A stretch of 57,998 nucleotides of DNA, taken from the NCBI GenBank assembly GCA_049320945.1, contig JBMOQT010000278.1, positions 1 through 57,998 of the forward strand, in the 5' to 3' direction. Of the stretch, positions 1 through 57,998 are shown one piece after another. A model generated the notes under the pieces. It saw only the letters and a program-made list of their open reading frames with translations, had not been told where the DNA came from and did no database searches. The first letter of the stretch is position 1. Every line of letters begins with the position of its first letter. This stretch comes from Pseudomonadota bacterium. Its GTDB lineage: Bacteria > Pseudomonadota > Gammaproteobacteria > Burkholderiales > Rhodocyclaceae. The position numbers and the translations under genes are program-made.

Positions 1-788
1 CGCGTCTCCCGCGCCGCGGCGCGCGCCGCCGCGGCGTAGTCCTCGCCCCGGCCGGCGTATAGGATGGCGCGGGAGGAGTTGATCATGAGGCCGATGCCCT
101 GGGCCGTGCGCCCGGCCTTGACCGTGGCCTCGATGTCGCCCCCCTGGGCGCCGATGCCCGGTACCAGCAGCGGCATGTCGCCCACCAGGCGGCGCACTTC
201 CGCCAGCTCGGCCGGGAAAGTGGCGCCCACCACCAGCGCGCACTGGCCGCCGCGGTTCCATTGGCTAGCCACCAGCTCGGCCACGTGCTGGTAGAGCCTG
301 CGCCCGCCGGTCTCCAGGAATTGCAGGTCGCTGCCGCCCGGGTTGGAGGTGCGGCACAGGACGACGACGCCCTTGTCGCCGTAGGCGAGATAGGGCGCGA
401 CGGAATCGAAACCCATGTAGGGATTGACCGTGAGGGCATCGGCGCGGAAGCGCTCGAAGGCCTCGCGCGCGTACTGCTCGGCGGTGGCTCCGATGTCGCC
501 GCGCTTGGCATCGAGGATCACCGGGATGCCCGGATGGCGCCGGTGGATGTGCTCGATCAGGGCTTCCAGCTGGTCTTCCGCCCGGTTGGCGGCGAAATAG
601 GCGATCTGGGGCTTGAAGGCGCACACCAGGTCGGCCGTGGCATCCACGATGGCGCGGCAGAACTCCAGGATGGCGTCGGCGCGCCCCTGCAGGTGGGCGG
701 GGAACTTTCCCGGGTCCGGATCCAGTCCCACGCACAGCAGGGAGTCGTTGCGGGCCCAGGCGCCCCGCAGGCTGCTCACGAAATCCAT
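1..788 (-). CDS. pyrF: orotidine 5'-phosphate decarboxylase (long type-2 form), 3' end cut by window edge
   Basis: Absent from the ORF track because it runs off the window edge. My reverse-strand translation from the ATG (complement of 786-788) gives [30 protein letters not shown]...[18 protein letters not shown]...[12 protein letters not shown], which are typical PyrF motifs. Confidence 0.85.
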
Positions 789-905
789 GGCGTCATCCGC
801 ATCGAACAAGAACGGGATTTTACCCGGTGCCGCGCTCCCCGTCGGTTCGTTGACAGCGCCGGCTCCTTGCACCACTCTGAAACCATACTCACCTCGTGTT
901 CCATC

Positions 906-2291
906 ATGAACGAAGAAGCCTCCACAGCCCGCGGCTTTCCGGGGCGCCTGCGCGCCCTGTTCAACGGCAACAAGGCGCCCGCGCCCGCGCCGCGCCTGTC
1001 CGCCAAGCAGGTGGACAGGCTGCGGGCGCAACTGAAGGAGTGCGCCGCCGGTGTCGGCGGCGAGGTCTCGACGCGCATGCGCGCCGCCCGGCTGGGCGAG
1101 ACCTACCTCAAGCTGGACGACGCCGGCCGCCACGAATTCCTGCGCCTGATCGCCCTGGAGTTCGGTCCCGATCCCAAGGCGGTGGAGCAGGCCCACGCCG
1201 CCTACCAGCGCTCCGTGGGCACGCCCGGCCAGTGGGACGGGGAGCTGCAGTTGCGCGCCGCCATGCGCTCCTCGCGCATCCGCGTCCTGACCCAGTTCAA
1301 CGCCCTGCCCCAGGGCGTGAAGTTCCTGGTGGACATGCGCGCGGATCTGCTGCGCTTCCTCCAGGACGACCCGGAGCTGGCGGTGCTCGACCGGGAGCTG
1401 GAGGGGCGGCTCACGGCCTGGTTCGACGTTGGCTTCCTGGAACTGCAGCGCATCACCTGGAACTCGCCGGCTGCGCTGCTGGAAAAGCTCATCGCCTACG
1501 AGGCGGTGCATGAGATCCGTTCCTGGACCGACCTGCACAACCGCCTGGATTCCGACCGGCGCTGCTACGCCTTCTTCCATCCGCGCATGCCCATGGAGCC
1601 CCTCATCTTCGTGGAGGTGGCGCTGACCAGGAAGCTGGCGGACAACATCCACGAGCTGCTGGACGAATCGGCGCCGGTGTTCGACGCCCAGCGCGCCGAC
1701 ACGGCCATCTTCTACTCCATCTCCAACACCCAGAAGGGCCTGCGCGGCGTGTCCTTCGGCAACTTCCTGCTCAAGCGCGTCATCGACGACTTGAAGCGCG
1801 ATTTCCCGCGCCTGAAATGCTTCGCCACCCTGTCGCCCATTCCCCAGTTCCGGGCGTGGCTCAAGAGCGAGCCGGAGGCCCTGTGCAACGCCGCCAGCGA
1901 GCGGGAATGGGCGCGCATCCGCAAGGCGGCCGAAGTAAGCGGCGACGCCACTCTGCACGACGTCCTGGCGGACCCGGACTGGCCGCGCAAGCCGGCTCTC
2001 GCCGGCGCGCTGCGCGAACCCCTGGAGCGGCTGTGTGCGCGCTATCTGGCCGAGGCCAGGCAGGACGGCCGCCCCCACGATCCGGTGGCGCGCTTCCACC
2101 TGGGCAACGGCGCGCGCATCGAGCGCCTCAACTGGCTGGCCGACACCTCGGCGAAAGGGCTAAAGCAATCCTTCGGCATGATGGTGAACTACCTGTACGA
2201 CCCGGATGCGATCGAGGAGAACGTCGAGAACTATGCGGGCGCGGGCAAGATTGCCGTCTCCGCGACATTGCGCCGCCTGCTCAGGCCGTAG
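906..2291 (+). CDS. malonyl-CoA decarboxylase (MLYCD/MatA family)
   Basis: This is the C-terminal 461 codons of track ORF 261..2291, starting at ATG 906 (MNEEAST). It has the conserved [18 protein letters not shown] and [24 protein letters not shown] blocks and ...GMMVNYLY. The part of the ORF upstream of 906 is antisense to pyrF. Confidence 0.85.
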
Positions 2292-2323
2292 AATTTCGCT
2301 CTTTGCCAGTGGGGAGAGAAGAT

Positions 2324-2797
2324 ATGAGCCAGCGCCCGTTCAAGATCCTGGGCATCCAGCAGATCGCCATCGGCGGCCTCGACAAGTCGCGCCTGCGCAA
2401 GCTGTGGGTGGACACCCTCGGCCTGGAAGTGGTGGGCAACTACCAGAGCGAACGGGAAAACGTGGACGAGGACATCGCCGTGATGGGCAAGGGGCCGTTC
2501 AAATGCGAAGTGGACCTGATGCAGCCCCTCGACGCCGCCAAGAAGCCGGCGGTGAACGAGCCGCCCCTCAACCACGTGGGTCTGTGGGTGGATGACCTGC
2601 CCAAGGCGGTGGAATGGCTCACGGCCAACGGCGTGCGCTTCGCCCCGGGCGGCATCCGCAAGGGCGCCTCGGGCTTCGACATCTGCTTCGTGCACCCCAA
2701 GGGCAACGAGCAATTCCCCATCGGCGGCGAAGGCGTGCTGATCGAGCTGGTGCAGGCGCCGCCGGAAGTGATCGAGGCCTTCGCCAGGCTTTTTTAG
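2324..2797 (+). CDS. mce: methylmalonyl-CoA epimerase / glyoxalase-VOC family protein
   Basis: ATG 2324 is preceded by GGGGAGAGAAG. The 157-aa product has a VOC fold ([19 protein letters not shown]). It is convergent with the pccA-pccB-meaB-mcm cluster. Confidence 0.7.
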
Positions 2798-2803
2798 AAG
2801 AAG

Positions 2804-2835
2804 CCCCTCCCCGGCCCCCGGGGGCCGGGGAGGGG
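2804..2835. terminator. perfect 32-nt GC palindrome between convergent mce and pccA (bidirectional terminator candidate)
   Basis: CCCCTCCCCGGCCCCC/GGGGGCCGGGGAGGGG, read directly. It lies 7 nt after the mce stop and 5 nt before the pccA stop. There is no clear U-tract. Confidence 0.55.
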
Positions 2836-2839
2836 CAGG

Positions 2840-4828
<1,989 letters not shown>

Positions 4829-4842
4829 TTCAAACCCCCTTT

Positions 4843-4915
4843 ACCACAGAGACACAGAGGAAGCACAGAGAATGGTTCTTCAGGAAGTTCCTCTGGGTCT
4901 CTGTGCCTCTGTGGT
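4843..4915 (-). repeat. long imperfect intercistronic hairpin built from CACAGAG-type repeats (pccB-pccA spacer)
   Basis: ACCACAGAGACACAGAGG...(loop)...CCTCTGTGCCTCTGTGGT. About 17 bp pair with one mismatch, plus a second CACAGAG/CTCTGGG segment. Confidence 0.5.
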
Positions 4916-4924
4916 TAATGGTTT

Positions 4925-6449
<1,525 letters not shown>

Positions 6450-6457
<8 letters not shown>

Positions 6458-7478
6458 GGTGATTCTCCGAACTTGGTTTTTGCAAATAGCCCAGCAGCCG
6501 GTAGGCGGCGGCTGCGGGCGTCATGCTGCCCTGGGCCACCGCCCGCTGGATCTCGTCCAGGTGGCGCCGCACATGGGGATGGCGGCGGAAGTGCAGGCGC
6601 AGGCCGCTGTCGATCAGGGTCCACATCCAGTCCACCGCCTGGCGCCGGCGCTTGGCCTCGAATTCGCCGCTGTCGACCATGATCTTGCGGTAGCGCTCGA
6701 TTTCGCCCCACAGCAGATCCATGCCCTCGTGGCGCAAGGCGCTCACCATGACCACCGGCGGACGCCAGTCGGGCGAGGCGGCGCGCAGCAGCGACAGGGC
6801 GTTGCGCAATTGGTGGCGCGCGAACTCCGCCGCCTTGGGATCGATGTCGGCCTTGTTGATGGCGACGATGTCGGCCAGCTCGACGATGCCCTTCTTCATG
6901 CCCTGCAGTTCGTCGCCGGCGTTGGGCAGCTGGAGCAGGACGAAAACATCCACCATGCCCGCCACCGCCGTCTCCGACTGGCCCACACCCACGGTCTCGA
7001 CGATGATCACGTCGAATCCGGCGGCCTCGCACACCAGCAGGGCTTCGCGCGTCTTCTCCGCCACGCCGCCCAGGCTGCCGCCCGAGGGCGAGGGGCGGAT
7101 GAAGGCGTCATGGGACCGGGACAGGCGCTCCATGCGCGTCTTGTCCCCCAGGATGGAGCCGCCGGAAATGGCGCTGGAGGGGTCCACAGCGAGCACCGCC
7201 ACCTTGTGGCCGCGCTCGATGAGATGCAGGCCCAGGGCCTCGATGAAGGTGGACTTGCCGGCACCGGGGGCGCCGGAGATGCCGACCCGGATGGAGCGGC
7301 CGGTGTGGGGGAGCAGGGCCTCCAGCAGCCCCTGGGCGCGCACCTGGTGATCGGCGCGGGTGGACTCCACCAGGGTAATGGCCTTGGCCAGGGCCCGGCG
7401 CTTGTGGGCCAGCACGCCGTCCACCAGCGCCCGGTCGGCGTCGTCGCGCAGGGCCTGGCCGGTCACGGTGTCGTTCAT
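6450..7478 (-). CDS. meaB: methylmalonyl-CoA mutase-associated G-protein chaperone MeaB/ArgK
   Basis: P-loop [13 protein letters not shown] and an NKAD motif. Its stop overlaps the pccB start by 8 nt. Confidence 0.9.
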
Positions 7479-7494
7479 CCGGGCCGCCGCCGGG

Positions 7495-9654
<2,160 letters not shown>

Positions 9655-9771
9655 GGGACACCTCTTTCGTGCAATCGCTGATGGATACCGGGCGCTTGAC
9701 ATCCCGTGACGTTAATAATACGTTATCCATAATTATGAATGCAAGAGGGGGGATTGGCCTCCCGAAGTAAC

Positions 9772-10461
9772 ATGATGGTCAGCCGCATAAAGCAACCCGC
9801 CCTGTACGAGGAAGTGGCCGAGCGCCTGCGCCAGCGCATTTTCCGCCATGAGCTGGCGCCGGGCGCCTGGATAGACGAGCAGGCCTTGGCCGAGGAATTC
9901 GGCATCAGCCGCACCCCCCTGCGGGAAGCCCTCAAGGTGCTGGCGGCCGAAGGCCTGGTGACCCTGAAGCCGCGCCGTGGCTGCTACGTCACCGAGCTGT
10001 CGGAGCAGGACCTGGACGAGATCTTCGATCTCATGGCCCTGCTGGAAGGCCGCTGCGCCGCCGAGGCGGTGCGCAGGATGGGCGCCGGGGCGCTGGCGCA
10101 GCTGGAGCGGCTGCACGACGAGCTGGAGCGGGCGGCGGCCGCCGGCGACATCGACCGCTTCTTTGAAGCCAACCAGGGCTTTCACTTAACCCTGCAGCAG
10201 ATCGCCGGCAACCGCTGGCTGCTGCAGGTGATCCAGGACCTGCGCAAGGTCATGAAGCTCAACCGCCACCATTCCCTGTTCCTGGAAGGGCGGCTGGAGC
10301 AGTCCCTGGAAGAGCACCGGGCCATCATGGAAGCGATCCGCGACCGGGACGCCGCCCGGGCCGAGGAGGCCATGCGCGCCCACCTGCGCTCGGGGCGACG
10401 GGCGCTCAGCCGCATGCAGGCGGCGGCTACAACGCCAGCCCATCACGTCAGCTACGAATAG
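9772..10461 (+). CDS. GntR/FadR-family transcriptional regulator (FCD domain)
   Basis: wHTH LAEEFGISRTPLREALKVLAAEGLV followed by an FCD-type helical domain. The start is ambiguous (9739, 9772 or 9775). It is divergent from mcm. Confidence 0.8.
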   Translation: MMVSRIKQPALYEEVAERLRQRIFRHELAPGAWIDEQALAEEFGISRTPLREALKVLAAEGLVTLKPRRGCYVTELSEQDLDEIFDLMALLEGRCAAEAVRRMGAGALAQLERLHDELERAAAAGDIDRFFEANQGFHLTLQQIAGNRWLLQVIQDLRKVMKLNRHHSLFLEGRLEQSLEEHRAIMEAIRDRDAARAEEAMRAHLRSGRRALSRMQAAATTPAHHVSYE

Positions 10462-10492
10462 CGGATTGAAAAGGCGCCAAGCCGGTGCTAAA

Positions 10493-10513
10493 TTCTGTCC
10501 AGTCTGGACAGAA
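10493..10513. promoter_or_regulatory. palindromic operator candidate over the vapB promoter
   Basis: TTCTGTCCA-gtc-TGGACAGAA, 9-bp perfect arms. It lies just after a TGcTAAATT extended -10-like box (10486-10494) and 12 nt before the vapB ATG. Confidence 0.5.
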
Positions 10514-10524
10514 CAGGAGGCTTC

Positions 10525-10779
10525 ATGGCTAAGGCTTGGGCATTGCAGGATGCCAAGAACCATTTCAGCGAAGTAGTGGACCGCGCCCTGCAGGACGGCC
10601 CCCAAACGGTGACGCGCCATGGCCGCGAGGCGGTCGTGATTGTCTCCGCCGAGGAGTTCAAGCGCCTGACGCAACCGGAGGAATCCCTGGCGGACTTCTT
10701 CCGCCGCTCGCCCCTGCATGGCCTCGAGCTGGAGATCGAGCGTCAGCGCGATACCGGCCGGCGGGTGGATCTTGGCTAG
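10525..10779 (+). CDS. vapB: type II antitoxin (Phd/YefM-fold, VapB-like)
   Basis: 84 aa. MAKAWALQDAKNHFSEVVDRA...VIVSAEEF is a typical antitoxin N-terminus. AGGAGG lies upstream. Confidence 0.8.
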   Translation: MAKAWALQDAKNHFSEVVDRALQDGPQTVTRHGREAVVIVSAEEFKRLTQPEESLADFFRRSPLHGLELEIERQRDTGRRVDLG

Positions 10780-11218
10780 GACCATCGCCTGTGACGGCGG
10801 CTATCTGCTCGACACCTGCGTCCTGTCGGAGCTGGTCAAACCGGCGCCTGACCGCGGCTTGATCGGATGGCTGGAAGCAACCGATGAGCGGCGCCTGTAT
10901 CTGAGCGCCCTGACCCTTGGCAAGCTCGCCAAGGGCGTCGCCCGCCTGGCAAGCGGCGAGCGTCAGCGCCGTCTGCAGACCTGGCTGGACGAGGATCTCT
11001 CCCGGCGCTTCGTCGGGCGTATCCTGTCCGTAGACCGGCACGTCGCCCTGCGCTGGGGCGAGCTGCAGGCGCAGGCGGAAAGGCGCGGCCGGCCCATGCC
11101 GGTCATCGATGCCCTGCTCGCCGCCACCGCCGCCGTCCATGCCCTCACGGTCGTCACCCGCAACGGCGGCGACATGGCTGAGAGTGGCGTCACCACCGTC
11201 AATCCCTGGAGCCCTTGA
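10772..11218 (+). CDS. vapC: PIN-domain ribonuclease toxin VapC (FitB-like)
   Basis: YLLDTCVLSEL (first acidic PIN residue)...TVVTRNGGDM. There is no in-frame ATG near the domain start. I place the start at TTG 10772, overlapping the vapB stop by 8 nt. The start is uncertain. Confidence 0.7.
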   Translation: MARTIACDGGYLLDTCVLSELVKPAPDRGLIGWLEATDERRLYLSALTLGKLAKGVARLASGERQRRLQTWLDEDLSRRFVGRILSVDRHVALRWGELQAQAERRGRPMPVIDALLAATAAVHALTVVTRNGGDMAESGVTTVNPWSP

Positions 11219-11223
11219 GATCC

Positions 11224-12006
11224 ATGTCCGGAAAAATCACCACCAGGATCCAGGACCGCATCGCCCTCGTCACCCTGGACAACCCGGCCAAGCGCAATGC
11301 CCTGTCCGCCGCCATGTGGGAGGAGCTGGCGGCCGTGTTCGGCAGGCTGTCGGCGGACACGGAACTGCGCTGCGTGGTCATCCGCGGCGCCGGCCAGGAC
11401 TTCGCCGCGGGCGGGGACATCGCCGAGTTTCCGGAGGTGCGCGGCACCCGCGAGAAGTGCCTGCATTTCCACCAGGTCACGGTGGGCAATGCTCTGCGCG
11501 CCATCGACCAATGCCTGCACCCGACCGTGGCCCTGATCCGCGGCAACTGCGTCGGCGGCGGGCTGGAGATCGCCGCCCAGTGCGACTTGCGCATCGCCGG
11601 CCACTCGGCGCGCTTCGGCGCCCCCATCGGCAGGCTGGGCTTCACCATGGCCCACACGGAGCTGGCCAACCTGGTGGCGCGGGTCGGTCCGGCGGTGATG
11701 CTGGAGATCCTGCTGGAGGGCCGCCTCATGGGCGCCGACGAAGCCTACCGCAAGGGCCTGGTGACGCGGGTGGTGCAGGATGCGGATACGGAGGAGGAAG
11801 CCCTGGCCACCGCCCGGCGCATCGCCGCCGGCGCGCCCCTGGTGGCGCGCGCCCACAAGAAGCTGGTGCGCCGCCTCGCCTTCCGGGCGACACCGCTGGA
11901 CGAGGGGGAGATCGCCGAGAACTTCGCCTTCCTCGACAGCGCCGACTACCAGGAGGGCCTGCGCGCCTTCCTGGCCAAGGAGACGCCCGAGTTCCAGGGG
12001 CGCTGA
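11224..12006 (+). CDS. enoyl-CoA hydratase/isomerase (crotonase) family protein
   Basis: IALVTLDNPAKRNAL...VVIRGAGQDFAAGGDI crotonase motifs. The alternative start is 11215. Confidence 0.8.
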   Translation: MSGKITTRIQDRIALVTLDNPAKRNALSAAMWEELAAVFGRLSADTELRCVVIRGAGQDFAAGGDIAEFPEVRGTREKCLHFHQVTVGNALRAIDQCLHPTVALIRGNCVGGGLEIAAQCDLRIAGHSARFGAPIGRLGFTMAHTELANLVARVGPAVMLEILLEGRLMGADEAYRKGLVTRVVQDADTEEEALATARRIAAGAPLVARAHKKLVRRLAFRATPLDEGEIAENFAFLDSADYQEGLRAFLAKETPEFQGR

Positions 12007-12074
12007 GTGTCCTTGATTTGGCCGGGGCGCGCTGCTAGCGTGAAATGGTCCTCCAACCCCAACAGGAGACCGCC

Positions 12075-12854
12075 ATGGCTGCAGTATGCCCCATCGGTTT
12101 CGACAAGGAAAAACTGAAGGCCGAGGTGCGCGCCACCTATGCCCGGGTGGCGCAGAATCCCGAAGGCGATTTCCACTTTCACCGGGGTCCCGAATACGCC
12201 GCCCGACAACTGGGCTACGACCTGGCCGAGTTGCGCACTCTGCCCGAGTCGGCCACCGCGCCCTTCGCCGGCGTCGGCAATCCCTTCAGGGCGGGCCAGC
12301 TGCCCTTGGGCGCCCGGGTCATCGACATCGGCTCGGGGGCGGGCATGGACTGCCTGCTGGCGGGCCGGCGCGTCGGTCCCACGGGCCGCGTCACCGGCAT
12401 CGACATGACCGAGGCCATGCTGGAGCGGGCGCGGCGCGCCGCCCGGGAAGCGGACATGCCTCACGTGGGCTTCGAGCGCGGCGACATGACCGAGCTGCCC
12501 CTGCCGGACGCCAGCGTGGACGTGGTCATCTCCAACGGCGTGATCAACCTCGCCCCGGACAAGCCGGCGGTGTTCCGCGAGCTGTACCGCGTCACCCGCC
12601 CCGGCGGCCGCCTGCAGTTCGCCGACATCGTCATCGAAGTCGAGCTGTCGGAAGCGGCGCGCAATGACATCGACTTATGGACAGGATGAATCGCCGGCGC
12701 TCTGCAGGTTGCAGAGCTCCTCGAAGTGATGCGGGAAGCGGGCTTCCGCGACGTCGCCGTGGGCGATTATTTCGATCCCTTCCTGGGCACGTCGAAAGAG
12801 AAGACGGCGCGCAAGTACGGCGTGCGCGGCGCCAACTTCGTTGCCTGGCGCTGA
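12075..12854 (+). CDS. SAM-dependent methyltransferase (ArsM/UbiE-like) with in-frame UGA read as selenocysteine (U205)
   Basis: The track ORF stops at TGA 12687-12689. The same frame stays open to TGA 12852-12854. SAM motif VIDIGSGAGMD. A SECIS-like hairpin follows the UGA, and selA/selB/tRNA-Sec follow immediately. The start is ATG 12075 (AGGAG 6 nt upstream) or ATG 12045. Confidence 0.75.
12699..12717 (+). promoter_or_regulatory. bacterial SECIS-like hairpin
   Basis: GCTCTGCA-GGT-TGCAGAGC, a perfect 8-bp stem. It begins 9 nt after the UGA, and its GGU apical loop is about 18-20 nt from the UGA. Confidence 0.65.
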
Positions 12855-12877
12855 GCCGCGCCGGGGCGGGTTGAGGC

Positions 12878-14275
12878 GTGGACGCCCGCCCGTCCTATGC
12901 GCTGCTGCCCTCCGTCGACGCGCTGCTCAACGTTCCCGCCGTCCAGGCCCTCAGCGCCGCCCACGGGCGCAGCACAGTGCTGGGCGCGGCGCGCGGGCTG
13001 CTGCAGGAATGCCGCGAGCGCCTGGGCCGCGAGCCCGACTGGCAGCCGCCCACCCTGGACGAGTTGGTCCCGGTCCTGGGCGCGCGCCTGGAACAGGCTA
13101 GCCGGCCCTCCCTGCGCCGGGTCTTCAACCTTACCGGCACGGTGCTGCACACCGGCCTGGGCCGCGCGCCCCTGCCCCAGGAGGCGGTCGAAGCGGTGGC
13201 CGCGGCCATGGCCCATGCCTGCAACCTGGAGGTGGATACGGCCTCGGGGCGGCGCGGCTGGCGCGACGCCCACGTGGCGGCGCTGCTGTGCGAGCTGACC
13301 GGGGCGGAAGCCGCCTGCGTGGTGAACAACAACGCCGGCGCCCTGTTCCTCGCCCTCAACACCCTGGCCCTGCGCAAGCGGGTGCCCGTGTCCCGGGGCG
13401 AGCTGATCGAGATCGGCGGCTCCTTCCGTCTGCCGGATATCATGGCGCGGGCCGGCTGCCGCCTGGTGGAAGTGGGCACCACCAATCGCACCTACCTGTC
13501 CGACTACCGGGACGCCCTCGACCCGCGCACCGCCCTGCTGCTCCAAGTGCATCCCAGCAACTTCGCCATCCAGGGTTTCGCCTGCCGGCCCGAGACCCGG
13601 GAGCTGGCCCAGCTCGCCGCCGCCCACGGCCTGCCCCTGGTGGTGGACCTGGGCAGCGGCGCCCTGTGCGACCTGGCAGCCTATGGCCTGCCCCACGAAC
13701 CGACGCCCGGCGAGGCCCTGCGGGCGGGAGCGCAGCTGATCACCTTCAGCGGCGACAAGCTGCTGGGCGGTCCCCAGGCCGGTCTCATGGTCGGTCGGGC
13801 CGAGCTGGTGCGGCGCATGGAGCGCAATCCCCTCAAGCGCGCCCTGCGGGCCGACAAGATGACCCTGGCGGCGCTGGAGGCGGTGTTGCGCCTGTACCGC
13901 CAGCCGGAACGGCTGGCCGAGCGCCTGCCGACCTTGCGCCTGCTCAGCCGCCCGCGCGCCGCCATCGAAGAGCAGGCGCAGCGCCTGCAACCGGTCCTAC
14001 AACAGGCCCTGCCCGGCTGGCGGGTGACCGTGGCGGCCTGCGACAGCCAGATCGGCACCGGCGCCCAGCCCCTGACGCGCCTGCCCAGCGCCGCCCTGGA
14101 GGTGCGTCCGGCCGAGGGGGACGGCGGGCTCGACACCCTGGCGGCGCGGCTGCGGGCGCTGCCCGTGCCCGTGTTCGGGCGCATCCAGGAGGGCGCCCTG
14201 ATCCTGGACCTGCGCTGCCTGGACGACGAGGCGCTGCTCGCCGAGCAGTTCCGGCGGCTGGGCGCGACGCCATGA
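12878..14275 (+). CDS. selA: L-seryl-tRNA(Sec) selenium transferase
   Basis: GTG start. The product begins [21 protein letters not shown]-lysine region [13 protein letters not shown]. 465 aa. Confidence 0.9.
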
Positions 14276-16152
14276 TCGTCGGCACCGCGGGCCATATCGA
14301 CCACGGCAAGAGTGCCCTGGTGCGCGCCCTCACCGGCATGGACCCGGACCGGCTCAAGGAGGAGAAGGCGCGCGGCATCACCATCGACCTGGGCTTCGCC
14401 CACCGCCGGCTGGAGGACGGCGGCGTGGTGGCCTTCGTGGACGTGCCCGGCCACGAGCGCTTCATCCACAACATGCTGGCCGGCGCCGCCGGCATCGACT
14501 TCGTGCTGCTGGTGGTCGCCGCCGACGACGGCGTCATGCCCCAGACGCGCGAGCACCTGCACATCGTGGAGCTGCTGGGGGTGCGCCGCGGCGCCGTGGC
14601 CCTGACCAAGATCGACCTGGTGGATGCGACGCGGCGGCAACAGGTGGCGGAGCAGGCGGGCGCCCTGGCGCGCGCCGCCCTCGGCCCCTGCCCGGTGTTT
14701 CCCTTGTGCGCGCCACGTGGCGAAGGAGTGGACGCCTTGTGGCGCCACCTGGCGGCGGCGGCGCGCGCCACCCCGCCTCGGGCCGTGGGCGGCCGCTTCC
14801 GCCTGGCCGTGGACCGCTGCTTCGCCCTGGCGGGCCATGGCACCGTGGTCACCGGCACGGTGTTCGCGGGTCTCGCCCGCGTCGGCGACCAGGTGGCCGT
14901 CGCCCCTGAGGGCCTGGGCGCGCGCATCCGCGCCATCCACGCCCAGGGGGAGCCGGTGGCGGAAGCGCGCGCCGGCATGCGCTGCGCCCTCAATCTGGCC
15001 GGCCCCCGCGTGGATCAGCACGCCATCCGGCGCGGCGACTGGATCGTCGCCGCCCCCGCGCCCGAGCCGGTGGAGCGCTTCGATGCGCGCCTGCGCCTGC
15101 TCGCCGAGGAAGCGCGGCCCCTGGACCACTGGACGTCGGTGCACGTACATCTGGGCGGCGCCGATCTGACCGGACGCATCGCCCTGCTGCAAGGGTCCCC
15201 CCTGGCACCGGGGGACGAGGGGCTGGTGCAGGTGGTGCTGGAGCACCCGACTCATGCGGTGGCGGGCGATCGCTTCGTGGTGCGGGATCAGTCGGCCCGG
15301 CGCACCCTGGGGGGCGGCCGGGTGCTCGATCCCTTCCCGCCCGCCCGGCGCCGGCGCACGCCGATGCGCCTGGCCCAGCTCGCCGCCTGGGAGGGGCAGC
15401 CGGCGGCCATCGCCGCCGCCCTGGCGCAACTGCCGCCCTACCGGCTGGACAAGAGACGTTTCGAGAGCGCCTGCAACCTGGACCCGCCCGAAGCCGCCGC
15501 CCTGTGGGCAGACGGCAGCTGGCAGGCGCTGGCGGGAGGCACGATCATGGCGTCGGCGGCCCACTGGCAGGCCCTGGGCCGGGAGGTGCTGGCGGCCGTG
15601 ACCGCCGCACCGCTGCCCGCCGCCGAGCTGTTCGCCCGGCTGGCGCGGCCCTGGGGCCGGCCCCTGTTCGACGCCTGCATCGCCGCCCTGGTGCGGGAGG
15701 GGCGCATCGCCCGCGCCGGCGCGGCACTGGTGCTGCCCCAGCGTGTAGCCGCGACACCGGCCCGGGACGACGCCTGGCAGGACATCGAGGCACTGCTGGC
15801 GGCCCAGCCCCTGCGCCCCATGGGCGTGGCGGAACTGGCCGTCCAGTCGCGCCTGCCCCAGCGCGCCGTCGCAGCGGCGCTGGCAGCGGCGGTGAGGGAG
15901 GGCAAGGCGGTCCAGGTGGCGCCCGGCCATTACCTGCTGGCCTCCGCCCTGGCCCGCTTCGCCCGCTGCGCCGAAGAGCTGGGGGCGGCGGGCCGCGGCT
16001 TCACCCTGGCGGAATTCCACCGGCGCAGCGGCTGCGGCCGCCGGGCCGCGGTGGCGGTGCTCGAATACTTCGACCGCTGCGGCTACACTGGGCGCCAGGG
16101 CGAGGCGCGCGTCCTGAAGCGCGGCTTCGCCGCGCTGCTCGAAAAGACTTGA
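14272..16152 (+). CDS. selB: selenocysteine-specific translation elongation factor
   Basis: ATG 14272 overlaps the selA stop (ATGA). [23 protein letters not shown]-domain plus C-terminal winged-helix extensions. The upstream part of track ORF 13288..16152 is out-of-frame overlap of selA. Confidence 0.9.
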
Positions 16153-16153
16153 C

Positions 16154-16248
16154 GGAAGAGACCCGCTCCCGGTGGGGCGGCCGGCCTTCAAAGCCGCGAG
16201 AGGCTGTCAGCCAGTCTCAGGTGGGTTCGACTCCCACTCTCTTCCGCC
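16154..16248 (+). tRNA. selC: tRNA-Sec (anticodon UCA at 16188-16190)
   Basis: 8-bp acceptor stem GGAAGAGA/TCTCTTCC, 6-bp D stem CGCTCC/GGGGCG with a 4-nt loop, CTTCAAA anticodon loop, long variable arm, T arm GTGGG-TTCGACT-CCCAC and discriminator G. It starts 1 nt after the selB stop. Confidence 0.85.
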
Positions 16249-17034
16249 CTACTGGGCCGTCCAGCCGCCATCCACCGGCAGCGCCGCGCCGGTGATGCCG
16301 GTAGCGGCCTCCGAGCACAGGAAAACCACCGTGTCGGCGATCCAGGCGGCCGGCATGAGTATGCCGTTGGGCTGCTTCTCGGTGACCAGGTCGCGGATCG
16401 CCTGCTCCCGATCCAGTCCCTTGGCGGCGGCCCGCGCCTGGATCTGGGGCTCCAGGATGGGCGTTTCGGTCCACCCGGGGCACACGGCGTTTACCGTGAT
16501 GCCCTCGCGCGCCGTCTCCAGCGCCACCACCCTGGTCAGCCCCACCAGCCCGTGCTTGGCGGCGCAATAGGCGGCCTTATTCACCGAGGCGACCAGGCCG
16601 TGCACCGAGGCGATGTTCACGATGCGCCCCCAGCCGCCGGCACGCATGAGGGGAACCGCCTGCCGCACGAGGCGGAAGGGCGCCGTGAGGTTGATGGCCA
16701 GGATGGCGTCCCACTTCTCCGGCGGGAACTCGGCCACCGGCGCCGTGTGCTGGATGCCCGCGTTGTTTACCAGCACGTCCAGCCGACCCCAGCGCTGGTG
16801 CACCCGCGCCACCAGGGCATCGGCCTGGACGCCGTCGGCGAGATCGCCGGGGAAGAACTCGCAGGCCACGCCATGCTCCCGCGCCAGGACCTCGGCCTGG
16901 CTCCGGCCTTCCTCCTCGCTGCACAGGCCGTGCAGCGCCAGCGCCGCTCCCTGGCGGGCAAGCGCCCGGGCGATGGCCGCGCCTATGCCCTGGGTCGAGC
17001 CGGTCACCAGGGCGATCCTGCCTTCAAGCATCAT
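16249..17034 (-). CDS. bdhA: 3-hydroxybutyrate dehydrogenase-type short-chain dehydrogenase
   Basis: ALVTGSTQGIGAAIA Rossmann motif and YCAAKHG catalytic motif. ATG 17034 is preceded by GGAGGA; the track start 17049 is a TTG. Confidence 0.8.
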   Translation of the reverse strand: MMLEGRIALVTGSTQGIGAAIARALARQGAALALHGLCSEEEGRSQAEVLAREHGVACEFFPGDLADGVQADALVARVHQRWGRLDVLVNNAGIQHTAPVAEFPPEKWDAILAINLTAPFRLVRQAVPLMRAGGWGRIVNIASVHGLVASVNKAAYCAAKHGLVGLTRVVALETAREGITVNAVCPGWTETPILEPQIQARAAAKGLDREQAIRDLVTEKQPNGILMPAAWIADTVVFLCSEAATGITGAALPVDGGWTAQ

Positions 17035-18559
17035 TTCTATCTCCTCCAAACTCGCGCCGCGCCCACAGGCGCAGCTCGGTCTTCAACACCTTGCCGTAGT
17101 TGTTCTTGGGCAGCTCCGCAACGAAGCGGTAATGCTTGGGGCGCTTGAAGCGGGCGATGCGCTCCAGGCAATGGGCGTCCAGCTGTTCAGGCGTCACGTC
17201 CGGTTCGGCCACCACGTAGGCCAGCACCGATTCGCCCCATTCGACGTCCGGCACCCCCACCACGCTCACTTCCCGCACCCCGGGGCAGGTGAGCAGGGCT
17301 TCCTCCACCTCGCGCGGATAGATGTTGGTGCCGCCGGAGATGATCAGGTCCTTGCTGCGGTCCTTGAGGGTGAGGAAGCCGTCTTCGTCCAGCACGCCCA
17401 CGTCGCCCGTATGCAGCCAGCCGTCCCGCAGGGTCTCGGCAGTTGCTTGCGGGTTGTTCCAGTAGCCGGCCATGACCACGTCGCCGCGCACGCACACCTC
17501 GCCGATCTCGCCCGGCGGCAGCTCCCGGCCCTCCGCCGAGCGGATGGCGAGCTCCACCACCGGCTGGGCATAGCCGACGGAAGCCAGGCGCTCCCGGTAG
17601 CGGGGATGAGCCCGATCCGCCAGCACCTGCTTGGGCAGCACGGTGATGGTCATGGGCGACTCGCCCTGGCCGTAGATCTGGGCGAAGCGCGGACCCATCA
17701 CCGCCAGGGCCTCCTCGATGTCCGCCAGGTACATGGGGCCGCCGCCGTAGATGATGGTGTTGAGGTTGTCCAGGGGCGGCCGGTGCTCCCGGGCGTAGGC
17801 CACCAGGCGCTTCACCATGGTGGGCGCCGCAAAGAAGGACGTTCCCCGCCAGGCGGCGATCAGCTGGAACACGGCCGCCGGATCGAAATGGGGCTCCCGC
17901 GGGATCACCTGCACGGCGCCCTGCCACACGGCGCCGAAGTTGTAGATGCCCGAGCCATGGGACAGGGGTGCGGCGTGCAGCAGGGCGTCGTCGGCCGTGG
18001 TGGGATTGACCTGGGCGAGATAACAAAGGGTGGCGAGCTGCAGGTTGCGGTGACTGAGCATCACGCCCTTGGGCCGACCGGTGGTGCCGCTGGTGTAGAA
18101 CAGCCAGGCCAGATCGTCGGGGGCGCGCGCCACCAGGGGCAGGGGCTCGCCGCCCGCCCATTCCTCCTCGAAGGCGAGCAGGCGAGTCGCACCCCGCTCC
18201 TCGGCGGGAAGCTGCGCCAGGGCATCCCAGTGCTCGGCGTCGGCCAGGCACAGCACGGCGCCCGAGTGCTGCAGGATGTAGGCCGCCTCCCGCTCGTGCA
18301 GCTTGGCGTTGATGGGCACGGCCACCGCGCCCGCGTGCCACACGGCGTAGAGGGCTTCCAGGTACTCGGCGCAGTTGTGGGCAAAGATGCCCACCCGCGT
18401 TCCCGGCGCCACGCCGTGGCTGCGGGCCAGCAGCCCGGCACGCTCGGCCGTGCGCCGGGCGAACTCGCCATAGCTGGCATGGACCCGATCGCCCACGGCG
18501 ATGGCCGGGCGCGCGCCGGACACGGCGGCGGCGCGCTGCAGATAGAGGGCGAGATTCAT
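17024..18559 (-). CDS. AMP-dependent acyl-CoA synthetase/ligase
   Basis: MNLALYLQRAA..., AMP-binding motif LFYTSGTTGRPKGV and GWLHTGD. The start ATG 18559 overlaps the upstream stop (ATGA). The longer track ORF is an artefactual extension. Confidence 0.85.
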   Translation of the reverse strand: MNLALYLQRAAAVSGARPAIAVGDRVHASYGEFARRTAERAGLLARSHGVAPGTRVGIFAHNCAEYLEALYAVWHAGAVAVPINAKLHEREAAYILQHSGAVLCLADAEHWDALAQLPAEERGATRLLAFEEEWAGGEPLPLVARAPDDLAWLFYTSGTTGRPKGVMLSHRNLQLATLCYLAQVNPTTADDALLHAAPLSHGSGIYNFGAVWQGAVQVIPREPHFDPAAVFQLIAAWRGTSFFAAPTMVKRLVAYAREHRPPLDNLNTIIYGGGPMYLADIEEALAVMGPRFAQIYGQGESPMTITVLPKQVLADRAHPRYRERLASVGYAQPVVELAIRSAEGRELPPGEIGEVCVRGDVVMAGYWNNPQATAETLRDGWLHTGDVGVLDEDGFLTLKDRSKDLIISGGTNIYPREVEEALLTCPGVREVSVVGVPDVEWGESVLAYVVAEPDVTPEQLDAHCLERIARFKRPKHYRFVAELPKNNYGKVLKTELRLWARREFGGDRNDA

Positions 18560-19725
18560 CGCACGCGCTCCAGTATGCTCACGTAATTGGCGACGCCGGC
18601 GCCGCCCATGTTGAAGATCCCCGCCAGGGTGGCCCCCGGCACCTGCATCTCCCCTGCCTCGCCCAGCAGCTGCCAGGCGCACATCACGTGCATGGACACC
18701 CCGGTGGCGCCGACGGGATGGCCCTTGGCCTTGAGGCCGCCGGAGGGGTTCACCGGCAGCCGCCCCCCCGGCAGCACCCAACCCTCGCGGATGGCGCGCG
18801 CCCCTTCGCCGGGCGGTGTCAGGCCCATGGCCTCGTATTCCATCAGCTCGGCGATGGTAAAGCAATCATGGGTCTCCACCAGCGACAGGTCGCCGAGGCC
18901 GCAGCGGGCCTGGGCCAGGGCCTGGCGCCAGGCCACTGCCGCGCCCTCCAGGCGCGTCATGTCGCGCCGGCTCATGGGCAAGGCGTCGGTGACGTGGGCC
19001 TGGGCCCGCAGGCGCACGGCGCGCGGGAAGGTCACAGCCCGTTCGCCATCCACCAGCACCAACGCCGCCGCGCCGTCGGACACGGGCGAGCAGTCGGTGC
19101 GCCGCAACCTGCCGGCAACCAGGGGATTCTTGTCCGAAACCGTGCGGCAGAACTCCAGCCCCAGGTCCTTGCGCATCTGGGCGTAGGGGTTGTGCACGCC
19201 GTTGGCGTGGTTCTTGGCGGCGATCAGGGCCATGGCCTCCGACTGGTCGCCATGGCGCGCCTCGTATTGCGCGGCGATGCGCGCGAACACGCCGCTGAAG
19301 CCGCCGGCGATATCCCCTTCCTCCGCCACGTAACTGGCCGACAGCAGGCTGCGGGCGATCTGGGGGGCGTCGGCGTCGCTCATCTTCTCCACGCCCACCA
19401 CCAGCACGCAGCGCGCCTCGCCGGCGCGGATGCGCTGGGCCGCCGCATGGACCGCGGCGCTGCCCGTGGCGCAGGCGTTCTCCACGCGCAGGGCGGGCTT
19501 GAAGCGCAGCGCGGAATCGATCAGGGGGGCGAGACCGGCGGTGAACCCCTGGCGCGACAGGCCGTGGTTGAAGTGGCCCACGATCACCGCATCCACCTCG
19601 GCCGCGGCGATCCGGGCATCGGCCAGGGCCGCCCGCCCCGCCTCGACCAGCAGCGATTCCACCGTCGCCCCCGCCAACTTGCCGAAGGGGGTGTGGCTGA
19701 AACCGACCAGGCATACGTCCTTCAT
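18556..19725 (-). CDS. thiolase-fold protein (SCP-x / nonspecific thiolase type)
   Basis: MKDVCLVGFSHTPFGK...ENACATGSAAV (active-site Cys)...GHPVGATG. ATG 19725 is preceded by GAGGAGG. Confidence 0.8.
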   Translation of the reverse strand: MKDVCLVGFSHTPFGKLAGATVESLLVEAGRAALADARIAAAEVDAVIVGHFNHGLSRQGFTAGLAPLIDSALRFKPALRVENACATGSAAVHAAAQRIRAGEARCVLVVGVEKMSDADAPQIARSLLSASYVAEEGDIAGGFSGVFARIAAQYEARHGDQSEAMALIAAKNHANGVHNPYAQMRKDLGLEFCRTVSDKNPLVAGRLRRTDCSPVSDGAAALVLVDGERAVTFPRAVRLRAQAHVTDALPMSRRDMTRLEGAAVAWRQALAQARCGLGDLSLVETHDCFTIAELMEYEAMGLTPPGEGARAIREGWVLPGGRLPVNPSGGLKAKGHPVGATGVSMHVMCAWQLLGEAGEMQVPGATLAGIFNMGGAGVANYVSILERVR

Positions 19726-19810
19726 GATTGCCTCCTCAGGTTGCAGCCGCCTATGGTGCCCCGGTCCCGCGTGGGCGAGAATTCGTAGAACTACCGAGAT
19801 GGAGCCAAGG

Positions 19811-20389
19811 ATGAGCGCCAACCCGCTGTCCCCGGACCTGGATTTCCGCCAGCTCTTCGACCTGGCGCCGGTGGGCCTGCGCCTGTCGCGCCAGCGCGTG
19901 GTGCAGCGCTGCAACCAAGCCTTCGCCGCCATGTTCGGCTACACCGTCGCCGAGCTGGACGGCCAGCCCCTGCGCCGGCTCTATCCCAGCGACGAGGAGT
20001 ACCAGCGCATCGGCGACCGGGGACTGCGCGTCATGCGCGACACCGGCCGTTACGAGGACGAGCGCATCATGCGCAAGCGCGACGGCAGCCTGTGCTGGTT
20101 CCGGGTGCGCGGGCGCTGCCTGGACTCCTCGGAGCCCTTCGCCCTGGCCCTGTGGAGCTTCGAGGATCTGTCTCAGCGCCCCGTCGGCCCGCCGCTGACG
20201 CCGCGCGAGCGCGAAGTGGCCAAGCTGGTGGTGGCCGGGCGCACCAGCAAGGAGGCGGCGCGGGAGCTGGGAGTGAGCCCGCGCACCGTGGAAGCGCACC
20301 GGGCGGCACTGATGCGCAAGCTGGGGGCCGCCACGGCCGCGGAGCTGGTACGCCGGCTGCTGGGGCCCCAGCTGGGTCAGGAGGTATAG
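19811..20389 (+). CDS. PAS-domain / LuxR-type HTH transcriptional regulator
   Basis: PAS-like N-terminus (FRQLFDLAPVGL...GYTVAELDGQPL) and a LuxR HTH (LTPREREVAKLVVAGRTSKEAARELGVSPRTVEAHR). The alternative start is 19799. Confidence 0.8.
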   Translation: MSANPLSPDLDFRQLFDLAPVGLRLSRQRVVQRCNQAFAAMFGYTVAELDGQPLRRLYPSDEEYQRIGDRGLRVMRDTGRYEDERIMRKRDGSLCWFRVRGRCLDSSEPFALALWSFEDLSQRPVGPPLTPREREVAKLVVAGRTSKEAARELGVSPRTVEAHRAALMRKLGAATAAELVRRLLGPQLGQEV

Positions 20390-21186
20390 AGGCTCCACAG
20401 CATCTTGGCGGCGAGGATCACCAGCACGCCGGCGAAGATGCGCTTGAGGGTCGCCACGGGCAGGCGATGGGCGGTGCGGGCGCCCAGCGGCGCGGCAAAC
20501 ACGCTGGCAGCCAGTATCCATACCAGGGCCGGCAGATAGATGAAGCCAAGGCTGCCGCCGGGCAGCCCCGGGGCCGTCAGGCCGTTAGCGATGTAGCCCA
20601 CGGTCCCGCCCAAGGCAATGGGGAAGCCGACCGCCGCCGACGTGCCGATGGCATCGCGTACGCGAACGTTGCACCAGGTCAGGAACGGAACGGTCATCGC
20701 CCCGCCGCCGATCGCCACCAGGCTCGACACTATGCCGATGCCCACCCCAACCGCCGTCAGCCCCATCGGTCCCGGAAGGGAGCGGCTGGGCGTAGGGCGG
20801 AAGTTGAGTGTCATCTGCAAAGCGACGAAGACCACGAATGCCGCGAAGAACAGCGCCAGCGACCGCGTCGGCACGTGACGCGCCAGGGCTGTGCCGAGGG
20901 CGGTGCCCAGCAGGATGCCGGGGGTGATGCGGCCCACGACGGACCAGATCACGGCGCCATGACGATGGTGGGCACGCAGGCTGGCCAGCGAGCTGAACAG
21001 GATCGCCGCCATTGAAGTGCCAAGCGCGAGCTGGAAGATATAGTCGCGGGGCATCCCGCCCAGCTCGAACAGCAGCGCCAGGACGGGCACCATCACGATG
21101 CCGCCGCCAATCCCCAGCAAGCCGGCGAAAAAGCCGGCCACGGCGCCCACCCCGAGGTAGGCGACCCCGGCTCCCGCGGCGATCAT
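20377..21186 (-). CDS. TauE/SafE (DUF81) family anion exporter, last gene of the mdc operon
   Basis: 269-aa polytopic membrane protein with GLLGIGGGIVMVP and SLRAHHRHGAV motifs. GGGAGAA SD. It starts 34 nt after the mdcH stop. Confidence 0.8.
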   Translation of the reverse strand: MIAAGAGVAYLGVGAVAGFFAGLLGIGGGIVMVPVLALLFELGGMPRDYIFQLALGTSMAAILFSSLASLRAHHRHGAVIWSVVGRITPGILLGTALGTALARHVPTRSLALFFAAFVVFVALQMTLNFRPTPSRSLPGPMGLTAVGVGIGIVSSLVAIGGGAMTVPFLTWCNVRVRDAIGTSAAVGFPIALGGTVGYIANGLTAPGLPGGSLGFIYLPALVWILAASVFAAPLGARTAHRLPVATLKRIFAGVLVILAAKMLWSLYTS

Positions 21187-21220
21187 TGAGGTTCTCCCTT
21201 GAGTGAGTGGAAAGCGGATT

Positions 21221-22144
21221 CTAGACGGATTGCCTCCTCGATCCCACCCATTGCGCTGCAGCCCGGAGATCCCGGAACTCGTCGACAGCGCGCACTTCCG
21301 CCTGTGGCTCCAGCTCCAGCAACATCTTCGCCAACGCGTTGCCCGGGCCCAGCTCCAGCACCGCGTCCGGACGATGCTCGAGCAGCGTTTCCATGCATGC
21401 GACCCAGTCGAGCCGCGTGCAGATCTGCCGCTCCAGCACCGCCGCCACCGCAGCGTCGCCGCGCACGATCTGCGCCTCCACGCCGCTCAGCACCGGCACG
21501 TCCATCCGGTCGCGCAGGCACGGCCGCAGGTAGCCGGCGAAGCGGACTGCAGCCGCCTTCAGCACTCCCGTGTGGGAGGGCGTGGTGACGCAAAGCATCG
21601 TGGTGCGGGTTGCGCCGGCAAGGGTCGCCTCCCGCGCCAGGACGGCCAGCGCCCGCCGAGTGCCGCCGACGATGAAGTGCCTCGGACCGTTTCGGATCGC
21701 GATCTCGGTCCCTGACGCCGCGCTGCGGGCCCTGAGCTGCGCCTCGTCCAGACCCAGCACCGCCAGCAGCCCCGAGGGCTCGGCGGTCGCCTCGTCCATC
21801 AGCCGAGCCCGTTCGTAAGCCAGGGTAACGGCATCGCCGGGGGAAAACGCCCCGGCGCAGGCGAAGGCGGCGAGCTCGCCCAGGGAATAGCCGGCGACCA
21901 GCACCGGGGAGGGCAGCAAGGGCGCCAGCTCGCGCCACAGGGCGAGCTGGTAGGCGCAGATGAGGGGTTGGGCAAGGCGGTTGGCCGCCCACTGCGCCTC
22001 CGTAAGTGCCGCCGTCTGGACATCAAGCAGGCGCAGCGCCGCCCGTAGGGGCTCGGCCACGTCCGGAGGCGCGCTCGCCCGCAGGCGCAACACGTGCTCC
22101 CGCCGCAGCCCGCCTTGGCCGCTGAACAGGACGATGAGCCTCAT
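21221..22144 (-). CDS. mdcH: malonate decarboxylase epsilon subunit (malonyl-CoA:ACP transacylase)
   Basis: MRLIVLFSGQGG...GYSLGELAAF acyltransferase motifs. Confidence 0.85.
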   Translation of the reverse strand: MRLIVLFSGQGGLRREHVLRLRASAPPDVAEPLRAALRLLDVQTAALTEAQWAANRLAQPLICAYQLALWRELAPLLPSPVLVAGYSLGELAAFACAGAFSPGDAVTLAYERARLMDEATAEPSGLLAVLGLDEAQLRARSAASGTEIAIRNGPRHFIVGGTRRALAVLAREATLAGATRTTMLCVTTPSHTGVLKAAAVRFAGYLRPCLRDRMDVPVLSGVEAQIVRGDAAVAAVLERQICTRLDWVACMETLLEHRPDAVLELGPGNALAKMLLELEPQAEVRAVDEFRDLRAAAQWVGSRRQSV

Positions 22145-23019
22145 CCTCCGTGCTCCCCCTCGGTCTCGTGTAGGAACAGGGTGACCGCCAGCAGGTCGGC
22201 GCTGCCGCCGGGGCTCAGGCGCCGCGCCACGAACTCGTCATGAATGCTTCTGGCATGACGCACCCAGTCCGTCGCCAGGGCCCCGCCGGCGCGCAGAAAC
22301 CCGGCCGCTCTGCGCCGGGCGAAGCGCAGGCCCTCCGGCCCACCGCGCCACAGCAGATTAGAATCCTCCAGCCGCTCGATCAGCACGAATAACGCCTGCA
22401 CTGCCGCGCGCCGCGGGTCGCCGGTGGCCGCCAACGCCTCGCGGTAGGCGGGCAGGCTGCCCCCGAGCACGCTGGGAAATCCGGCCGCCGCTTCGGCGCG
22501 CGCCCCGCCCACACCGTAGCGGCGCGCCACTTCGAGGCCATGGGAGGGCGCCGTAGCGCTCCGGGCGCTGCGCCGCACGGCCTCACCCCAGCGCAGCGCC
22601 ACGCGGCGGCACAGGGCGTGCGGCGTCAGCCGCTGCCCTGCCACTGCCGTGGCCGCCGCCGCGGCACAGAGCAGGCCAAGGTTGAAGATCGCGCCGCGGT
22701 GGGTGTTGATCCCCGCCGTGGCCCGCAGCATCTGAGTCTCGGCCTTAAGGCCCAGGACCTGGAGCGTGTCGAAATCCGGGTCGGCCAGGCCGGCGCGGGC
22801 GATGGCGGGAAAGTAATGGCGCAGGGCGAACAGGCTGCGGAAGAACGTCGTCATGCCCATGTCGCCATGGCTGCCGCTGTCGATCGGGCTGACCAGTCCC
22901 GGTTTAGGATGCAGCGCCACCTCCCGGTACAGGCTGCACACGGCCAGCCTGCCGATACGTTCGGCGATAGCGGACTCGCCCAGGCGCACGGGAGCGCCGT
23001 TGCGCGCAGCCAGGGTCAC
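22141..23019 (-). CDS. mdcB: triphosphoribosyl-dephospho-CoA synthase
   Basis: The GTG start at 23019 overlaps the mdcG stop (GTGA). It has LHPKPGLVSP...INTHRGAIF CitG/MdcB motifs. The rest of track ORF 22141..23559 is an out-of-frame extension. Confidence 0.8.
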   Translation of the reverse strand: MTLAARNGAPVRLGESAIAERIGRLAVCSLYREVALHPKPGLVSPIDSGSHGDMGMTTFFRSLFALRHYFPAIARAGLADPDFDTLQVLGLKAETQMLRATAGINTHRGAIFNLGLLCAAAAATAVAGQRLTPHALCRRVALRWGEAVRRSARSATAPSHGLEVARRYGVGGARAEAAAGFPSVLGGSLPAYREALAATGDPRRAAVQALFVLIERLEDSNLLWRGGPEGLRFARRRAAGFLRAGGALATDWVRHARSIHDEFVARRLSPGGSADLLAVTLFLHETEGEHGG

Positions 23020-23666
23020 GCCAGCGCCTCCAGCAGGCTGCCCACGCTGACCAGCGCGACGCCGTACAGGTCCTTCGCCAGCACGCTGGCCCCGGACGCG
23101 AGACGGCTCCGCTGCAGCTCGCGCCAGGCGACCGCCCTGCCGTCCGGAAAGCGGATCTCCCCATCGATGGGTGCGTGCTCGTCGGCACGTGCCAGGGCGG
23201 ACAGGCAGCCGGACAGCGCCCGCGCCTGCGCCACGTCGCACACCACATCCAGGTCGGAGGATGCGCGGCGGTAGCACTCCCCTGCCAGTTTCTCCCAAGC
23301 CGTGGAGCCATACACGCCGACGCTGACACCCAGATCCCGGGCCTGTTGGGCCAGCGCCTGCAGCGGCCCGACCATCCCCCGGGGCAGCACCTCCAGCACC
23401 GCGGCGACAGGCAGCGGCGGCTCGATGCGGGTGAGGGCGTGATGATCCACGACACAGGACAGGCGGCGGCGGCCCAGGCGGGCGGGCAGCACCGCGCCCA
23501 GGCGCACGCCGTCCGCGCCCTGCTCCTGGCGCGTCACCACCAGCGGCCGGCCGGTGCACAACCAGTCGCGCAGCCAGGTGGCAGCCGGCTCGTCAGGCGG
23601 GCCGGCACATACCGGCGCTTCCGGCCGGAGGTACGCCAAGTCGTGGCGGCGCAGGGCGGGAGACAT
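23016..23666 (-). CDS. mdcG: phosphoribosyl-dephospho-CoA transferase (holo-ACP synthase)
   Basis: MSPALRRHDLAYL...GVYGSTAWEKL...DLDVV. ATG 23666 lies 1 nt below the mdcE stop. Confidence 0.75.
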   Translation of the reverse strand: MSPALRRHDLAYLRPEAPVCAGPPDEPAATWLRDWLCTGRPLVVTRQEQGADGVRLGAVLPARLGRRRLSCVVDHHALTRIEPPLPVAAVLEVLPRGMVGPLQALAQQARDLGVSVGVYGSTAWEKLAGECYRRASSDLDVVCDVAQARALSGCLSALARADEHAPIDGEIRFPDGRAVAWRELQRSRLASGASVLAKDLYGVALVSVGSLLEALA

Positions 23667-23667
23667 C

Positions 23668-24387
23668 TCAGCCGGCCGCCAACAGCGCCGCCAGGGTCGG
23701 CTGGGCGAGGCGGCGGCCGCCGCGCTCCCCGCCGGTATCGCTGCGCCCGTCGCCCAACGCAGCCTTCGGATCGCGCTGCAGCTCGGCGAGAGCCTGCTCC
23801 AGCAGCACCGCCGATGGTTCATCCCACAGCGCCTGGAGCGCACCCATGCGCAGATAGTTCTCGGCGCCGGGCGCAAACACCGGCGACTCCGCAGCCAGCT
23901 CCACCAAGCGCTGGTGCGGCAGCTTGGTGACCCGCGCCATGGCCTTCAGGTCCATGACCCGGATCTGCGCCGAAGCCAGGGCGTAGGCCCGGTCCGTCAT
24001 CAGACCGAAGGACAGGTAGCCGCCGCTCACTGCCTCGTGGTAGACCAGGCTCAGGCTGGCATGACCCTGACGCCGGGCGAGGTCCACGCAGCTCGCCAAG
24101 TGGGCCAGATAGCCGTTCAGCCCGATCATCTCGTCGTGGCGCGACAACGCCTGGCCGCTGGTATCCACGAGAAACAGCAGCGGCCGTCCGGGCGCCTGCT
24201 CGATCACTTCGAGCACGCCCTCGGCCAAGGCGAGCGCGAGCCGGCAGTCGATCGCGGCGGCGCCCGAGGTGCCCAGCACCGCCACGGTACCCAGCGCCGT
24301 CTCGCCCGTGCCGCGCACGCAGTGGTCCCGGTCGGCGACATCGAAGCCGCATGGGAACAACGCGGGAAGAAGCTCGTACAGGGTCAT
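23668..24387 (-). CDS. mdcE: malonate decarboxylase gamma subunit
   Basis: MTLYELLPALFP...LFLVDTSGQALSRHDEMIGLNGYLAHL. ATG 24387 overlaps the mdcD stop (ATGA). Confidence 0.8.
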   Translation of the reverse strand: MTLYELLPALFPCGFDVADRDHCVRGTGETALGTVAVLGTSGAAAIDCRLALALAEGVLEVIEQAPGRPLLFLVDTSGQALSRHDEMIGLNGYLAHLASCVDLARRQGHASLSLVYHEAVSGGYLSFGLMTDRAYALASAQIRVMDLKAMARVTKLPHQRLVELAAESPVFAPGAENYLRMGALQALWDEPSAVLLEQALAELQRDPKAALGDGRSDTGGERGGRRLAQPTLAALLAAG

Positions 24388-25301
24388 GTCGCCCTCGCTT
24401 GCTCGGTCATCCGCACGAAGTCCTCCACCTCGGCCATGGAAAGGGCGGCCGGGTCGGTCAGCCCCAGGATCTGCCACACCTGCGCGCCGTCACGCATTCC
24501 CGCGTAGCGCTCGGCACGCCGCGCAAGCGCGGCCTGGCGCGCCCGCAGGCGCGCCAGGGTCGGCGCCGACTCCGCCACCGCGCGCGCCAGCTCGGCAGCC
24601 GCGGCGCGGAAGGCGACGATGTCGTCGCGCACCAGGCGGTCGCAGTCGCCGATCAGGTAGCGGTGCTTGCCGCCGGTGACGCGCCACACCAGCGCCCGGT
24701 CACGGGAATCGAATTCCTCCACGCCTGCCACGGTCTCGATCACCTCCGGCCCGGACAACGACAGCCGCCCCTCCTCGGACATGATGACCGCCGAGCACAA
24801 GCGCGCCACGATACCCATGCCGCCGAAGGCACCGCACAAGCCGCCGATGAGGCACAGCACCGGGACGCCGGCGGCGCGCACCTCCAGCACGGCACGCATG
24901 ATCTCGGAGATGGCGACCAGCCCGGCATTGGCCTCGTGCAGCCGCACCCCGCCGGAGTCGGCGAGCAGCAGCACCGCCCGCGGCCGGTCGGCGAGGGCGC
25001 GGCGCAGCAGGCCAACGATCTTGGCGCCGTGGCATTCGCCCACCGCGCCGCCCATGAACTGCCCCTCCTGGGCTGCCACCAGCACCGGCAGACTGTCCAG
25101 AAGGCCGCGGCCGACCACGACGCCGTCGTCAAGGGCACCCGGGACGCCCAGGCGCAGCAGGTGCGGACTGGGTGCGCTCTGGTGCGGCGGCAGGAACTCG
25201 GCGAAGGAACCGGGATCGAGCAGCTCCGCCACCCGGGTGCGGGCCGTGGCCTCGAGCCAGCTCCTGCCGGCACGGGGATGGAACTCGGGCGCGGCGCTCA
25301 T
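24384..25301 (-). CDS. mdcD: malonate decarboxylase beta subunit
   Basis: MSAAPEFHPRAGRSWLE...LLLADSGGVRLHEANAG carboxyltransferase fold. ATG 25301 overlaps the mdcC stop. Confidence 0.85.
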   Translation of the reverse strand: MSAAPEFHPRAGRSWLEATARTRVAELLDPGSFAEFLPPHQSAPSPHLLRLGVPGALDDGVVVGRGLLDSLPVLVAAQEGQFMGGAVGECHGAKIVGLLRRALADRPRAVLLLADSGGVRLHEANAGLVAISEIMRAVLEVRAAGVPVLCLIGGLCGAFGGMGIVARLCSAVIMSEEGRLSLSGPEVIETVAGVEEFDSRDRALVWRVTGGKHRYLIGDCDRLVRDDIVAFRAAAAELARAVAESAPTLARLRARQAALARRAERYAGMRDGAQVWQILGLTDPAALSMAEVEDFVRMTEQARAT

Positions 25302-25609
25302 CGGGCACCTCCCAGGTAGGCGCGCAGCGCCTGCTCCAAACGCAGCGTCACCACCGCCGGTGTAGCACCCATATCGTTGATGGTGATGCGCGTGCAGCCC
25401 ACGGGGTGCCGCCGGACGAAGGCCTCGAGCACGGCGGCCCAGGTGTCGCGGAAGCCCACGGCGGACGTGGTCACCGAGACGCTGCAGGTTTCGCCGGACG
25501 CTTCCGGCTGGATGAGCACCTCCAGGTTGCCCGAGCCCACTACGCCGCACAGGGTAGGCGGCGCGGCGGCGATGGGGCGGGAGGCCAGCTTGAATTCCAG
25601 TGTCTCCAT
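25298..25609 (-). CDS. mdcC: malonate decarboxylase delta subunit (acyl carrier protein)
   Basis: METLEFKL...CGVVGSGNLEVL. 103 aa. It starts 4 nt after the mdcA stop. Confidence 0.85.
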   Translation of the reverse strand: METLEFKLASRPIAAAPPTLCGVVGSGNLEVLIQPEASGETCSVSVTTSAVGFRDTWAAVLEAFVRRHPVGCTRITINDMGATPAVVTLRLEQALRAYLGGAR

Positions 25610-25613
25610 GTGG

Positions 25614-27254
25614 TCACCAATTCCTGAAGCGGGCTGGCGGGTGGTACAGCCCCCCCGACCAGCGGACCAGATCCTTGATCGAGCGCGCCGCCAGCAGGTC
25701 GCGGGTGGCAAGGCGGGGGTCGATGCCCAGATCCTCGGCGCGGCGGATCACGCCCCGGTCGCGCAGGTTCTCCACCGCCGCCGCGTCACGCCTTCGGCCC
25801 ACCGGAGTGAAGCCGGCGACGCCGCGGATCGCCTGCTCCCGCTCCTGCGCCGTGCGGCACAGGAGCAGATTGGCGATGCCCTCCTCGGTGACGATGTGGG
25901 TCACGTCGTCGCCGTGGATCATGATGGGCGGCAGCTCCATGCCCATGCCCTGCATCAGCTCCCAGGCGTCGAGGCGCTCGACGAAGGCAGGCTGCATGTG
26001 CTCGCGGAAGGTCTCCACCATCTGCACCACCAGCTTCTGGCCGCGGGTGACCGGGCCGCCACCCGAACGCTCGCGCCCGGCCTTGAGCCAGGCCGGACTG
26101 GCATGGCGTCGGCCCCGGGCATCCGAGCCCATGTTGGGCGCGCCGCCAAAGCCGGTGATGCGGCCAAGTGTGGCGGTGGAGCTGTTGCCCGCCAGGTCGA
26201 TCTGCAGGGTCGAGCCGATGAACATGTCGCAAGCATAGAGTCCGGCGGTCTGACAGAAGGCCCGGTGAGAGCGCAGGCTGCCGTCGCGCCCGGTGAAGAA
26301 CACGTCGGGCCGGGCGGCGACATAATCCTCCATGCCCACCTCGGAGCCGAAGCTGTGCACCGACTCGACGAAGCCCGATTCGATGGCGGGAATGAGGGTG
26401 GGGTGCGGGTTGAGGGCCCAGTGGCGACAGATCTTCCCCTTGAGCCCCAGCTCCGCGGCATAGGTGGGCAGCAGCAACTCGATCGCCGCCGTGTCAAAGC
26501 CGATGCCGTGATTCAGGCGCTGCACGCCGTACTCGGCGTAGATGCCCTTGAGCGCCATCATCGCCATGAGCACCTGAATCTCGGTTATCTGCGCCGGATC
26601 GCGGGTGAACAGGGGTTCGATGTAGTTGGGCCTGGGCGCGACGACGAAGAAGTCCACCCAGTCCGCCGGGATGTCCACCCGGGGCAGCGCAGCGCACAGC
26701 TCGTTCACCTGGGCGATAACGATGCCGTCCTTGAATGCCGTGGCCTCGACAATGGCCGGGGTGTCTTCGGTGTTCGGCCCGGTATACAGGTTGCCCGCGG
26801 CGTCCGCGGCCTGGGCGGCGATCAGGCATACGTCGGGAGTGAGATCGACAAAGTAGCGCCCGAACAGCTCCAGGTAGGTGTGGATGGCGCCGATCTCGAT
26901 TCGCCGCGTCTGCACCAGCTTGGCCAGCCGCGTGCCCTGAGGGCCGGAGAAGGAGAAGTCGAGCTTCTTGGCCAGGCCGCGCTCGAACAGCTCGATGTGG
27001 GCCGGCAGCGCCAGCACCGACTGCACCAGGTGCAGCTCGCGCACCCGCTGCGGCGAGCACCGGGCCAGGGTCTCGGCCAGGAAGTCCGCCTGCTTCTGGT
27101 TGTTGCCCTCAAGGCAGACCCGGTCGCCCGGCTCCAGCACCGCCTCCAGCAGCGCCACCGCGTCGGCGGCGTCCACGCGCTTGGCGCGGGCCAGGTCGGC
27201 GGCCCGCGCCAGGCGCGCCCTGCGGCTGTCCGCTCGATCGTTCCAGGTGCGCAC
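25614..27254 (-). CDS. mdcA: malonate decarboxylase alpha subunit (acetyl-ACP:malonate ACP transferase)
   Basis: 546 aa. ...VCLEGNNQKQADFL...IHTYLELFGRYF. The GTG start directly abuts the dctM stop (TAG-GTG). Confidence 0.88.
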   Translation of the reverse strand: MRTWNDRADSRRARLARAADLARAKRVDAADAVALLEAVLEPGDRVCLEGNNQKQADFLAETLARCSPQRVRELHLVQSVLALPAHIELFERGLAKKLDFSFSGPQGTRLAKLVQTRRIEIGAIHTYLELFGRYFVDLTPDVCLIAAQAADAAGNLYTGPNTEDTPAIVEATAFKDGIVIAQVNELCAALPRVDIPADWVDFFVVAPRPNYIEPLFTRDPAQITEIQVLMAMMALKGIYAEYGVQRLNHGIGFDTAAIELLLPTYAAELGLKGKICRHWALNPHPTLIPAIESGFVESVHSFGSEVGMEDYVAARPDVFFTGRDGSLRSHRAFCQTAGLYACDMFIGSTLQIDLAGNSSTATLGRITGFGGAPNMGSDARGRRHASPAWLKAGRERSGGGPVTRGQKLVVQMVETFREHMQPAFVERLDAWELMQGMGMELPPIMIHGDDVTHIVTEEGIANLLLCRTAQEREQAIRGVAGFTPVGRRRDAAAVENLRDRGVIRRAEDLGIDPRLATRDLLAARSIKDLVRWSGGLYHPPARFRNW

Positions 27255-28589
27255 CTAGGCCCCCTTGTACTGGTTGGGCAGCCACATGGCGATCTCCGGG
27301 AAGAGGCACAGCAGCAAGATGCCCAGCACCATCAGCAGCAGGAACGGCACGACGCCCCAGATGATGTCCTTCATCTTGATGTCCGGCGCGATTCCGTTGA
27401 TTACGAACAGGTTGAGCCCCACCGGCGGGTGGATCAGCCCCATCTCCATGAGGATGGTCATGATCACGCCGAACCAGATGAGGTCGATGCCCAGGGCCTT
27501 GAGCGCCGGCAGGATGATAGGCGTGACCATCAGGATGATCGCCACCGGCGGCAGGAAGAAGCCGAGGACAATAAGCAGGATGTTCACCCAGAAGAAGAAC
27601 TCCCACTTGCCCATGTGCAGCGATACCAGCCATGCCGCCACCTCCTGCGTCACGTGCAGGTAGCTCATGACATAGGTGTAGAGGAAGGACATGGCGATGA
27701 TAAGCATGATCATGCACGACTCGCGCGCAGTGCCGGAGAGGATCACCTTGAGCTCGCTCCAGCGCCAGCAGCCATAGATCAGCATAACCATCAGCAGCGC
27801 GCCGAAGGCGCCGATGCCCGCCACTTCCGAAGGCGTGGCCCAGCCGCCGTAGAGCGCCACCATCACCACCACGATGAGGACGAGAAAGGGGGCGAGCCGC
27901 GGCAGGGTCTCTAGCCGCTCGCGCCAGGAGTAGCTCTCCTGCGCCAGCAGCGCATCGGCGCCGCCGCCGCTTCGCGCCTGCTGTTTCTCGCGCCACGACC
28001 GGTACATGACCCAGAGGGCAAACAGCAGCGTGAGCATGATGCCGGGACCCACGCCAGCCATGAACAGCTTGCCGATGGACTGCTCGGTGGCCAAGCCATA
28101 GAGGATCAAGGTGAGGCTGGGCGGGATCAGAATGCCCAGGGTGCCGCCGGCGGCGATCAGGCCCGAGGCCAGCCGCGCCGAGTAGCCGCGCTTGCGCATC
28201 TCGGGGATGCCCGAACTGCCGATGGCCGAGCAGGTGGCGGGGCTGGAGCCGCACATGGCGGCGAATACCGAGCAGGCCAAGGTATTGGCCAGCCCGAGCC
28301 CGCCCGGCACCCGGTACAGCCAGCGGTTGAGCGAGTTGTACAAGTCGCCGCCGGCGCGCGACTTGCCGATGGCCGCGCCCATCAGGATGAACAGCGGGAT
28401 GGTGAGCAGGGTGAAGCTGTTGAGCTCGGAAAAGATGGTCTCGGCGACGATGTCCAACTGGGCAGCGGGCATGAAGAAGAACATGAACAGCAGGGCCACG
28501 GTGCCCACGGCGAAGGCGATGGGCATGCCGGAGAAGAGGAAGACGAAGGTAGCGACGCCGTAGAGCACGCCGATCTGCAACACGCTCAT
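27255..28589 (-). CDS. dctM: TRAP transporter large permease
   Basis: 444-aa polytopic protein with typical DctM blocks ([21 protein letters not shown]). Its start overlaps the dctQ stop (ATGA). Confidence 0.88.
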
Positions 28590-29170
28590 TTGTTCGCTCC
28601 CTTTGCGTCAAGCCGGATCAGTTGCTCGGCCACCTGCAGTTCCGCATCGTGGTGCGCGGGCTCGGCGCCGGGTCTGAGGACGGCCTGCAGGCTCTCCTCG
28701 ACGACCTGGATCAGAAGCTGTGCCGTCAGGGTGGTCATGCCGAAGGCCATAAAGCCGAACACCGGCCACAGCGGCGGCGCCCAGGTGCTGTCGCTCACCC
28801 GGCCCTCCACCCAGGCCTCCTGCACCAGATGCCAGCATTTCCAGGCGACAAAGGCGCAGAACAGGGTGGACAGCACGTCCGCCACCAGGATGCGCCATTG
28901 GGTCAGCTGCCTCGGCGTAATCTCGTCCAGCACCTCGATGGTGACGTGGCCGCGGGTGAGCTGGGTGTGGGCCGCGCTCATGAAGGTGGCGATGATCAGC
29001 AGCATGACGCTGAACTCGATCTCCCAGTCCGTCGGCCAGGCGAAGACGTAGCGCACCACCACCTCAAACACCAGAACGCCGGTGGCAAGCACGATCAGGA
29101 AGGCCGACAGGTAACCTGCCAGCGTGTTGAACTGCTTGACCAGCCGGCTGAAGGCTTGCCAGGCTCTCAT
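28586..29170 (-). CDS. dctQ: TRAP transporter small permease
   Basis: [10 protein letters not shown]..., a DctQ-like protein with four TM segments. ATG 29170 is preceded by GGAGGA. Confidence 0.8.
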
Positions 29171-29235
29171 GGAATCCTCCTTGATATGTGACAGCGACGG
29201 GGGCATTGCGCCCCCAGGGGCTGTTGGCCGCGCGC

Positions 29236-30261
29236 TTATTTCACCGCCAGGGCCATATCGAGCAGTTGCTTGCCATTCCTGACTCTTTCTTCGAAGTCCT
29301 TGAACGCGCTCTGCTTGGCCACTTCACGCCATTTGTTGAAGGTAACCTCGTCCATGTCATACACCTTGGCGCCAGCCTTGGCATAGATGTCCGCGAGGCG
29401 CGCATCATCCTTCTTCGATTCCTCCATGCCCCACTTCTCCAGGCTGGCGCCGACTTCCGTGACGATCTTCTGCTGCTCGGGCGTGAGGGCGTCGTAAGCG
29501 GCCTTGGACATGATCAGCGGCTCGAACATGAACCAGAAGGTTTTGTTGCGCGCCGTGGTGACGTGCTTGGTGAACTCCTGCAGGCGGAAGCTGATGAGCG
29601 AGGTGCTGGAGGTCACCGCGGCGTCGAGCACCCCCGACTGCATTGCGTTATAGACCTCGCTCGAGGGCATGCTGGTGATTGCGGCACCGGCGGCCTTGAG
29701 CATCAGGTCCATCTCCTTGCTGCCGCCGCGCGCCTTCAGACCCTTGACATCCTCCGGATTGACGATGGCCTTGCTGGTGGAGGCGATGCCGCCCCCCTGC
29801 CACACCCAGGTGACGATCTTGATGCCCCTTTCCTCCAGGATGCGGGTGAGTTCGCGCCCGATGGGCGCGTCCTTCCACCTCAGCCCCTGCTCGTAACTGG
29901 TGACCAGGGTCGGCATCAGGGTCAGGTTCACCTCAGGAATCTCGCCGCCGCCGTAGGCGAGCGGCACCAGGGTCATGTCCAGGGCGTTCTTGCGCACCGA
30001 GCTGATCTGGGCCATGGTCTTGACAAGGGAACTGGCGGGGTAGATCTCGAACTTGAGTTGCCCCTTGCTGCGCTTCTTCACCTCGGTGGCGAATTTGCGC
30101 ACCAGGCGGTCGCGGAAATCGCCATCGTCGCCGGAGGCAGGCGGGAACTGGTGGGAAATCTTGATGATCTTGGGCGCTTGCGCGTGGGCCTGGAAGGTGA
30201 GGCCCAAGGCCAGGACCGCAAGTACCGGGCACAGAATCCGTTGCGTGAAGTGTTTCAACAT
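29236..30261 (-). CDS. dctP: TRAP transporter solute-binding protein (DctP family), probable malonate/dicarboxylate receptor
   Basis: Signal peptide ...FQAHAQA, then IKISHQFP...YPASSL DctP motifs. GAGGAG SD. Confidence 0.85.
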
Positions 30262-30330
30262 GGTGGTCTCCTCTTTCTGTTATGTAACGCGTTGCAGATG
30301 CGACTCGGAAGGCGGCGGTAATTGGAAAAA

Positions 30331-31086
30331 TCAGTAGCGGCCGGACAGCAGGGCGCCGGCATTAGGCACGACGGCCTTAAGGTTCAATTTCTTCAGCATT
30401 TGATAGGCGGTACATACCGCCGACGAGACAACCGGCAGGTCGCAGCGGTCCTCCACCACCTGGATCGCCGGCAGCGAGGGCATCTGCACGCAGGCCGAGA
30501 GCACGATCGCATCGACACCGCGAGTATCGAGCTTGCTCGCGATCTGCGCCGGGGCCATCGGGTCGCGCGCGCCCACTTCGAGGTTATTCGGGATCTCCAG
30601 CGAGATGCTGTCGTGCACCTCGATGCCCTCATGCTCGAGGTAGTCGATGACCAGCCGGGTGAGTGGTTTCATGTACGGAGCAAGCAGGGAGATCTTCCTT
30701 GCGCCCAGGGCCTTCAGTCCGTCCACCAGTGCCCCCGCGCTGGTCACCACAGGCGTCGGCGCGCCGTTTTGGGCTGTCACCGTGTGCAGCCGCTCCTGGG
30801 AGACACGGTGGTAGCCGCGGCCCATGCTCATGATCGCCACCAGGCAGGCGTAACCCATGACGTCCACGCGCGCGTCGGACAGTTCCGCTGCACAGCGGTC
30901 GGAATCCCGGTCCATCGCCGCCAGCTCGTCCTTGGTGACCTGTTGCATGCGTATGCGGCTGGAATGAAAGGTGAAGCGCTCGGGCGCTATCGTCTCCCGA
31001 AACCGCAATAAGGCGGGAATCTCGGTTTCCATGGTGGTGTTCGAACTGGGCACGATCTGCCCGATGCGATAGGCCTGTTTGTTCAC
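30331..31086 (-). CDS. maleate cis-trans isomerase-like enzyme (Asp/Glu/hydantoin racemase - arylmalonate decarboxylase superfamily)
   Basis: GTG 31086 is preceded by AGGAG. IGQIVPSSNTTMETE motif. Two candidate catalytic cysteines sit 118 residues apart: C81 in GYACLVA and C199 in LSACVQMPS. Confidence 0.7.
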   Translation of the reverse strand: MNKQAYRIGQIVPSSNTTMETEIPALLRFRETIAPERFTFHSSRIRMQQVTKDELAAMDRDSDRCAAELSDARVDVMGYACLVAIMSMGRGYHRVSQERLHTVTAQNGAPTPVVTSAGALVDGLKALGARKISLLAPYMKPLTRLVIDYLEHEGIEVHDSISLEIPNNLEVGARDPMAPAQIASKLDTRGVDAIVLSACVQMPSLPAIQVVEDRCDLPVVSSAVCTAYQMLKKLNLKAVVPNAGALLSGRY

Positions 31087-31109
31087 CTCTGCTCCTAAGG
31101 GACTGGGGG

Positions 31110-31823
31110 TTACGCGCCGAGCTGGCGCGCCAGGTCGATGAAGTCGGCGGCGACGAGATCGAATTCGCCGGCCTGGTAAGCGGGGACCGGCGCGCCGGGA
31201 CCGAATTCGTGGGGCCGCGGTACGTAGCCGGTGCGACAACCCACCGCCCGCGCCGCGCGCAGGTCGTCCGGGTGGGCCGCCACCAGCATCAGTTCGTCCG
31301 GCTCGATGTCCAGCAGGCGGGCGGTGCCCAAGTAGGTCTCCGGATCGGGTTTATAGTGGCGAAACAGCTCCGCCGACACGACACAGTCCCAGGGCAGGCC
31401 GGCCCGCTTGGCCATGGCGGTGAGCAGACTGAAGTTGCCGTTGGAGAGGGTGGTAATGGTGTAGCGAGCCTTGAGCCGGACGAGCCCGGCGACGGCGTCG
31501 GGCCAGGGGTCAAGCCGGTGCCAGGCGCGGTTCAGATGGTCCAGATCAGCTTCGGACAGGGCCGCGAGGCCGAAATCGGCCCGCAAGCCGTCGAGTATCA
31601 TGCGGTGCAGGGCGTCGATGGTCATCCATGGCAGATCGCCCGAACGCACGCGCTGCATGGCCGGCTGATAGCCCGCGCGCCAGCGCTCGGCGAAGGCCTC
31701 GCAGTCGCCCGGGATGCCGCACGCCGCGGCCTCGCGCGCTATGCTGCCGCGCCAGTCCACGACCGTGCCGAACACGTCGAAGGCGAGCACCCGAATAGGG
31801 CGAGAGGTGTTGCGGGGCAACAT
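31110..31823 (-). CDS. haloacid dehalogenase type II (HAD superfamily)
   Basis: Nucleophile motif FDVFGTVVDW, plus TLSNGN, YKPD and AAHPDDL blocks. 237 aa. Confidence 0.75.
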   Translation of the reverse strand: MLPRNTSRPIRVLAFDVFGTVVDWRGSIAREAAACGIPGDCEAFAERWRAGYQPAMQRVRSGDLPWMTIDALHRMILDGLRADFGLAALSEADLDHLNRAWHRLDPWPDAVAGLVRLKARYTITTLSNGNFSLLTAMAKRAGLPWDCVVSAELFRHYKPDPETYLGTARLLDIEPDELMLVAAHPDDLRAARAVGCRTGYVPRPHEFGPGAPVPAYQAGEFDLVAADFIDLARQLGA

Positions 31824-31937
31824 GCGGGGTCCTCCTTCCTGTCGTCGGTTGAGTACCTGGCCGGCGCGATTGCCAACCCAGGTTTGTCGGCCTATCGTGC
31901 ACTCAAGACGGCGTCAGCACGAGCACGTAAGCGCTTT

Positions 31938-31947
31938 TTGTATACAA
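31938..31947. promoter_or_regulatory. GntR/FadR-type operator candidate TTGTATACAA
   Basis: Perfect 10-bp palindrome matching the GT-N-AC logic of the FadR subfamily. It lies in the divergent region between the HAD operon and the GntR gene. A second inverted repeat, CGTTGA-N8-TCAACG, is at 31957-31976. Confidence 0.45.
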
Positions 31948-31997
31948 GGTATCCGTCGTTGAATACAATGTCAACGCATTCGAAGAGGAGCCAGGGA

Positions 31998-32663
31998 ATG
32001 AGCAAACGACGATCGGACGAATTGCGCGATGCGATCGAGGAAATGATTGCTTTTGGCAAGCTTCCCCCCGGCAAGCACCTGGACGAGACCGAACTGGCGG
32101 AGAGTTTCGGCGTCTCCCGCACGCCGGTGCGAGAAGCCCTCAACCAGCTCGCCACCGCGGGCATAATCGAGATACGTCCCCGCCGCGGCGCGGTGGTTGC
32201 GGAGATCGGGCCACAGCGGCTGGTGGAGATGTTCGAAGTGATGGCGGAACTGGAGGGCATGTGCGGACGCCTGGCGGCGCGCCGTCTGAGCGAGGCCGAG
32301 CAGAAGGCCTTGCTGGCGGCCCAGGAGGCGTGCAAAGCGGCCAAGGAGGCCGGCGATCCGGACCTCTATTACCAGCGCAACGACGAGTTCCACGGCGTGA
32401 TCTACGCCGGCAGCCACAATGGCTTCCTGATCGAGCAGGCGTGGAACCTGCGTCGCCGCCTGCGTCCTTACCGCAGGCTGCAGCTCCGGGTGAGGGACCG
32501 CATTCCGAATTCCTTCAGGGAACACGAAGGGATCGTCGCCGCGATCCTCGCTGGCGACGGCGAGCGGGCAGATGAACTGCTGCGCGAGCATGTCATGGTG
32601 CAGGGCCAGCGTTTTGCTGACCTGATCGCCTCGCTGCCCCTGCTGCGCCAAGCCGCAGCCTGA
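31998..32663 (+). CDS. GntR/FadR-family regulator (FCD domain), candidate regulator of the HAD-TRAP-mdc operon
   Basis: LAESFGVSRTPVREALNQLATAGII wHTH. ATG 31998 is preceded by GAGGAG; the alternative ATG is 31968. Confidence 0.8.
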   Translation: MSKRRSDELRDAIEEMIAFGKLPPGKHLDETELAESFGVSRTPVREALNQLATAGIIEIRPRRGAVVAEIGPQRLVEMFEVMAELEGMCGRLAARRLSEAEQKALLAAQEACKAAKEAGDPDLYYQRNDEFHGVIYAGSHNGFLIEQAWNLRRRLRPYRRLQLRVRDRIPNSFREHEGIVAAILAGDGERADELLREHVMVQGQRFADLIASLPLLRQAAA

Positions 32664-32716
32664 GCAGCGTCCCCAGCCGCCCGCACGCAGGGGGTGGGGG
32701 CGCCGCGCCGCCCCGG

Positions 32717-33513
32717 TCAGGTGAGCAAGCTGTGCAGCATCTTGGTGGCGAGCAGTGCGAGGAACCCCCCAAACGCTCGTTTCAACTGCTTCACCGGCAG
32801 GCGGTGCGCCACCTTCGCTCCGAGGGGCGCGACCAGCACAGACAGGGCGACGACGCCGATGAACGCCGGCAGATAAACATAGCCCAGCGTATAGGGCGGA
32901 AGATCCTGGGCGCCCACGCCGGCGGCAATGTAGCCAATCATGCCGGCCGCCGCGATCGGAAAGCCGAGAGCGGCCGAAGTCCCGACGGCGTGGTGGATGA
33001 CTACGTTGCAAAACACCATAAAGGGAATCGAGAGAAAGCCGCCGCCCGCCGCCACCAGGCTGGAGACAAGGCCGATCACGCCGCCGGCAAGAAACAGCCC
33101 GAGGACCCCGGGCAGCTGCCGATGGGGCTTGGGCCTGAAGTCCAACATCATCTGCAGCGAGGCATAGTACACGATGCCCACGAACACGACGACCAGTGGT
33201 CGGGTCGGCACCAAGCCGGCGAACAGCGAACCGCCCAGGGTTCCCGCCACCAACCCCGGCGCCATGGCGCGCACGATCTCCCAGCGCACTGCGCCGTGGC
33301 GATGGTGGGCACGCATGCTGGAGATGGAAGTGAGCACGATGGTGCTCATCGAGGTGCCCAGCGCCAGGTGCATGACATGGTCGGCGGGGAAATCCTGCAC
33401 CGAAAACAGCATGAACAGGATCGGCACCAGGGTAAGCCCGCCGCCAACACCGAATAGACCGGCGACAAAGCCGGCGAAAACCCCCAGCAGCGGATAGCTC
33501 AACAGCCACCAGC

Positions 33514-33517
<4 letters not shown>
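32717..33517 (-). CDS. TauE/SafE (DUF81) family anion exporter, paralog of 20377..21186
   Basis: GLFGVGGGLTLVP and SMRAHHRHGAV motifs shared with the first copy. Its start overlaps the EVE gene stop by 4 nt. Confidence 0.8.
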
Positions 33518-33978
<461 letters not shown>

Positions 33979-33986
33979 GATCGGTC

Positions 33987-34019
33987 AAAAAAAAGGGCGC
34001 GGAATCCAATTCCGCGCCC
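33987..34019 (-). terminator. rho-independent terminator ending the zapB-zapA-6S transcript
   Basis: On the minus strand: GGGCGCGGAA-ttgga-TTCCGCGCCC (10-bp stem) followed by T8. Confidence 0.75.
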
Positions 34020-34040
34020 GCAACTTTACAACAGTTTGTT

Positions 34041-34252
34041 GGGATCCCCCGCCTGTGCCGTCAGGCCGGCATCCTGAACCGGTAGGTTCAGTGTGGCTGC
34101 GTTCCGGTCACCGTAGGCGCTTCCGACGGAGGGATGCGCTCAAAAGTGACGCTTGAGTCCGCGGCCTATGCCAGATAGTTGGTTCAAGGAATGTATGGCC
34201 TTGACCAACACCGCAGGGGAAATCGGTGGGCGACCAACCGCGAGGCAGGGGC
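34041..34252 (-). ncRNA. ssrS: 6S RNA (ends approximate)
   Basis: Lies immediately downstream of zapA, as in the classical zapA-ssrS arrangement. The closing stem CCCCUGCCU/AGGCGGGG pairs the two ends. An internal 3'-side hairpin CUGAACC-uacc-GGUUCAG resembles the E. coli UUGAACC-aag-GGUUCAA element. Confidence 0.6.
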
Positions 34253-34255
34253 GGG

Positions 34256-34567
34256 CTAGAACAGCTGTTCCTGGCTCGCCATCGCTGCATCGAGGCGCGC
34301 CTGCATGGACGCGATTCTACGCTTAAACTCGACTGCGTCAAAGCCGCCGGGCAACTTTAGCGAAACCAGCTCATGGGCGATGTTGAGGGCGGCCATCACT
34401 GCCAGGCGCTCCCCGCTCGCCTTGGTTTTTTCTGCTATCTCGCCCATCTTCTCGTCCACGTAGCGCACTGCGGCCTGCAGCGTCTCCCGGTCTTCCGGCT
34501 TGCAGGCGACGCGATACTCGCGCCCCAGCAGGGTGATGTCCAGGGTGTTGTCGTCGTGGGCGTTCAT
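34256..34567 (-). CDS. zapA: cell division protein ZapA
   Basis: 103 aa. ITLLGREYRVACKPEDRETLQAAVRYVDEKM is a typical ZapA core. Confidence 0.85.
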   Translation of the reverse strand: MNAHDDNTLDITLLGREYRVACKPEDRETLQAAVRYVDEKMGEIAEKTKASGERLAVMAALNIAHELVSLKLPGGFDAVEFKRRIASMQARLDAAMASQEQLF

Positions 34568-34758
34568 TGTTCAGGCAGCCTCTGCATGATGCCTTCGAGC
34601 CGGACGCACGCCGCGTCGATCTTTTCCGTCAGGCGCTTGTTCTCTGCCTCCAGCGCGGCCACGCGCGTGCGCAGCTCCTGGTTCTCGGCACGCAGCCCCT
34701 GGCACAGGGAAATGAACTGCTCGATCTTTTCTTCGAGCGCGAATAGTTCGCTATCCAT
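34564..34758 (-). CDS. ZapB-like coiled-coil protein (TIGR02449-type)
   Basis: 64-aa heptad-rich protein (LEEKIEQFISLCQGLRAENQELR). It overlaps the zapA start by 4 nt. Confidence 0.65.
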   Translation of the reverse strand: MDSELFALEEKIEQFISLCQGLRAENQELRTRVAALEAENKRLTEKIDAACVRLEGIMQRLPEQ

Positions 34759-34870
34759 CGCGACAACCTATAGGAAAAGTCGTTTTCGGTCAAGAAATAG
34801 CAGCCCGTTCTGCATGTTGTTTATCGCTTCCCGGAGGCGCAGTGTAGCGGAAGGGGGAGGGGAAAGTGCG

Positions 34871-34879
34871 TGCTATAAT
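34871..34879 (+). promoter_or_regulatory. extended -10 promoter element TGCTATAAT for the B12 riboswitch-btuB transcript
   Basis: Perfect TATAAT (34874-34879) with an upstream TG. There is no good -35. Confidence 0.5.
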
Positions 34880-34904
34880 CTGCCCCGCGCTCCGGGATCC
34901 TCTC

Positions 34905-35117
34905 CTGGAGGCGCAACGAGTCCCAAGGTGCCTACGCGGCGTTCCGCCGCAGGGTTAAACGGGAATGAGGTAAGTAGGCGCTTACAGGTGCCATGAAGCC
35001 TCAGCTGCCCCCGCAACGGTAAGCAAGCGCGGGCGCGCCAACCACGCCACTGGGCAACCAGCCTGGGAAGGCGGCGCGTCAAGACTTGCGAGCCCGGATA
35101 CCGGCCTTCGGACCCAC
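34905..35117 (+). promoter_or_regulatory. cobalamin (adenosylcobalamin) riboswitch
   Basis: Core elements read directly: GGGUUAAACGGGAAU, GCUGCCCCCGCAACGGUAAG, GCCACUG, GGGAAGGC and a B12-box-like AGCCCGGAUACCGGCC. It lies upstream of a TonB-dependent receptor. Confidence 0.8.
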
Positions 35118-35248
35118 ATGCGGAACTGCCGCGGGGAGCGGCGGCCGAATGCGGACCCGTCCCTTTCGACCCTCAGCTTCCTCCGGCAGTTTCATGTCGC
35201 CAATCTTTCCGGCGGCGGGGACGCGCGCCGGGAATACAGGGAGCAACC

Positions 35249-37063
<1,815 letters not shown>

Positions 37064-37066
37064 CGC

Positions 37067-38059
37067 ATGCCCTCCCGCCGCCGCGCCCTGCTGGTCCTGT
37101 CGCTGCTCGCCGCCCTCGGCGTGGCGAGCGTGCTGCTGGCGCTGGCGGCCGGCAGCATTACGGTGGCGCCGCTGGAGGTGGCACAGGCGCTGCTGGGCGA
37201 GGCCCAGGGCATGGAAGGCGAAGTGGTACGCGGGCTGCGCCTGCCCCGGGCGCTGGCGGCCTTCGCCTGCGGCGGGCTGCTGGCCCTGGCCGGGGCCATG
37301 ATGCAGGTATTGCTGCGCAACCCCCTGGCCGATCCCTATGTGCTGGGCATTTCCGGCGGCGCCGCCGTGGGGGCGCTGTCCGCCATGCTCATCGGCCTGC
37401 CCCTGGCGCTGGTGCATGGCGGCGCCTTCGCCGGGGCGCTTTGCGCCATGCTGATCGTCTTCAGCCTGGCGCGGGGCGACGGCAGCTGGACCCAGACCCG
37501 GCTGCTGCTCACCGGCGTCATCGTCGCCGCCGGCTGCGGCGCGGCGGTGGCGCTGATTCTCTCCGTCGCGCCGGAAGCCAAGCTGCACGGCATGCTGTTC
37601 TGGCTCATGGGCGACCTGGGCCAGGCCGACTCGCCCTGGCCGGCGCTGGCCATGCTGGCGGTGGGGCTCACCTGCGCCCTGCCCTTGGCCCGGGATCTCA
37701 ACCTGCTCGCCCGCGGCGACCTGGCGGCACGCGCCCTGGGCGTGCCGGTGGCGCGGCTGCGCGGCCTGGTGTACGTGGCCGCCTCGCTGCTCACGGCGGC
37801 GTCGGTGACCACCACGGGCAGCGTCGGCTTCGTCGGCCTGATCGTGCCGCACCTGGTGCGCCTGGCCATCGGCAACGACCAGCGCATCCTGCTGCCCGCC
37901 GCGGCCCTGGCGGGCGGGGCGCTGCTGACCGCCGCCGATACCCTGGCGCGCACCATCGTCGCCCCCCAGCAGCTGCCGGTGGGCGTGCTCACGGCCCTCA
38001 TCGGCGTGCCGGTATTCCTGTTTCTCCTGACCCGCAACCCCCGGGGGGCGCGCCCATGA
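37067..38059 (+). CDS. FecCD-family ABC permease (BtuC-like)
   Basis: 330 aa. LLRNPLADPYVLGISGGA and GVLTALIGVPVFLFLL are FecCD signatures. Confidence 0.85.
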   Translation: MPSRRRALLVLSLLAALGVASVLLALAAGSITVAPLEVAQALLGEAQGMEGEVVRGLRLPRALAAFACGGLLALAGAMMQVLLRNPLADPYVLGISGGAAVGALSAMLIGLPLALVHGGAFAGALCAMLIVFSLARGDGSWTQTRLLLTGVIVAAGCGAAVALILSVAPEAKLHGMLFWLMGDLGQADSPWPALAMLAVGLTCALPLARDLNLLARGDLAARALGVPVARLRGLVYVAASLLTAASVTTTGSVGFVGLIVPHLVRLAIGNDQRILLPAAALAGGALLTAADTLARTIVAPQQLPVGVLTALIGVPVFLFLLTRNPRGARP

Positions 38060-38928
38060 TGCCTCAGCCCCACCCTCCCGCGGAGCCGGCGGCCCTCCCG
38101 GAGCGGGGCGAGCCGGCGCCGGCCGCGGCGCAAAACGATGCCCGCGCGCCCCACACGACCGGGCCCCTGCTCGCCGTGACCGGCCTCGAGGTCACCGTGG
38201 GCGAGGTGCGCGTCACCGCCGACCTGGGCTTCACCCTGCAGGCGGGCGAGCGCCTGGTCATCCTGGGCCGTAACGGCGCCGGCAAGACCACGCTGCTGCA
38301 CACCCTGGCCGGACTGCGGCCGCCCGCGCGCGGCACCATCGAACTGTGCGGCGCGCCCCTCGACGCCATGGACGCTCGCCGGGCCGCGCGCCTGCGGGGG
38401 CTGCTGCCCCAGCACCATCTCGACGCCTTTCCGTCCACGGTGCTGGAGACGGCGCTGACCGGGCGCCATCCCCATCTCGCCCGCTGGTCGTGGGAGGGCG
38501 CCCATGACGAACGCATCGCCCGCGCCGCCCTGGCCGCCGTGGGCCTGGCGCAGCTGGCGCAGCGCGACGTGCATACCCTGTCCGGCGGCGAGCGCCAGCG
38601 CCTGGCGATCGCCGCCTTGCTGGCCCAGCAGCCGCTGCTGTATCTGCTGGACGAGCCCCTGGCCCATCTGGATCTCAATCATCAGATCGCCGTGCTCAAC
38701 CTGTTGGCCGAACGCGCACGCAGCGACGGCGTGGGCATCGTCATGGTGCTGCACGACATCAATCTCGCCCTGCATTACGGCGATCGGGCGCTGCTGTTGT
38801 TCGGCGACGGCAGCACCGAGGAAGGGCCGGTGCACACGGTGTTGCAGGCGCCGGCCCTGTCCCGCCTGTACGGCCACCCCTTGCGGGAGATCCGCGACGG
38901 CGCCATGCGCCACTTCGTTCCGGTATGA
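38056..38928 (+). CDS. ABC transporter ATP-binding protein (BtuD/FecE-like)
   Basis: ATG 38056 overlaps the permease stop (ATGA). Walker A GRNGAGKTTLL, signature LSGGERQR, Walker B LLYLLDEP. Only the last 290 codons of track ORF 36316..38928 are genuine. Confidence 0.85.
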   Translation: MMPQPHPPAEPAALPERGEPAPAAAQNDARAPHTTGPLLAVTGLEVTVGEVRVTADLGFTLQAGERLVILGRNGAGKTTLLHTLAGLRPPARGTIELCGAPLDAMDARRAARLRGLLPQHHLDAFPSTVLETALTGRHPHLARWSWEGAHDERIARAALAAVGLAQLAQRDVHTLSGGERQRLAIAALLAQQPLLYLLDEPLAHLDLNHQIAVLNLLAERARSDGVGIVMVLHDINLALHYGDRALLLFGDGSTEEGPVHTVLQAPALSRLYGHPLREIRDGAMRHFVPV

Positions 38929-38936
38929 GGAAGACA

Positions 38937-39542
38937 ATGAACGACGACATCAACGAACGCCACGCGGCGCGCATGCGGCGCAAGAAGGCCGTGGTGGATC
39001 AACACATCGCCGCCGCCCGGGAAGAACGGGGCGTGCTGGTGGTCAATACGGGCAACGGCAAGGGCAAGTCCAGCTCCGGTTTCGGCATGGTGGCGCGCGC
39101 CCTGGGCCACGGCATGAAGGTGGGTGTGGTGGTGTTCATCAAGGGCCGCGACGATACGGGCGAGGAGCGCTTCTTCCGCCGCTTCCCCGGCGAGGTGAGC
39201 TACCACGTAATGGGCGAGGGCTTCACCTGGGAGACCCAGGACCGGGAACGGGACATGGCCAAGGCCCAGGCCGCCTGGGACAGGGCGCGGCAACTGCTGG
39301 GCGATCCAGCCGTCGGCCTGGTGCTGCTGGACGAGCTGAACATCGCCCTCAAAATGGGCTACCTGGACGTGGCGCGGGTGCTGGCCGACATCGCCGCGCG
39401 CCCGCGCCACCAGCACGTGGTCGTCACCGGGCGCGGCGCGCCCCAGGCGCTGATCGAAGCGGCAGACACGGTGACCGACATGACCCTGGTCAAGCACGCC
39501 TTCGCCGCCGGCGTGAAGGCCCAGCCGGGCATCGAATGGTGA
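38937..39542 (+). CDS. cobO: cob(I)yrinic acid a,c-diamide adenosyltransferase
   Basis: GVLVVNTGNGKGKSSSGFG P-loop and LDELNIAL. ATG 38937 is preceded by GAGGA; the alternative start is 38925. Confidence 0.85.
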   Translation: MNDDINERHAARMRRKKAVVDQHIAAAREERGVLVVNTGNGKGKSSSGFGMVARALGHGMKVGVVVFIKGRDDTGEERFFRRFPGEVSYHVMGEGFTWETQDRERDMAKAQAAWDRARQLLGDPAVGLVLLDELNIALKMGYLDVARVLADIAARPRHQHVVVTGRGAPQALIEAADTVTDMTLVKHAFAAGVKAQPGIEW

Positions 39543-40819
39543 GATCCTGCCCCGCCCTGTTCATCGCCGCCCCGGCCTCGGGCCAGGGCAAGACCACGGT
39601 CACCGCCGGCCTGGCGCGGCTCCATGCCCGCGCCGGGCGGCGCGTGCGCGTGTTCAAGTGCGGGCCCGATTTCCTCGATCCCCAGATCCTGGCCGTGGCC
39701 TCGGGGGCGCCGGTCCATAACCTGGATCTATGGATGTGCGGCGAGGCGGACGCCGCGGCCCGCCTTTACCAAGCGGCGGGGGAAGCGGATCTGGTCCTGG
39801 TGGAGGGCGTCATGGGCCTGTACGATGGGGAGCCTTCGGGAGCCGCCATCGCCCGCCGCTTCGGCCTGCCCGTCCTGGCGGTGATCGACGGCGCCGCCAT
39901 GGCCCAGACTTTCGGCGCCGTGGCGCTGGGGCTGGCAAGCTATGAAGCCGGCCTGACTTTCGCCGGGGTGCTGGCCAATGGCGTGGGCAGCGCCGGGCAC
40001 GCGGCGCTGCTGGCCGCGAGCCTGCCGCCGCAACTGCCCTGGTATGGCCACCTGCCCCGCGACGCGGACGCGGCCCTGCCGGAGCGCCACCTGGGGCTGG
40101 TGCAGGCCCAAGAGCTGGAGGATCTCGTCGTGCGCCTGGACCGGGTGGCCGACGCCCTGGCGGCCAGCGCCGCCGCCCGGCTGCCGCCGGCGGCGCAGTT
40201 CGCGCCCCAGGCCCTGCCGGCGCCGCCGCCCCTGCTGGCGGGCAGGAAAATCGCCGTGGCGCGGGATGCCGCCTTCGCCTTCATCTATCCGGCCAACCTG
40301 GCCACCCTGGCGGCGCTGGGTGCCGAAGTGGTGTTCTTCTCGCCCCTGGCCGATGCCGCCCTTCCCGAGTGCGACGCCCTATGGCTGCCGGGCGGCTACC
40401 CGGAGCTGCACGGGGCGCGCCTGGCCGGCAATCGCCCCATGCTCGACGCCCTGCGCGCCCATCACGCCCGGGACAAGCCGACGCTGGCGGAATGCGGCGG
40501 CATGATGGCCTTGTTCGATACCCTGGTGGACACCCAGGGGGCACGCCACCGGCTGGCCGGGATCATCCCGGGGGAGGTGGCCATGGGCTCGCGCCTGGCG
40601 GCGCTGGGCGTGCAGCGGTTGGATTTCCCCGAAGGGGCGCTGCGCGGCCATACCTTCCATTACTCGACCGCCGCCACGCCCCTGGCGCCGGCGTTGCGGG
40701 CGCGTACCCCGCGCGAAGGCGCGGGCGAGGCGGTCTATCGCTGCGGCCGGCTGACCGCCTCCTACGTGCACCTGTACTTTCCCTCCAATCCCTGGGCCGT
40801 CGCCCGGCTGCTGGGCTGA
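39536..40819 (+). CDS. cobB: cobyrinic acid a,c-diamide synthase
   Basis: ALFIAAPASGQGKTTVTAGL...KCGPDFLDP plus a C-terminal glutamine amidotransferase (AECGGMM). It overlaps the cobO stop. Confidence 0.85.
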   Translation: MVRSCPALFIAAPASGQGKTTVTAGLARLHARAGRRVRVFKCGPDFLDPQILAVASGAPVHNLDLWMCGEADAAARLYQAAGEADLVLVEGVMGLYDGEPSGAAIARRFGLPVLAVIDGAAMAQTFGAVALGLASYEAGLTFAGVLANGVGSAGHAALLAASLPPQLPWYGHLPRDADAALPERHLGLVQAQELEDLVVRLDRVADALAASAAARLPPAAQFAPQALPAPPPLLAGRKIAVARDAAFAFIYPANLATLAALGAEVVFFSPLADAALPECDALWLPGGYPELHGARLAGNRPMLDALRAHHARDKPTLAECGGMMALFDTLVDTQGARHRLAGIIPGEVAMGSRLAALGVQRLDFPEGALRGHTFHYSTAATPLAPALRARTPREGAGEAVYRCGRLTASYVHLYFPSNPWAVARLLG

Positions 40820-40833
40820 CGGGCCCGGCGCGC

Positions 40834-41181
40834 TCACGAAGCCGCAGCGCCGGCCAGGCCATCGATCTTGGCCGCCAGGATGAAGTCGTTTTCGTGCAGG
40901 CCCTTGATCTTCTTGGTCATGAGCGAGACCGTCGCATAACCCCAGCCGAAGCTCACGTCCGGGTGGTGGCCCTCGGCCTCGGCCAGCTCACCCACCTGCT
41001 GCACGAAGTGCAAGGCCTCCCGGAAATTCCCGAAGCGGAAAGTGCGCTCGATGCGGTGGGCGTCGTCCAGCAGCGCCCAGTCGGGGGTTTGCGCGCGCAG
41101 GCGCTCCGCTTCCGCCTGGGTGAGCGGCGGGATGCCGCCCTGGCACGGGGTACAGGTCTTTTGCACGAGATTGGCCGACAT
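40834..41181 (-). CDS. phhB: pterin-4-alpha-carbinolamine dehydratase
   Basis: 115 aa. ...EAEGHHPDVSFGWGYATVSL...GLHENDFILAAKID. Confidence 0.85.
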   Translation of the reverse strand: MSANLVQKTCTPCQGGIPPLTQAEAERLRAQTPDWALLDDAHRIERTFRFGNFREALHFVQQVGELAEAEGHHPDVSFGWGYATVSLMTKKIKGLHENDFILAAKIDGLAGAAAS

Positions 41182-41303
41182 AAATCCTCCTCAAAGTACG
41201 CTCCAATAAACGTCTGAGACCGCAATGAACCCGCGGCGATCCGCGGCTTGGCCATGGTCTAAGATGAATTGATGCCCCGTGTGCCTGCCGTCCGGGAGGA
41301 ATC

Positions 41304-42011
41304 ATGACGCAGAAGGAGTCCCAGGAAGCACCGGCCGCTGCCGAGGCCGCCCCGGCCCTGTCCGGCGAACAGATCCGGGAGGCCGCCAGCGCAGCGGTCC
41401 GGGAAGGCACGGACATCCGCAGCAAGGTGCACGATCTGACCCTGCTGGCGCTGAAGAAGCGGCGCTTCGACCGGCACGGCCTGCGCGACGTGGTACGGGC
41501 GGTCACCGAAGGCATCGCCCTGGGGGCCGAGAAGAGCCGCGGGGACATGCGCCAGGCCCTGTCCGACGCGTTCCGCGGCCTCGACCAGGCCCTGGTGAAG
41601 TCGGCCGAAGCGGGAAGCACGGCCCTGAAGCAGCTCGCCACCTCCAGCAAGGACTTCTCCGACCACGAGTTCAAACAGGCGCTCGCCAACATGCGCAAGC
41701 TGGAGGACGACTTCCTGTCCACGGTGGAGCAGGTCGCCGACGCCGCCAGCGAGAAAGTCCGGCCCGAACTGCGCAAGCTCCTGAGCACGGCACGGCACAG
41801 CGGCACCGACACGGGCAAGCAGGTCGCCGCGGCCATGGGCGAGTTGGCCCAGCGCTTCGCCGCCGCATCCCTGGATGTGACCATCGCCGGCCTGGAGGCA
41901 GCGAGCGAGTTCGGCGCGCGCTTCGCCCAGATCGCCAGCGGCGTCCTCGCCGGCCTCGCCGACGCGCTGCGCGAGCCCGAGAAGAAAGAGGAGACGAAGA
42001 AAGAGAGCTGA
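41304..42011 (+). CDS. alanine-rich all-helical hypothetical protein (phasin-like), translationally coupled to the ABC1 kinase
   Basis: 235 aa, with no recognisable catalytic motif. GGGAGGA SD. Its stop overlaps the next ATG (TGATG). Confidence 0.6.
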   Translation: MTQKESQEAPAAAEAAPALSGEQIREAASAAVREGTDIRSKVHDLTLLALKKRRFDRHGLRDVVRAVTEGIALGAEKSRGDMRQALSDAFRGLDQALVKSAEAGSTALKQLATSSKDFSDHEFKQALANMRKLEDDFLSTVEQVADAASEKVRPELRKLLSTARHSGTDTGKQVAAAMGELAQRFAAASLDVTIAGLEAASEFGARFAQIASGVLAGLADALREPEKKEETKKES

Positions 42012-43699
42012 TGCTCCGCGAGACCATCAGCGTCATGCGGGACCTGCCGCGCCTGCATGAAATCACCTCGGTCCTGATCCGGCACGGCCTCGGCGACCTG
42101 GTCCGACGTCTGGGCATCGCCAACATCCTGGAGCGTGCCGGCGAGATCCTGCAATGGGGCGAGGCGGGCGAAACCGCGACCCTGGATCCGCCCCAGCGGG
42201 TGCGGCGCGCGCTGGAGCAGCTGGGTCCCACCTTCATCAAGCTGGGCCAGGTCATGGCCACCCGCATGGACCTGTTCCCGCCCAGCTGGATCGCCGAGTT
42301 CGAGAAGCTGCAGAGCACGGTGCCGCCCGTGGCCTTCGCGGAACTGTTGCCGGAGCTGGAGCGGGCGCTGGGCCGCTCGCCGTTCGAAGTGTTCCGCGAC
42401 ATCGACACCCAGGCGTTTGGCTCGGCCTCGATCGCCCAGGTGCATCGGGCCCGGCTCCCGGACGGCACGCCGGTGGTGCTCAAGATCCGCCGCCCGGGGA
42501 TCCGGCCCAAGATCGAGGCGGACCTGCGCATCCTGTTCCATCTCGCCGAGCTGCTCGAATCCGAGATGCCCGAAATCCGGCGCTACCAGCCGACCCAGGT
42601 GGCGGCGCAGTTCGCGCGCTCCCTGGAGCGCGAACTGGATCTGGCGCTGGAGGCGCGCAACGTGCAGCGCTTCGCCAAGAACTTCGCCGACGACCCGTTC
42701 GTGGTCATCCCCAAGGTCTATCCGGAATGGACGTGCGAGGTCATGAACGTCCAGGATCATGTCATCGGCATTCCGGCGACCGATCTCGCGGCGGTGGACC
42801 GGGCCGGTCTCGACCGGAAACTGCTCGCGGCGCGCGGCGTCGACGCCATTCTCAAGATGATCCTGGTGGACGGCTTCTTCCACGCCGATCCCCACCCGGG
42901 GAACGTGTTCTACCTGCCCGGCAACCGCCTGGCGATGATCGACTTCGGCATGGTCGGGCGCCTGTCCCAGCTGCGGCGCAACCAGGTGGTGGATCTGCTG
43001 GCGGGGGTGTCGCGCATGGACGAGGAGCCGATGATCGACGTCCTGCTTGACTGGGCCGGGGACGCCTACGTGGATGAGGCCAAGCTTGCCGCCGACGTGG
43101 ACGAGCTCGTGTTCGAGTACGAGGGTATGCCCCTCAAGGACATCCGCGTGGCAAACCTGCTGCGCCAGTTCACCGCCATCATCCGCGAGCACTCGATCGT
43201 GCTGCCCCCGGACCTGACGCTGATGTTCAAGGCGCTGATCACCCTCGAAGGGCTCGGTCGGCAGTACGACCCGGATTTCCACCTCATCGAGCATTTGACC
43301 CCGCCCCTGCGCCACGCGCTCATCGAGCGCTATCGCCCGTCTTCTCTGGTGCAGCGCGGGCGTAGCAATGTCGCCGGCTTCCTCAACATGGTGGGCAGCG
43401 TGCCCCGCGATCTGGCGCGCCTGCTGGCGGAGGCACGCCGCGGCAAGACCAAGATCGACCTGGATCTCAAGCGCCTGGACCGCTTCGGGCACCAGCTCGA
43501 CCGCACCCTCGACCGCACCACGGTGGGCATCATGACCGCCTCCCTGGTGATCGGCTCATCCATCGTCATGACCGTCACCGGCGGGCCGTCGTTGTTCGGC
43601 ATGCCGCTGTTCACTCTGCTGGGTCTGCTGGGCTACCTGATCGCCTTCGTCAACAGCCTGTGGATCATCTTCGGCATCTGGCGCTCGGGCAAGGAATGA
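42011..43699 (+). CDS. ABC1/UbiB-family atypical kinase with C-terminal TM anchors
   Basis: LGPTFIKLGQVMATRMDLFP...ASIAQVHRARL...FHADPHPGNVF...IDFGMVG are ABC1 signatures. Two C-terminal hydrophobic helices. Confidence 0.85.
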   Translation: MLRETISVMRDLPRLHEITSVLIRHGLGDLVRRLGIANILERAGEILQWGEAGETATLDPPQRVRRALEQLGPTFIKLGQVMATRMDLFPPSWIAEFEKLQSTVPPVAFAELLPELERALGRSPFEVFRDIDTQAFGSASIAQVHRARLPDGTPVVLKIRRPGIRPKIEADLRILFHLAELLESEMPEIRRYQPTQVAAQFARSLERELDLALEARNVQRFAKNFADDPFVVIPKVYPEWTCEVMNVQDHVIGIPATDLAAVDRAGLDRKLLAARGVDAILKMILVDGFFHADPHPGNVFYLPGNRLAMIDFGMVGRLSQLRRNQVVDLLAGVSRMDEEPMIDVLLDWAGDAYVDEAKLAADVDELVFEYEGMPLKDIRVANLLRQFTAIIREHSIVLPPDLTLMFKALITLEGLGRQYDPDFHLIEHLTPPLRHALIERYRPSSLVQRGRSNVAGFLNMVGSVPRDLARLLAEARRGKTKIDLDLKRLDRFGHQLDRTLDRTTVGIMTASLVIGSSIVMTVTGGPSLFGMPLFTLLGLLGYLIAFVNSLWIIFGIWRSGKE

Positions 43700-43714
43700 A
43701 CCTGAACAATTCGA

Positions 43715-44413
43715 TTATTTGCCCTTGATGAAGCCGTACTCGATCAGCCGCAGGTCCTCGTCCCTGACCAGCCCGATCCCGGGGGCATAATATTTGTACT
43801 CTCTCGCGCCGATTTCGATGGCCGAGCCTTCCCTGACTTTCAGGCACTTGGCGAACGTACCCGCGGGCGTCCTGCAGGTCTCGTCGAGACTGACGATCTC
43901 CGCCCGGTCCATCGCCACGCCGGGCGCGATCTCCTGGTAGTACTTCATCTTCAATTTCGGCGTTCCGGCCATCATCAGGCCGGGGCGGTTGCCGTTCTGG
44001 CCCGCGAGCCACGAGCCGTCGTGCTTGACCACCTTGCCGTCCCGGTAGAAATCCACGTCCTCGCCGAAGTAGAACACGTCCCTGGTCTGCTCGCACAGGG
44101 CGAAGTAATTCCTCGAGACTTCGTACAGCTTCCCGTCTTTCCACTCCCTCTCCTCGACCACGCGCGTGACGATCCCATCGACCATCCTGGTTTCATCGAG
44201 GACCGTGATCTCGAGCTTCGTGTCATCCCCCTGGAGGACGAGCCGGAAACCGGGCTCCAGGACGAAGTAGTCATTGCGACCCGTCGTCAGCAGTTGGCAC
44301 TGGGAGATACCGAACTCCTCCTGCCACGGCGAGTTCCTTGCCTTGACTTGCGCATGGGCGGCGGCAGCCGCCAAGATCGCCGCAACGGCGAAGGCAAATG
44401 CTCGGGTAATCAT
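43715..44413 (-). CDS. secreted hypothetical protein, last gene of the RND cluster
   Basis: MITRAFAFAVAAILAAAAAHA signal peptide, AAAGGAG SD, and no recognisable family. Confidence 0.65.
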   Translation of the reverse strand: MITRAFAFAVAAILAAAAAHAQVKARNSPWQEEFGISQCQLLTTGRNDYFVLEPGFRLVLQGDDTKLEITVLDETRMVDGIVTRVVEEREWKDGKLYEVSRNYFALCEQTRDVFYFGEDVDFYRDGKVVKHDGSWLAGQNGNRPGLMMAGTPKLKMKYYQEIAPGVAMDRAEIVSLDETCRTPAGTFAKCLKVREGSAIEIGAREYKYYAPGIGLVRDEDLRLIEYGFIKGK

Positions 44414-44427
44414 GGAACGCTCCTTTC

Positions 44428-45981
44428 TCACCACCAGAACTTGGCCAGCACGCTGATGCCCTTGTCGGCGCGGCGGAACGCGGGATTGTCCGGGTCGGTG
44501 GTGATGTCGTTGCGCAAGGCCCTGCCGGGAAAGAACCAGCCCATCCTCAAGTCCAGCCCGAGCCGGCGCACGCCGAACAGGTTGCGGAACCCCAGCACGA
44601 TGTCGAACGCCTGCCCCACGTCCTTGCTCGGCGGCCGCGTGGAATCCTGGTTCATCTCGGCCGTGAGGGCCCAGTTGCGAATCTCCTCCGCAAACCGGTT
44701 CAGCCGGTACTTGTGATACACCAGGTCCACGTGCACGCTGGTCGCCGGCCGGAAGCCGAAGCCCAGGGTGAAAATCCGCAGGTTGGACAGTTCCGGGTCG
44801 AGCACCTCGCCGTAGTACTTGAACTTGGACACGCCCCCCATCCTCAGTTCATTCGACTGCAGGCCGGTCTGGCGGAACTCGGTATTCCGGTTGTCATTCG
44901 GGTCACCATCGCTGGTCCCGCTTGCATAACCCAGGGTCACATTGGGATAGAGGGGCAGATCCGGGAACCGGTAGGTGGCGCCCACATCGAAGGCGTGCGC
45001 GCGCAGCTTGCGCTGCGCCTCGTCCCTGCCCCGCACCGAAGCCAGCTCGGCCCAGAAGTTGAATCTGTCGGAGGGCATGCCGTAGGCGCGCACGCCCGTA
45101 TGCACGGGCTTCCCCTCCTTGCCCGTGCGATCAGCCTGGTAGATGGTGTAGCCGGCCAGCCTGATGTCTTCGATGCCCCGGTAGTCCACGTACAGCATGT
45201 AGTTGTCGATGCGGGGCAGCTTGACCGGCTTGAGCAGATCCAGGTCTATCGCATCCTGTCGCCCATAGCTCAGTTCGGCACTGAGGGCGCCTTGCCGGAA
45301 CCTGACGAAGGCGGAATCCAGCGACGTGTCGTAGAGCCAATGCCGGTCGTCCTCGAAATTGCGCCGCCCCAAGGTGACATCGAACGGGCCCAGGGCCCTG
45401 AACCTCACCCAAAGCTGGTCCACCGGCAGCGAGGTGCGCCGCCTCTCGGCCACCTGTGTCGTGCCGTTCGGCAGAGTGACGACCTTCTGCTCCCGTGCCG
45501 CGATCTCCCTCTCCAATATCATCTCCAGCATCATCTCCAGCCAGTCGTTCGGTCGATAGATGATGTATCCGTTGACTTGAGGCGCGAGAATGAGGGAATT
45601 GTCCCTGAGCCGCTTGTCCAGATCCTTGTCACGGCGGTAAGTGGCGTCCGATTCGCTGCCGTACGAGTACTGGTACTTCAGGAACTGGGTCACCGGCCGT
45701 GGGGGTCTGCCGATGCGTTCGGCCGCTGAAGGCAGCTGGAAGGTCGGCATGCCTTCCGGCGCACGCGGTCTGACGGCCGGCTGCTGGGCCCCGGTCTCCG
45801 GCGGCGGGCCGACCTCCTGGGGTGCTGGGCGGGGCGCCTGGAATTGCGCCAGGTGCCCCCCGGCCCTGTCGCTGTGGGCACCCGCCCCCCTTTCCACTTC
45901 GGCCTGCGCGAGAACCGGCTGGCTCCAGCTCAGCAGGACGGCAAGCGCCGTCGGCCACCCTACGGCAAGCGCCCCGGTCAT
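44428..45981 (-). CDS. outer-membrane beta-barrel protein, alginate-export (AlgE)-like porin family (family call tentative)
   Basis: Signal peptide ...PVLAQA and a Pro-rich N-terminal linker. Alternating beta-strand pattern with many R/Y/D pairs. C-terminal aromatic signature ...VLAKFWW. GGGAGG SD. Confidence 0.6.
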   Translation of the reverse strand: MTGALAVGWPTALAVLLSWSQPVLAQAEVERGAGAHSDRAGGHLAQFQAPRPAPQEVGPPPETGAQQPAVRPRAPEGMPTFQLPSAAERIGRPPRPVTQFLKYQYSYGSESDATYRRDKDLDKRLRDNSLILAPQVNGYIIYRPNDWLEMMLEMILEREIAAREQKVVTLPNGTTQVAERRRTSLPVDQLWVRFRALGPFDVTLGRRNFEDDRHWLYDTSLDSAFVRFRQGALSAELSYGRQDAIDLDLLKPVKLPRIDNYMLYVDYRGIEDIRLAGYTIYQADRTGKEGKPVHTGVRAYGMPSDRFNFWAELASVRGRDEAQRKLRAHAFDVGATYRFPDLPLYPNVTLGYASGTSDGDPNDNRNTEFRQTGLQSNELRMGGVSKFKYYGEVLDPELSNLRIFTLGFGFRPATSVHVDLVYHKYRLNRFAEEIRNWALTAEMNQDSTRPPSKDVGQAFDIVLGFRNLFGVRRLGLDLRMGWFFPGRALRNDITTDPDNPAFRRADKGISVLAKFWW

Positions 45982-45998
45982 AGTCCTCCCTTGTCATG

Positions 45999-48900
45999 TT
46001 AGATGTCCGCCAGGCCCAGGTCCGAGTGGCGTCCCGCCGCCGCCCCGATGACCAGATACAGGGCGGGTATGACGAACAGGGTGACCAGGGTGGCGGCGAT
46101 CAGGCCCCCTATGATAACCAATGCCATGGGCTGCAAGATCTCGAGGCCGGGATTCCCGCCGAAAATCACGATGGGCAGGAACATGGCGACGATTGCCGCG
46201 GAGCTCGCCAGGATGGGCGACAGTCTTTCCCGCGTGCCGCGCAGCACCAACTCGGGACCAAACGGCACGCCTTCCTGGGCCTCGAGGCGCTGGTAATGGT
46301 TGATCAGCACGACGCCGTTGCGGGCGGCAATGCCCAGCACCGCCAGGAAGCCGACGACCGAGCCCAGGGACACCACGCCACCGCTGGCCAAGGCCCCCAG
46401 CACCCCGCCGACAAACGAGGCCGGGAGAGCCAGGAAGGCGATCAGCGCCAGCCGCCAGCTCCGGAAGCAGGCCTGCAATAGAAGGAAGATGCCGATCACC
46501 GCGGCAACGGCCACACCCACCATGCGCCGCTGGGCAGCCTGCCGCTCGGCGTATTCACCCAGGATTTCCGGGTGATACTCGAGCGGGAACTGGATCTCCT
46601 CGAGGCGGTCCTCGATCTCGTCCACCACCGAGCCCGGATCACGCCCGGCCACGTTGGCCACCACATCGACGTAGGGAGCGATGCGCTCGTGCCTGATGAC
46701 CGTCGGAGCCGCCACGATGCCTACGTCGGCCACCTCGCCCAGACGCACGTAGGTGCGATCCGACTTCTCGACCCACACATCGCGCAGATTGTTCAAGCTC
46801 TGGCGCGTCTCGGGCGTCCCCCAGACCACCACCTCGTAGATCTTCTGTTCCTTGAAGAGATAGCCGACCACCAGTCCGGAGAACACCGTCGCCGAAGAGC
46901 GCCGCACGTCGCCCGGCTTCACGTTCGCGCGGCTGGCGGCATCCAGGTTCACCTTCACTTTCACTTGGGGCTCCATCACCTGGCCGCCGGCGCGCAGATC
47001 GACGAGTCCCTTGACCCCGGAAAGCGCCTGTCTGACCTCCTCCGCCTTCCGAGCCAGGACCTCGCGCTGTTGGCCGTAGATGCGCACGACGATCGCCTTG
47101 CTCTCGCCGGTCAGCACCTCGCCGACTTTGTCGCGCAAGTAGGTCTGGACGTTTCGTTCGATGCCCGGGTAGCCCTCGATCGTGTCTCGAATCGCCGCAA
47201 CCGTCTTGTCGTAGTCGGCCTTGGGATCGAGGCTTATCCAGATCTGGCTCGAATTGATCCCCACCACCTGGTCTCCCGTTATCGCGCGTCCCACGTGCGC
47301 ACTTACGGCGCGCACTCCGGGCAGCGACCGCAATTCGCTGCTGACCCGGGATGTGATCCGGTACGTCTCGGGATGGGACGTACCGGGGGGTGTTGTCCAG
47401 TTCACCAGCAGTTCTCCCTCCTTGAGCGCGGGAAGCAAGGAGTGCCCGAGCAACGGCCATATGCCGGCGCCGATCACCACTGCGGCGCAAGTGGCGAGAA
47501 ACACCTTGCCCGGTGCGCCCAGAACCCCTCGCAGCATGCCATCGTATCGATCGACAAGCCGCGCCGCCAGCGGCGAGCCGCGCCCCCGGCTCGCCACTTT
47601 GCCCAGGAGCAACAGGCCCAGGGCGGGCGTTACCGTCAGCGCCACCGCCATGGACGCCAGCACCGCCAGCACGTAGGACAGGGCGAGCGGCTCGAAGAAC
47701 GCTCCCGATATCCCGCCCATGAAGAACACTGGCATGACGGCGAGTATGACGATGAGACTGGCGTACAGGGCGGCGCGCCGGGACTCCAGCATGGTCTGAT
47801 AAATGATGCCCAGAATCGGGGCGCCGTCTTCGCGGGGCCCCCGCAGCCGCTCCAGAAGCAGATCCACATCGACGACCGCATCATCGATGACCACTGCAAG
47901 GGCGACCACCAGACCGGCAAGGATCATGGTGTTGATCGTCGCACCGGTCAGGTGCAGGGCCAGCAGGGCGGCCAGGAGCGAAAGCGGGATCGCCACGATG
48001 CTGATCAACGTGGTCCGCCAATTGAACAGGAACGCGCCGATGACCAGGATCGCCAAGACGGCACCGATGATGATCGCCTGGGTCAGATTGGACAGGGAAT
48101 CCTCCACATAGGAGGCCAGCCGGAAGACGCTGCTGTCGATCTGCACGCCGGGCAGGCCAAGGCGCAGCTCGGCCAGCGCCCGCTCGACTCCGCGCGTGAC
48201 TTCCAGCGTGTTGGCCGAGGGAAGCTTCTCGACAACCAGCAGGAGGCCGTTGCCGCCGTTGACGAAAGCATCACCGATGAGCGGCGGATGGTGGAACGTC
48301 ACCTCGGCGACCTCGCCCAGGGACATGGTCTTGCCGGTCATCAGCAGGTGCTGCGCCCCAACCGGCACCTTGGCCATGTCTTCGGGCTGCGAAATCGGCA
48401 TGTCGTGATGAACCCCGATTCTCTGATTCTTGTTGTCGATCCAGCCGCCCGTCCCGGGCGCCGACGCCTTCAGATAGGTCAAGGGCGACACCCACAACGA
48501 GTCTCCGGCGGCGGCGACGATGTCGTCCTGCAGCAGACGTGCGTCGCGCAACCGATCGGAATCGATATGGACATGCAGCTGCCGCACCCGCTGGCCCCAG
48601 ATCGCCACGTTGGCCACGCCGGGCACGCCCGTCAGCTTCGGCTTGATGGTCCAGCGGGCAAGCAGCGACAACTCCGTCGGCTCCACCGTCTGGGATGAGA
48701 TCGCGATCATCATGAGACGGCTGGTCGACGACAGGGGCTGCAGGATAACGGGCGGCGATGCCACGTTTGGCAGGGTATACGCCAGGGTCAGGCGTTCCTG
48801 GATCATCTGCCGGGCCTTCATGATGTCGGTGCCGCGCTTGAAAGTGAGCATGATCGAGGACAGACCGGTCACCGACTGGGAGCGGATCGATTCGAGCCAC

Positions 48901-49130
48901 GGCACGCCGGAGAGCAGCTCCTCCAGATTGAGGGTGACCAGGCTCTCCACTTCCTCGGCGGACAGCCCGATCGCTTCGGCCTGCACCTCCACGATGGGCG
49001 GCGAGAATTCGGGGAGGACATCGACCGGCATCCTCTTGAGCTGGATGATCCCGAACAGGACCAGCGCCGCCGCGACACCCAGCGCCAGGAAGCGGAACTT
49101 CAGGCTTGAGCCAATGATCCAGCGAAACAT
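45999..49130 (-). CDS. RND superfamily efflux permease, copy 2
   Basis: 1043 aa with a 12-TM/2-loop RND layout. TM4 motif VIDDAVVDVDL. Shares the N-terminus MFRWIIGSSLKFRF with copy 1. Confidence 0.88.
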   Translation of the reverse strand: MFRWIIGSSLKFRFLALGVAAALVLFGIIQLKRMPVDVLPEFSPPIVEVQAEAIGLSAEEVESLVTLNLEELLSGVPWLESIRSQSVTGLSSIMLTFKRGTDIMKARQMIQERLTLAYTLPNVASPPVILQPLSSTSRLMMIAISSQTVEPTELSLLARWTIKPKLTGVPGVANVAIWGQRVRQLHVHIDSDRLRDARLLQDDIVAAAGDSLWVSPLTYLKASAPGTGGWIDNKNQRIGVHHDMPISQPEDMAKVPVGAQHLLMTGKTMSLGEVAEVTFHHPPLIGDAFVNGGNGLLLVVEKLPSANTLEVTRGVERALAELRLGLPGVQIDSSVFRLASYVEDSLSNLTQAIIIGAVLAILVIGAFLFNWRTTLISIVAIPLSLLAALLALHLTGATINTMILAGLVVALAVVIDDAVVDVDLLLERLRGPREDGAPILGIIYQTMLESRRAALYASLIVILAVMPVFFMGGISGAFFEPLALSYVLAVLASMAVALTVTPALGLLLLGKVASRGRGSPLAARLVDRYDGMLRGVLGAPGKVFLATCAAVVIGAGIWPLLGHSLLPALKEGELLVNWTTPPGTSHPETYRITSRVSSELRSLPGVRAVSAHVGRAITGDQVVGINSSQIWISLDPKADYDKTVAAIRDTIEGYPGIERNVQTYLRDKVGEVLTGESKAIVVRIYGQQREVLARKAEEVRQALSGVKGLVDLRAGGQVMEPQVKVKVNLDAASRANVKPGDVRRSSATVFSGLVVGYLFKEQKIYEVVVWGTPETRQSLNNLRDVWVEKSDRTYVRLGEVADVGIVAAPTVIRHERIAPYVDVVANVAGRDPGSVVDEIEDRLEEIQFPLEYHPEILGEYAERQAAQRRMVGVAVAAVIGIFLLLQACFRSWRLALIAFLALPASFVGGVLGALASGGVVSLGSVVGFLAVLGIAARNGVVLINHYQRLEAQEGVPFGPELVLRGTRERLSPILASSAAIVAMFLPIVIFGGNPGLEILQPMALVIIGGLIAATLVTLFVIPALYLVIGAAAGRHSDLGLADI

Positions 49131-49150
49131 GTCCAGGCCCCTTCGCGTCG

Positions 49151-50074
49151 CTATTTCTTGAAGATCTCGGCGCCGTACAGCAAGGCCGCGCCGACCGTGA
49201 CCACCGGGGTGCCGACCGCCGGCCCCTCGGACAACAGCGCCATGTCGCCCACGACCCGATCGACGGCGATGCGCTGGCGTTCGAATGTCAGGGGTTTGGT
49301 GTTGACGTACACCCAGGCATTGCCCTTCGCGTCGTAGTAAACCGCGCTGTAGGGCACGGCCTTCTGCTTGACCTCTTCCCCGGCGAGCTGCAGCTCGACC
49401 CGCATGCGATTGTTCAGTGCCAGGCCATGGTCCTTGCCGGGCACTTTGTAATACAGCGACAGCATCGAGCGCTTCAGGTCCTCAAACGGCTGCATTCCGG
49501 ACGGCTCCGCCAGCAACTCCTCGACAGGGTGCGCGCGCGTGGGCAGGGGCAGGAGCCGTGCCGGCTTGTCCTTGGCCAGCCGCTCATACTCGGCCGGCGA
49601 CAAGGTGACGAGCACCCAGACCTCGCCGGCGACCGGTGTGCCCGCTGGCGCCGCACCCGGTTGCGGTGACGACGCCGCTGCCGCGACCGGCCGGGCCATC
49701 CCCGAGGCCCCTCCTCTGCCCAAGCCACCGAACAGGCCGCCGCCCGGCTTCGACTCGGGCGGCTTGTCCAAGGGAGGAACCACCAGACCGCCGACCATCT
49801 GCTTGCGCTCGACCGACTCTTCACTCACTTTGCCAACTTCGATGCCCAGCCGTTCCGCCGCTCTTGCGCTCAGGATCACGCGCGGCACGCTGCTCCCGGG
49901 GACGCTCTCCAATGTGACCTGAGGATTCCTGGCGTCCGGCCCTGACCCCGGCCCCGCCGCGCGCCCCGCGGGTGCCAGCATGAGCAGCCCCGCCGCTGCC
50001 GTGACAACCAGCCCGCCAAGCAACGCTCCTGCCATGCGATCGGCCCTCACGCGGATCAAGAATTCCGTTTTCAT
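49151..50074 (-). CDS. RND periplasmic adaptor-like protein lacking the alpha-helical hairpin
   Basis: The N-terminal anchor and the C-terminal barrel/membrane-proximal region look like a membrane fusion protein (MFP) (AVPYSAVYYDAKGNAWVYV...RQRIAVDRVVGDMALLSEGPAVGTPVVTVGA). The middle is a Gly/Pro/Ala low-complexity linker. Confidence 0.65.
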   Translation of the reverse strand: MKTEFLIRVRADRMAGALLGGLVVTAAAGLLMLAPAGRAAGPGSGPDARNPQVTLESVPGSSVPRVILSARAAERLGIEVGKVSEESVERKQMVGGLVVPPLDKPPESKPGGGLFGGLGRGGASGMARPVAAAASSPQPGAAPAGTPVAGEVWVLVTLSPAEYERLAKDKPARLLPLPTRAHPVEELLAEPSGMQPFEDLKRSMLSLYYKVPGKDHGLALNNRMRVELQLAGEEVKQKAVPYSAVYYDAKGNAWVYVNTKPLTFERQRIAVDRVVGDMALLSEGPAVGTPVVTVGAALLYGAEIFKK

Positions 50075-50109
50075 TTGGTGCCTCCTCTCAATCTCTTCGT
50101 GCTCGCTCC

Positions 50110-50868
50110 CTACAGCGGCGGCACGATGCCGTCCTTGCCGACGATAATGAAGGCCGCCACATACTTGCCCTCGGCATCCTGCTGGGCACCTGCCAGAACG
50201 TGGGCACCCACCTTCATTAAACTCCTGTCTCCGAGCGACATCCGGAGGACCGGCGCGTCACGGGGTATCTCCATATCCGTTTCGTCATAGTCAGTGGGGC
50301 CCCACTTGATCGACAGGACGCGAATCTCGATATCGTCGACCCAGCCGTGGGAGATGATGGTGTCGGGTGTCAGATCCCACTTCCTGTGTCCCAGGGCGAT
50401 GCCGCGCAACTCCTCGTCGATGATGCGCAGCTCGAACCCCCTGTGCAGCCACACCGCCGAGTCCCGGACTATGGGGCTGTACTCCTCCAGCTTCACCCCC
50501 ACGGAACCGACATAGGTCCCAAAATCCACGCTGGAAAAGCTTCCCTTGCTCAGGCCGATGATGGTGGTGGTGTCTGCGAGCGCGAGGCGCACCGTCCTGC
50601 CGTCGCGCGTCCTCACCACGACAGAAGAAGCCTCGACCCTGGTGATCTGGCCGCGGAAATGGTCCGGCTCCCCGTCCTGCACCGGTGCGGGGGTGTGAGT
50701 GTCCGCTGCCGCGTCTTTTTCCGGTGTTCGCACCTTGCGCTCGGCTGCCGCCTCTTGAGCCGGCGCAGCCGCGCCGACCCGCGGCGCCTCTTGCGCGCCT
50801 GCCGGCGCACCCAGCGCCAGAGCGATGACTGAACCAATCACCGCGTAGTAAGAGAGCGGGCGAGCCAT
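50110..50868 (-). CDS. secreted hypothetical protein (DUF5666-like beta domain at N-terminus)
   Basis: Signal peptide ...APAGAQE. GQITRVEASSVVVRTRDGRTVRLALADTTTI pattern. AGGAGG SD. Confidence 0.6.
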   Translation of the reverse strand: MARPLSYYAVIGSVIALALGAPAGAQEAPRVGAAAPAQEAAAERKVRTPEKDAAADTHTPAPVQDGEPDHFRGQITRVEASSVVVRTRDGRTVRLALADTTTIIGLSKGSFSSVDFGTYVGSVGVKLEEYSPIVRDSAVWLHRGFELRIIDEELRGIALGHRKWDLTPDTIISHGWVDDIEIRVLSIKWGPTDYDETDMEIPRDAPVLRMSLGDRSLMKVGAHVLAGAQQDAEGKYVAAFIIVGKDGIVPPL

Positions 50869-50889
50869 CTCTTTCCTCCTGCCTTCTCC

Positions 50890-53800
50890 CTAACCCGATG
50901 ACCCTCGGACGGATACCGCGCCAGCCTCGCTGGAGCGGACGGCGCCGAACTTCAGGTACAGGACCGGCACGACGAACAGGCTCAGCAGCATCGAGGTGAC
51001 GAGGCCGCCCAGAATGGCAACTGCCATCGGGTACTCGACCTCGTGACCGGGAATGCTGCCGGGAACAATCAGGGGCAGCAGGGCCAATGCGGCGGAAAGG
51101 CTGGTCATCAGGATCGGCGACAGCCGTTCGCTCGCCCCGCGCATGATCAGCCCGAGACCGAAGGGCTCGCCCTCTTCCCGCTCGAGATGCCGGTAATGCT
51201 CGATGAGCAGAATGCTGTTCCTTGCCGACAGGCCCAGTACCGTGATGACTCCCACCAGCGAACCCAGTGAGACGACGCGGCCGACTGCGAAGGTTGCGAG
51301 CAAGGAGCCAACGAGCGCCGCCGGCAGGGCGAGATAGATCAGGCCGGCGAGTCGCCAGTTGCGGAAGGTCGCCTGGAGAATGAAGACGATGGCGATGGCA
51401 ACGCCGATGGAGGCGATCAGCAGATTATGCTGGGCGGCTTTGCGTTCCTTGTATTCCCCCAGCAGCTGCGGGTGATAGCCGACGGGGAACTCCACTTTCG
51501 CGAGCCGCTCCGCGACCTCGTTCGCCACCGCGCCGAGATCACGCCCCTTGACGTTGGCGTGAACGTCGATGCGCCGGGACATGTTTTCGCGCTTGATCTT
51601 GTTCGGGGTCGGCACGAGTTCCACGTCGGCCACCTCTCCCAGCCGCACACGCCCGCCATACGGGGTGTTGATCAGATACTCGCGGATGCTGTGCAGGTCG
51701 CGGCGCCTTGCCTCCGATGCCCAAACGAAGACGTCGTACACCTTGCCTAGTCTGTGAACGTCCGTGACTTCGATGCCCGCCATGAGCGCAGCCACCGCCA
51801 CGCGGATGTCGCCCGGTTTCACCCCATGGCGCGCCGCCGCATCCAGGTTCAACCTGATACGTATTTGCGGAATCTCGATCTGCTGCTCCATATGCAGATC
51901 GACGAGGCCGGGTATATCCTTGAGCGCGTCTTCCACGTCCCGCGCCTTTTGGCGCAGCACCGGGAGTTCGTCGCCGAATATGCGCACGACGATCGACTCG
52001 CCCGCGCCGGTCAGGACTTCCTTGATCCGCTCCCGCAGATAGGTCTGCACGTCGCGATAAAGCCCGGGATAGCCGGCGACGGCGGCTTCCACGGCGGCGC
52101 GCGTCTTGTCGTAGTCCACCTTCGGATCGACGCTGATCCAGTTCTCGGTGAAATTCACGCCGTAGGGTTCGTCCCCACCGACCGCGCGGCCGATGTGGGC
52201 GCCGAAGTTGCGCACCCCGGGAATGGAGCGAAGCTCACGGCTGGCCAGTTGCGTGATCCTGAAGGTTTCGGGGTGCGAGGTTCCCTCGGGCGGGACCCAG
52301 TGCATGAGGAAGTCCCGTTCCTTGAACTCGGGCAGCAGCGAATGTCCGAGGAAGGGCCAGACCGCCACGCCGGCGACGGCGACGGCGATCGCGGTCGCCA
52401 ACGTCGCACCCGGTGCCCGGACCGCTCGCGCAAGCAGCGCGTGGTAGTGCTTCTTGAGCCACGGCACCAGGGGCGACTGCCGGTGCTCGAGGGCGCGCCC
52501 CCGCAGCAGAAGAAGGCACAGGGCTGGCGTAACGGTGCACGCCACAACCATCGAAGCCAGCATCGCGGTGAGGTAGGCCAGCGCCAGCGGTTCGAAGAAC
52601 GCGCCCGCGAGTCCACCCATGAAGAACACCGGCGTCACCGCCAGCACCACGATCAGCGTCGCGTGCACGATGGCGGAACGCACCTCGACCGATGCTTCCA
52701 GGATGATGCGTGCCGTCGATTTGTCGCTGCCGGCCCTGCGGTGCTCGCGCAGCCGCCGCACGATGTTCTCGACGTCGATGATGGCATCGTCCACCACGTC
52801 GCCGAGGGCGACAATGAATCCGGCCAACACCATGGTATTGATCGTGGCGCCCTGGAAATAAAGCACGACGCCGGCAGCCACCAGGGACAGGGGGATGGCG
52901 GTGATGCTGATCAGGGCCACCCGCCATTCGTAGAGGAAGGCCCCGAGGACGATGATCACCAGGACGGCGCCGATGATGAGCGCCCTGGTCAGGTTGTCGA
53001 TCGACAGATCAATGAAGGTGGCCGGCCTGAAGATCGTGGAGTCGATGTCGATGCCCGGAAGACCGGGGCGCAACTCGGCGAGCGCCGCCTCGACTCCCCG
53101 GGTGACCTCGAGGGTGTTGGCCCACGGCAGCTTCTCGACGATCATCATCAGGCCGACCCCGTCGTTGATGACCGAATCACCGAGAAGCGGCCAGGTGTCC
53201 CAGGTCAAGCGGGCGACATCGCCCAGCCGCGGCGGATCGGCGCGCCTGGTTTTCACGGCGATCGGCACCTGGGCCAGCTGCTCGGGCGTGAACACGGGCG
53301 ATTCGTAATGAATGACGAGCCGCTGGTTGGGGGTATCGAACATCCCGTGGATACGGGTCTTCGCGTGGCGGGTGTATTGCAGCAGGCTGAAGTCCAGGGC
53401 GTTCGAGGTCGTCTCCATGACCTCGTCCAACGTGACGTTGTGGGCGCGCATCAGGTCGGGATCGAACTGCACGTGCAGCGCCTTGATCCGTTCGCCCCAG
53501 ATGGGAACATTGGCCACGCCGGGAACCGACATGAGACGGAACTTGATCGTCCAGTAGGCGATCATCGAGAGATCCATCATGTCGTAGACCTTGGACGAGA
53601 TTCCGATCTTCATCGCCCGGCTGGTGGACGACAGGGGTTGCAGTATCACCGGCATGCCCGAGGACGACGGCAGATCGGCGATCGCCAGTTGCAGGCGCTC
53701 CTGCACGCGCTGCCGCGCATCCATGAGATCGGTGCCCAACTTGAACCAGAGCACGATCTGCGACAGCCCCTCCACCGACGAGGAACGGATGACGTCCACG

Positions 53801-54033
53801 TTCGGCGTTCCCCGCAGCGCCTGCTCCATCGGAAGGGTGATCAGCTCCTCCACCTCGCTGGCGGTCATGCCGATGCCTTCCGTCTGGATTTCCACCTTGG
53901 GCGGCGCGAACTCGGGGAATACATCGACCGGCATCTTGCGCAGTTGCTCGGTTCCAAAGAACAACAGCGCAGCGGCGACGGCCACCACCAGGAAGCGGAA
54001 CTTGAGGCTGGAGCCAATAATCCATCTGAACAT
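50890..54033 (-). CDS. RND superfamily efflux permease, copy 1
   Basis: ATG 54033 is preceded by GAGGAGAGG, and the product begins MFRWIIGSSLKFRF. TM4 motif VVDDAIIDVEN. 1047 aa. The track ORF extension to 54150 is not supported. Confidence 0.88.
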   Translation of the reverse strand: MFRWIIGSSLKFRFLVVAVAAALLFFGTEQLRKMPVDVFPEFAPPKVEIQTEGIGMTASEVEELITLPMEQALRGTPNVDVIRSSSVEGLSQIVLWFKLGTDLMDARQRVQERLQLAIADLPSSSGMPVILQPLSSTSRAMKIGISSKVYDMMDLSMIAYWTIKFRLMSVPGVANVPIWGERIKALHVQFDPDLMRAHNVTLDEVMETTSNALDFSLLQYTRHAKTRIHGMFDTPNQRLVIHYESPVFTPEQLAQVPIAVKTRRADPPRLGDVARLTWDTWPLLGDSVINDGVGLMMIVEKLPWANTLEVTRGVEAALAELRPGLPGIDIDSTIFRPATFIDLSIDNLTRALIIGAVLVIIVLGAFLYEWRVALISITAIPLSLVAAGVVLYFQGATINTMVLAGFIVALGDVVDDAIIDVENIVRRLREHRRAGSDKSTARIILEASVEVRSAIVHATLIVVLAVTPVFFMGGLAGAFFEPLALAYLTAMLASMVVACTVTPALCLLLLRGRALEHRQSPLVPWLKKHYHALLARAVRAPGATLATAIAVAVAGVAVWPFLGHSLLPEFKERDFLMHWVPPEGTSHPETFRITQLASRELRSIPGVRNFGAHIGRAVGGDEPYGVNFTENWISVDPKVDYDKTRAAVEAAVAGYPGLYRDVQTYLRERIKEVLTGAGESIVVRIFGDELPVLRQKARDVEDALKDIPGLVDLHMEQQIEIPQIRIRLNLDAAARHGVKPGDIRVAVAALMAGIEVTDVHRLGKVYDVFVWASEARRRDLHSIREYLINTPYGGRVRLGEVADVELVPTPNKIKRENMSRRIDVHANVKGRDLGAVANEVAERLAKVEFPVGYHPQLLGEYKERKAAQHNLLIASIGVAIAIVFILQATFRNWRLAGLIYLALPAALVGSLLATFAVGRVVSLGSLVGVITVLGLSARNSILLIEHYRHLEREEGEPFGLGLIMRGASERLSPILMTSLSAALALLPLIVPGSIPGHEVEYPMAVAILGGLVTSMLLSLFVVPVLYLKFGAVRSSEAGAVSVRGSSG

Positions 54034-54313
54034 CGACAATACCTCTCCTCGCACAGTCCGTTGCTGTGCAAGTTCTCTGACCGCCGACGGAATTATTAGC
54101 CCTCGCAGCGCTGACCCATGTGCGCAGTCCGTGAGCTCGGACGCACGCAACGGGTCACCATGTTTCGGGTTAGTTCAGGCCAAGTGCGAAGTCAACCTAT
54201 CGACTCCGACTGCCACGGAGGCATACCATGCCCTGACTGGCTGATTGAGTGGACCGCCAAAGGACGGCGGTCCATACTTTGCACCGTGCGCACCAGCCAG
54301 GGGGGAAGATCCC

Positions 54314-55975
54314 GTGGAGCGGGCGGTCCAATCAGCCACCGAAGCCGTCGTCGTCCGGCATTTCCGCCAGATCCTGCTGTGGCCGCTGCAACTGGTTCCG
54401 GTCAAGCCCGGCGACCAGATTCAGCGGCACTGGCAGTACCTGGAGCGGGCCGGCGACCACCCGTGGCGGGAGGTGGCCGACGAGTTCACCGGCGACCCGT
54501 TGGAGTTCAAGGAACGCCACTACGCCGAGTTCGTCACCTTCCTGCCCCATGTGCAGCGTTTCCTGTACGGTGAGGGGGTGGGTGCGGGCCCGGGATCGGG
54601 CTACGGCGAGTCACCGATCCGCGTGTTCCGGCGTCGCGACGTGGCCGCAGTACGCATCGTCTCCCGCCACAGGGACGAACCCCTGGTGTTCCAGGTGGCC
54701 CATGTGGACCTCTATTTCTTCTACGATCTGGACGTCGTCATCCTGGCGCTGGAGGTGTTCGCCGACGACCTGGAACTGGGCCGGGTCCAGGATGCCCTGT
54801 ACCGCTTCGGGCGCGCCTATCCTCCCTACTGGAACCCGGACGGAACGGGGGCCCACTGCCCGAAGCGGGTGGAGTGGCTGGCGGCCGACGGCACGGTGCT
54901 CTCGGTATCGGACTACGAGCGGCGGGAGAAATATCTTGCGTTCGTCTGCCGCCATCGGGCGCCGTGCATCGCCTCCCACTGGGAGTATCTGCTCAGCCCC
55001 ATGGTGCTGCACCATTCGGACGCGCCCGGCGCGATGCGCTACCGCCAGATCGAGTACCACCGCATGCCCCTCATGGGCTTTCTCTCCCTGGACGACCCTC
55101 ATGCGCTGACCCGCGCCCAGTTCGTGCGCCTGGGCCTGGTGACCGCGCCGGGCAACCCGGATGCGCTGCCCTATGCCGAGGGCCACGTGGCGGACTTCGA
55201 GACCCGGTATTGCTACGACCGCTACTGGGAGGAGGGGGAGGCCAGCACCGACACCCGTTTCCTGTGCTGCGGCCACGCCCTGATGATGGTGGGCAACCAC
55301 AACGAGGCCCTGTTCGAGGATCCGGAAACGGGGCTGCTGTCCCAGTTCCGGCACCAGTATTTCCTGCTGTTCCTGATCGCCCACCTGCACAAGGCGGCCC
55401 TGCTCATGTTGTCCGACCGGCTGGTGGTGGCAATCAGCAAGCTGGACATCCACGATGCGGAGTCGGTGAAGCAGTTCAAGCGCATCATCCGCCAGACCCT
55501 GGAGATCTTCCTGCGCTTCACCCACCGCTACTGGTTCCACGAGATCTCTGACCAGGTCCAGATCAAGGGCCTGTTCCGCATGGCCGCCGAGCATCTCGGC
55601 ACCGACCGGTTGTACGCGGAGGTGCGCGAGGAGATCGAGGACATGAGCCAGTACCTGGAAAGCGACACCCTGCGCCGCCAGGCCAACACCGTGATCCGGC
55701 TCACCGTGGTAACCGTGTTCGGCCTGATCGGCACCCTCACCACCGGCTTCCTGGGCATGAACCTCCTGGCCGCCGCCGACTGGCCCCTTGGTCAGCGGCT
55801 GGCCTTTTTCATCGCCATTACGCTTCCCGTCATCGCCCTCACCCTGTACACGGTGGTGAAGTCGAAGCGCCTGTCCGACTTCCTGGAGGCGCTCTCCGAC
55901 GAGCGCCTGCCGTCCCACGCCAAGCTTGCCGCCCTGCTCGATGTATGGCGCAGGAGAGCGCCGCGCCATCCATGA
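54314..55975 (+). CDS. CorA-like divalent-cation channel family protein with oversized N-terminal domain
   Basis: C-terminal TM1-GFLGMNL-TM2 (GMN signature). The start is uncertain: I prefer GTG 54314 (GGGGGAAG 5 nt upstream) over the track TTG 54245. Confidence 0.7.
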   Translation: MERAVQSATEAVVVRHFRQILLWPLQLVPVKPGDQIQRHWQYLERAGDHPWREVADEFTGDPLEFKERHYAEFVTFLPHVQRFLYGEGVGAGPGSGYGESPIRVFRRRDVAAVRIVSRHRDEPLVFQVAHVDLYFFYDLDVVILALEVFADDLELGRVQDALYRFGRAYPPYWNPDGTGAHCPKRVEWLAADGTVLSVSDYERREKYLAFVCRHRAPCIASHWEYLLSPMVLHHSDAPGAMRYRQIEYHRMPLMGFLSLDDPHALTRAQFVRLGLVTAPGNPDALPYAEGHVADFETRYCYDRYWEEGEASTDTRFLCCGHALMMVGNHNEALFEDPETGLLSQFRHQYFLLFLIAHLHKAALLMLSDRLVVAISKLDIHDAESVKQFKRIIRQTLEIFLRFTHRYWFHEISDQVQIKGLFRMAAEHLGTDRLYAEVREEIEDMSQYLESDTLRRQANTVIRLTVVTVFGLIGTLTTGFLGMNLLAAADWPLGQRLAFFIAITLPVIALTLYTVVKSKRLSDFLEALSDERLPSHAKLAALLDVWRRRAPRHP

Positions 55976-56047
55976 CAACCGCATGATCCGAGCTTGTCGG
56001 AAAAATCCTGACTGATCTTTTTGTCGGTCGCGCCTACAATCGCGCCC

Positions 56048-57238
56048 ATGCCGCCCTCGCCGGAATTCGCCGAACTGGAGAAAAAGCGCGCCGAGCTGGA
56101 GGCGCTCGAGCAGCGCCTCGCCGAGCGGGAACTGGAGCTATCGACCCTGGAGTCGGAACTGGCGGCGTTTCATGCCCAATGCGTAAAGCGCCTGGGGCCG
56201 CTGTTCGCGCGGCTCGACGAGCTGCGCGCCCGGCTGGCGGCGGCCCGTGCGCGCACGCGGCCGTTGGACGCCGGTGCCGGGCACGAGGCGGACGAGGCGC
56301 ACAGCCGCGCCTTCGATACGGCGCAGCAGGCGGCCTTCTATGCCGCGCTGCCGGACGCCCCCGATTTCGATCCGCCGCCGGACACCAGGCAGCTCTACCG
56401 GGAGGCGGCGCGGCGCCTGCATCCGGACCGGGCAGTGAGTGATGCCGACCGGCAGCGGCGCACGGAGCTGATGGCCCGCGCCAACCGGGCCTACCGTGCG
56501 GGTGACCGGGCGGGGTTGGAGGCACTGCTGCGGGAAGCCGCCGACGCGCCGGAGGAGGTCATGGGCGAGGACGTGGCGGCGGCGCTCATTCGCGCCATCC
56601 GCCACATCGCGCGCATCACCAGGCGCCTGGAGGAAATCGACGAGCGCATCGCGGCCCTGTCTGCCAGCGACATCCACCGGCTGATGCAGCGGGTGCGCGA
56701 GGAGGCGGCCCTGGGACGCGATCCTTTCGGCGAGCTGGCCCACAACCTGGAGCGGGAAATCGCCGCGGCAAGGGCCGCGCTCGCCGCCGTGGAAGCCGGG
56801 CCGGCGGCCGAGGTCGAGGCGGCTGATGTGCCGCCGGAGGCGTCGGTCCTTGCCGAGGAGCTGTGCGCCGAGCCTGCCGAGCGCCGCCATGCCACGCCGC
56901 GCGGGGAACCGGTGCGGCACGCGGCGGAGGCGGCCATCGCCGCCGTGCTGCACGAACTGGGGCTGGACTACCGCTATGAGCAGCCCATCGTCGGCACCCT
57001 CGCACCCGGCATTCGCCGGCCCAGCTTCGCCCTGCGCGACCGGCAGGGCCGCTGGCTGATCTGGCAGCACCTGCCCGCCGCCGCCGATGGGGAGGCGGTG
57101 CAACGGCGCTGCGCCTGGTTCGAACGCAACGGCTATGTGCGGGGTATCAATCTGTTCCTGACGGAAGACACGCCCGGAGGGGCGCCGGACCCGGTCCAGC
57201 TGCGGCGCATCGCCGAGTATCTGAAGGCGGTGCTGTAG
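56048..57238 (+). CDS. J-domain (HPD) protein with N-terminal coiled coil and C-terminal degenerate nuclease-like domain
   Basis: LYREAARRLHPDRAVSDADRQRRTELMARANRAYRAGD corresponds to J-domain helices II-III with HPD. The coiled coil is ELEKKRAELEALEQRLAERELEL. I use ATG 56048; the track start 56021 is a TTG. Confidence 0.7.
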   Translation: MPPSPEFAELEKKRAELEALEQRLAERELELSTLESELAAFHAQCVKRLGPLFARLDELRARLAAARARTRPLDAGAGHEADEAHSRAFDTAQQAAFYAALPDAPDFDPPPDTRQLYREAARRLHPDRAVSDADRQRRTELMARANRAYRAGDRAGLEALLREAADAPEEVMGEDVAAALIRAIRHIARITRRLEEIDERIAALSASDIHRLMQRVREEAALGRDPFGELAHNLEREIAAARAALAAVEAGPAAEVEAADVPPEASVLAEELCAEPAERRHATPRGEPVRHAAEAAIAAVLHELGLDYRYEQPIVGTLAPGIRRPSFALRDRQGRWLIWQHLPAAADGEAVQRRCAWFERNGYVRGINLFLTEDTPGGAPDPVQLRRIAEYLKAVL

Positions 57239-57253
57239 CCGCTGCCGGGGAGG

Positions 57254-57282
57254 CGGCGGCAGGCGCTGCACGCCTGCCGCCG
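57254..57282 (+). terminator. GC-rich hairpin after the J-domain gene
   Basis: CGGCGGCAGGCG-ctgca-CGCCTGCCGCCG, a 12-bp perfect stem 16 nt after the stop. No U-tract. Confidence 0.45.
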
Positions 57283-57380
57283 GGGGACGGCCGCCGTGTG
57301 AAACCGAGCCGGTGTCGCTGTGTCCCGGCCCCTCTTGCCGGGGGCCGTGGCGTAACGGCGGCCGCCGATGGTACTGGAGC

Positions 57381-57677
57381 TCAGCTGGCCCGCGGCGCGC
57401 GGCTGCGGGCGGCCTTCTTCAATTCCTTGAACAGGGCGGCGTCGGTGGCCTTGAGGTATTCCACCACTTCCCAGTCTTCCCGGCGGATCTTGCCGATGTC
57501 GATGCGCTCCAGGTACACCAGGCGCAGCAGCTCCTGCACCGGCTTGGGCATGGAACGGCCGCTCTCGTAACGGGATCCGCCGCTCTGGGTGACGCCCAGC
57601 CTGGACCAGAACTGCTGCTGATTGAGGCCCAGCTTGCGGCGAATCTCCCGGGCGTCCAGCTTCTCGGCTGCTTTCAA
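57381..57677 (-). CDS. small XRE-family helix-turn-helix regulator
   Basis: HTH IRRKLGLNQQQFWSRLGVTQSGGSRYESG. I place the start at TTG 57677, 7 nt after AGGAG. The track's upstream extension (MPYWYVES...) looks non-coding. Confidence 0.65.
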   Translation of the reverse strand: MKAAEKLDAREIRRKLGLNQQQFWSRLGVTQSGGSRYESGRSMPKPVQELLRLVYLERIDIGKIRREDWEVVEYLKATDAALFKELKKAARSRAPRAS

Positions 57678-57824
57678 TTGATATCTCCTCGTCGTTCGTT
57701 GTATCGGAATATAACCAAAGTAATACGGGACGAAGTATATCAATATACTTTCGACATACCAGTACGGCATATGCCGAATATTCTGTAGGGTTTTGTCCGA
57801 CAGCCGCCTTACTGAATATCACGG

Positions 57825-57843
57825 AAATGGCTGACAGCCATTT
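57825..57843. promoter_or_regulatory. 9-bp-arm palindrome upstream of the XRE gene (operator candidate)
   Basis: AAATGGCTG-a-CAGCCATTT, read directly. A related GACAGCC half-site is at 57799-57805. Confidence 0.4.
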
Positions 57844-57854
57844 TCGTCACGACG

Positions 57855-57998
57855 CTCCCCTCGCCCGCAATCCCTCATCCCCGACCCTTCCCCCGGAGGG
57901 GGAAGGGAGGCTCGACCCTCCTCTCTCCCTCCGGGAGAGAGGCCGGGAGAGAGGGTTGGCGGGAGAGGGGCTGGGGGTGAGGGCTGAGCAAAGCTCAG
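57855..57998. repeat. cluster of GC-rich short inverted repeats (REP/MITE-like), cut by window end
   Basis: CCCTTCCCCC-gga-GGGGGAAGGG (57885-57907). CCTCTCTCCC-tcc-GGGAGAGAGG (57920-57942), with a second GGGAGAGAGGG copy at 57945-57955. CCCTCATCCCC versus GGGGGTGAGGG. Confidence 0.5.

What the first reader, a model, noticed from the sequence alone, without database searches (positions are those of the whole stretch)
12075..12854. Hidden selenoprotein: in-frame UGA in a SAM methyltransferase that the ORF track truncates
The track ORF ends ...ARNDIDLWTG at TGA 12687-12689. The same frame then runs open for 54 more codons (IAGALQVAELLEVMREAGFRDVAVGDYFDPFLGTSKEKTARKYGVRGANFVAWR, stop at 12852-12854). 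That tail reads like the normal C-terminus of an ArsM/UbiE-type methyltransferase. In the Cys-containing relatives I remember, this position is the Cys of a ...(Y/W)(A/T)G-C-(V/I)(A/S)GA... motif, so UGA replaces a functional Cys. Nine nt after the UGA there is a perfect 8-bp hairpin, GCTCTGCA-GGT-TGCAGAGC (12699-12717). Its G-rich apical loop lies about 20 nt from the UGA, which is bacterial SECIS geometry. The Sec machinery (selA, selB, tRNA-Sec) starts 23 nt after this gene. Methyltransferase-type selenoproteins have, as far as I recall, only been predicted computationally from metagenomes. None has been characterised biochemically.
Basis: partly seen in the sequence, partly recalled or inferred. 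Interest (0 to 1): 0.85.

Follow-up and report, generated by a model that had tools for sequence, protein, structure and literature searches.

The report
Selenocysteine-containing ArsM-like methyltransferase gene
The "stop" codon at 12687 almost certainly encodes selenocysteine in a 259-residue arsenite-methyltransferase-like enzyme that gene callers cut to 204 residues; this type of selenoprotein is already catalogued, so it is a solid but not new kind of finding.

Summary
One frame runs ATG 12075, TGA 12687-12689, 54 more codons, stop 12852-12854. selA, selB and tRNA-Sec follow 23 nt later.

The selenoprotein reading is strongly supported:
- In 80 related loci from at least six phyla, the aligned codon is TGA in 62 and TGC/TGT in 18. 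It is never TAA or TAG.
- The tail stays open and is under purifying selection.
- The 8-bp hairpin after the UGA is kept through compensatory changes in TGA forms and is absent in Cys forms.
- A confident structure model of a 66%-identical full-length relative places the last two core β-strands in the tail.

Sec205 aligns with the As(III)-binding Cys224 of CmArsM (Cys206 of human AS3MT).

The novelty claim is overstated. "Arsenite methyltransferase" (motif UxxG) is a listed selenoprotein family, and NCBIfam has models for fused Sec-containing versions.

This clade differs from canonical ArsM in three ways. The other two arsenic-ligand cysteines are Val and Gly. It scores below every NCBIfam cut-off. 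Its recurrent neighbours are DsrE-like genes, mddA and sel genes, not ars genes. Its substrate is therefore probably a sulfur or selenium species rather than arsenite. That last step is inference.

The parts
12064..12069 (+). Shine-Dalgarno-like AGGAGA, 5 nt before the ATG
   Evidence: Read directly from the sequence. Homologs start at the equivalent M-A-A-V-C-P, which supports ATG 12075 over the upstream ATG 12045 listed by the ORF tool.
12075..12686 (+). Codons 1-204 of the methyltransferase: N-terminal region with the invariant HFHRG motif, the SAM-binding DIGSGAG motif and the SNGVINL motif
   Evidence: Pfam Methyltransf_31/11/25. NCBIfam best hit is NF008823 arsenite methyltransferase at 236.6 bits, below the cut-off of 263. 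118 of the 120 closest database proteins are roughly 204-aa truncations ending at this point.
12687..12689 (+). UGA read as selenocysteine (residue 205)
   Evidence: The aligned codon is TGA in 62 of 80 related loci and TGC/TGT in 18, never TAA or TAG. It aligns with Cys224 of CmArsM in ...LYGE-C-LGGAL.
12690..12854 (+). 54-codon C-terminal tail plus the true stop codon (TGA 12852-12854)
   Evidence: The frame is open in the related loci, mostly for 54-61 codons. pN/pS is 0.44 against 0.30 for the body, and GC3 is 0.81. In an AlphaFold2 model of a 66%-identical full-length relative (pLDDT 95.1) this part forms helix 212-222, strand 225-233, helix 242-247 and strand 251-258.
12699..12717 (+). 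SECIS apical hairpin: 8-bp stem GCUCUGCA/UGCAGAGC with a GGU loop that starts 17 nt after the UGA
   Evidence: 90.7% of cells are paired across 58 distinct TGA-form sequences, against 33-52% when the partner is slid. 4 of 8 pairs show compensatory changes. There are 55 double-change cells against 19 in shuffles (0 of 500 shuffles reach this). In this register 7.25 of 8 pairs form in TGA forms and 4.17 of 8 in Cys forms. The apex resembles E. coli fdhF (UGCA-GGUC-UGCA, 18 nt after its UGA).
12878..14275 (+). selA (L-seryl-tRNA(Sec) selenium transferase), 23 nt downstream of the methyltransferase stop
   Evidence: TIGR00474, 555.8 bits against a cut-off of 267.9.
14272..16152 (+). selB (Sec-specific elongation factor); its start overlaps the selA stop by 4 nt
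   Evidence: TIGR00475, 361.7 bits against a cut-off of 242.25.
16154..16248 (+). tRNA-Sec (anticodon UCA)
   Evidence: ARAGORN. Rfam RF01852, 70.7 bits against a gathering score of 47.

Best explanation
The gene at 12075-12854 encodes one 259-residue class I SAM-dependent methyltransferase of the ArsM/AS3MT fold, and codon 205 (UGA) is translated as selenocysteine.

How the recoding works (inferred from the established bacterial mechanism): the hairpin at 12699-12717 acts as a SECIS. It recruits SelB carrying Sec-tRNA(Sec) to the ribosome paused at the UGA. All three dedicated components (selA, selB, tRNA-Sec) are encoded directly downstream, probably in the same transcript.

Shown here:
- the Sec/Cys pair at residue 205;
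- exclusive use of TGA at that position;
- a coding tail that supplies the last two beta-strands of the fold;
- covariation in the hairpin;
- presence of the machinery.

Inferred chemistry: Sec205 occupies the position of the arsenic-ligand Cys224 of CmArsM / Cys206 of AS3MT, which is taken to lie next to the SAM methyl group. It is the only Cys/Sec conserved across the family. The enzyme therefore most likely holds a soft, selenophilic substrate through a single Se-X bond and transfers a methyl group to it.

The other two arsenite ligands are Val67 and Gly155. The recurrent neighbours are DsrE-like sulfur carriers, MddA, sulfide:quinone-reductase (SQR)-like and rhodanese genes rather than ars genes. 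I judge the substrate more likely to be a sulfane sulfur/selenium or thiol/selenol species (about 0.4) than inorganic arsenite (about 0.25). The confidence given below refers to the selenoprotein identity, not to the substrate.
For: - Sequence and frame.
- Codon at residue 205: 62 of 80 related loci have TGA and 18 have TGC/TGT, none TAA/TAG. They come from Betaproteobacteria, Chloroflexota, Methylomirabilota, Alphaproteobacteria, Myxococcota, Acidimicrobiia and others.
- At least three separate Sec/Cys switches. For example, Cys-form L045 is 76% identical to Sec-form L042 but at most 52% identical to any other Cys form.
- Hairpin covariation, and its absence in Cys forms.
- Tail under purifying selection with coding GC3.
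- Structure: AF2 model with pLDDT 95.1 places two core strands after residue 205. The top Foldseek hits are CmArsM, CrArsM and human AS3MT.
- PDB sequence alignment gives U205 = Cys224, G155 = Cys174, V67 = Cys72. The roles of these cysteines as As ligands are taken from PMC3877260.
- selA/selB/tRNA-Sec.
- Neighbours: DsrE-like genes within 360 nt in 13 loci, five of them themselves TGA-containing. MddA (333-339 bits, cut-off 270) is directly upstream of Cys forms in at least 8 loci from several lineages. MtoX lies downstream in L084.
Against: - There is no experimental evidence for Se incorporation.
- selD was not found in the 58-kb window (the query was an E. coli SelD sequence written from memory).
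- The window's hairpin alone is not thermodynamically exceptional (z = -0.88), and no Rfam family matched it.
- Stem columns overlap conserved codons (G-A-L..A-E), so part of the conservation is protein-driven.
- For the substrate inference, each neighbour type occurs in only 6-16% of loci. The MddA link concerns mainly the Cys clade, which is about 50% identical to this protein. The window itself has none of these neighbours.
- The invariance of Gly155 and Val67 in the 80 loci is partly by construction, because the loci were retrieved with the patterns FAGVGNPF and SNGVINL[AT]P.
- A single Sec plus external thiols could still bind arsenic species. According to PMC3877260, DMA(III) needs only one ligand.
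Confidence: 0.9

Rival explanations
1. It is a genuine arsenite methyltransferase. Sec205 simply replaces the Cys224-equivalent arsenic ligand, and the protein detoxifies or volatilises arsenic like ArsM.
For: - The best NCBIfam and PDB matches are all ArsM/AS3MT.
- The catalogued selenoprotein family with the same UxxG motif is named arsenite methyltransferase.
- Se-As bonds are strong (general chemistry).
Against: - The Cys174 and Cys72 equivalents are Gly and Val. As(III) is bound by three cysteines and MAs(III) by two (PMC3877260).
- All family members tested score below the NF008823 cut-off: 194-250 bits against 263.
- No recurrent ars genes were found among the neighbour clusters. Sulfur-related neighbours were found instead.
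Confidence: 0.25
2. The TGA is a true stop. The product is a 204-residue truncated methyltransferase or a pseudogene, and the downstream frame is open by chance in GC-rich DNA.
For: - Gene callers end the ORF there, and 118 of the 120 nearest database proteins are about 204 aa.
- Long spurious ORFs are common at 68% GC.
Against: - TGA, never TAA or TAG, is kept at this codon in 62 loci across phyla, and Cys is found there in 18 others.
- The tail shows pN/pS of 0.44.
- The tail forms two core beta-strands of the fold.
- The hairpin covaries.
- The Sec machinery is adjacent.
Confidence: 0.02
3. The UGA is read through without selenocysteine, for example by near-cognate Trp or Cys insertion, and the hairpin merely stimulates read-through.
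For: Two database relatives carry Trp (P0002) or Gly (P0003) at residue 205. P0003 is a true GGA codon with the hairpin still present.
Against: - The alternative residue in natural full-length relatives is Cys in 18 of 18 genome loci. This is the signature of Sec, not of Trp read-through.
- A dedicated selA-selB-tRNA-Sec set lies 23 nt downstream.
- The apex and spacing match the SelB-binding fdhF element.
- The W and G variants are single short metagenome contigs, each one nucleotide from TGA.
Confidence: 0.03

Closest known systems
Selenoprotein family 'arsenite methyltransferase' (motif UxxG; representative WP_011987699.1; Fomenko et al. 2007, as listed in PMC9312934 and PMC13188914)
   Same: ArsM-type SAM methyltransferase with Sec in a U-x-x-G motif. 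Here the motif is U-I-A-G, at the Cys206(AS3MT)/Cys224(CmArsM) position.
   Different: The window protein scores below the NF008823 cut-off (236.6 against 263). I could not obtain the representative sequence, so I cannot say whether it also lacks the other two cysteines or belongs to the same clade.
CmArsM / CrArsM / human AS3MT (PDB 4FR0, 6CX6, 5EVJ, 8XT7)
   Same: Same fold: Foldseek E of 1e-17 to 2e-19 with 30-35% identity. The SAM motif is conserved, as is the ...LW/Y-x-x-C-(L/I)-(G/A)-G-A-L segment.
   Different: - Cys72 is replaced by Val67 and Cys174 by Gly155.
- The N-terminal Cys region is replaced by an invariant HFHRG motif.
- There is no ~100-residue C-terminal domain.
- Sec replaces Cys224.
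NCBIfam fused selenoproteins NF041537 (ArsM/AhpD), NF041536 (ArsM/DUF2284) and NF047649 (methyltransferase/UXPK-star); Haft & Tolstoy 2025 as cited in PMC13188914
   Same: The methyltransferase domain aligns over about 220 residues at 195-226 bits. The UxxG motif is the same.
   Different: The window protein is a stand-alone 259-residue enzyme with one Sec and no second domain. Its scores are far below the cut-offs of 460-575 bits.
E. coli fdhF SECIS
   Same: A stem-loop directly after the UGA. Its apex is UGCA-GGU(C)-UGCA, and its loop starts 17-18 nt after the UGA.
   Different: - A 3-nt loop here against 4 nt in fdhF.
- No obvious bulged U here.
- The lower stem is only weakly predicted.
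- SelB binding is untested.
Thiol/sulfide S-methyltransferases MddA, MddH and MddM (PMC11445057, PMC12904073)
   Same: Possible functional analogy, namely SAM-dependent methylation of H2S or methanethiol. mddA is the immediate upstream neighbour of the Cys-form relatives.
   Different: There is no sequence evidence of membership. MddA is a membrane protein of another fold, and MddH/MddM are described as UbiE/UbiG-type. No activity data exist for this family.

Membership tests
Bacterial selenoprotein (SelB/SECIS-dependent UGA recoding) | In-frame UGA that aligns with Cys in homologs | tested here: met
   18 of 80 related loci have TGC/TGT at the aligned codon. It also aligns with Cys224 of CmArsM.
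Bacterial selenoprotein (SelB/SECIS-dependent UGA recoding) | UGA specifically (not UAA/UAG) conserved in orthologs, with the frame continuing under selection | tested here: met
   62 loci plus the window have TGA, with no TAA or TAG, and the tails are open. Tail pN/pS is 0.44.
Bacterial selenoprotein (SelB/SECIS-dependent UGA recoding) | Stem-loop immediately 3' of the UGA with a G-containing apical loop at SECIS distance | tested here: met
   The helix at 12699-12717 is supported by covariation and is absent in Cys forms. Its spacing is 17 nt, against 18 nt in fdhF. No SECIS-specific predictor was available, and Rfam gave no hit.
Bacterial selenoprotein (SelB/SECIS-dependent UGA recoding) | selA, selB and tRNA-Sec in the genome | tested here: met
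   All three lie at 12878-16248.
Bacterial selenoprotein (SelB/SECIS-dependent UGA recoding) | selD (selenophosphate synthetase) in the genome | tested here: inconclusive
   tblastn found no hit in the 58-kb window. The rest of the genome is not available.
Bacterial selenoprotein (SelB/SECIS-dependent UGA recoding) | Selenium present in the protein | not testable with these tools
   This needs 75Se labelling or mass spectrometry.
Catalogued selenoprotein family 'arsenite methyltransferase' (UxxG) | Sec in a U-x-x-G motif of an ArsM-type domain | tested here: met
   The motif is U205-I-A-G208. The family motif is taken from PMC13188914.
Catalogued selenoprotein family 'arsenite methyltransferase' (UxxG) | Score at or above the NF008823 cut-off (263 bits) | tested here: not met
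   The window protein scores 236.6 bits. Four diverse relatives score 194-250 bits.
ArsM/AS3MT arsenite S-adenosylmethionine methyltransferase | Class I SAM methyltransferase fold closest to ArsM | tested here: met
   phmmer against the PDB gives 1.6e-30 to 5EVJ. Foldseek's top 13 hits are ArsM/AS3MT. The modelled protein was the 66%-identical relative P0002.
ArsM/AS3MT arsenite S-adenosylmethionine methyltransferase | As(III) ligand at Cys224 (CmArsM) / Cys206 (AS3MT) | tested here: met
   Present as Sec205.
ArsM/AS3MT arsenite S-adenosylmethionine methyltransferase | As(III) ligand at Cys174 (CmArsM) / Cys156 (AS3MT) | tested here: not met
   Gly155 in SNGVINL aligns with the Cys of SNCVxNL. 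It is Gly in all 81 family members examined, although the retrieval pattern enforced this.
ArsM/AS3MT arsenite S-adenosylmethionine methyltransferase | Third ligand at Cys72 (CmArsM) / Cys61 (AS3MT) | tested here: not met
   Val67 in FAGVGNP aligns with the Cys of FYGCGS.
ArsM/AS3MT arsenite S-adenosylmethionine methyltransferase | Arsenic-resistance gene context (arsR/arsC/acr3/arsB) | tested here: not met
   No ars-like cluster appears among the recurrent neighbour clusters that were annotated. DsrE-like, MddA, SQR-like, ArsR-rhodanese, MBL-fold (metallo-beta-lactamase) and OsmC genes were found instead. Not every cluster was annotated.
NCBIfam fused ArsM selenoproteins (NF041537, NF041536, NF047649) | A second Sec-containing domain (AhpD, DUF2284 or UXPK-star) and a score above the cut-off | tested here: not met
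   The protein ends at residue 259 with no extra domain. It scores 226, 200 and 195 bits against cut-offs of 510, 575 and 460.
MddH/MddM-type H2S/methanethiol S-methyltransferases | Sequence membership in the MddH or MddM clade; methanethiol-dependent DMS production | not tested
Only descriptions were read.

The most novel reading that the evidence does not exclude
This stand-alone clade is marked by the VGNP, SNG and HFHRG motifs and a single conserved Sec/Cys. On this reading it is not an arsenite methyltransferase. It is a previously unassigned chalcogen methyltransferase. Sulfane sulfur or selenium would be handed over by a DsrE-like carrier and held on Sec/Cys205 as a Se-S(e) adduct. SAM would then methylate it to give methanethiol or methaneselenol, which MddA converts to DMS or DMSe. 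In the window's organism the enzyme is wired to its own selA-selB-tRNA-Sec module. It is the only candidate selenoprotein gene in the 58-kb window, though other selenoprotein genes elsewhere in the genome cannot be excluded.
Probability: 0.25. Interest if true: 0.7.

Novelty: new member of a known kind. Interest (0 to 1): 0.4.

Why it matters
- Annotation: this gene and 118 of its 120 closest database relatives are recorded as roughly 204-residue truncated "methyltransferase domain-containing proteins". No NCBIfam model reaches its cut-off for the clade. A widespread selenoprotein clade in groundwater and soil Betaproteobacteria, Chloroflexota, Methylomirabilota and others is therefore systematically mis-called.
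- Biology: the enzyme keeps only one of the three arsenic ligands of ArsM, and that one is Sec. Its gene neighbours point to sulfur/selenium trafficking and methanethiol metabolism. The clade is a tractable place to ask what Sec does in a methyltransferase active site, and whether "ArsM-like" genes counted in arsenic-cycling surveys really act on arsenic.
- Practical use: the compact methyltransferase-selA-selB-tRNA-Sec module offers a natural four-gene cassette for heterologous expression tests.

Tried and rejected
1. I suspected that Trp (P0002) and Gly (P0003) at residue 205 were TGA translated under genetic codes 4 and 25. This is rejected for P0003, whose contig L081 has a real GGA codon with the hairpin intact.
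2. Single-sequence thermodynamics of the hairpin are not significant (z = -0.88), so I relied on covariation instead.
3. Rfam at gathering thresholds found no SECIS family at the site, only tRNA-Sec, a cobalamin riboswitch and 6S RNA.
I modelled the 66%-identical full-length relative P0002 instead.
5. The promoter/terminator scan of 11800-16500 gave nothing usable.
6. selD was not found in the window.
7. The split mtoX next to a relative in L084 looked like a possible second Sec codon, but it is a frameshift.
8. The hypothesis that the family is MddH-like could not be tested. The papers describe MddH/MddM as UbiE/UbiG-type and do not mention ArsM.
9. Haft & Tolstoy 2025 (PMC12013261) and Carrion et al. 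2015 are not held. No held paper mentions both mddA and arsenite methyltransferase.
10. sel-gene adjacency is not a conserved feature of the family. It occurs in only 5 of the 62 related TGA loci.
Full report
**Observation**

The sequence is exactly as described.
- An ATG at 12075, preceded by AGGAGA at 12064-12069, opens a frame that reaches TGA at 12687-12689 after ...ARNDIDLWTG.
- The same frame then continues for 54 codons to TGA at 12852-12854.
- Nine nucleotides after the first TGA lies the perfect hairpin GCTCTGCA-GGT-TGCAGAGC (12699-12717).
- Twenty-three nucleotides after the second TGA, selA begins (12878-14275; TIGR00474, 555.8 bits).
- selB follows (14272-16152; TIGR00475, 361.7 bits), then tRNA-Sec (16154-16248; ARAGORN, and Rfam RF01852 at 70.7 bits).
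- A composition scan shows that 12687 is the only TGA in the 58-kb window with coding-like GC3/GC2 on both sides.

**Is the UGA a selenocysteine codon?**

Database proteins. A search with the U-to-C joined protein returned 120 top hits, of which 118 are roughly 204-residue proteins ending at the same WTG. This is what automatic gene calling would produce on an unrecognised Sec codon.

Genome loci. A scan of one genome per species retrieved 80 related loci.
- Read in frame, the codon aligned with residue 205 is TGA in 62 loci and TGC or TGT in 18. It is never TAA or TAG.
- The frame beyond it stays open, mostly for 54-61 codons.
- The TGA forms come from Betaproteobacteria, Chloroflexota/Dehalococcoidia, Methylomirabilota, Alphaproteobacteria, Myxococcota, Thioalkalivibrio and others.
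- The Cys forms fall into at least three separate groups. One of them (L045) is 76% identical to a Sec form but at most 52% identical to any other Cys form. Sec/Cys exchange has therefore happened repeatedly.

The tail is coding. Against 22 relatives its pN/pS is 0.44, compared with 0.30 for the 60 codons before the UGA. Its GC3 is 0.81 in frame, against 0.72 and 0.45 out of frame.

The tail is needed for the fold. An AlphaFold2 model of the 66%-identical full-length relative P0002, built with 42 aligned sequences, is confident (pLDDT 95.1, pTM 0.92). It shows helix 212-222, strand 225-233, helix 242-247 and strand 251-258 after residue 205. A 204-residue product would lack two strands of the core sheet.

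**The hairpin**

On its own the window's 54-nt fold is unremarkable for its composition (z = -0.88), and Rfam has no matching family. The comparative evidence is strong.
- In 58 distinct TGA-form sequences, aligned without gaps, the eight pairs (columns 13-20 with 24-31, equal to 12699-12706 with 12710-12717) are formed in 90.7% of cells. Slid registers give 33-52%.
- Four pairs show changes on both sides.
- There are 55 double-change cells against 19.2 ± 4.8 in shuffles, and 0 of 500 shuffles reach the observed value.
- Some compensation links a synonymous third position (Leu CUG to CUC) to an amino-acid change opposite (GCA to GGA). Protein constraint alone does not predict this.
- In the same register the 18 Cys forms make 4.2 of 8 pairs, against 7.25 of 8 in the TGA forms.
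- The apex UGCA-GGU-UGCA starts its loop 17 nt after the UGA. E. coli fdhF, whose SECIS I confirmed in 5,419 of 5,426 genomes, has UGCA-GGUC-UGCA with the loop 18 nt after its UGA.

I conclude the gene is a selenoprotein gene, with confidence of about 0.9. What is missing is experimental Se incorporation, and selD, which is not in the window.

**What the protein is**

- Pfam gives generic class I methyltransferase domains.
- The best NCBIfam hit is NF008823, arsenite methyltransferase, at 236.6 bits against a cut-off of 263.
- It also matches the methyltransferase part of three curated selenoprotein models (ArsM/AhpD, ArsM/DUF2284 and methyltransferase/UXPK-star), far below their cut-offs.
- Four diverse relatives behave the same way, at 194-250 bits on NF008823.
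- PDB sequence and fold searches put CmArsM, CrArsM and human AS3MT first.

The residue alignment to CmArsM is informative.
- Sec205 aligns with Cys224 (Cys206 in AS3MT).
- Cys174 (Cys156 in AS3MT) is Gly155, in SNGVINL.
- Cys72 (Cys61 in AS3MT) is Val67, in FAGVGNP.

According to PMC3877260, arsenite is bound by three cysteines, methylarsenite by two and dimethylarsenite by one. Position 205 is the only Cys/Sec column conserved across the family. An invariant HFHRG motif (residues 34-38) occupies the N-terminal region, which does not align to the crystallised ArsMs. One caveat applies: the 80 loci were fished with FAGVGNPF and SNGVINL[AT]P, so the invariance of Val/Gly within that set is partly by construction.

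**Context**

In the window, the methyltransferase-selA-selB-tRNA-Sec block sits between unrelated genes. Upstream are an enoyl-CoA hydratase, a PIN-domain gene, a GntR regulator and a methylmalonyl-CoA mutase/propionyl-CoA carboxylase cluster. Downstream is a short-chain dehydrogenase.

Among relatives, sel genes lie within 8 kb in five TGA loci. These are L003, L016, L018 and L019, in different orders, and L079 with selD. No Cys locus has them.

The other recurrent neighbours are sulfur-related.
- DsrE-like genes lie within 360 nt in 13 loci. In five of these the DsrE-like gene itself carries one or two in-frame TGA (V-U-x-x-C/U).
- MddA, the H2S/methanethiol S-methyltransferase (NF045656, 333-339 bits, cut-off 270), lies directly upstream on the same strand of Cys forms. 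This holds in Thiocapsa, Thioalkalicoccus, Thioalkalivibrio denitrificans and two unclassified proteobacterial MAGs. It also lies nearby in L030 and in the Sec-form L021.
- Methanethiol oxidase MtoX with SCO1/MauG lies directly downstream in L084.
- SQR-like flavoproteins, ArsR-rhodanese fusions, MBL-fold proteins and OsmC each occur in 5-7 loci.
- No recurrent ars genes were seen.

Each association covers only a minority of loci, and none is present in the window itself.

**Mechanism**

The recoding mechanism is the standard bacterial one and is well supported.

For the chemistry I infer the following. Sec205 sits where ArsM's Cys224 binds arsenic, which I take to be beside the SAM methyl group. 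It holds a soft substrate through a single Se-X bond for methyl transfer. Two of the three arsenite ligands are missing, and the neighbourhood is sulfur/selenium-related. I therefore rank a sulfane sulfur/selenium or thiol/selenol substrate (about 0.4) above inorganic arsenite (about 0.25). This ranking is inference, not demonstration.

**Comparison with what is known**

Sec-containing ArsM-type methyltransferases are established in the literature. "Arsenite methyltransferase" (UxxG, WP_011987699.1, Fomenko et al. 2007) appears among the experimentally verified families in two reviews (PMC9312934 and PMC13188914). Fused double and triple selenoprotein versions have NCBIfam models attributed to Haft & Tolstoy 2025.

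What I could not find described, within the limits of the held library, is threefold:
- this stand-alone clade with only one conserved Cys/Sec;
- its systematic truncation in public records;
- its linkage to mddA and DsrE-like genes.

No held paper contains both "mddA" and "arsenite methyltransferase". I could not read Haft & Tolstoy 2025 or obtain the reference sequence, so I file the gene as a new member of a known kind. The possibility of a functionally distinct variant is stated as the novel case.

**Verdict**

Interest is 0.4.

Noticed in passing
L024, L028, L049, L061, L062, L070, L077, L082/L083 (upstream of the methyltransferase match); L030; L021: mddA (methanethiol S-methyltransferase, NF045656 at 333-339 bits, cut-off 270) sits directly upstream, on the same strand, of the Cys-form relatives in several gammaproteobacterial lineages. 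It also lies near one Sec-form locus. No held paper links mddA with ArsM-like genes.
   Followed up: partly
L051:1074-1433, L071:8805-9164, also L033, L055, L060: A DsrE-like gene next to the Sec-form methyltransferase itself contains one or two in-frame TGA codons (V-U-x-x-C / V-U-x-x-U). These loci therefore carry two adjacent selenoprotein genes.
   Followed up: partly
L084:4991-8251: A Cys-form relative is followed by methanethiol oxidase mtoX (NF052453) and a SCO1/SenC-MauG gene. mtoX is split into two ORFs by a frameshift at 5660-5668, which is not a Sec codon.
   Followed up: yes
L081:620-720: One metagenome relative (P0003) has GGA (Gly) instead of TGA at codon 205 while keeping the downstream hairpin. 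Another (P0002) has Trp. Each is one nucleotide from TGA. These could be recent loss-of-Sec mutations or sequencing errors.
   Followed up: partly
window 12174-12188 (residues 34-38): An invariant H-F-H-R-G motif occurs in the N-terminal region of the whole family, where bacterial ArsM proteins carry cysteines. It may be part of the substrate site. Distances in the model could not be measured.
   Followed up: no
window 34909-35123 (+): Cobalamin riboswitch (RF00174, 100.3 bits), upstream of a 604-codon ORF at 35249-37063.
   Followed up: no
window 34042-34222 (-): 6S RNA (RF00013, 67 bits).
   Followed up: no
window 2840-10461: A cluster of propionyl-CoA carboxylase subunits, MeaB and B12-dependent methylmalonyl-CoA mutase on the minus strand, with a divergent GntR/FCD regulator. 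Malonyl-CoA decarboxylase is at 261-2291.
   Followed up: no
window 10718-11218 and 11215-12006: A PIN-domain gene overlaps by 4 nt the start of the enoyl-CoA hydratase gene that precedes the methyltransferase. No antitoxin partner was looked for.
   Followed up: no
L003, L016, L018, L019, L079: Where sel genes neighbour the methyltransferase in other genomes, their order differs: MT-selB-tRNA-selA; selA-selB-tRNA about 5 kb upstream; an inverted tRNA-selB-selA; MT-selA-selB-tRNA; and MT-selD. This suggests repeated independent linkage rather than one inherited operon.
   Followed up: partly

What the first reader, a model, noticed from the sequence alone, without database searches (positions are those of the whole stretch)
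43715..54033. Six-gene envelope cluster: two paralogous RND pumps, one atypical adaptor, an AlgE-like barrel and two secreted unknowns, with no TolC-family channel
All six genes are on the minus strand with gaps of 21, 35, 20, 17 and 14 nt, and each has a strong SD, so this is one operon. The two RND permeases (1047 and 1043 aa) share an identical first 14 residues, MFRWIIGSSLKFRF. By eye, roughly half the positions are identical over the first 250 residues, so they are diverged paralogs rather than a recent duplication. Only one adaptor-like gene lies between them. The only outer-membrane component is a 517-aa barrel that looks like an alginate-export/AlgE-type porin, not an OprM/TolC trimer. 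Two signal-peptide proteins of unknown function (252 and 232 aa) complete the set. Known tandem-RND systems (MdtBC-type heterotrimers) still use a hairpin adaptor and TolC. I cannot match this composition to a described system. It could be a heteromeric RND machine exporting a polymer, lipid or metal complex through a monomeric barrel.
Basis: partly seen in the sequence, partly recalled or inferred. Interest (0 to 1): 0.75.

Follow-up and report, generated by a model that had tools for sequence, protein, structure and literature searches.

The report
Paired RND pump without TolC partner
A six-gene operon, conserved as a block across several bacterial phyla, pairs two related inner-membrane RND pumps with a stripped-down adaptor, an alginate-porin-type outer-membrane barrel and two unknown periplasmic proteins; no published description of it was found, and it suggests a way of crossing the cell envelope that does not use the usual TolC-type duct.

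Summary
Six minus-strand genes (43715-54033) have gaps of 14-35 nt, each with a Shine-Dalgarno site. They encode two full-length RND permeases (51% identical), an adaptor-like protein, a PF13372 Alginate_exp barrel and two secreted proteins.

The block is conserved in this order in 22 of 32 genome loci: Variovorax, Polaromonas, other Burkholderiales, Deferrimicrobiaceae, Rokubacteria and Alphaproteobacteria. Flanks are unrelated, and no OEP/TolC gene lies within 10 kb in five annotated contexts.

The adaptor model keeps only the beta-barrel and membrane-proximal domains. A disordered, variable Gly/Ala/Pro linker with FG motifs replaces the lipoyl and hairpin domains.

The RNDs are closest to ZneA/CusA but fall below the HME cut-off. 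RND1 orthologues have invariant His/Glu at the positions of the CusA copper ligands. RND2 has Asn/Ser/Gln/Val at four of the five.

All homologues that carry a source name are called 'hypothetical', and no paper describing the cluster was found.

Best reading: a mobile, probably heteromeric RND export module, most likely for a metal cation, that works with a monomeric barrel and periplasmic carriers instead of a TolC tunnel. The substrate and the physical coupling are inferred, not shown.

The parts
50890..54033 (-). RND1: a 1047-aa RND permease and the putative substrate-binding subunit. His/Glu residues are invariant at the positions of the HME metal site.
   Evidence: ACR_tran covers residues 9-1029 at 710 bits. 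The best NCBIfam match is CusA/CzcA TIGR00914 at 550 bits, below the 701 cut-off. The best PDB matches are ZneA at 339 bits and CusA at 311 bits. H578, E622, E630, E668, E672, E755, D758 and H760 are invariant or nearly so (at least 20 of 21 orthologues). TM4 carries D415/D416/D420/E422/N423 and TM10 carries R938.
50110..50868 (-). G2: a 252-aa secreted protein with a variable Ala/Pro-rich N-terminal region and a conserved acidic/His/Trp-rich core. It is a divergent relative of the DUF5666 family and a putative periplasmic carrier or accessory protein.
   Evidence: No Pfam or NCBIfam hit. It has 641 homologues; those with a source name are all called 'hypothetical'. A profile search found 919 representatives, and 15 of 30 distant members match DUF5666. 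The AlphaFold2 model is poor (pLDDT 53), and the fold search found nothing.
49151..50074 (-). G3: a 307-aa two-domain periplasmic adaptor with beta-barrel and membrane-proximal domains only. A disordered Gly/Ala/Pro linker (about residues 101-149) carrying a KPxGGxFGGFG motif sits where the lipoyl and hairpin domains normally are.
   Evidence: The AlphaFold2 model has pLDDT 71.7, with residues 109-144 below 50. Foldseek matches MexA, AcrA, CusB, BesA and ZneB at E ~1e-8 over about 155-160 columns. NCBIfam gives only weak C-terminal hits to CzcB and RND_mfp. The linker varies in length by several-fold among 24 homologues.
45999..49130 (-). RND2: a 1043-aa paralogous RND permease. It keeps the TM4 Asp-Asp pair and the TM10 Arg, but the periplasmic ligand positions are degenerate (N578, Q622, S628, Q630, V755).
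   Evidence: ACR_tran at 645 bits. It is 51% identical to RND1. Ortholog conservation is given. It is present next to RND1 in every locus whose contig is long enough.
44428..45981 (-). G5: a 517-aa outer-membrane beta-barrel of the Alginate_exp (AlgE) family. Its hypervariable Pro-rich N-terminal extension contains a conserved FQLP motif.
   Evidence: PF13372 at E = 3e-66, 224 bits, covering profile positions 9-384 of 395. AlgE is the only real PDB relative (E = 4e-8). The N-terminal alignment of 21 orthologues is.
43715..44413 (-). G6: a 232-aa secreted protein with four invariant Cys residues, DUF3108-like, and very highly conserved. It is a putative periplasmic ligand carrier.
   Evidence: PF21347 at 27.6 bits against a cut-off of 27. 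A profile hit to PDB 3FZX 'putative exported protein' has E = 6.5e-4. Mean column identity is 78% over 19 orthologues from several phyla.
54034..54244 (-). The 5' intergenic region shared with the divergent CorA-like gene, which presumably holds the promoter. No conserved element was detected.
   Evidence: No Rfam family reached its gathering score here in the window-wide scan. Upstream regions of 23 orthologous clusters align only at the Shine-Dalgarno site and start codon. No sigma-70 consensus match lies in this interval.

Best explanation
This is a self-contained, horizontally mobile envelope export module built on an obligate pair of RND paralogues.

**Proposed mechanism**
1. RND1 and RND2 probably assemble into a mixed trimer, as MdtB and MdtC do. 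RND1 provides a carboxylate/imidazole substrate path at the positions where CusA and ZneA bind metal. RND2 has lost most of those ligands but keeps the transmembrane Asp-Asp/Arg proton-relay residues.
2. The cargo is most likely a metal cation taken from the periplasm or the inner membrane.
3. The single adaptor keeps only the two domains that clasp the pump. It cannot build the alpha-helical tube that normally docks TolC.
4. The substrate is therefore not passed through a sealed duct. It is handed to the two soluble periplasmic proteins (G2, G6) and leaves through the monomeric AlgE-type barrel (G5).
5. The barrel's flexible N-terminal arm carries a conserved FQLP motif, and the adaptor's linker carries FG motifs. 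These may tether the outer-membrane and inner-membrane parts together.

**Shown:** gene content, family assignments, the domain loss in the adaptor, the residue patterns, and conservation of the block.

**Inferred:** the heterotrimer, the metal cargo, the hand-off route and the tethering.
For: - **Operon structure:**
- **Conservation:** the block RND1-G2-G3-RND2-G5-G6 is present in 22 of 32 genome loci plus one JGI metagenome contig. Six further loci are cut by contig ends but are consistent as far as they go. Hosts include Burkholderiales (cultured Variovorax paradoxus ISL-3, Variovorax sp. WS11, Polaromonas sp. P2-4), Deferrimicrobiaceae, Rokubacteria, Troglogloeales and Alphaproteobacteria.
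- **Mobility and self-containment:** flanking genes are not conserved. RND1 orthologues are 76% identical on average across these phyla.
- **No TolC partner nearby:** no PF02321/OEP gene lies within 10 kb in five annotated contexts.
- **Adaptor:** Foldseek matches MexA, AcrA, CusB, BesA and ZneB over only about 155-160 columns. Residues 109-144 are disordered, and the linker varies several-fold in length.
- **Nearest RND relatives:** ZneA and CusA in the PDB, and TIGR00914 among curated families.
- **Ligand positions:** the CusA ligands M573, E625, M672 and M755 align to RND1 H578, E630, E672 and E755, all invariant in 21 orthologues. RND2 has N, Q, E and V at these positions.
- **Proton relay:** both paralogues keep D415/D416 and R938.
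- **A deeper core:** distant variants in an actinobacteria-like genome ('Bacillati bacterium ANGP1') keep the RND1-like/RND2-like pair and a 171-aa mini-adaptor but have no barrel, so the pair plus mini-adaptor looks like the core.
- **Possible docking motif:** FQLP is conserved inside an otherwise unalignable N-terminal extension of the barrel.
Against: - No experiment or co-folding supports a heterotrimer or any contact between the RND-adaptor complex and the barrel, G2 or G6.
- Both RNDs score below the curated HME cut-off. Their TM4 motif (VVDDAIIDVEN) resembles AcrB more than CzcA or CusA, so a non-metal substrate is possible.
- AlgE itself conducts a polyanion, and the barrel domain has a basic pI (9.1). 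Neither points obviously to cation exit.
- G6 resembles DUF3108-like barrels. Some relatives carry an extra barrel gene that weakly resembles Phenol_MetA_deg. Both could fit a hydrophobic cargo.
- The proteobacterial hosts surely encode OMFs elsewhere. BesA shows that a hairpin-less adaptor can still work with a TolC homologue.
- No metal-responsive regulator, riboswitch or conserved operator accompanies the cluster.
- The ZneA site residues were recalled from memory and could not be checked in a paper.
Confidence: 0.45

Rival explanations
1. This is a conventional tripartite pump. The RND pair and the adaptor use a TolC/OMF channel encoded elsewhere in the genome, as E. coli MdtABC and AcrAB do. 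The AlgE-like barrel, G2 and G6 would then be co-regulated accessories, for example a porin plus periplasmic binding proteins.
For: E. coli-type operons often lack their OMF gene (established knowledge). BesA lacks the hairpin yet is paired with the TolC homologue BesC. Both RNDs are full-length ACR_tran proteins that include the docking region. The betaproteobacterial variant L033 has only RND1-G3-RND2 and no barrel nearby.
Against: The adaptor lacks both the hairpin and the lipoyl domain, so it has nothing with which to reach or open an OMF. The barrel, G2 and G6 travel with the pump in 22 loci across phyla with no conserved flank, which is hard to explain for loosely linked accessories. No OEP gene lies within 10 kb in five contexts.
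Confidence: 0.2
2. This is an export or insertion pathway for a hydrophobic or polymeric envelope component, such as a lipid, glycolipid or exopolymer precursor. The RND pair would extract the cargo from the inner membrane, G6 and G2 would chaperone it across the periplasm, and the barrel or barrels would release it at the surface.
For: The closest characterised relative of the barrel exports alginate. G6 matches DUF3108-like exported beta-barrel proteins and has two probable disulfides, as expected of a stable periplasmic carrier. Some relatives add a barrel gene that weakly resembles Phenol_MetA_deg. Soluble carriers make more sense for cargo that cannot diffuse freely.
Against: No glycosyltransferase, polymerase or lipid-synthesis gene is linked in any locus. 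The RNDs are closest to metal pumps and have invariant His/Glu at the metal-ligand positions. Known lipid-handling RNDs such as HpnN and MmpL do not appear among the best 60 PDB matches listed. Alginate_exp proteins also occur in unrelated contexts, for example the Bacteroides nrf operon.
Confidence: 0.2
3. The arrangement is a chance juxtaposition, or an annotation artefact, of unrelated envelope genes.
For: None beyond the absence of functional data.
Against: The same six genes occur in the same order in 22 independent genome loci from several phyla. Gaps are short, all six show a coding signature, and orthologues are 62-78% identical.
Confidence: 0.01

Closest known systems
MdtABC / MuxABC-type heteromeric RND pumps (HAE-1)
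   Same: Two paralogous RND permease genes and a single adaptor gene sit in one operon. One paralogue looks substrate-competent and the other looks degenerate at the substrate site, which recalls the division of labour proposed for MdtB and MdtC.
   Different: The sequences are far from the MdtB and MdtC equivalog models (252-274 bits against cut-offs of 1584-1774) and closer to metal pumps. The adaptor lacks the lipoyl and hairpin domains. The partner is an AlgE-type barrel plus two periplasmic proteins instead of TolC or OpmB.
HME-RND metal pumps CusCFBA, CzcCBA and ZneCAB
   Same: They are the nearest solved structures and the nearest curated family. An acidic residue is conserved at the position of CusA E625 (RND1 E630). 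There is a small periplasmic accessory protein in the operon, as with CusF.
   Different: The scores fall below the TIGR00914 cut-off. The CusA Met triad is replaced by His/Phe/Glu. TM4 carries an AcrB-like Asp-Asp pair, not the DFG...DGA or AIG...DAA motifs (motifs recalled from memory). There are two RND genes, no CusC/CzcC-type OMF and a two-domain adaptor.
BesABC of Borrelia burgdorferi (hairpin-less adaptor BesA)
   Same: The adaptor lacks the alpha-helical hairpin. BesA is among the Foldseek matches, and two reviews single it out as the aberrant adaptor.
   Different: BesA keeps the lipoyl domain and works with the TolC homologue BesC. G3 also lacks the lipoyl domain, carries an FG-motif disordered linker in its place, and has no OMF gene nearby.
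AlgE, the alginate export porin of Pseudomonas
   Same: G5 is a confident PF13372 member, and AlgE is its only real PDB relative.
   Different: No alginate synthesis or AlgK/AlgX/Alg44 genes are linked. Similarity to AlgE itself is weak (E = 4e-8 over about 130 residues). G5 has a long Pro-rich N-terminal extension with an FQLP motif. The family is used in other contexts too.

Membership tests
RND superfamily (Pfam ACR_tran, PF00873) | A full-length match to the 12-TM, two-large-loop AcrB/AcrD/AcrF profile | tested here: met
   RND1 scores 710 bits over profile positions 5-1020 of 1021. RND2 scores 645 bits over the same span.
HME-RND (CusA/CzcA family, TIGR00914) | A score above the curated family cut-off of 701.45 bits | tested here: not met
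   RND1 scores 550 bits and RND2 scores 482 bits. It is the top-ranked family for both, but both are below the cut-off.
HME-RND (CusA/CzcA family, TIGR00914) | The CusA-type methionine triad M573/M623/M672, or a metal-ligand cluster in the periplasmic cleft | tested here: inconclusive
   The Met triad is absent. RND1 has H578/F628/E672, plus E630 at the position of CusA E625 and E755 at the position of M755, all invariant. RND2 has N/S/E/Q/V. These are plausible ligands for a harder cation, but binding was not shown.
HME-RND (CusA/CzcA family, TIGR00914) | An operon partner of the OMF class (CusC/CzcC, PF02321) | tested here: not met
   No OEP hit in the six proteins or within 10 kb in five annotated contexts.
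MdtBC-type heteromeric RND | Two paralogous RND genes co-transcribed with one adaptor | tested here: met
   Both paralogues are present in every sufficiently long locus.
MdtBC-type heteromeric RND | Orthology to MdtB and MdtC (NCBIfam equivalogs NF007798 and NF007905) | tested here: not met
   Scores are 237-274 bits against cut-offs of 1584-1774.
MdtBC-type heteromeric RND | Physical assembly of a mixed trimer | not testable with these tools
   This needs co-purification or multimer modelling. Only strict co-occurrence argues for it.
Periplasmic adaptor / membrane fusion protein (RND_mfp TIGR01730; HlyD_D23) | The beta-barrel and membrane-proximal domain fold | tested here: met
   Foldseek matches MexA, AcrA, CusB, BesA and ZneB at E = 1e-8 to 1e-7, probability 1.00. 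There are weak C-terminal HMM hits.
Periplasmic adaptor / membrane fusion protein (RND_mfp TIGR01730; HlyD_D23) | A lipoyl domain and an alpha-helical hairpin | tested here: not met
   There is no Pfam hit. Only about 155-160 of roughly 340 target columns align. Residues 109-144 are disordered and Gly/Ala/Pro-rich, and the linker length varies among 24 homologues.
Alginate_exp (PF13372, AlgE-like barrel) | A profile match above the gathering score | tested here: met
   224 bits against a cut-off of 25.2, covering profile positions 9-384 of 395.
Alginate_exp (PF13372, AlgE-like barrel) | An alginate biosynthesis/export context (alg8, alg44, algK, algX and so on) | tested here: not met
   None of these genes appears in any annotated context or in the window.
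DUF5666 (PF18914) | A profile match above the gathering score of 27 bits | tested here: inconclusive
   G2 itself scores 13.4 bits, E = 0.096. However, 15 of 30 distant full-length relatives of G2 match, with a best E of 6e-9.
DUF3108_like (PF21347) | A profile match above the gathering score of 27 bits | tested here: met
   G6 scores 27.6 bits over its C-terminal 47 residues only. A profile hit to PDB 3FZX has E = 6.5e-4. The match is marginal.

The most novel reading that the evidence does not exclude
This would be a TolC-independent way for an RND pump to move cargo out of a diderm cell. A heterotrimeric RND is capped by a ring of two-domain adaptors whose FG-motif disordered loops replace the helical tunnel. 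The pump releases a metal cation to dedicated periplasmic carriers (G2, G6). An FQLP-bearing flexible arm tethers a monomeric AlgE-type barrel to the complex. The result would be a carrier-relay envelope transport architecture distinct from every described tripartite efflux system.
Probability: 0.3. Interest if true: 0.88.

Novelty: new variant of a known kind. Interest (0 to 1): 0.72.

Why it matters
Every structurally described RND efflux system of diderm bacteria reaches the outside through a TolC-family trimer that is opened by the adaptor's hairpin. Here a widespread and apparently mobile module has dispensed with the hairpin, the lipoyl domain and the OMF. It always travels with an 18-strand-type monomeric barrel and two unknown periplasmic proteins.

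If the parts work together, this is a second solution to the problem of getting from an RND pump across the outer membrane. It would also provide:

- a natural case of an obligate RND heteromer with a division of labour between its subunits;
- an assigned role for two families of unknown function (DUF5666-like and DUF3108-like);
- a new role for AlgE-family barrels.

The cluster occurs in cultured, tractable Variovorax strains, so the question can be tested directly. It may also matter for metal cycling in soil and groundwater communities, including Rokubacteria, Methylomirabilota relatives and Deferrimicrobiaceae.

Tried and rejected
- **Regulatory RNA or operator.** An Rfam scan of the window found nothing near the cluster. 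Upstream regions of 23 orthologous clusters share only the Shine-Dalgarno site and start codon.
- **Function from conserved neighbours.** Clustering the flanking ORFs from all loci gave no recurring family. The divergent CorA-like gene is linked to the cluster only in this contig.
- **G2 structure.** The AlphaFold2 model was poor (pLDDT 53). Foldseek returned only insignificant OB-like hits, and a profile search against PDB sequences found nothing.
- **G2 function from distant relatives.** The roughly 200-aa DUF5666 relatives are stand-alone genes in unrelated contexts.
- **Plasmid search.** Only short RND fragments matched, and no copy of the cluster was found.
- **Literature.** Seven searches on Alginate_exp with efflux, RND with alginate export, DUF5666/DUF3108, locus tags of the Variovorax orthologues, lipoyl-less adaptors, and HME-RND with Variovorax/Polaromonas found no description of this cluster. 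One lead, the Bacteroides paper, only showed an Alginate_exp gene in a nitrite-reductase operon.
- **ZneA metal-site residues.** The ZneA paper is not held, and a residue search found nothing relevant. The ZneA comparison therefore rests on memory, and only the CusA comparison is documented.
- **Charge and pI of the barrel and periplasmic proteins.** These gave no clear hint about the cargo.
- **Recent duplication or gene conversion as the cause of the identical N-termini.** Rejected. The MF-x-W-[IVL]-[IV]-G-S-S-L start is conserved in orthologues of both paralogues, which are otherwise only 49% identical to each other.

Full report

Yes. The six minus-strand ORFs are RND1 (50890-54033), G2 (50110-50868), G3 (49151-50074), RND2 (45999-49130), G5 (44428-45981) and G6 (43715-44413).

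- All six show the high-GC coding signature, with GC3 of 0.79-0.86 and GC2 of 0.40-0.50.
- The gaps are 21, 35, 20, 17 and 14 nt, and each start is preceded by a GGAGG-like site.
- Terminator-like hits in the region are no more frequent than in shuffled sequence, and none lies in an intergenic gap.
- The mechanical ORF for RND1 extends to a TTG at 54150. The ATG at 54033 is the start shared by 22 orthologues.
- The two RND proteins share their first 15 residues and are 51% identical over 1042 positions.

**2. What are the parts?**

*RND permeases.* Both are full-length ACR_tran proteins, at 710 and 645 bits. Their best curated family is CusA/CzcA TIGR00914, but at 550 and 482 bits they fall below the 701-bit cut-off. 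The generic multidrug RND models score only slightly lower. The best solved relatives are ZneA (339 bits) and CusA (311 bits), ahead of AcrB-type pumps at about 250 bits.

*G5, the barrel.* It is a confident Alginate_exp member (E = 3e-66). AlgE is its only real PDB relative, and the similarity is weak (E = 4e-8).

*G3, the adaptor.* It has no Pfam domain and only weak C-terminal hits to the CzcB and RND_mfp models.
- An AlphaFold2 model built from 24 homologues has pLDDT 71.7.
- Foldseek matches it to MexA, AcrA, CusB, BesA and ZneB at E of about 1e-8 and probability 1.0, but over only about 155-160 columns.
- The order of secondary-structure elements, and HMM hits confined to the C-terminal third, indicate a beta-barrel plus a membrane-proximal domain.
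- Residues 109-144 are disordered. They sit in a Gly/Ala/Pro-rich linker that varies several-fold in length among homologues.
- The linker begins with a near-invariant KPxGGxFGGFG motif, often followed by a second GFGGFG copy.
- Both the lipoyl and the hairpin domains are therefore missing.
- Two reviews name BesA as the known aberrant adaptor, and BesA lacks only the hairpin.

*G6.* It is marginally DUF3108_like. It has four invariant cysteines and 78% mean column identity across phyla. Its profile hits the structural-genomics protein 3FZX.

*G2.* It has no direct family hit.
- An exhaustive profile search found 919 representatives.
- The distant relatives of about 200 aa align over the whole G2 core, and half of the 30 sampled match DUF5666.
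- The G2 model was too poor to use.

**3. Is the cluster a unit?**

A degenerate-pattern scan of one genome per GTDB species returned 32 loci. I ran tblastn with the six window proteins against them.

- **22 loci:** all six genes are present. The order is the same except for a G5/G6 swap in the Variovorax and Polaromonas loci (L008, L009, L028, L031) and one rearranged locus (L012).
- **6 loci:** cut by contig ends, but consistent as far as they go.
- **4 loci:** distant variants.

Hosts span Burkholderiales, Deferrimicrobiaceae, Rokubacteria, Troglogloeales and Alphaproteobacteria. The Burkholderiales include cultured Variovorax paradoxus ISL-3, Variovorax sp. WS11 and Polaromonas sp. P2-4. 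A JGI metagenome contig shows the same order plus one extra gene.

Flanking genes are not conserved. RND1 orthologues average 76% identity across these phyla. Together these point to a self-contained module that moves horizontally.

None of five Pfam-annotated contexts has an OEP/TolC gene within 10 kb. None of the large ORFs scanned in the window matches one either.

Several relatives carry an optional seventh gene of about 290 aa. It ends in Phe and weakly resembles Phenol_MetA_deg, so it may be a second small barrel.

The distant variants are informative. A betaproteobacterial MAG has only RND1-G3-RND2. Three 'Bacillati bacterium ANGP1' contigs carry an RND pair, and the two examined in detail show an RND2-like gene, a mini-adaptor (171 aa in L034) and an RND1-like gene. 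The L034 contig also carries UPF0182, which I recall as typical of actinobacteria, and it has no barrel. The paired RNDs plus the mini-adaptor therefore look like the ancient core, with the outer-membrane and periplasmic parts added later.

**4. Clues to the mechanism**

I aligned RND1 to CusA and used the published CusA ligands M573, M623, E625 and M672 and the relay pair M271-M755.

| CusA residue | RND1 (21 orthologues) | RND2 |
|---|---|---|
| M573 | H578, invariant | N |
| M623 | F628, invariant | S |
| E625 | E630, invariant | Q |
| M672 | E672, invariant | E |
| M755 | E755, invariant | V |

- E622, E668, D758 and H760 are also invariant or nearly so in RND1 and changed in RND2.
- From memory, E622, E630, E668 and E672 also coincide with ZneA proximal-site carboxylates. 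I could not verify this.
- Both paralogues keep the TM4 Asp-Asp pair and a TM10 Arg. RND1 additionally keeps D420, E422 and N423, which vary in RND2.
- The same contrast between a ligand-bearing copy and a degenerate copy is seen in the distant ANGP1 pair.

This pattern looks like an obligate heteromer with divided labour, comparable in principle to MdtB and MdtC. It favours a cation harder than Cu(I) as the cargo.

The TM4 motif resembles AcrB more than CzcA. No metal regulator or riboswitch is linked. Metal is therefore the leading hypothesis and not a result.

**5. How might the cargo cross the envelope?**

A two-domain adaptor cannot build the helical tunnel. The strict co-inheritance of a monomeric barrel and two secreted proteins suggests a relay route in its place.

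Three periplasm-exposed components carry hypervariable low-complexity segments with short conserved motifs:
- the FG motifs in the adaptor linker;
- an (A/S)QFQLP motif about 25 residues before the first barrel strand of G5, present in almost all of the 21 orthologues aligned;
- a KDAxADxHTPxP motif in the long forms of G2.

These are candidate tethers or docking peptides. This step is inference only.

**6. Rival explanations**

- *A conventional pump borrowing an OMF encoded elsewhere.* This cannot be excluded for Proteobacteria, and BesA is a precedent. It explains neither the loss of the lipoyl domain nor the co-inheritance of the barrel and the two periplasmic proteins.
- *A lipid or polymer export pathway.* This fits the relatives of the barrel and of G6. 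However, no biosynthetic genes are linked, and the RNDs resemble metal pumps.
- *Chance juxtaposition.* This is excluded by the conservation of the block.

**7. Comparison with known systems, and novelty**

The system works like an RND efflux pump and resembles MdtABC in gene logic, HME pumps in sequence and BesABC in adaptor reduction. It fails defining tests for each:
- it is below the HME cut-off and has no Met triad;
- it is far below the MdtB and MdtC equivalog cut-offs;
- it has no OMF, no hairpin and no lipoyl domain;
- it has no alginate genes.

More than 600 homologue clusters each of G2 and G3 exist, and those carrying a source name are all called 'hypothetical'. Seven literature searches found no description of the cluster. 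I therefore rate it a new variant of a known kind. There is a real possibility, about 0.3, that it represents a distinct TolC-independent envelope architecture.

**8. Verdict**

- The heteromeric metal-exporting relay mechanism is plausible but unproven.
- The cluster occurs in cultured Variovorax strains, which makes decisive tests feasible.

Noticed in passing
window 54245-55975 (+): A CorA-family gene lies divergent from the operon. It encodes 576 aa by the ORF listing, or 553 aa as called in the public contig. It has a C-terminal GMN motif and a long N-terminal region with no family match. It is linked to the cluster only in this contig, not in the 32 related loci.
   Followed up: partly
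window G3 residues ~101-149 (about 49628-49774); alignment A1: The adaptor linker carries one or two conserved GxFGGFG(K/R) 'FG' motifs separated by an Ala/Pro-rich spacer of very variable length. They sit where the lipoyl and hairpin domains are in normal adaptors.
   Followed up: partly
window G5 residues ~26-97 (about 45691-45906): The N-terminal extension of the barrel cannot be aligned between orthologues, except for a conserved (A/S)QFQLP motif about 25 residues before the first barrel strand. This is a possible docking peptide.
   Followed up: partly
L004 9057-9965; L012 14468-15508; L019 15796-16659; L020 14469-15452; L021 15069-15932; L030 15089-15997: Some related clusters carry an optional seventh gene. 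It encodes a protein of about 290 aa that ends in Phe and weakly resembles Phenol_MetA_deg (E = 7e-4), so it is probably a small outer-membrane barrel. L012 and L020 also carry a further secreted-protein ORF with no family match (230 aa in L012).
   Followed up: partly
L034 6533-13424; L035; L036: Contigs of 'Bacillati bacterium ANGP1', with a UPF0182 neighbour in L034, carry distant RND1-like and RND2-like genes. In L034 the order is an RND2-like gene, a 171-aa mini-adaptor, an RND1-like gene and an unknown 424-aa protein, with no barrel, G2 or G6. L036 has two RND1-like hits, one of them partial. This may be the form of the core found in single-membrane bacteria.
   Followed up: partly
L031 (Polaromonas sp. 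P2-4, CP087965) 6564-16659: In this complete genome, RND1, G3, RND2, G5 and G6 each appear as two adjacent tblastn segments. The cause is either frameshifts (a decaying copy) or assembly errors.
   Followed up: no
window 34909-35123 (+) and 35249-37063 (+): A cobalamin riboswitch (100 bits) lies directly upstream of a TonB-dependent receptor. Cobyrinic acid a,c-diamide synthase-like and corrinoid adenosyltransferase genes follow downstream.
   Followed up: no
window 16154-16245 (+), 12878-14275 (+): A tRNA-Sec gene lies close to selenocysteine synthase SelA. The overlapping long ORFs between them (13288-16152 on the plus strand, 13681-16191 on the minus strand) are unresolved. One may be SelB.
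   Followed up: no
window 34042-34222 (-): A 6S RNA gene (67 bits) lies next to an EVE-domain protein gene (33514-33978).
   Followed up: no
window 20377-27254 (-); L037 17614-20750: The window carries a malonate decarboxylase operon (MdcA, CitG-like, acyltransferase) and malonyl-CoA decarboxylase, about 17 kb or more from the cluster. In Variovorax paradoxus ISL-3 the cluster sits directly next to LysR, MatC and MdcA genes. This is probably a coincidence of Burkholderiales synteny.
   Followed up: no
RND1 orthologue alignment (window RND1 residues 56, 69, 127, 157, 168, 195, 206, 297, 491, 577, 976, 1003): Twelve methionines are invariant or nearly so in RND1 orthologues where RND2 has a different residue, mostly Leu, Val or Ile. 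M577 lies next to H578, which is at the position of CusA M573. Whether this reflects a preference for a soft metal is unknown.
   Followed up: no
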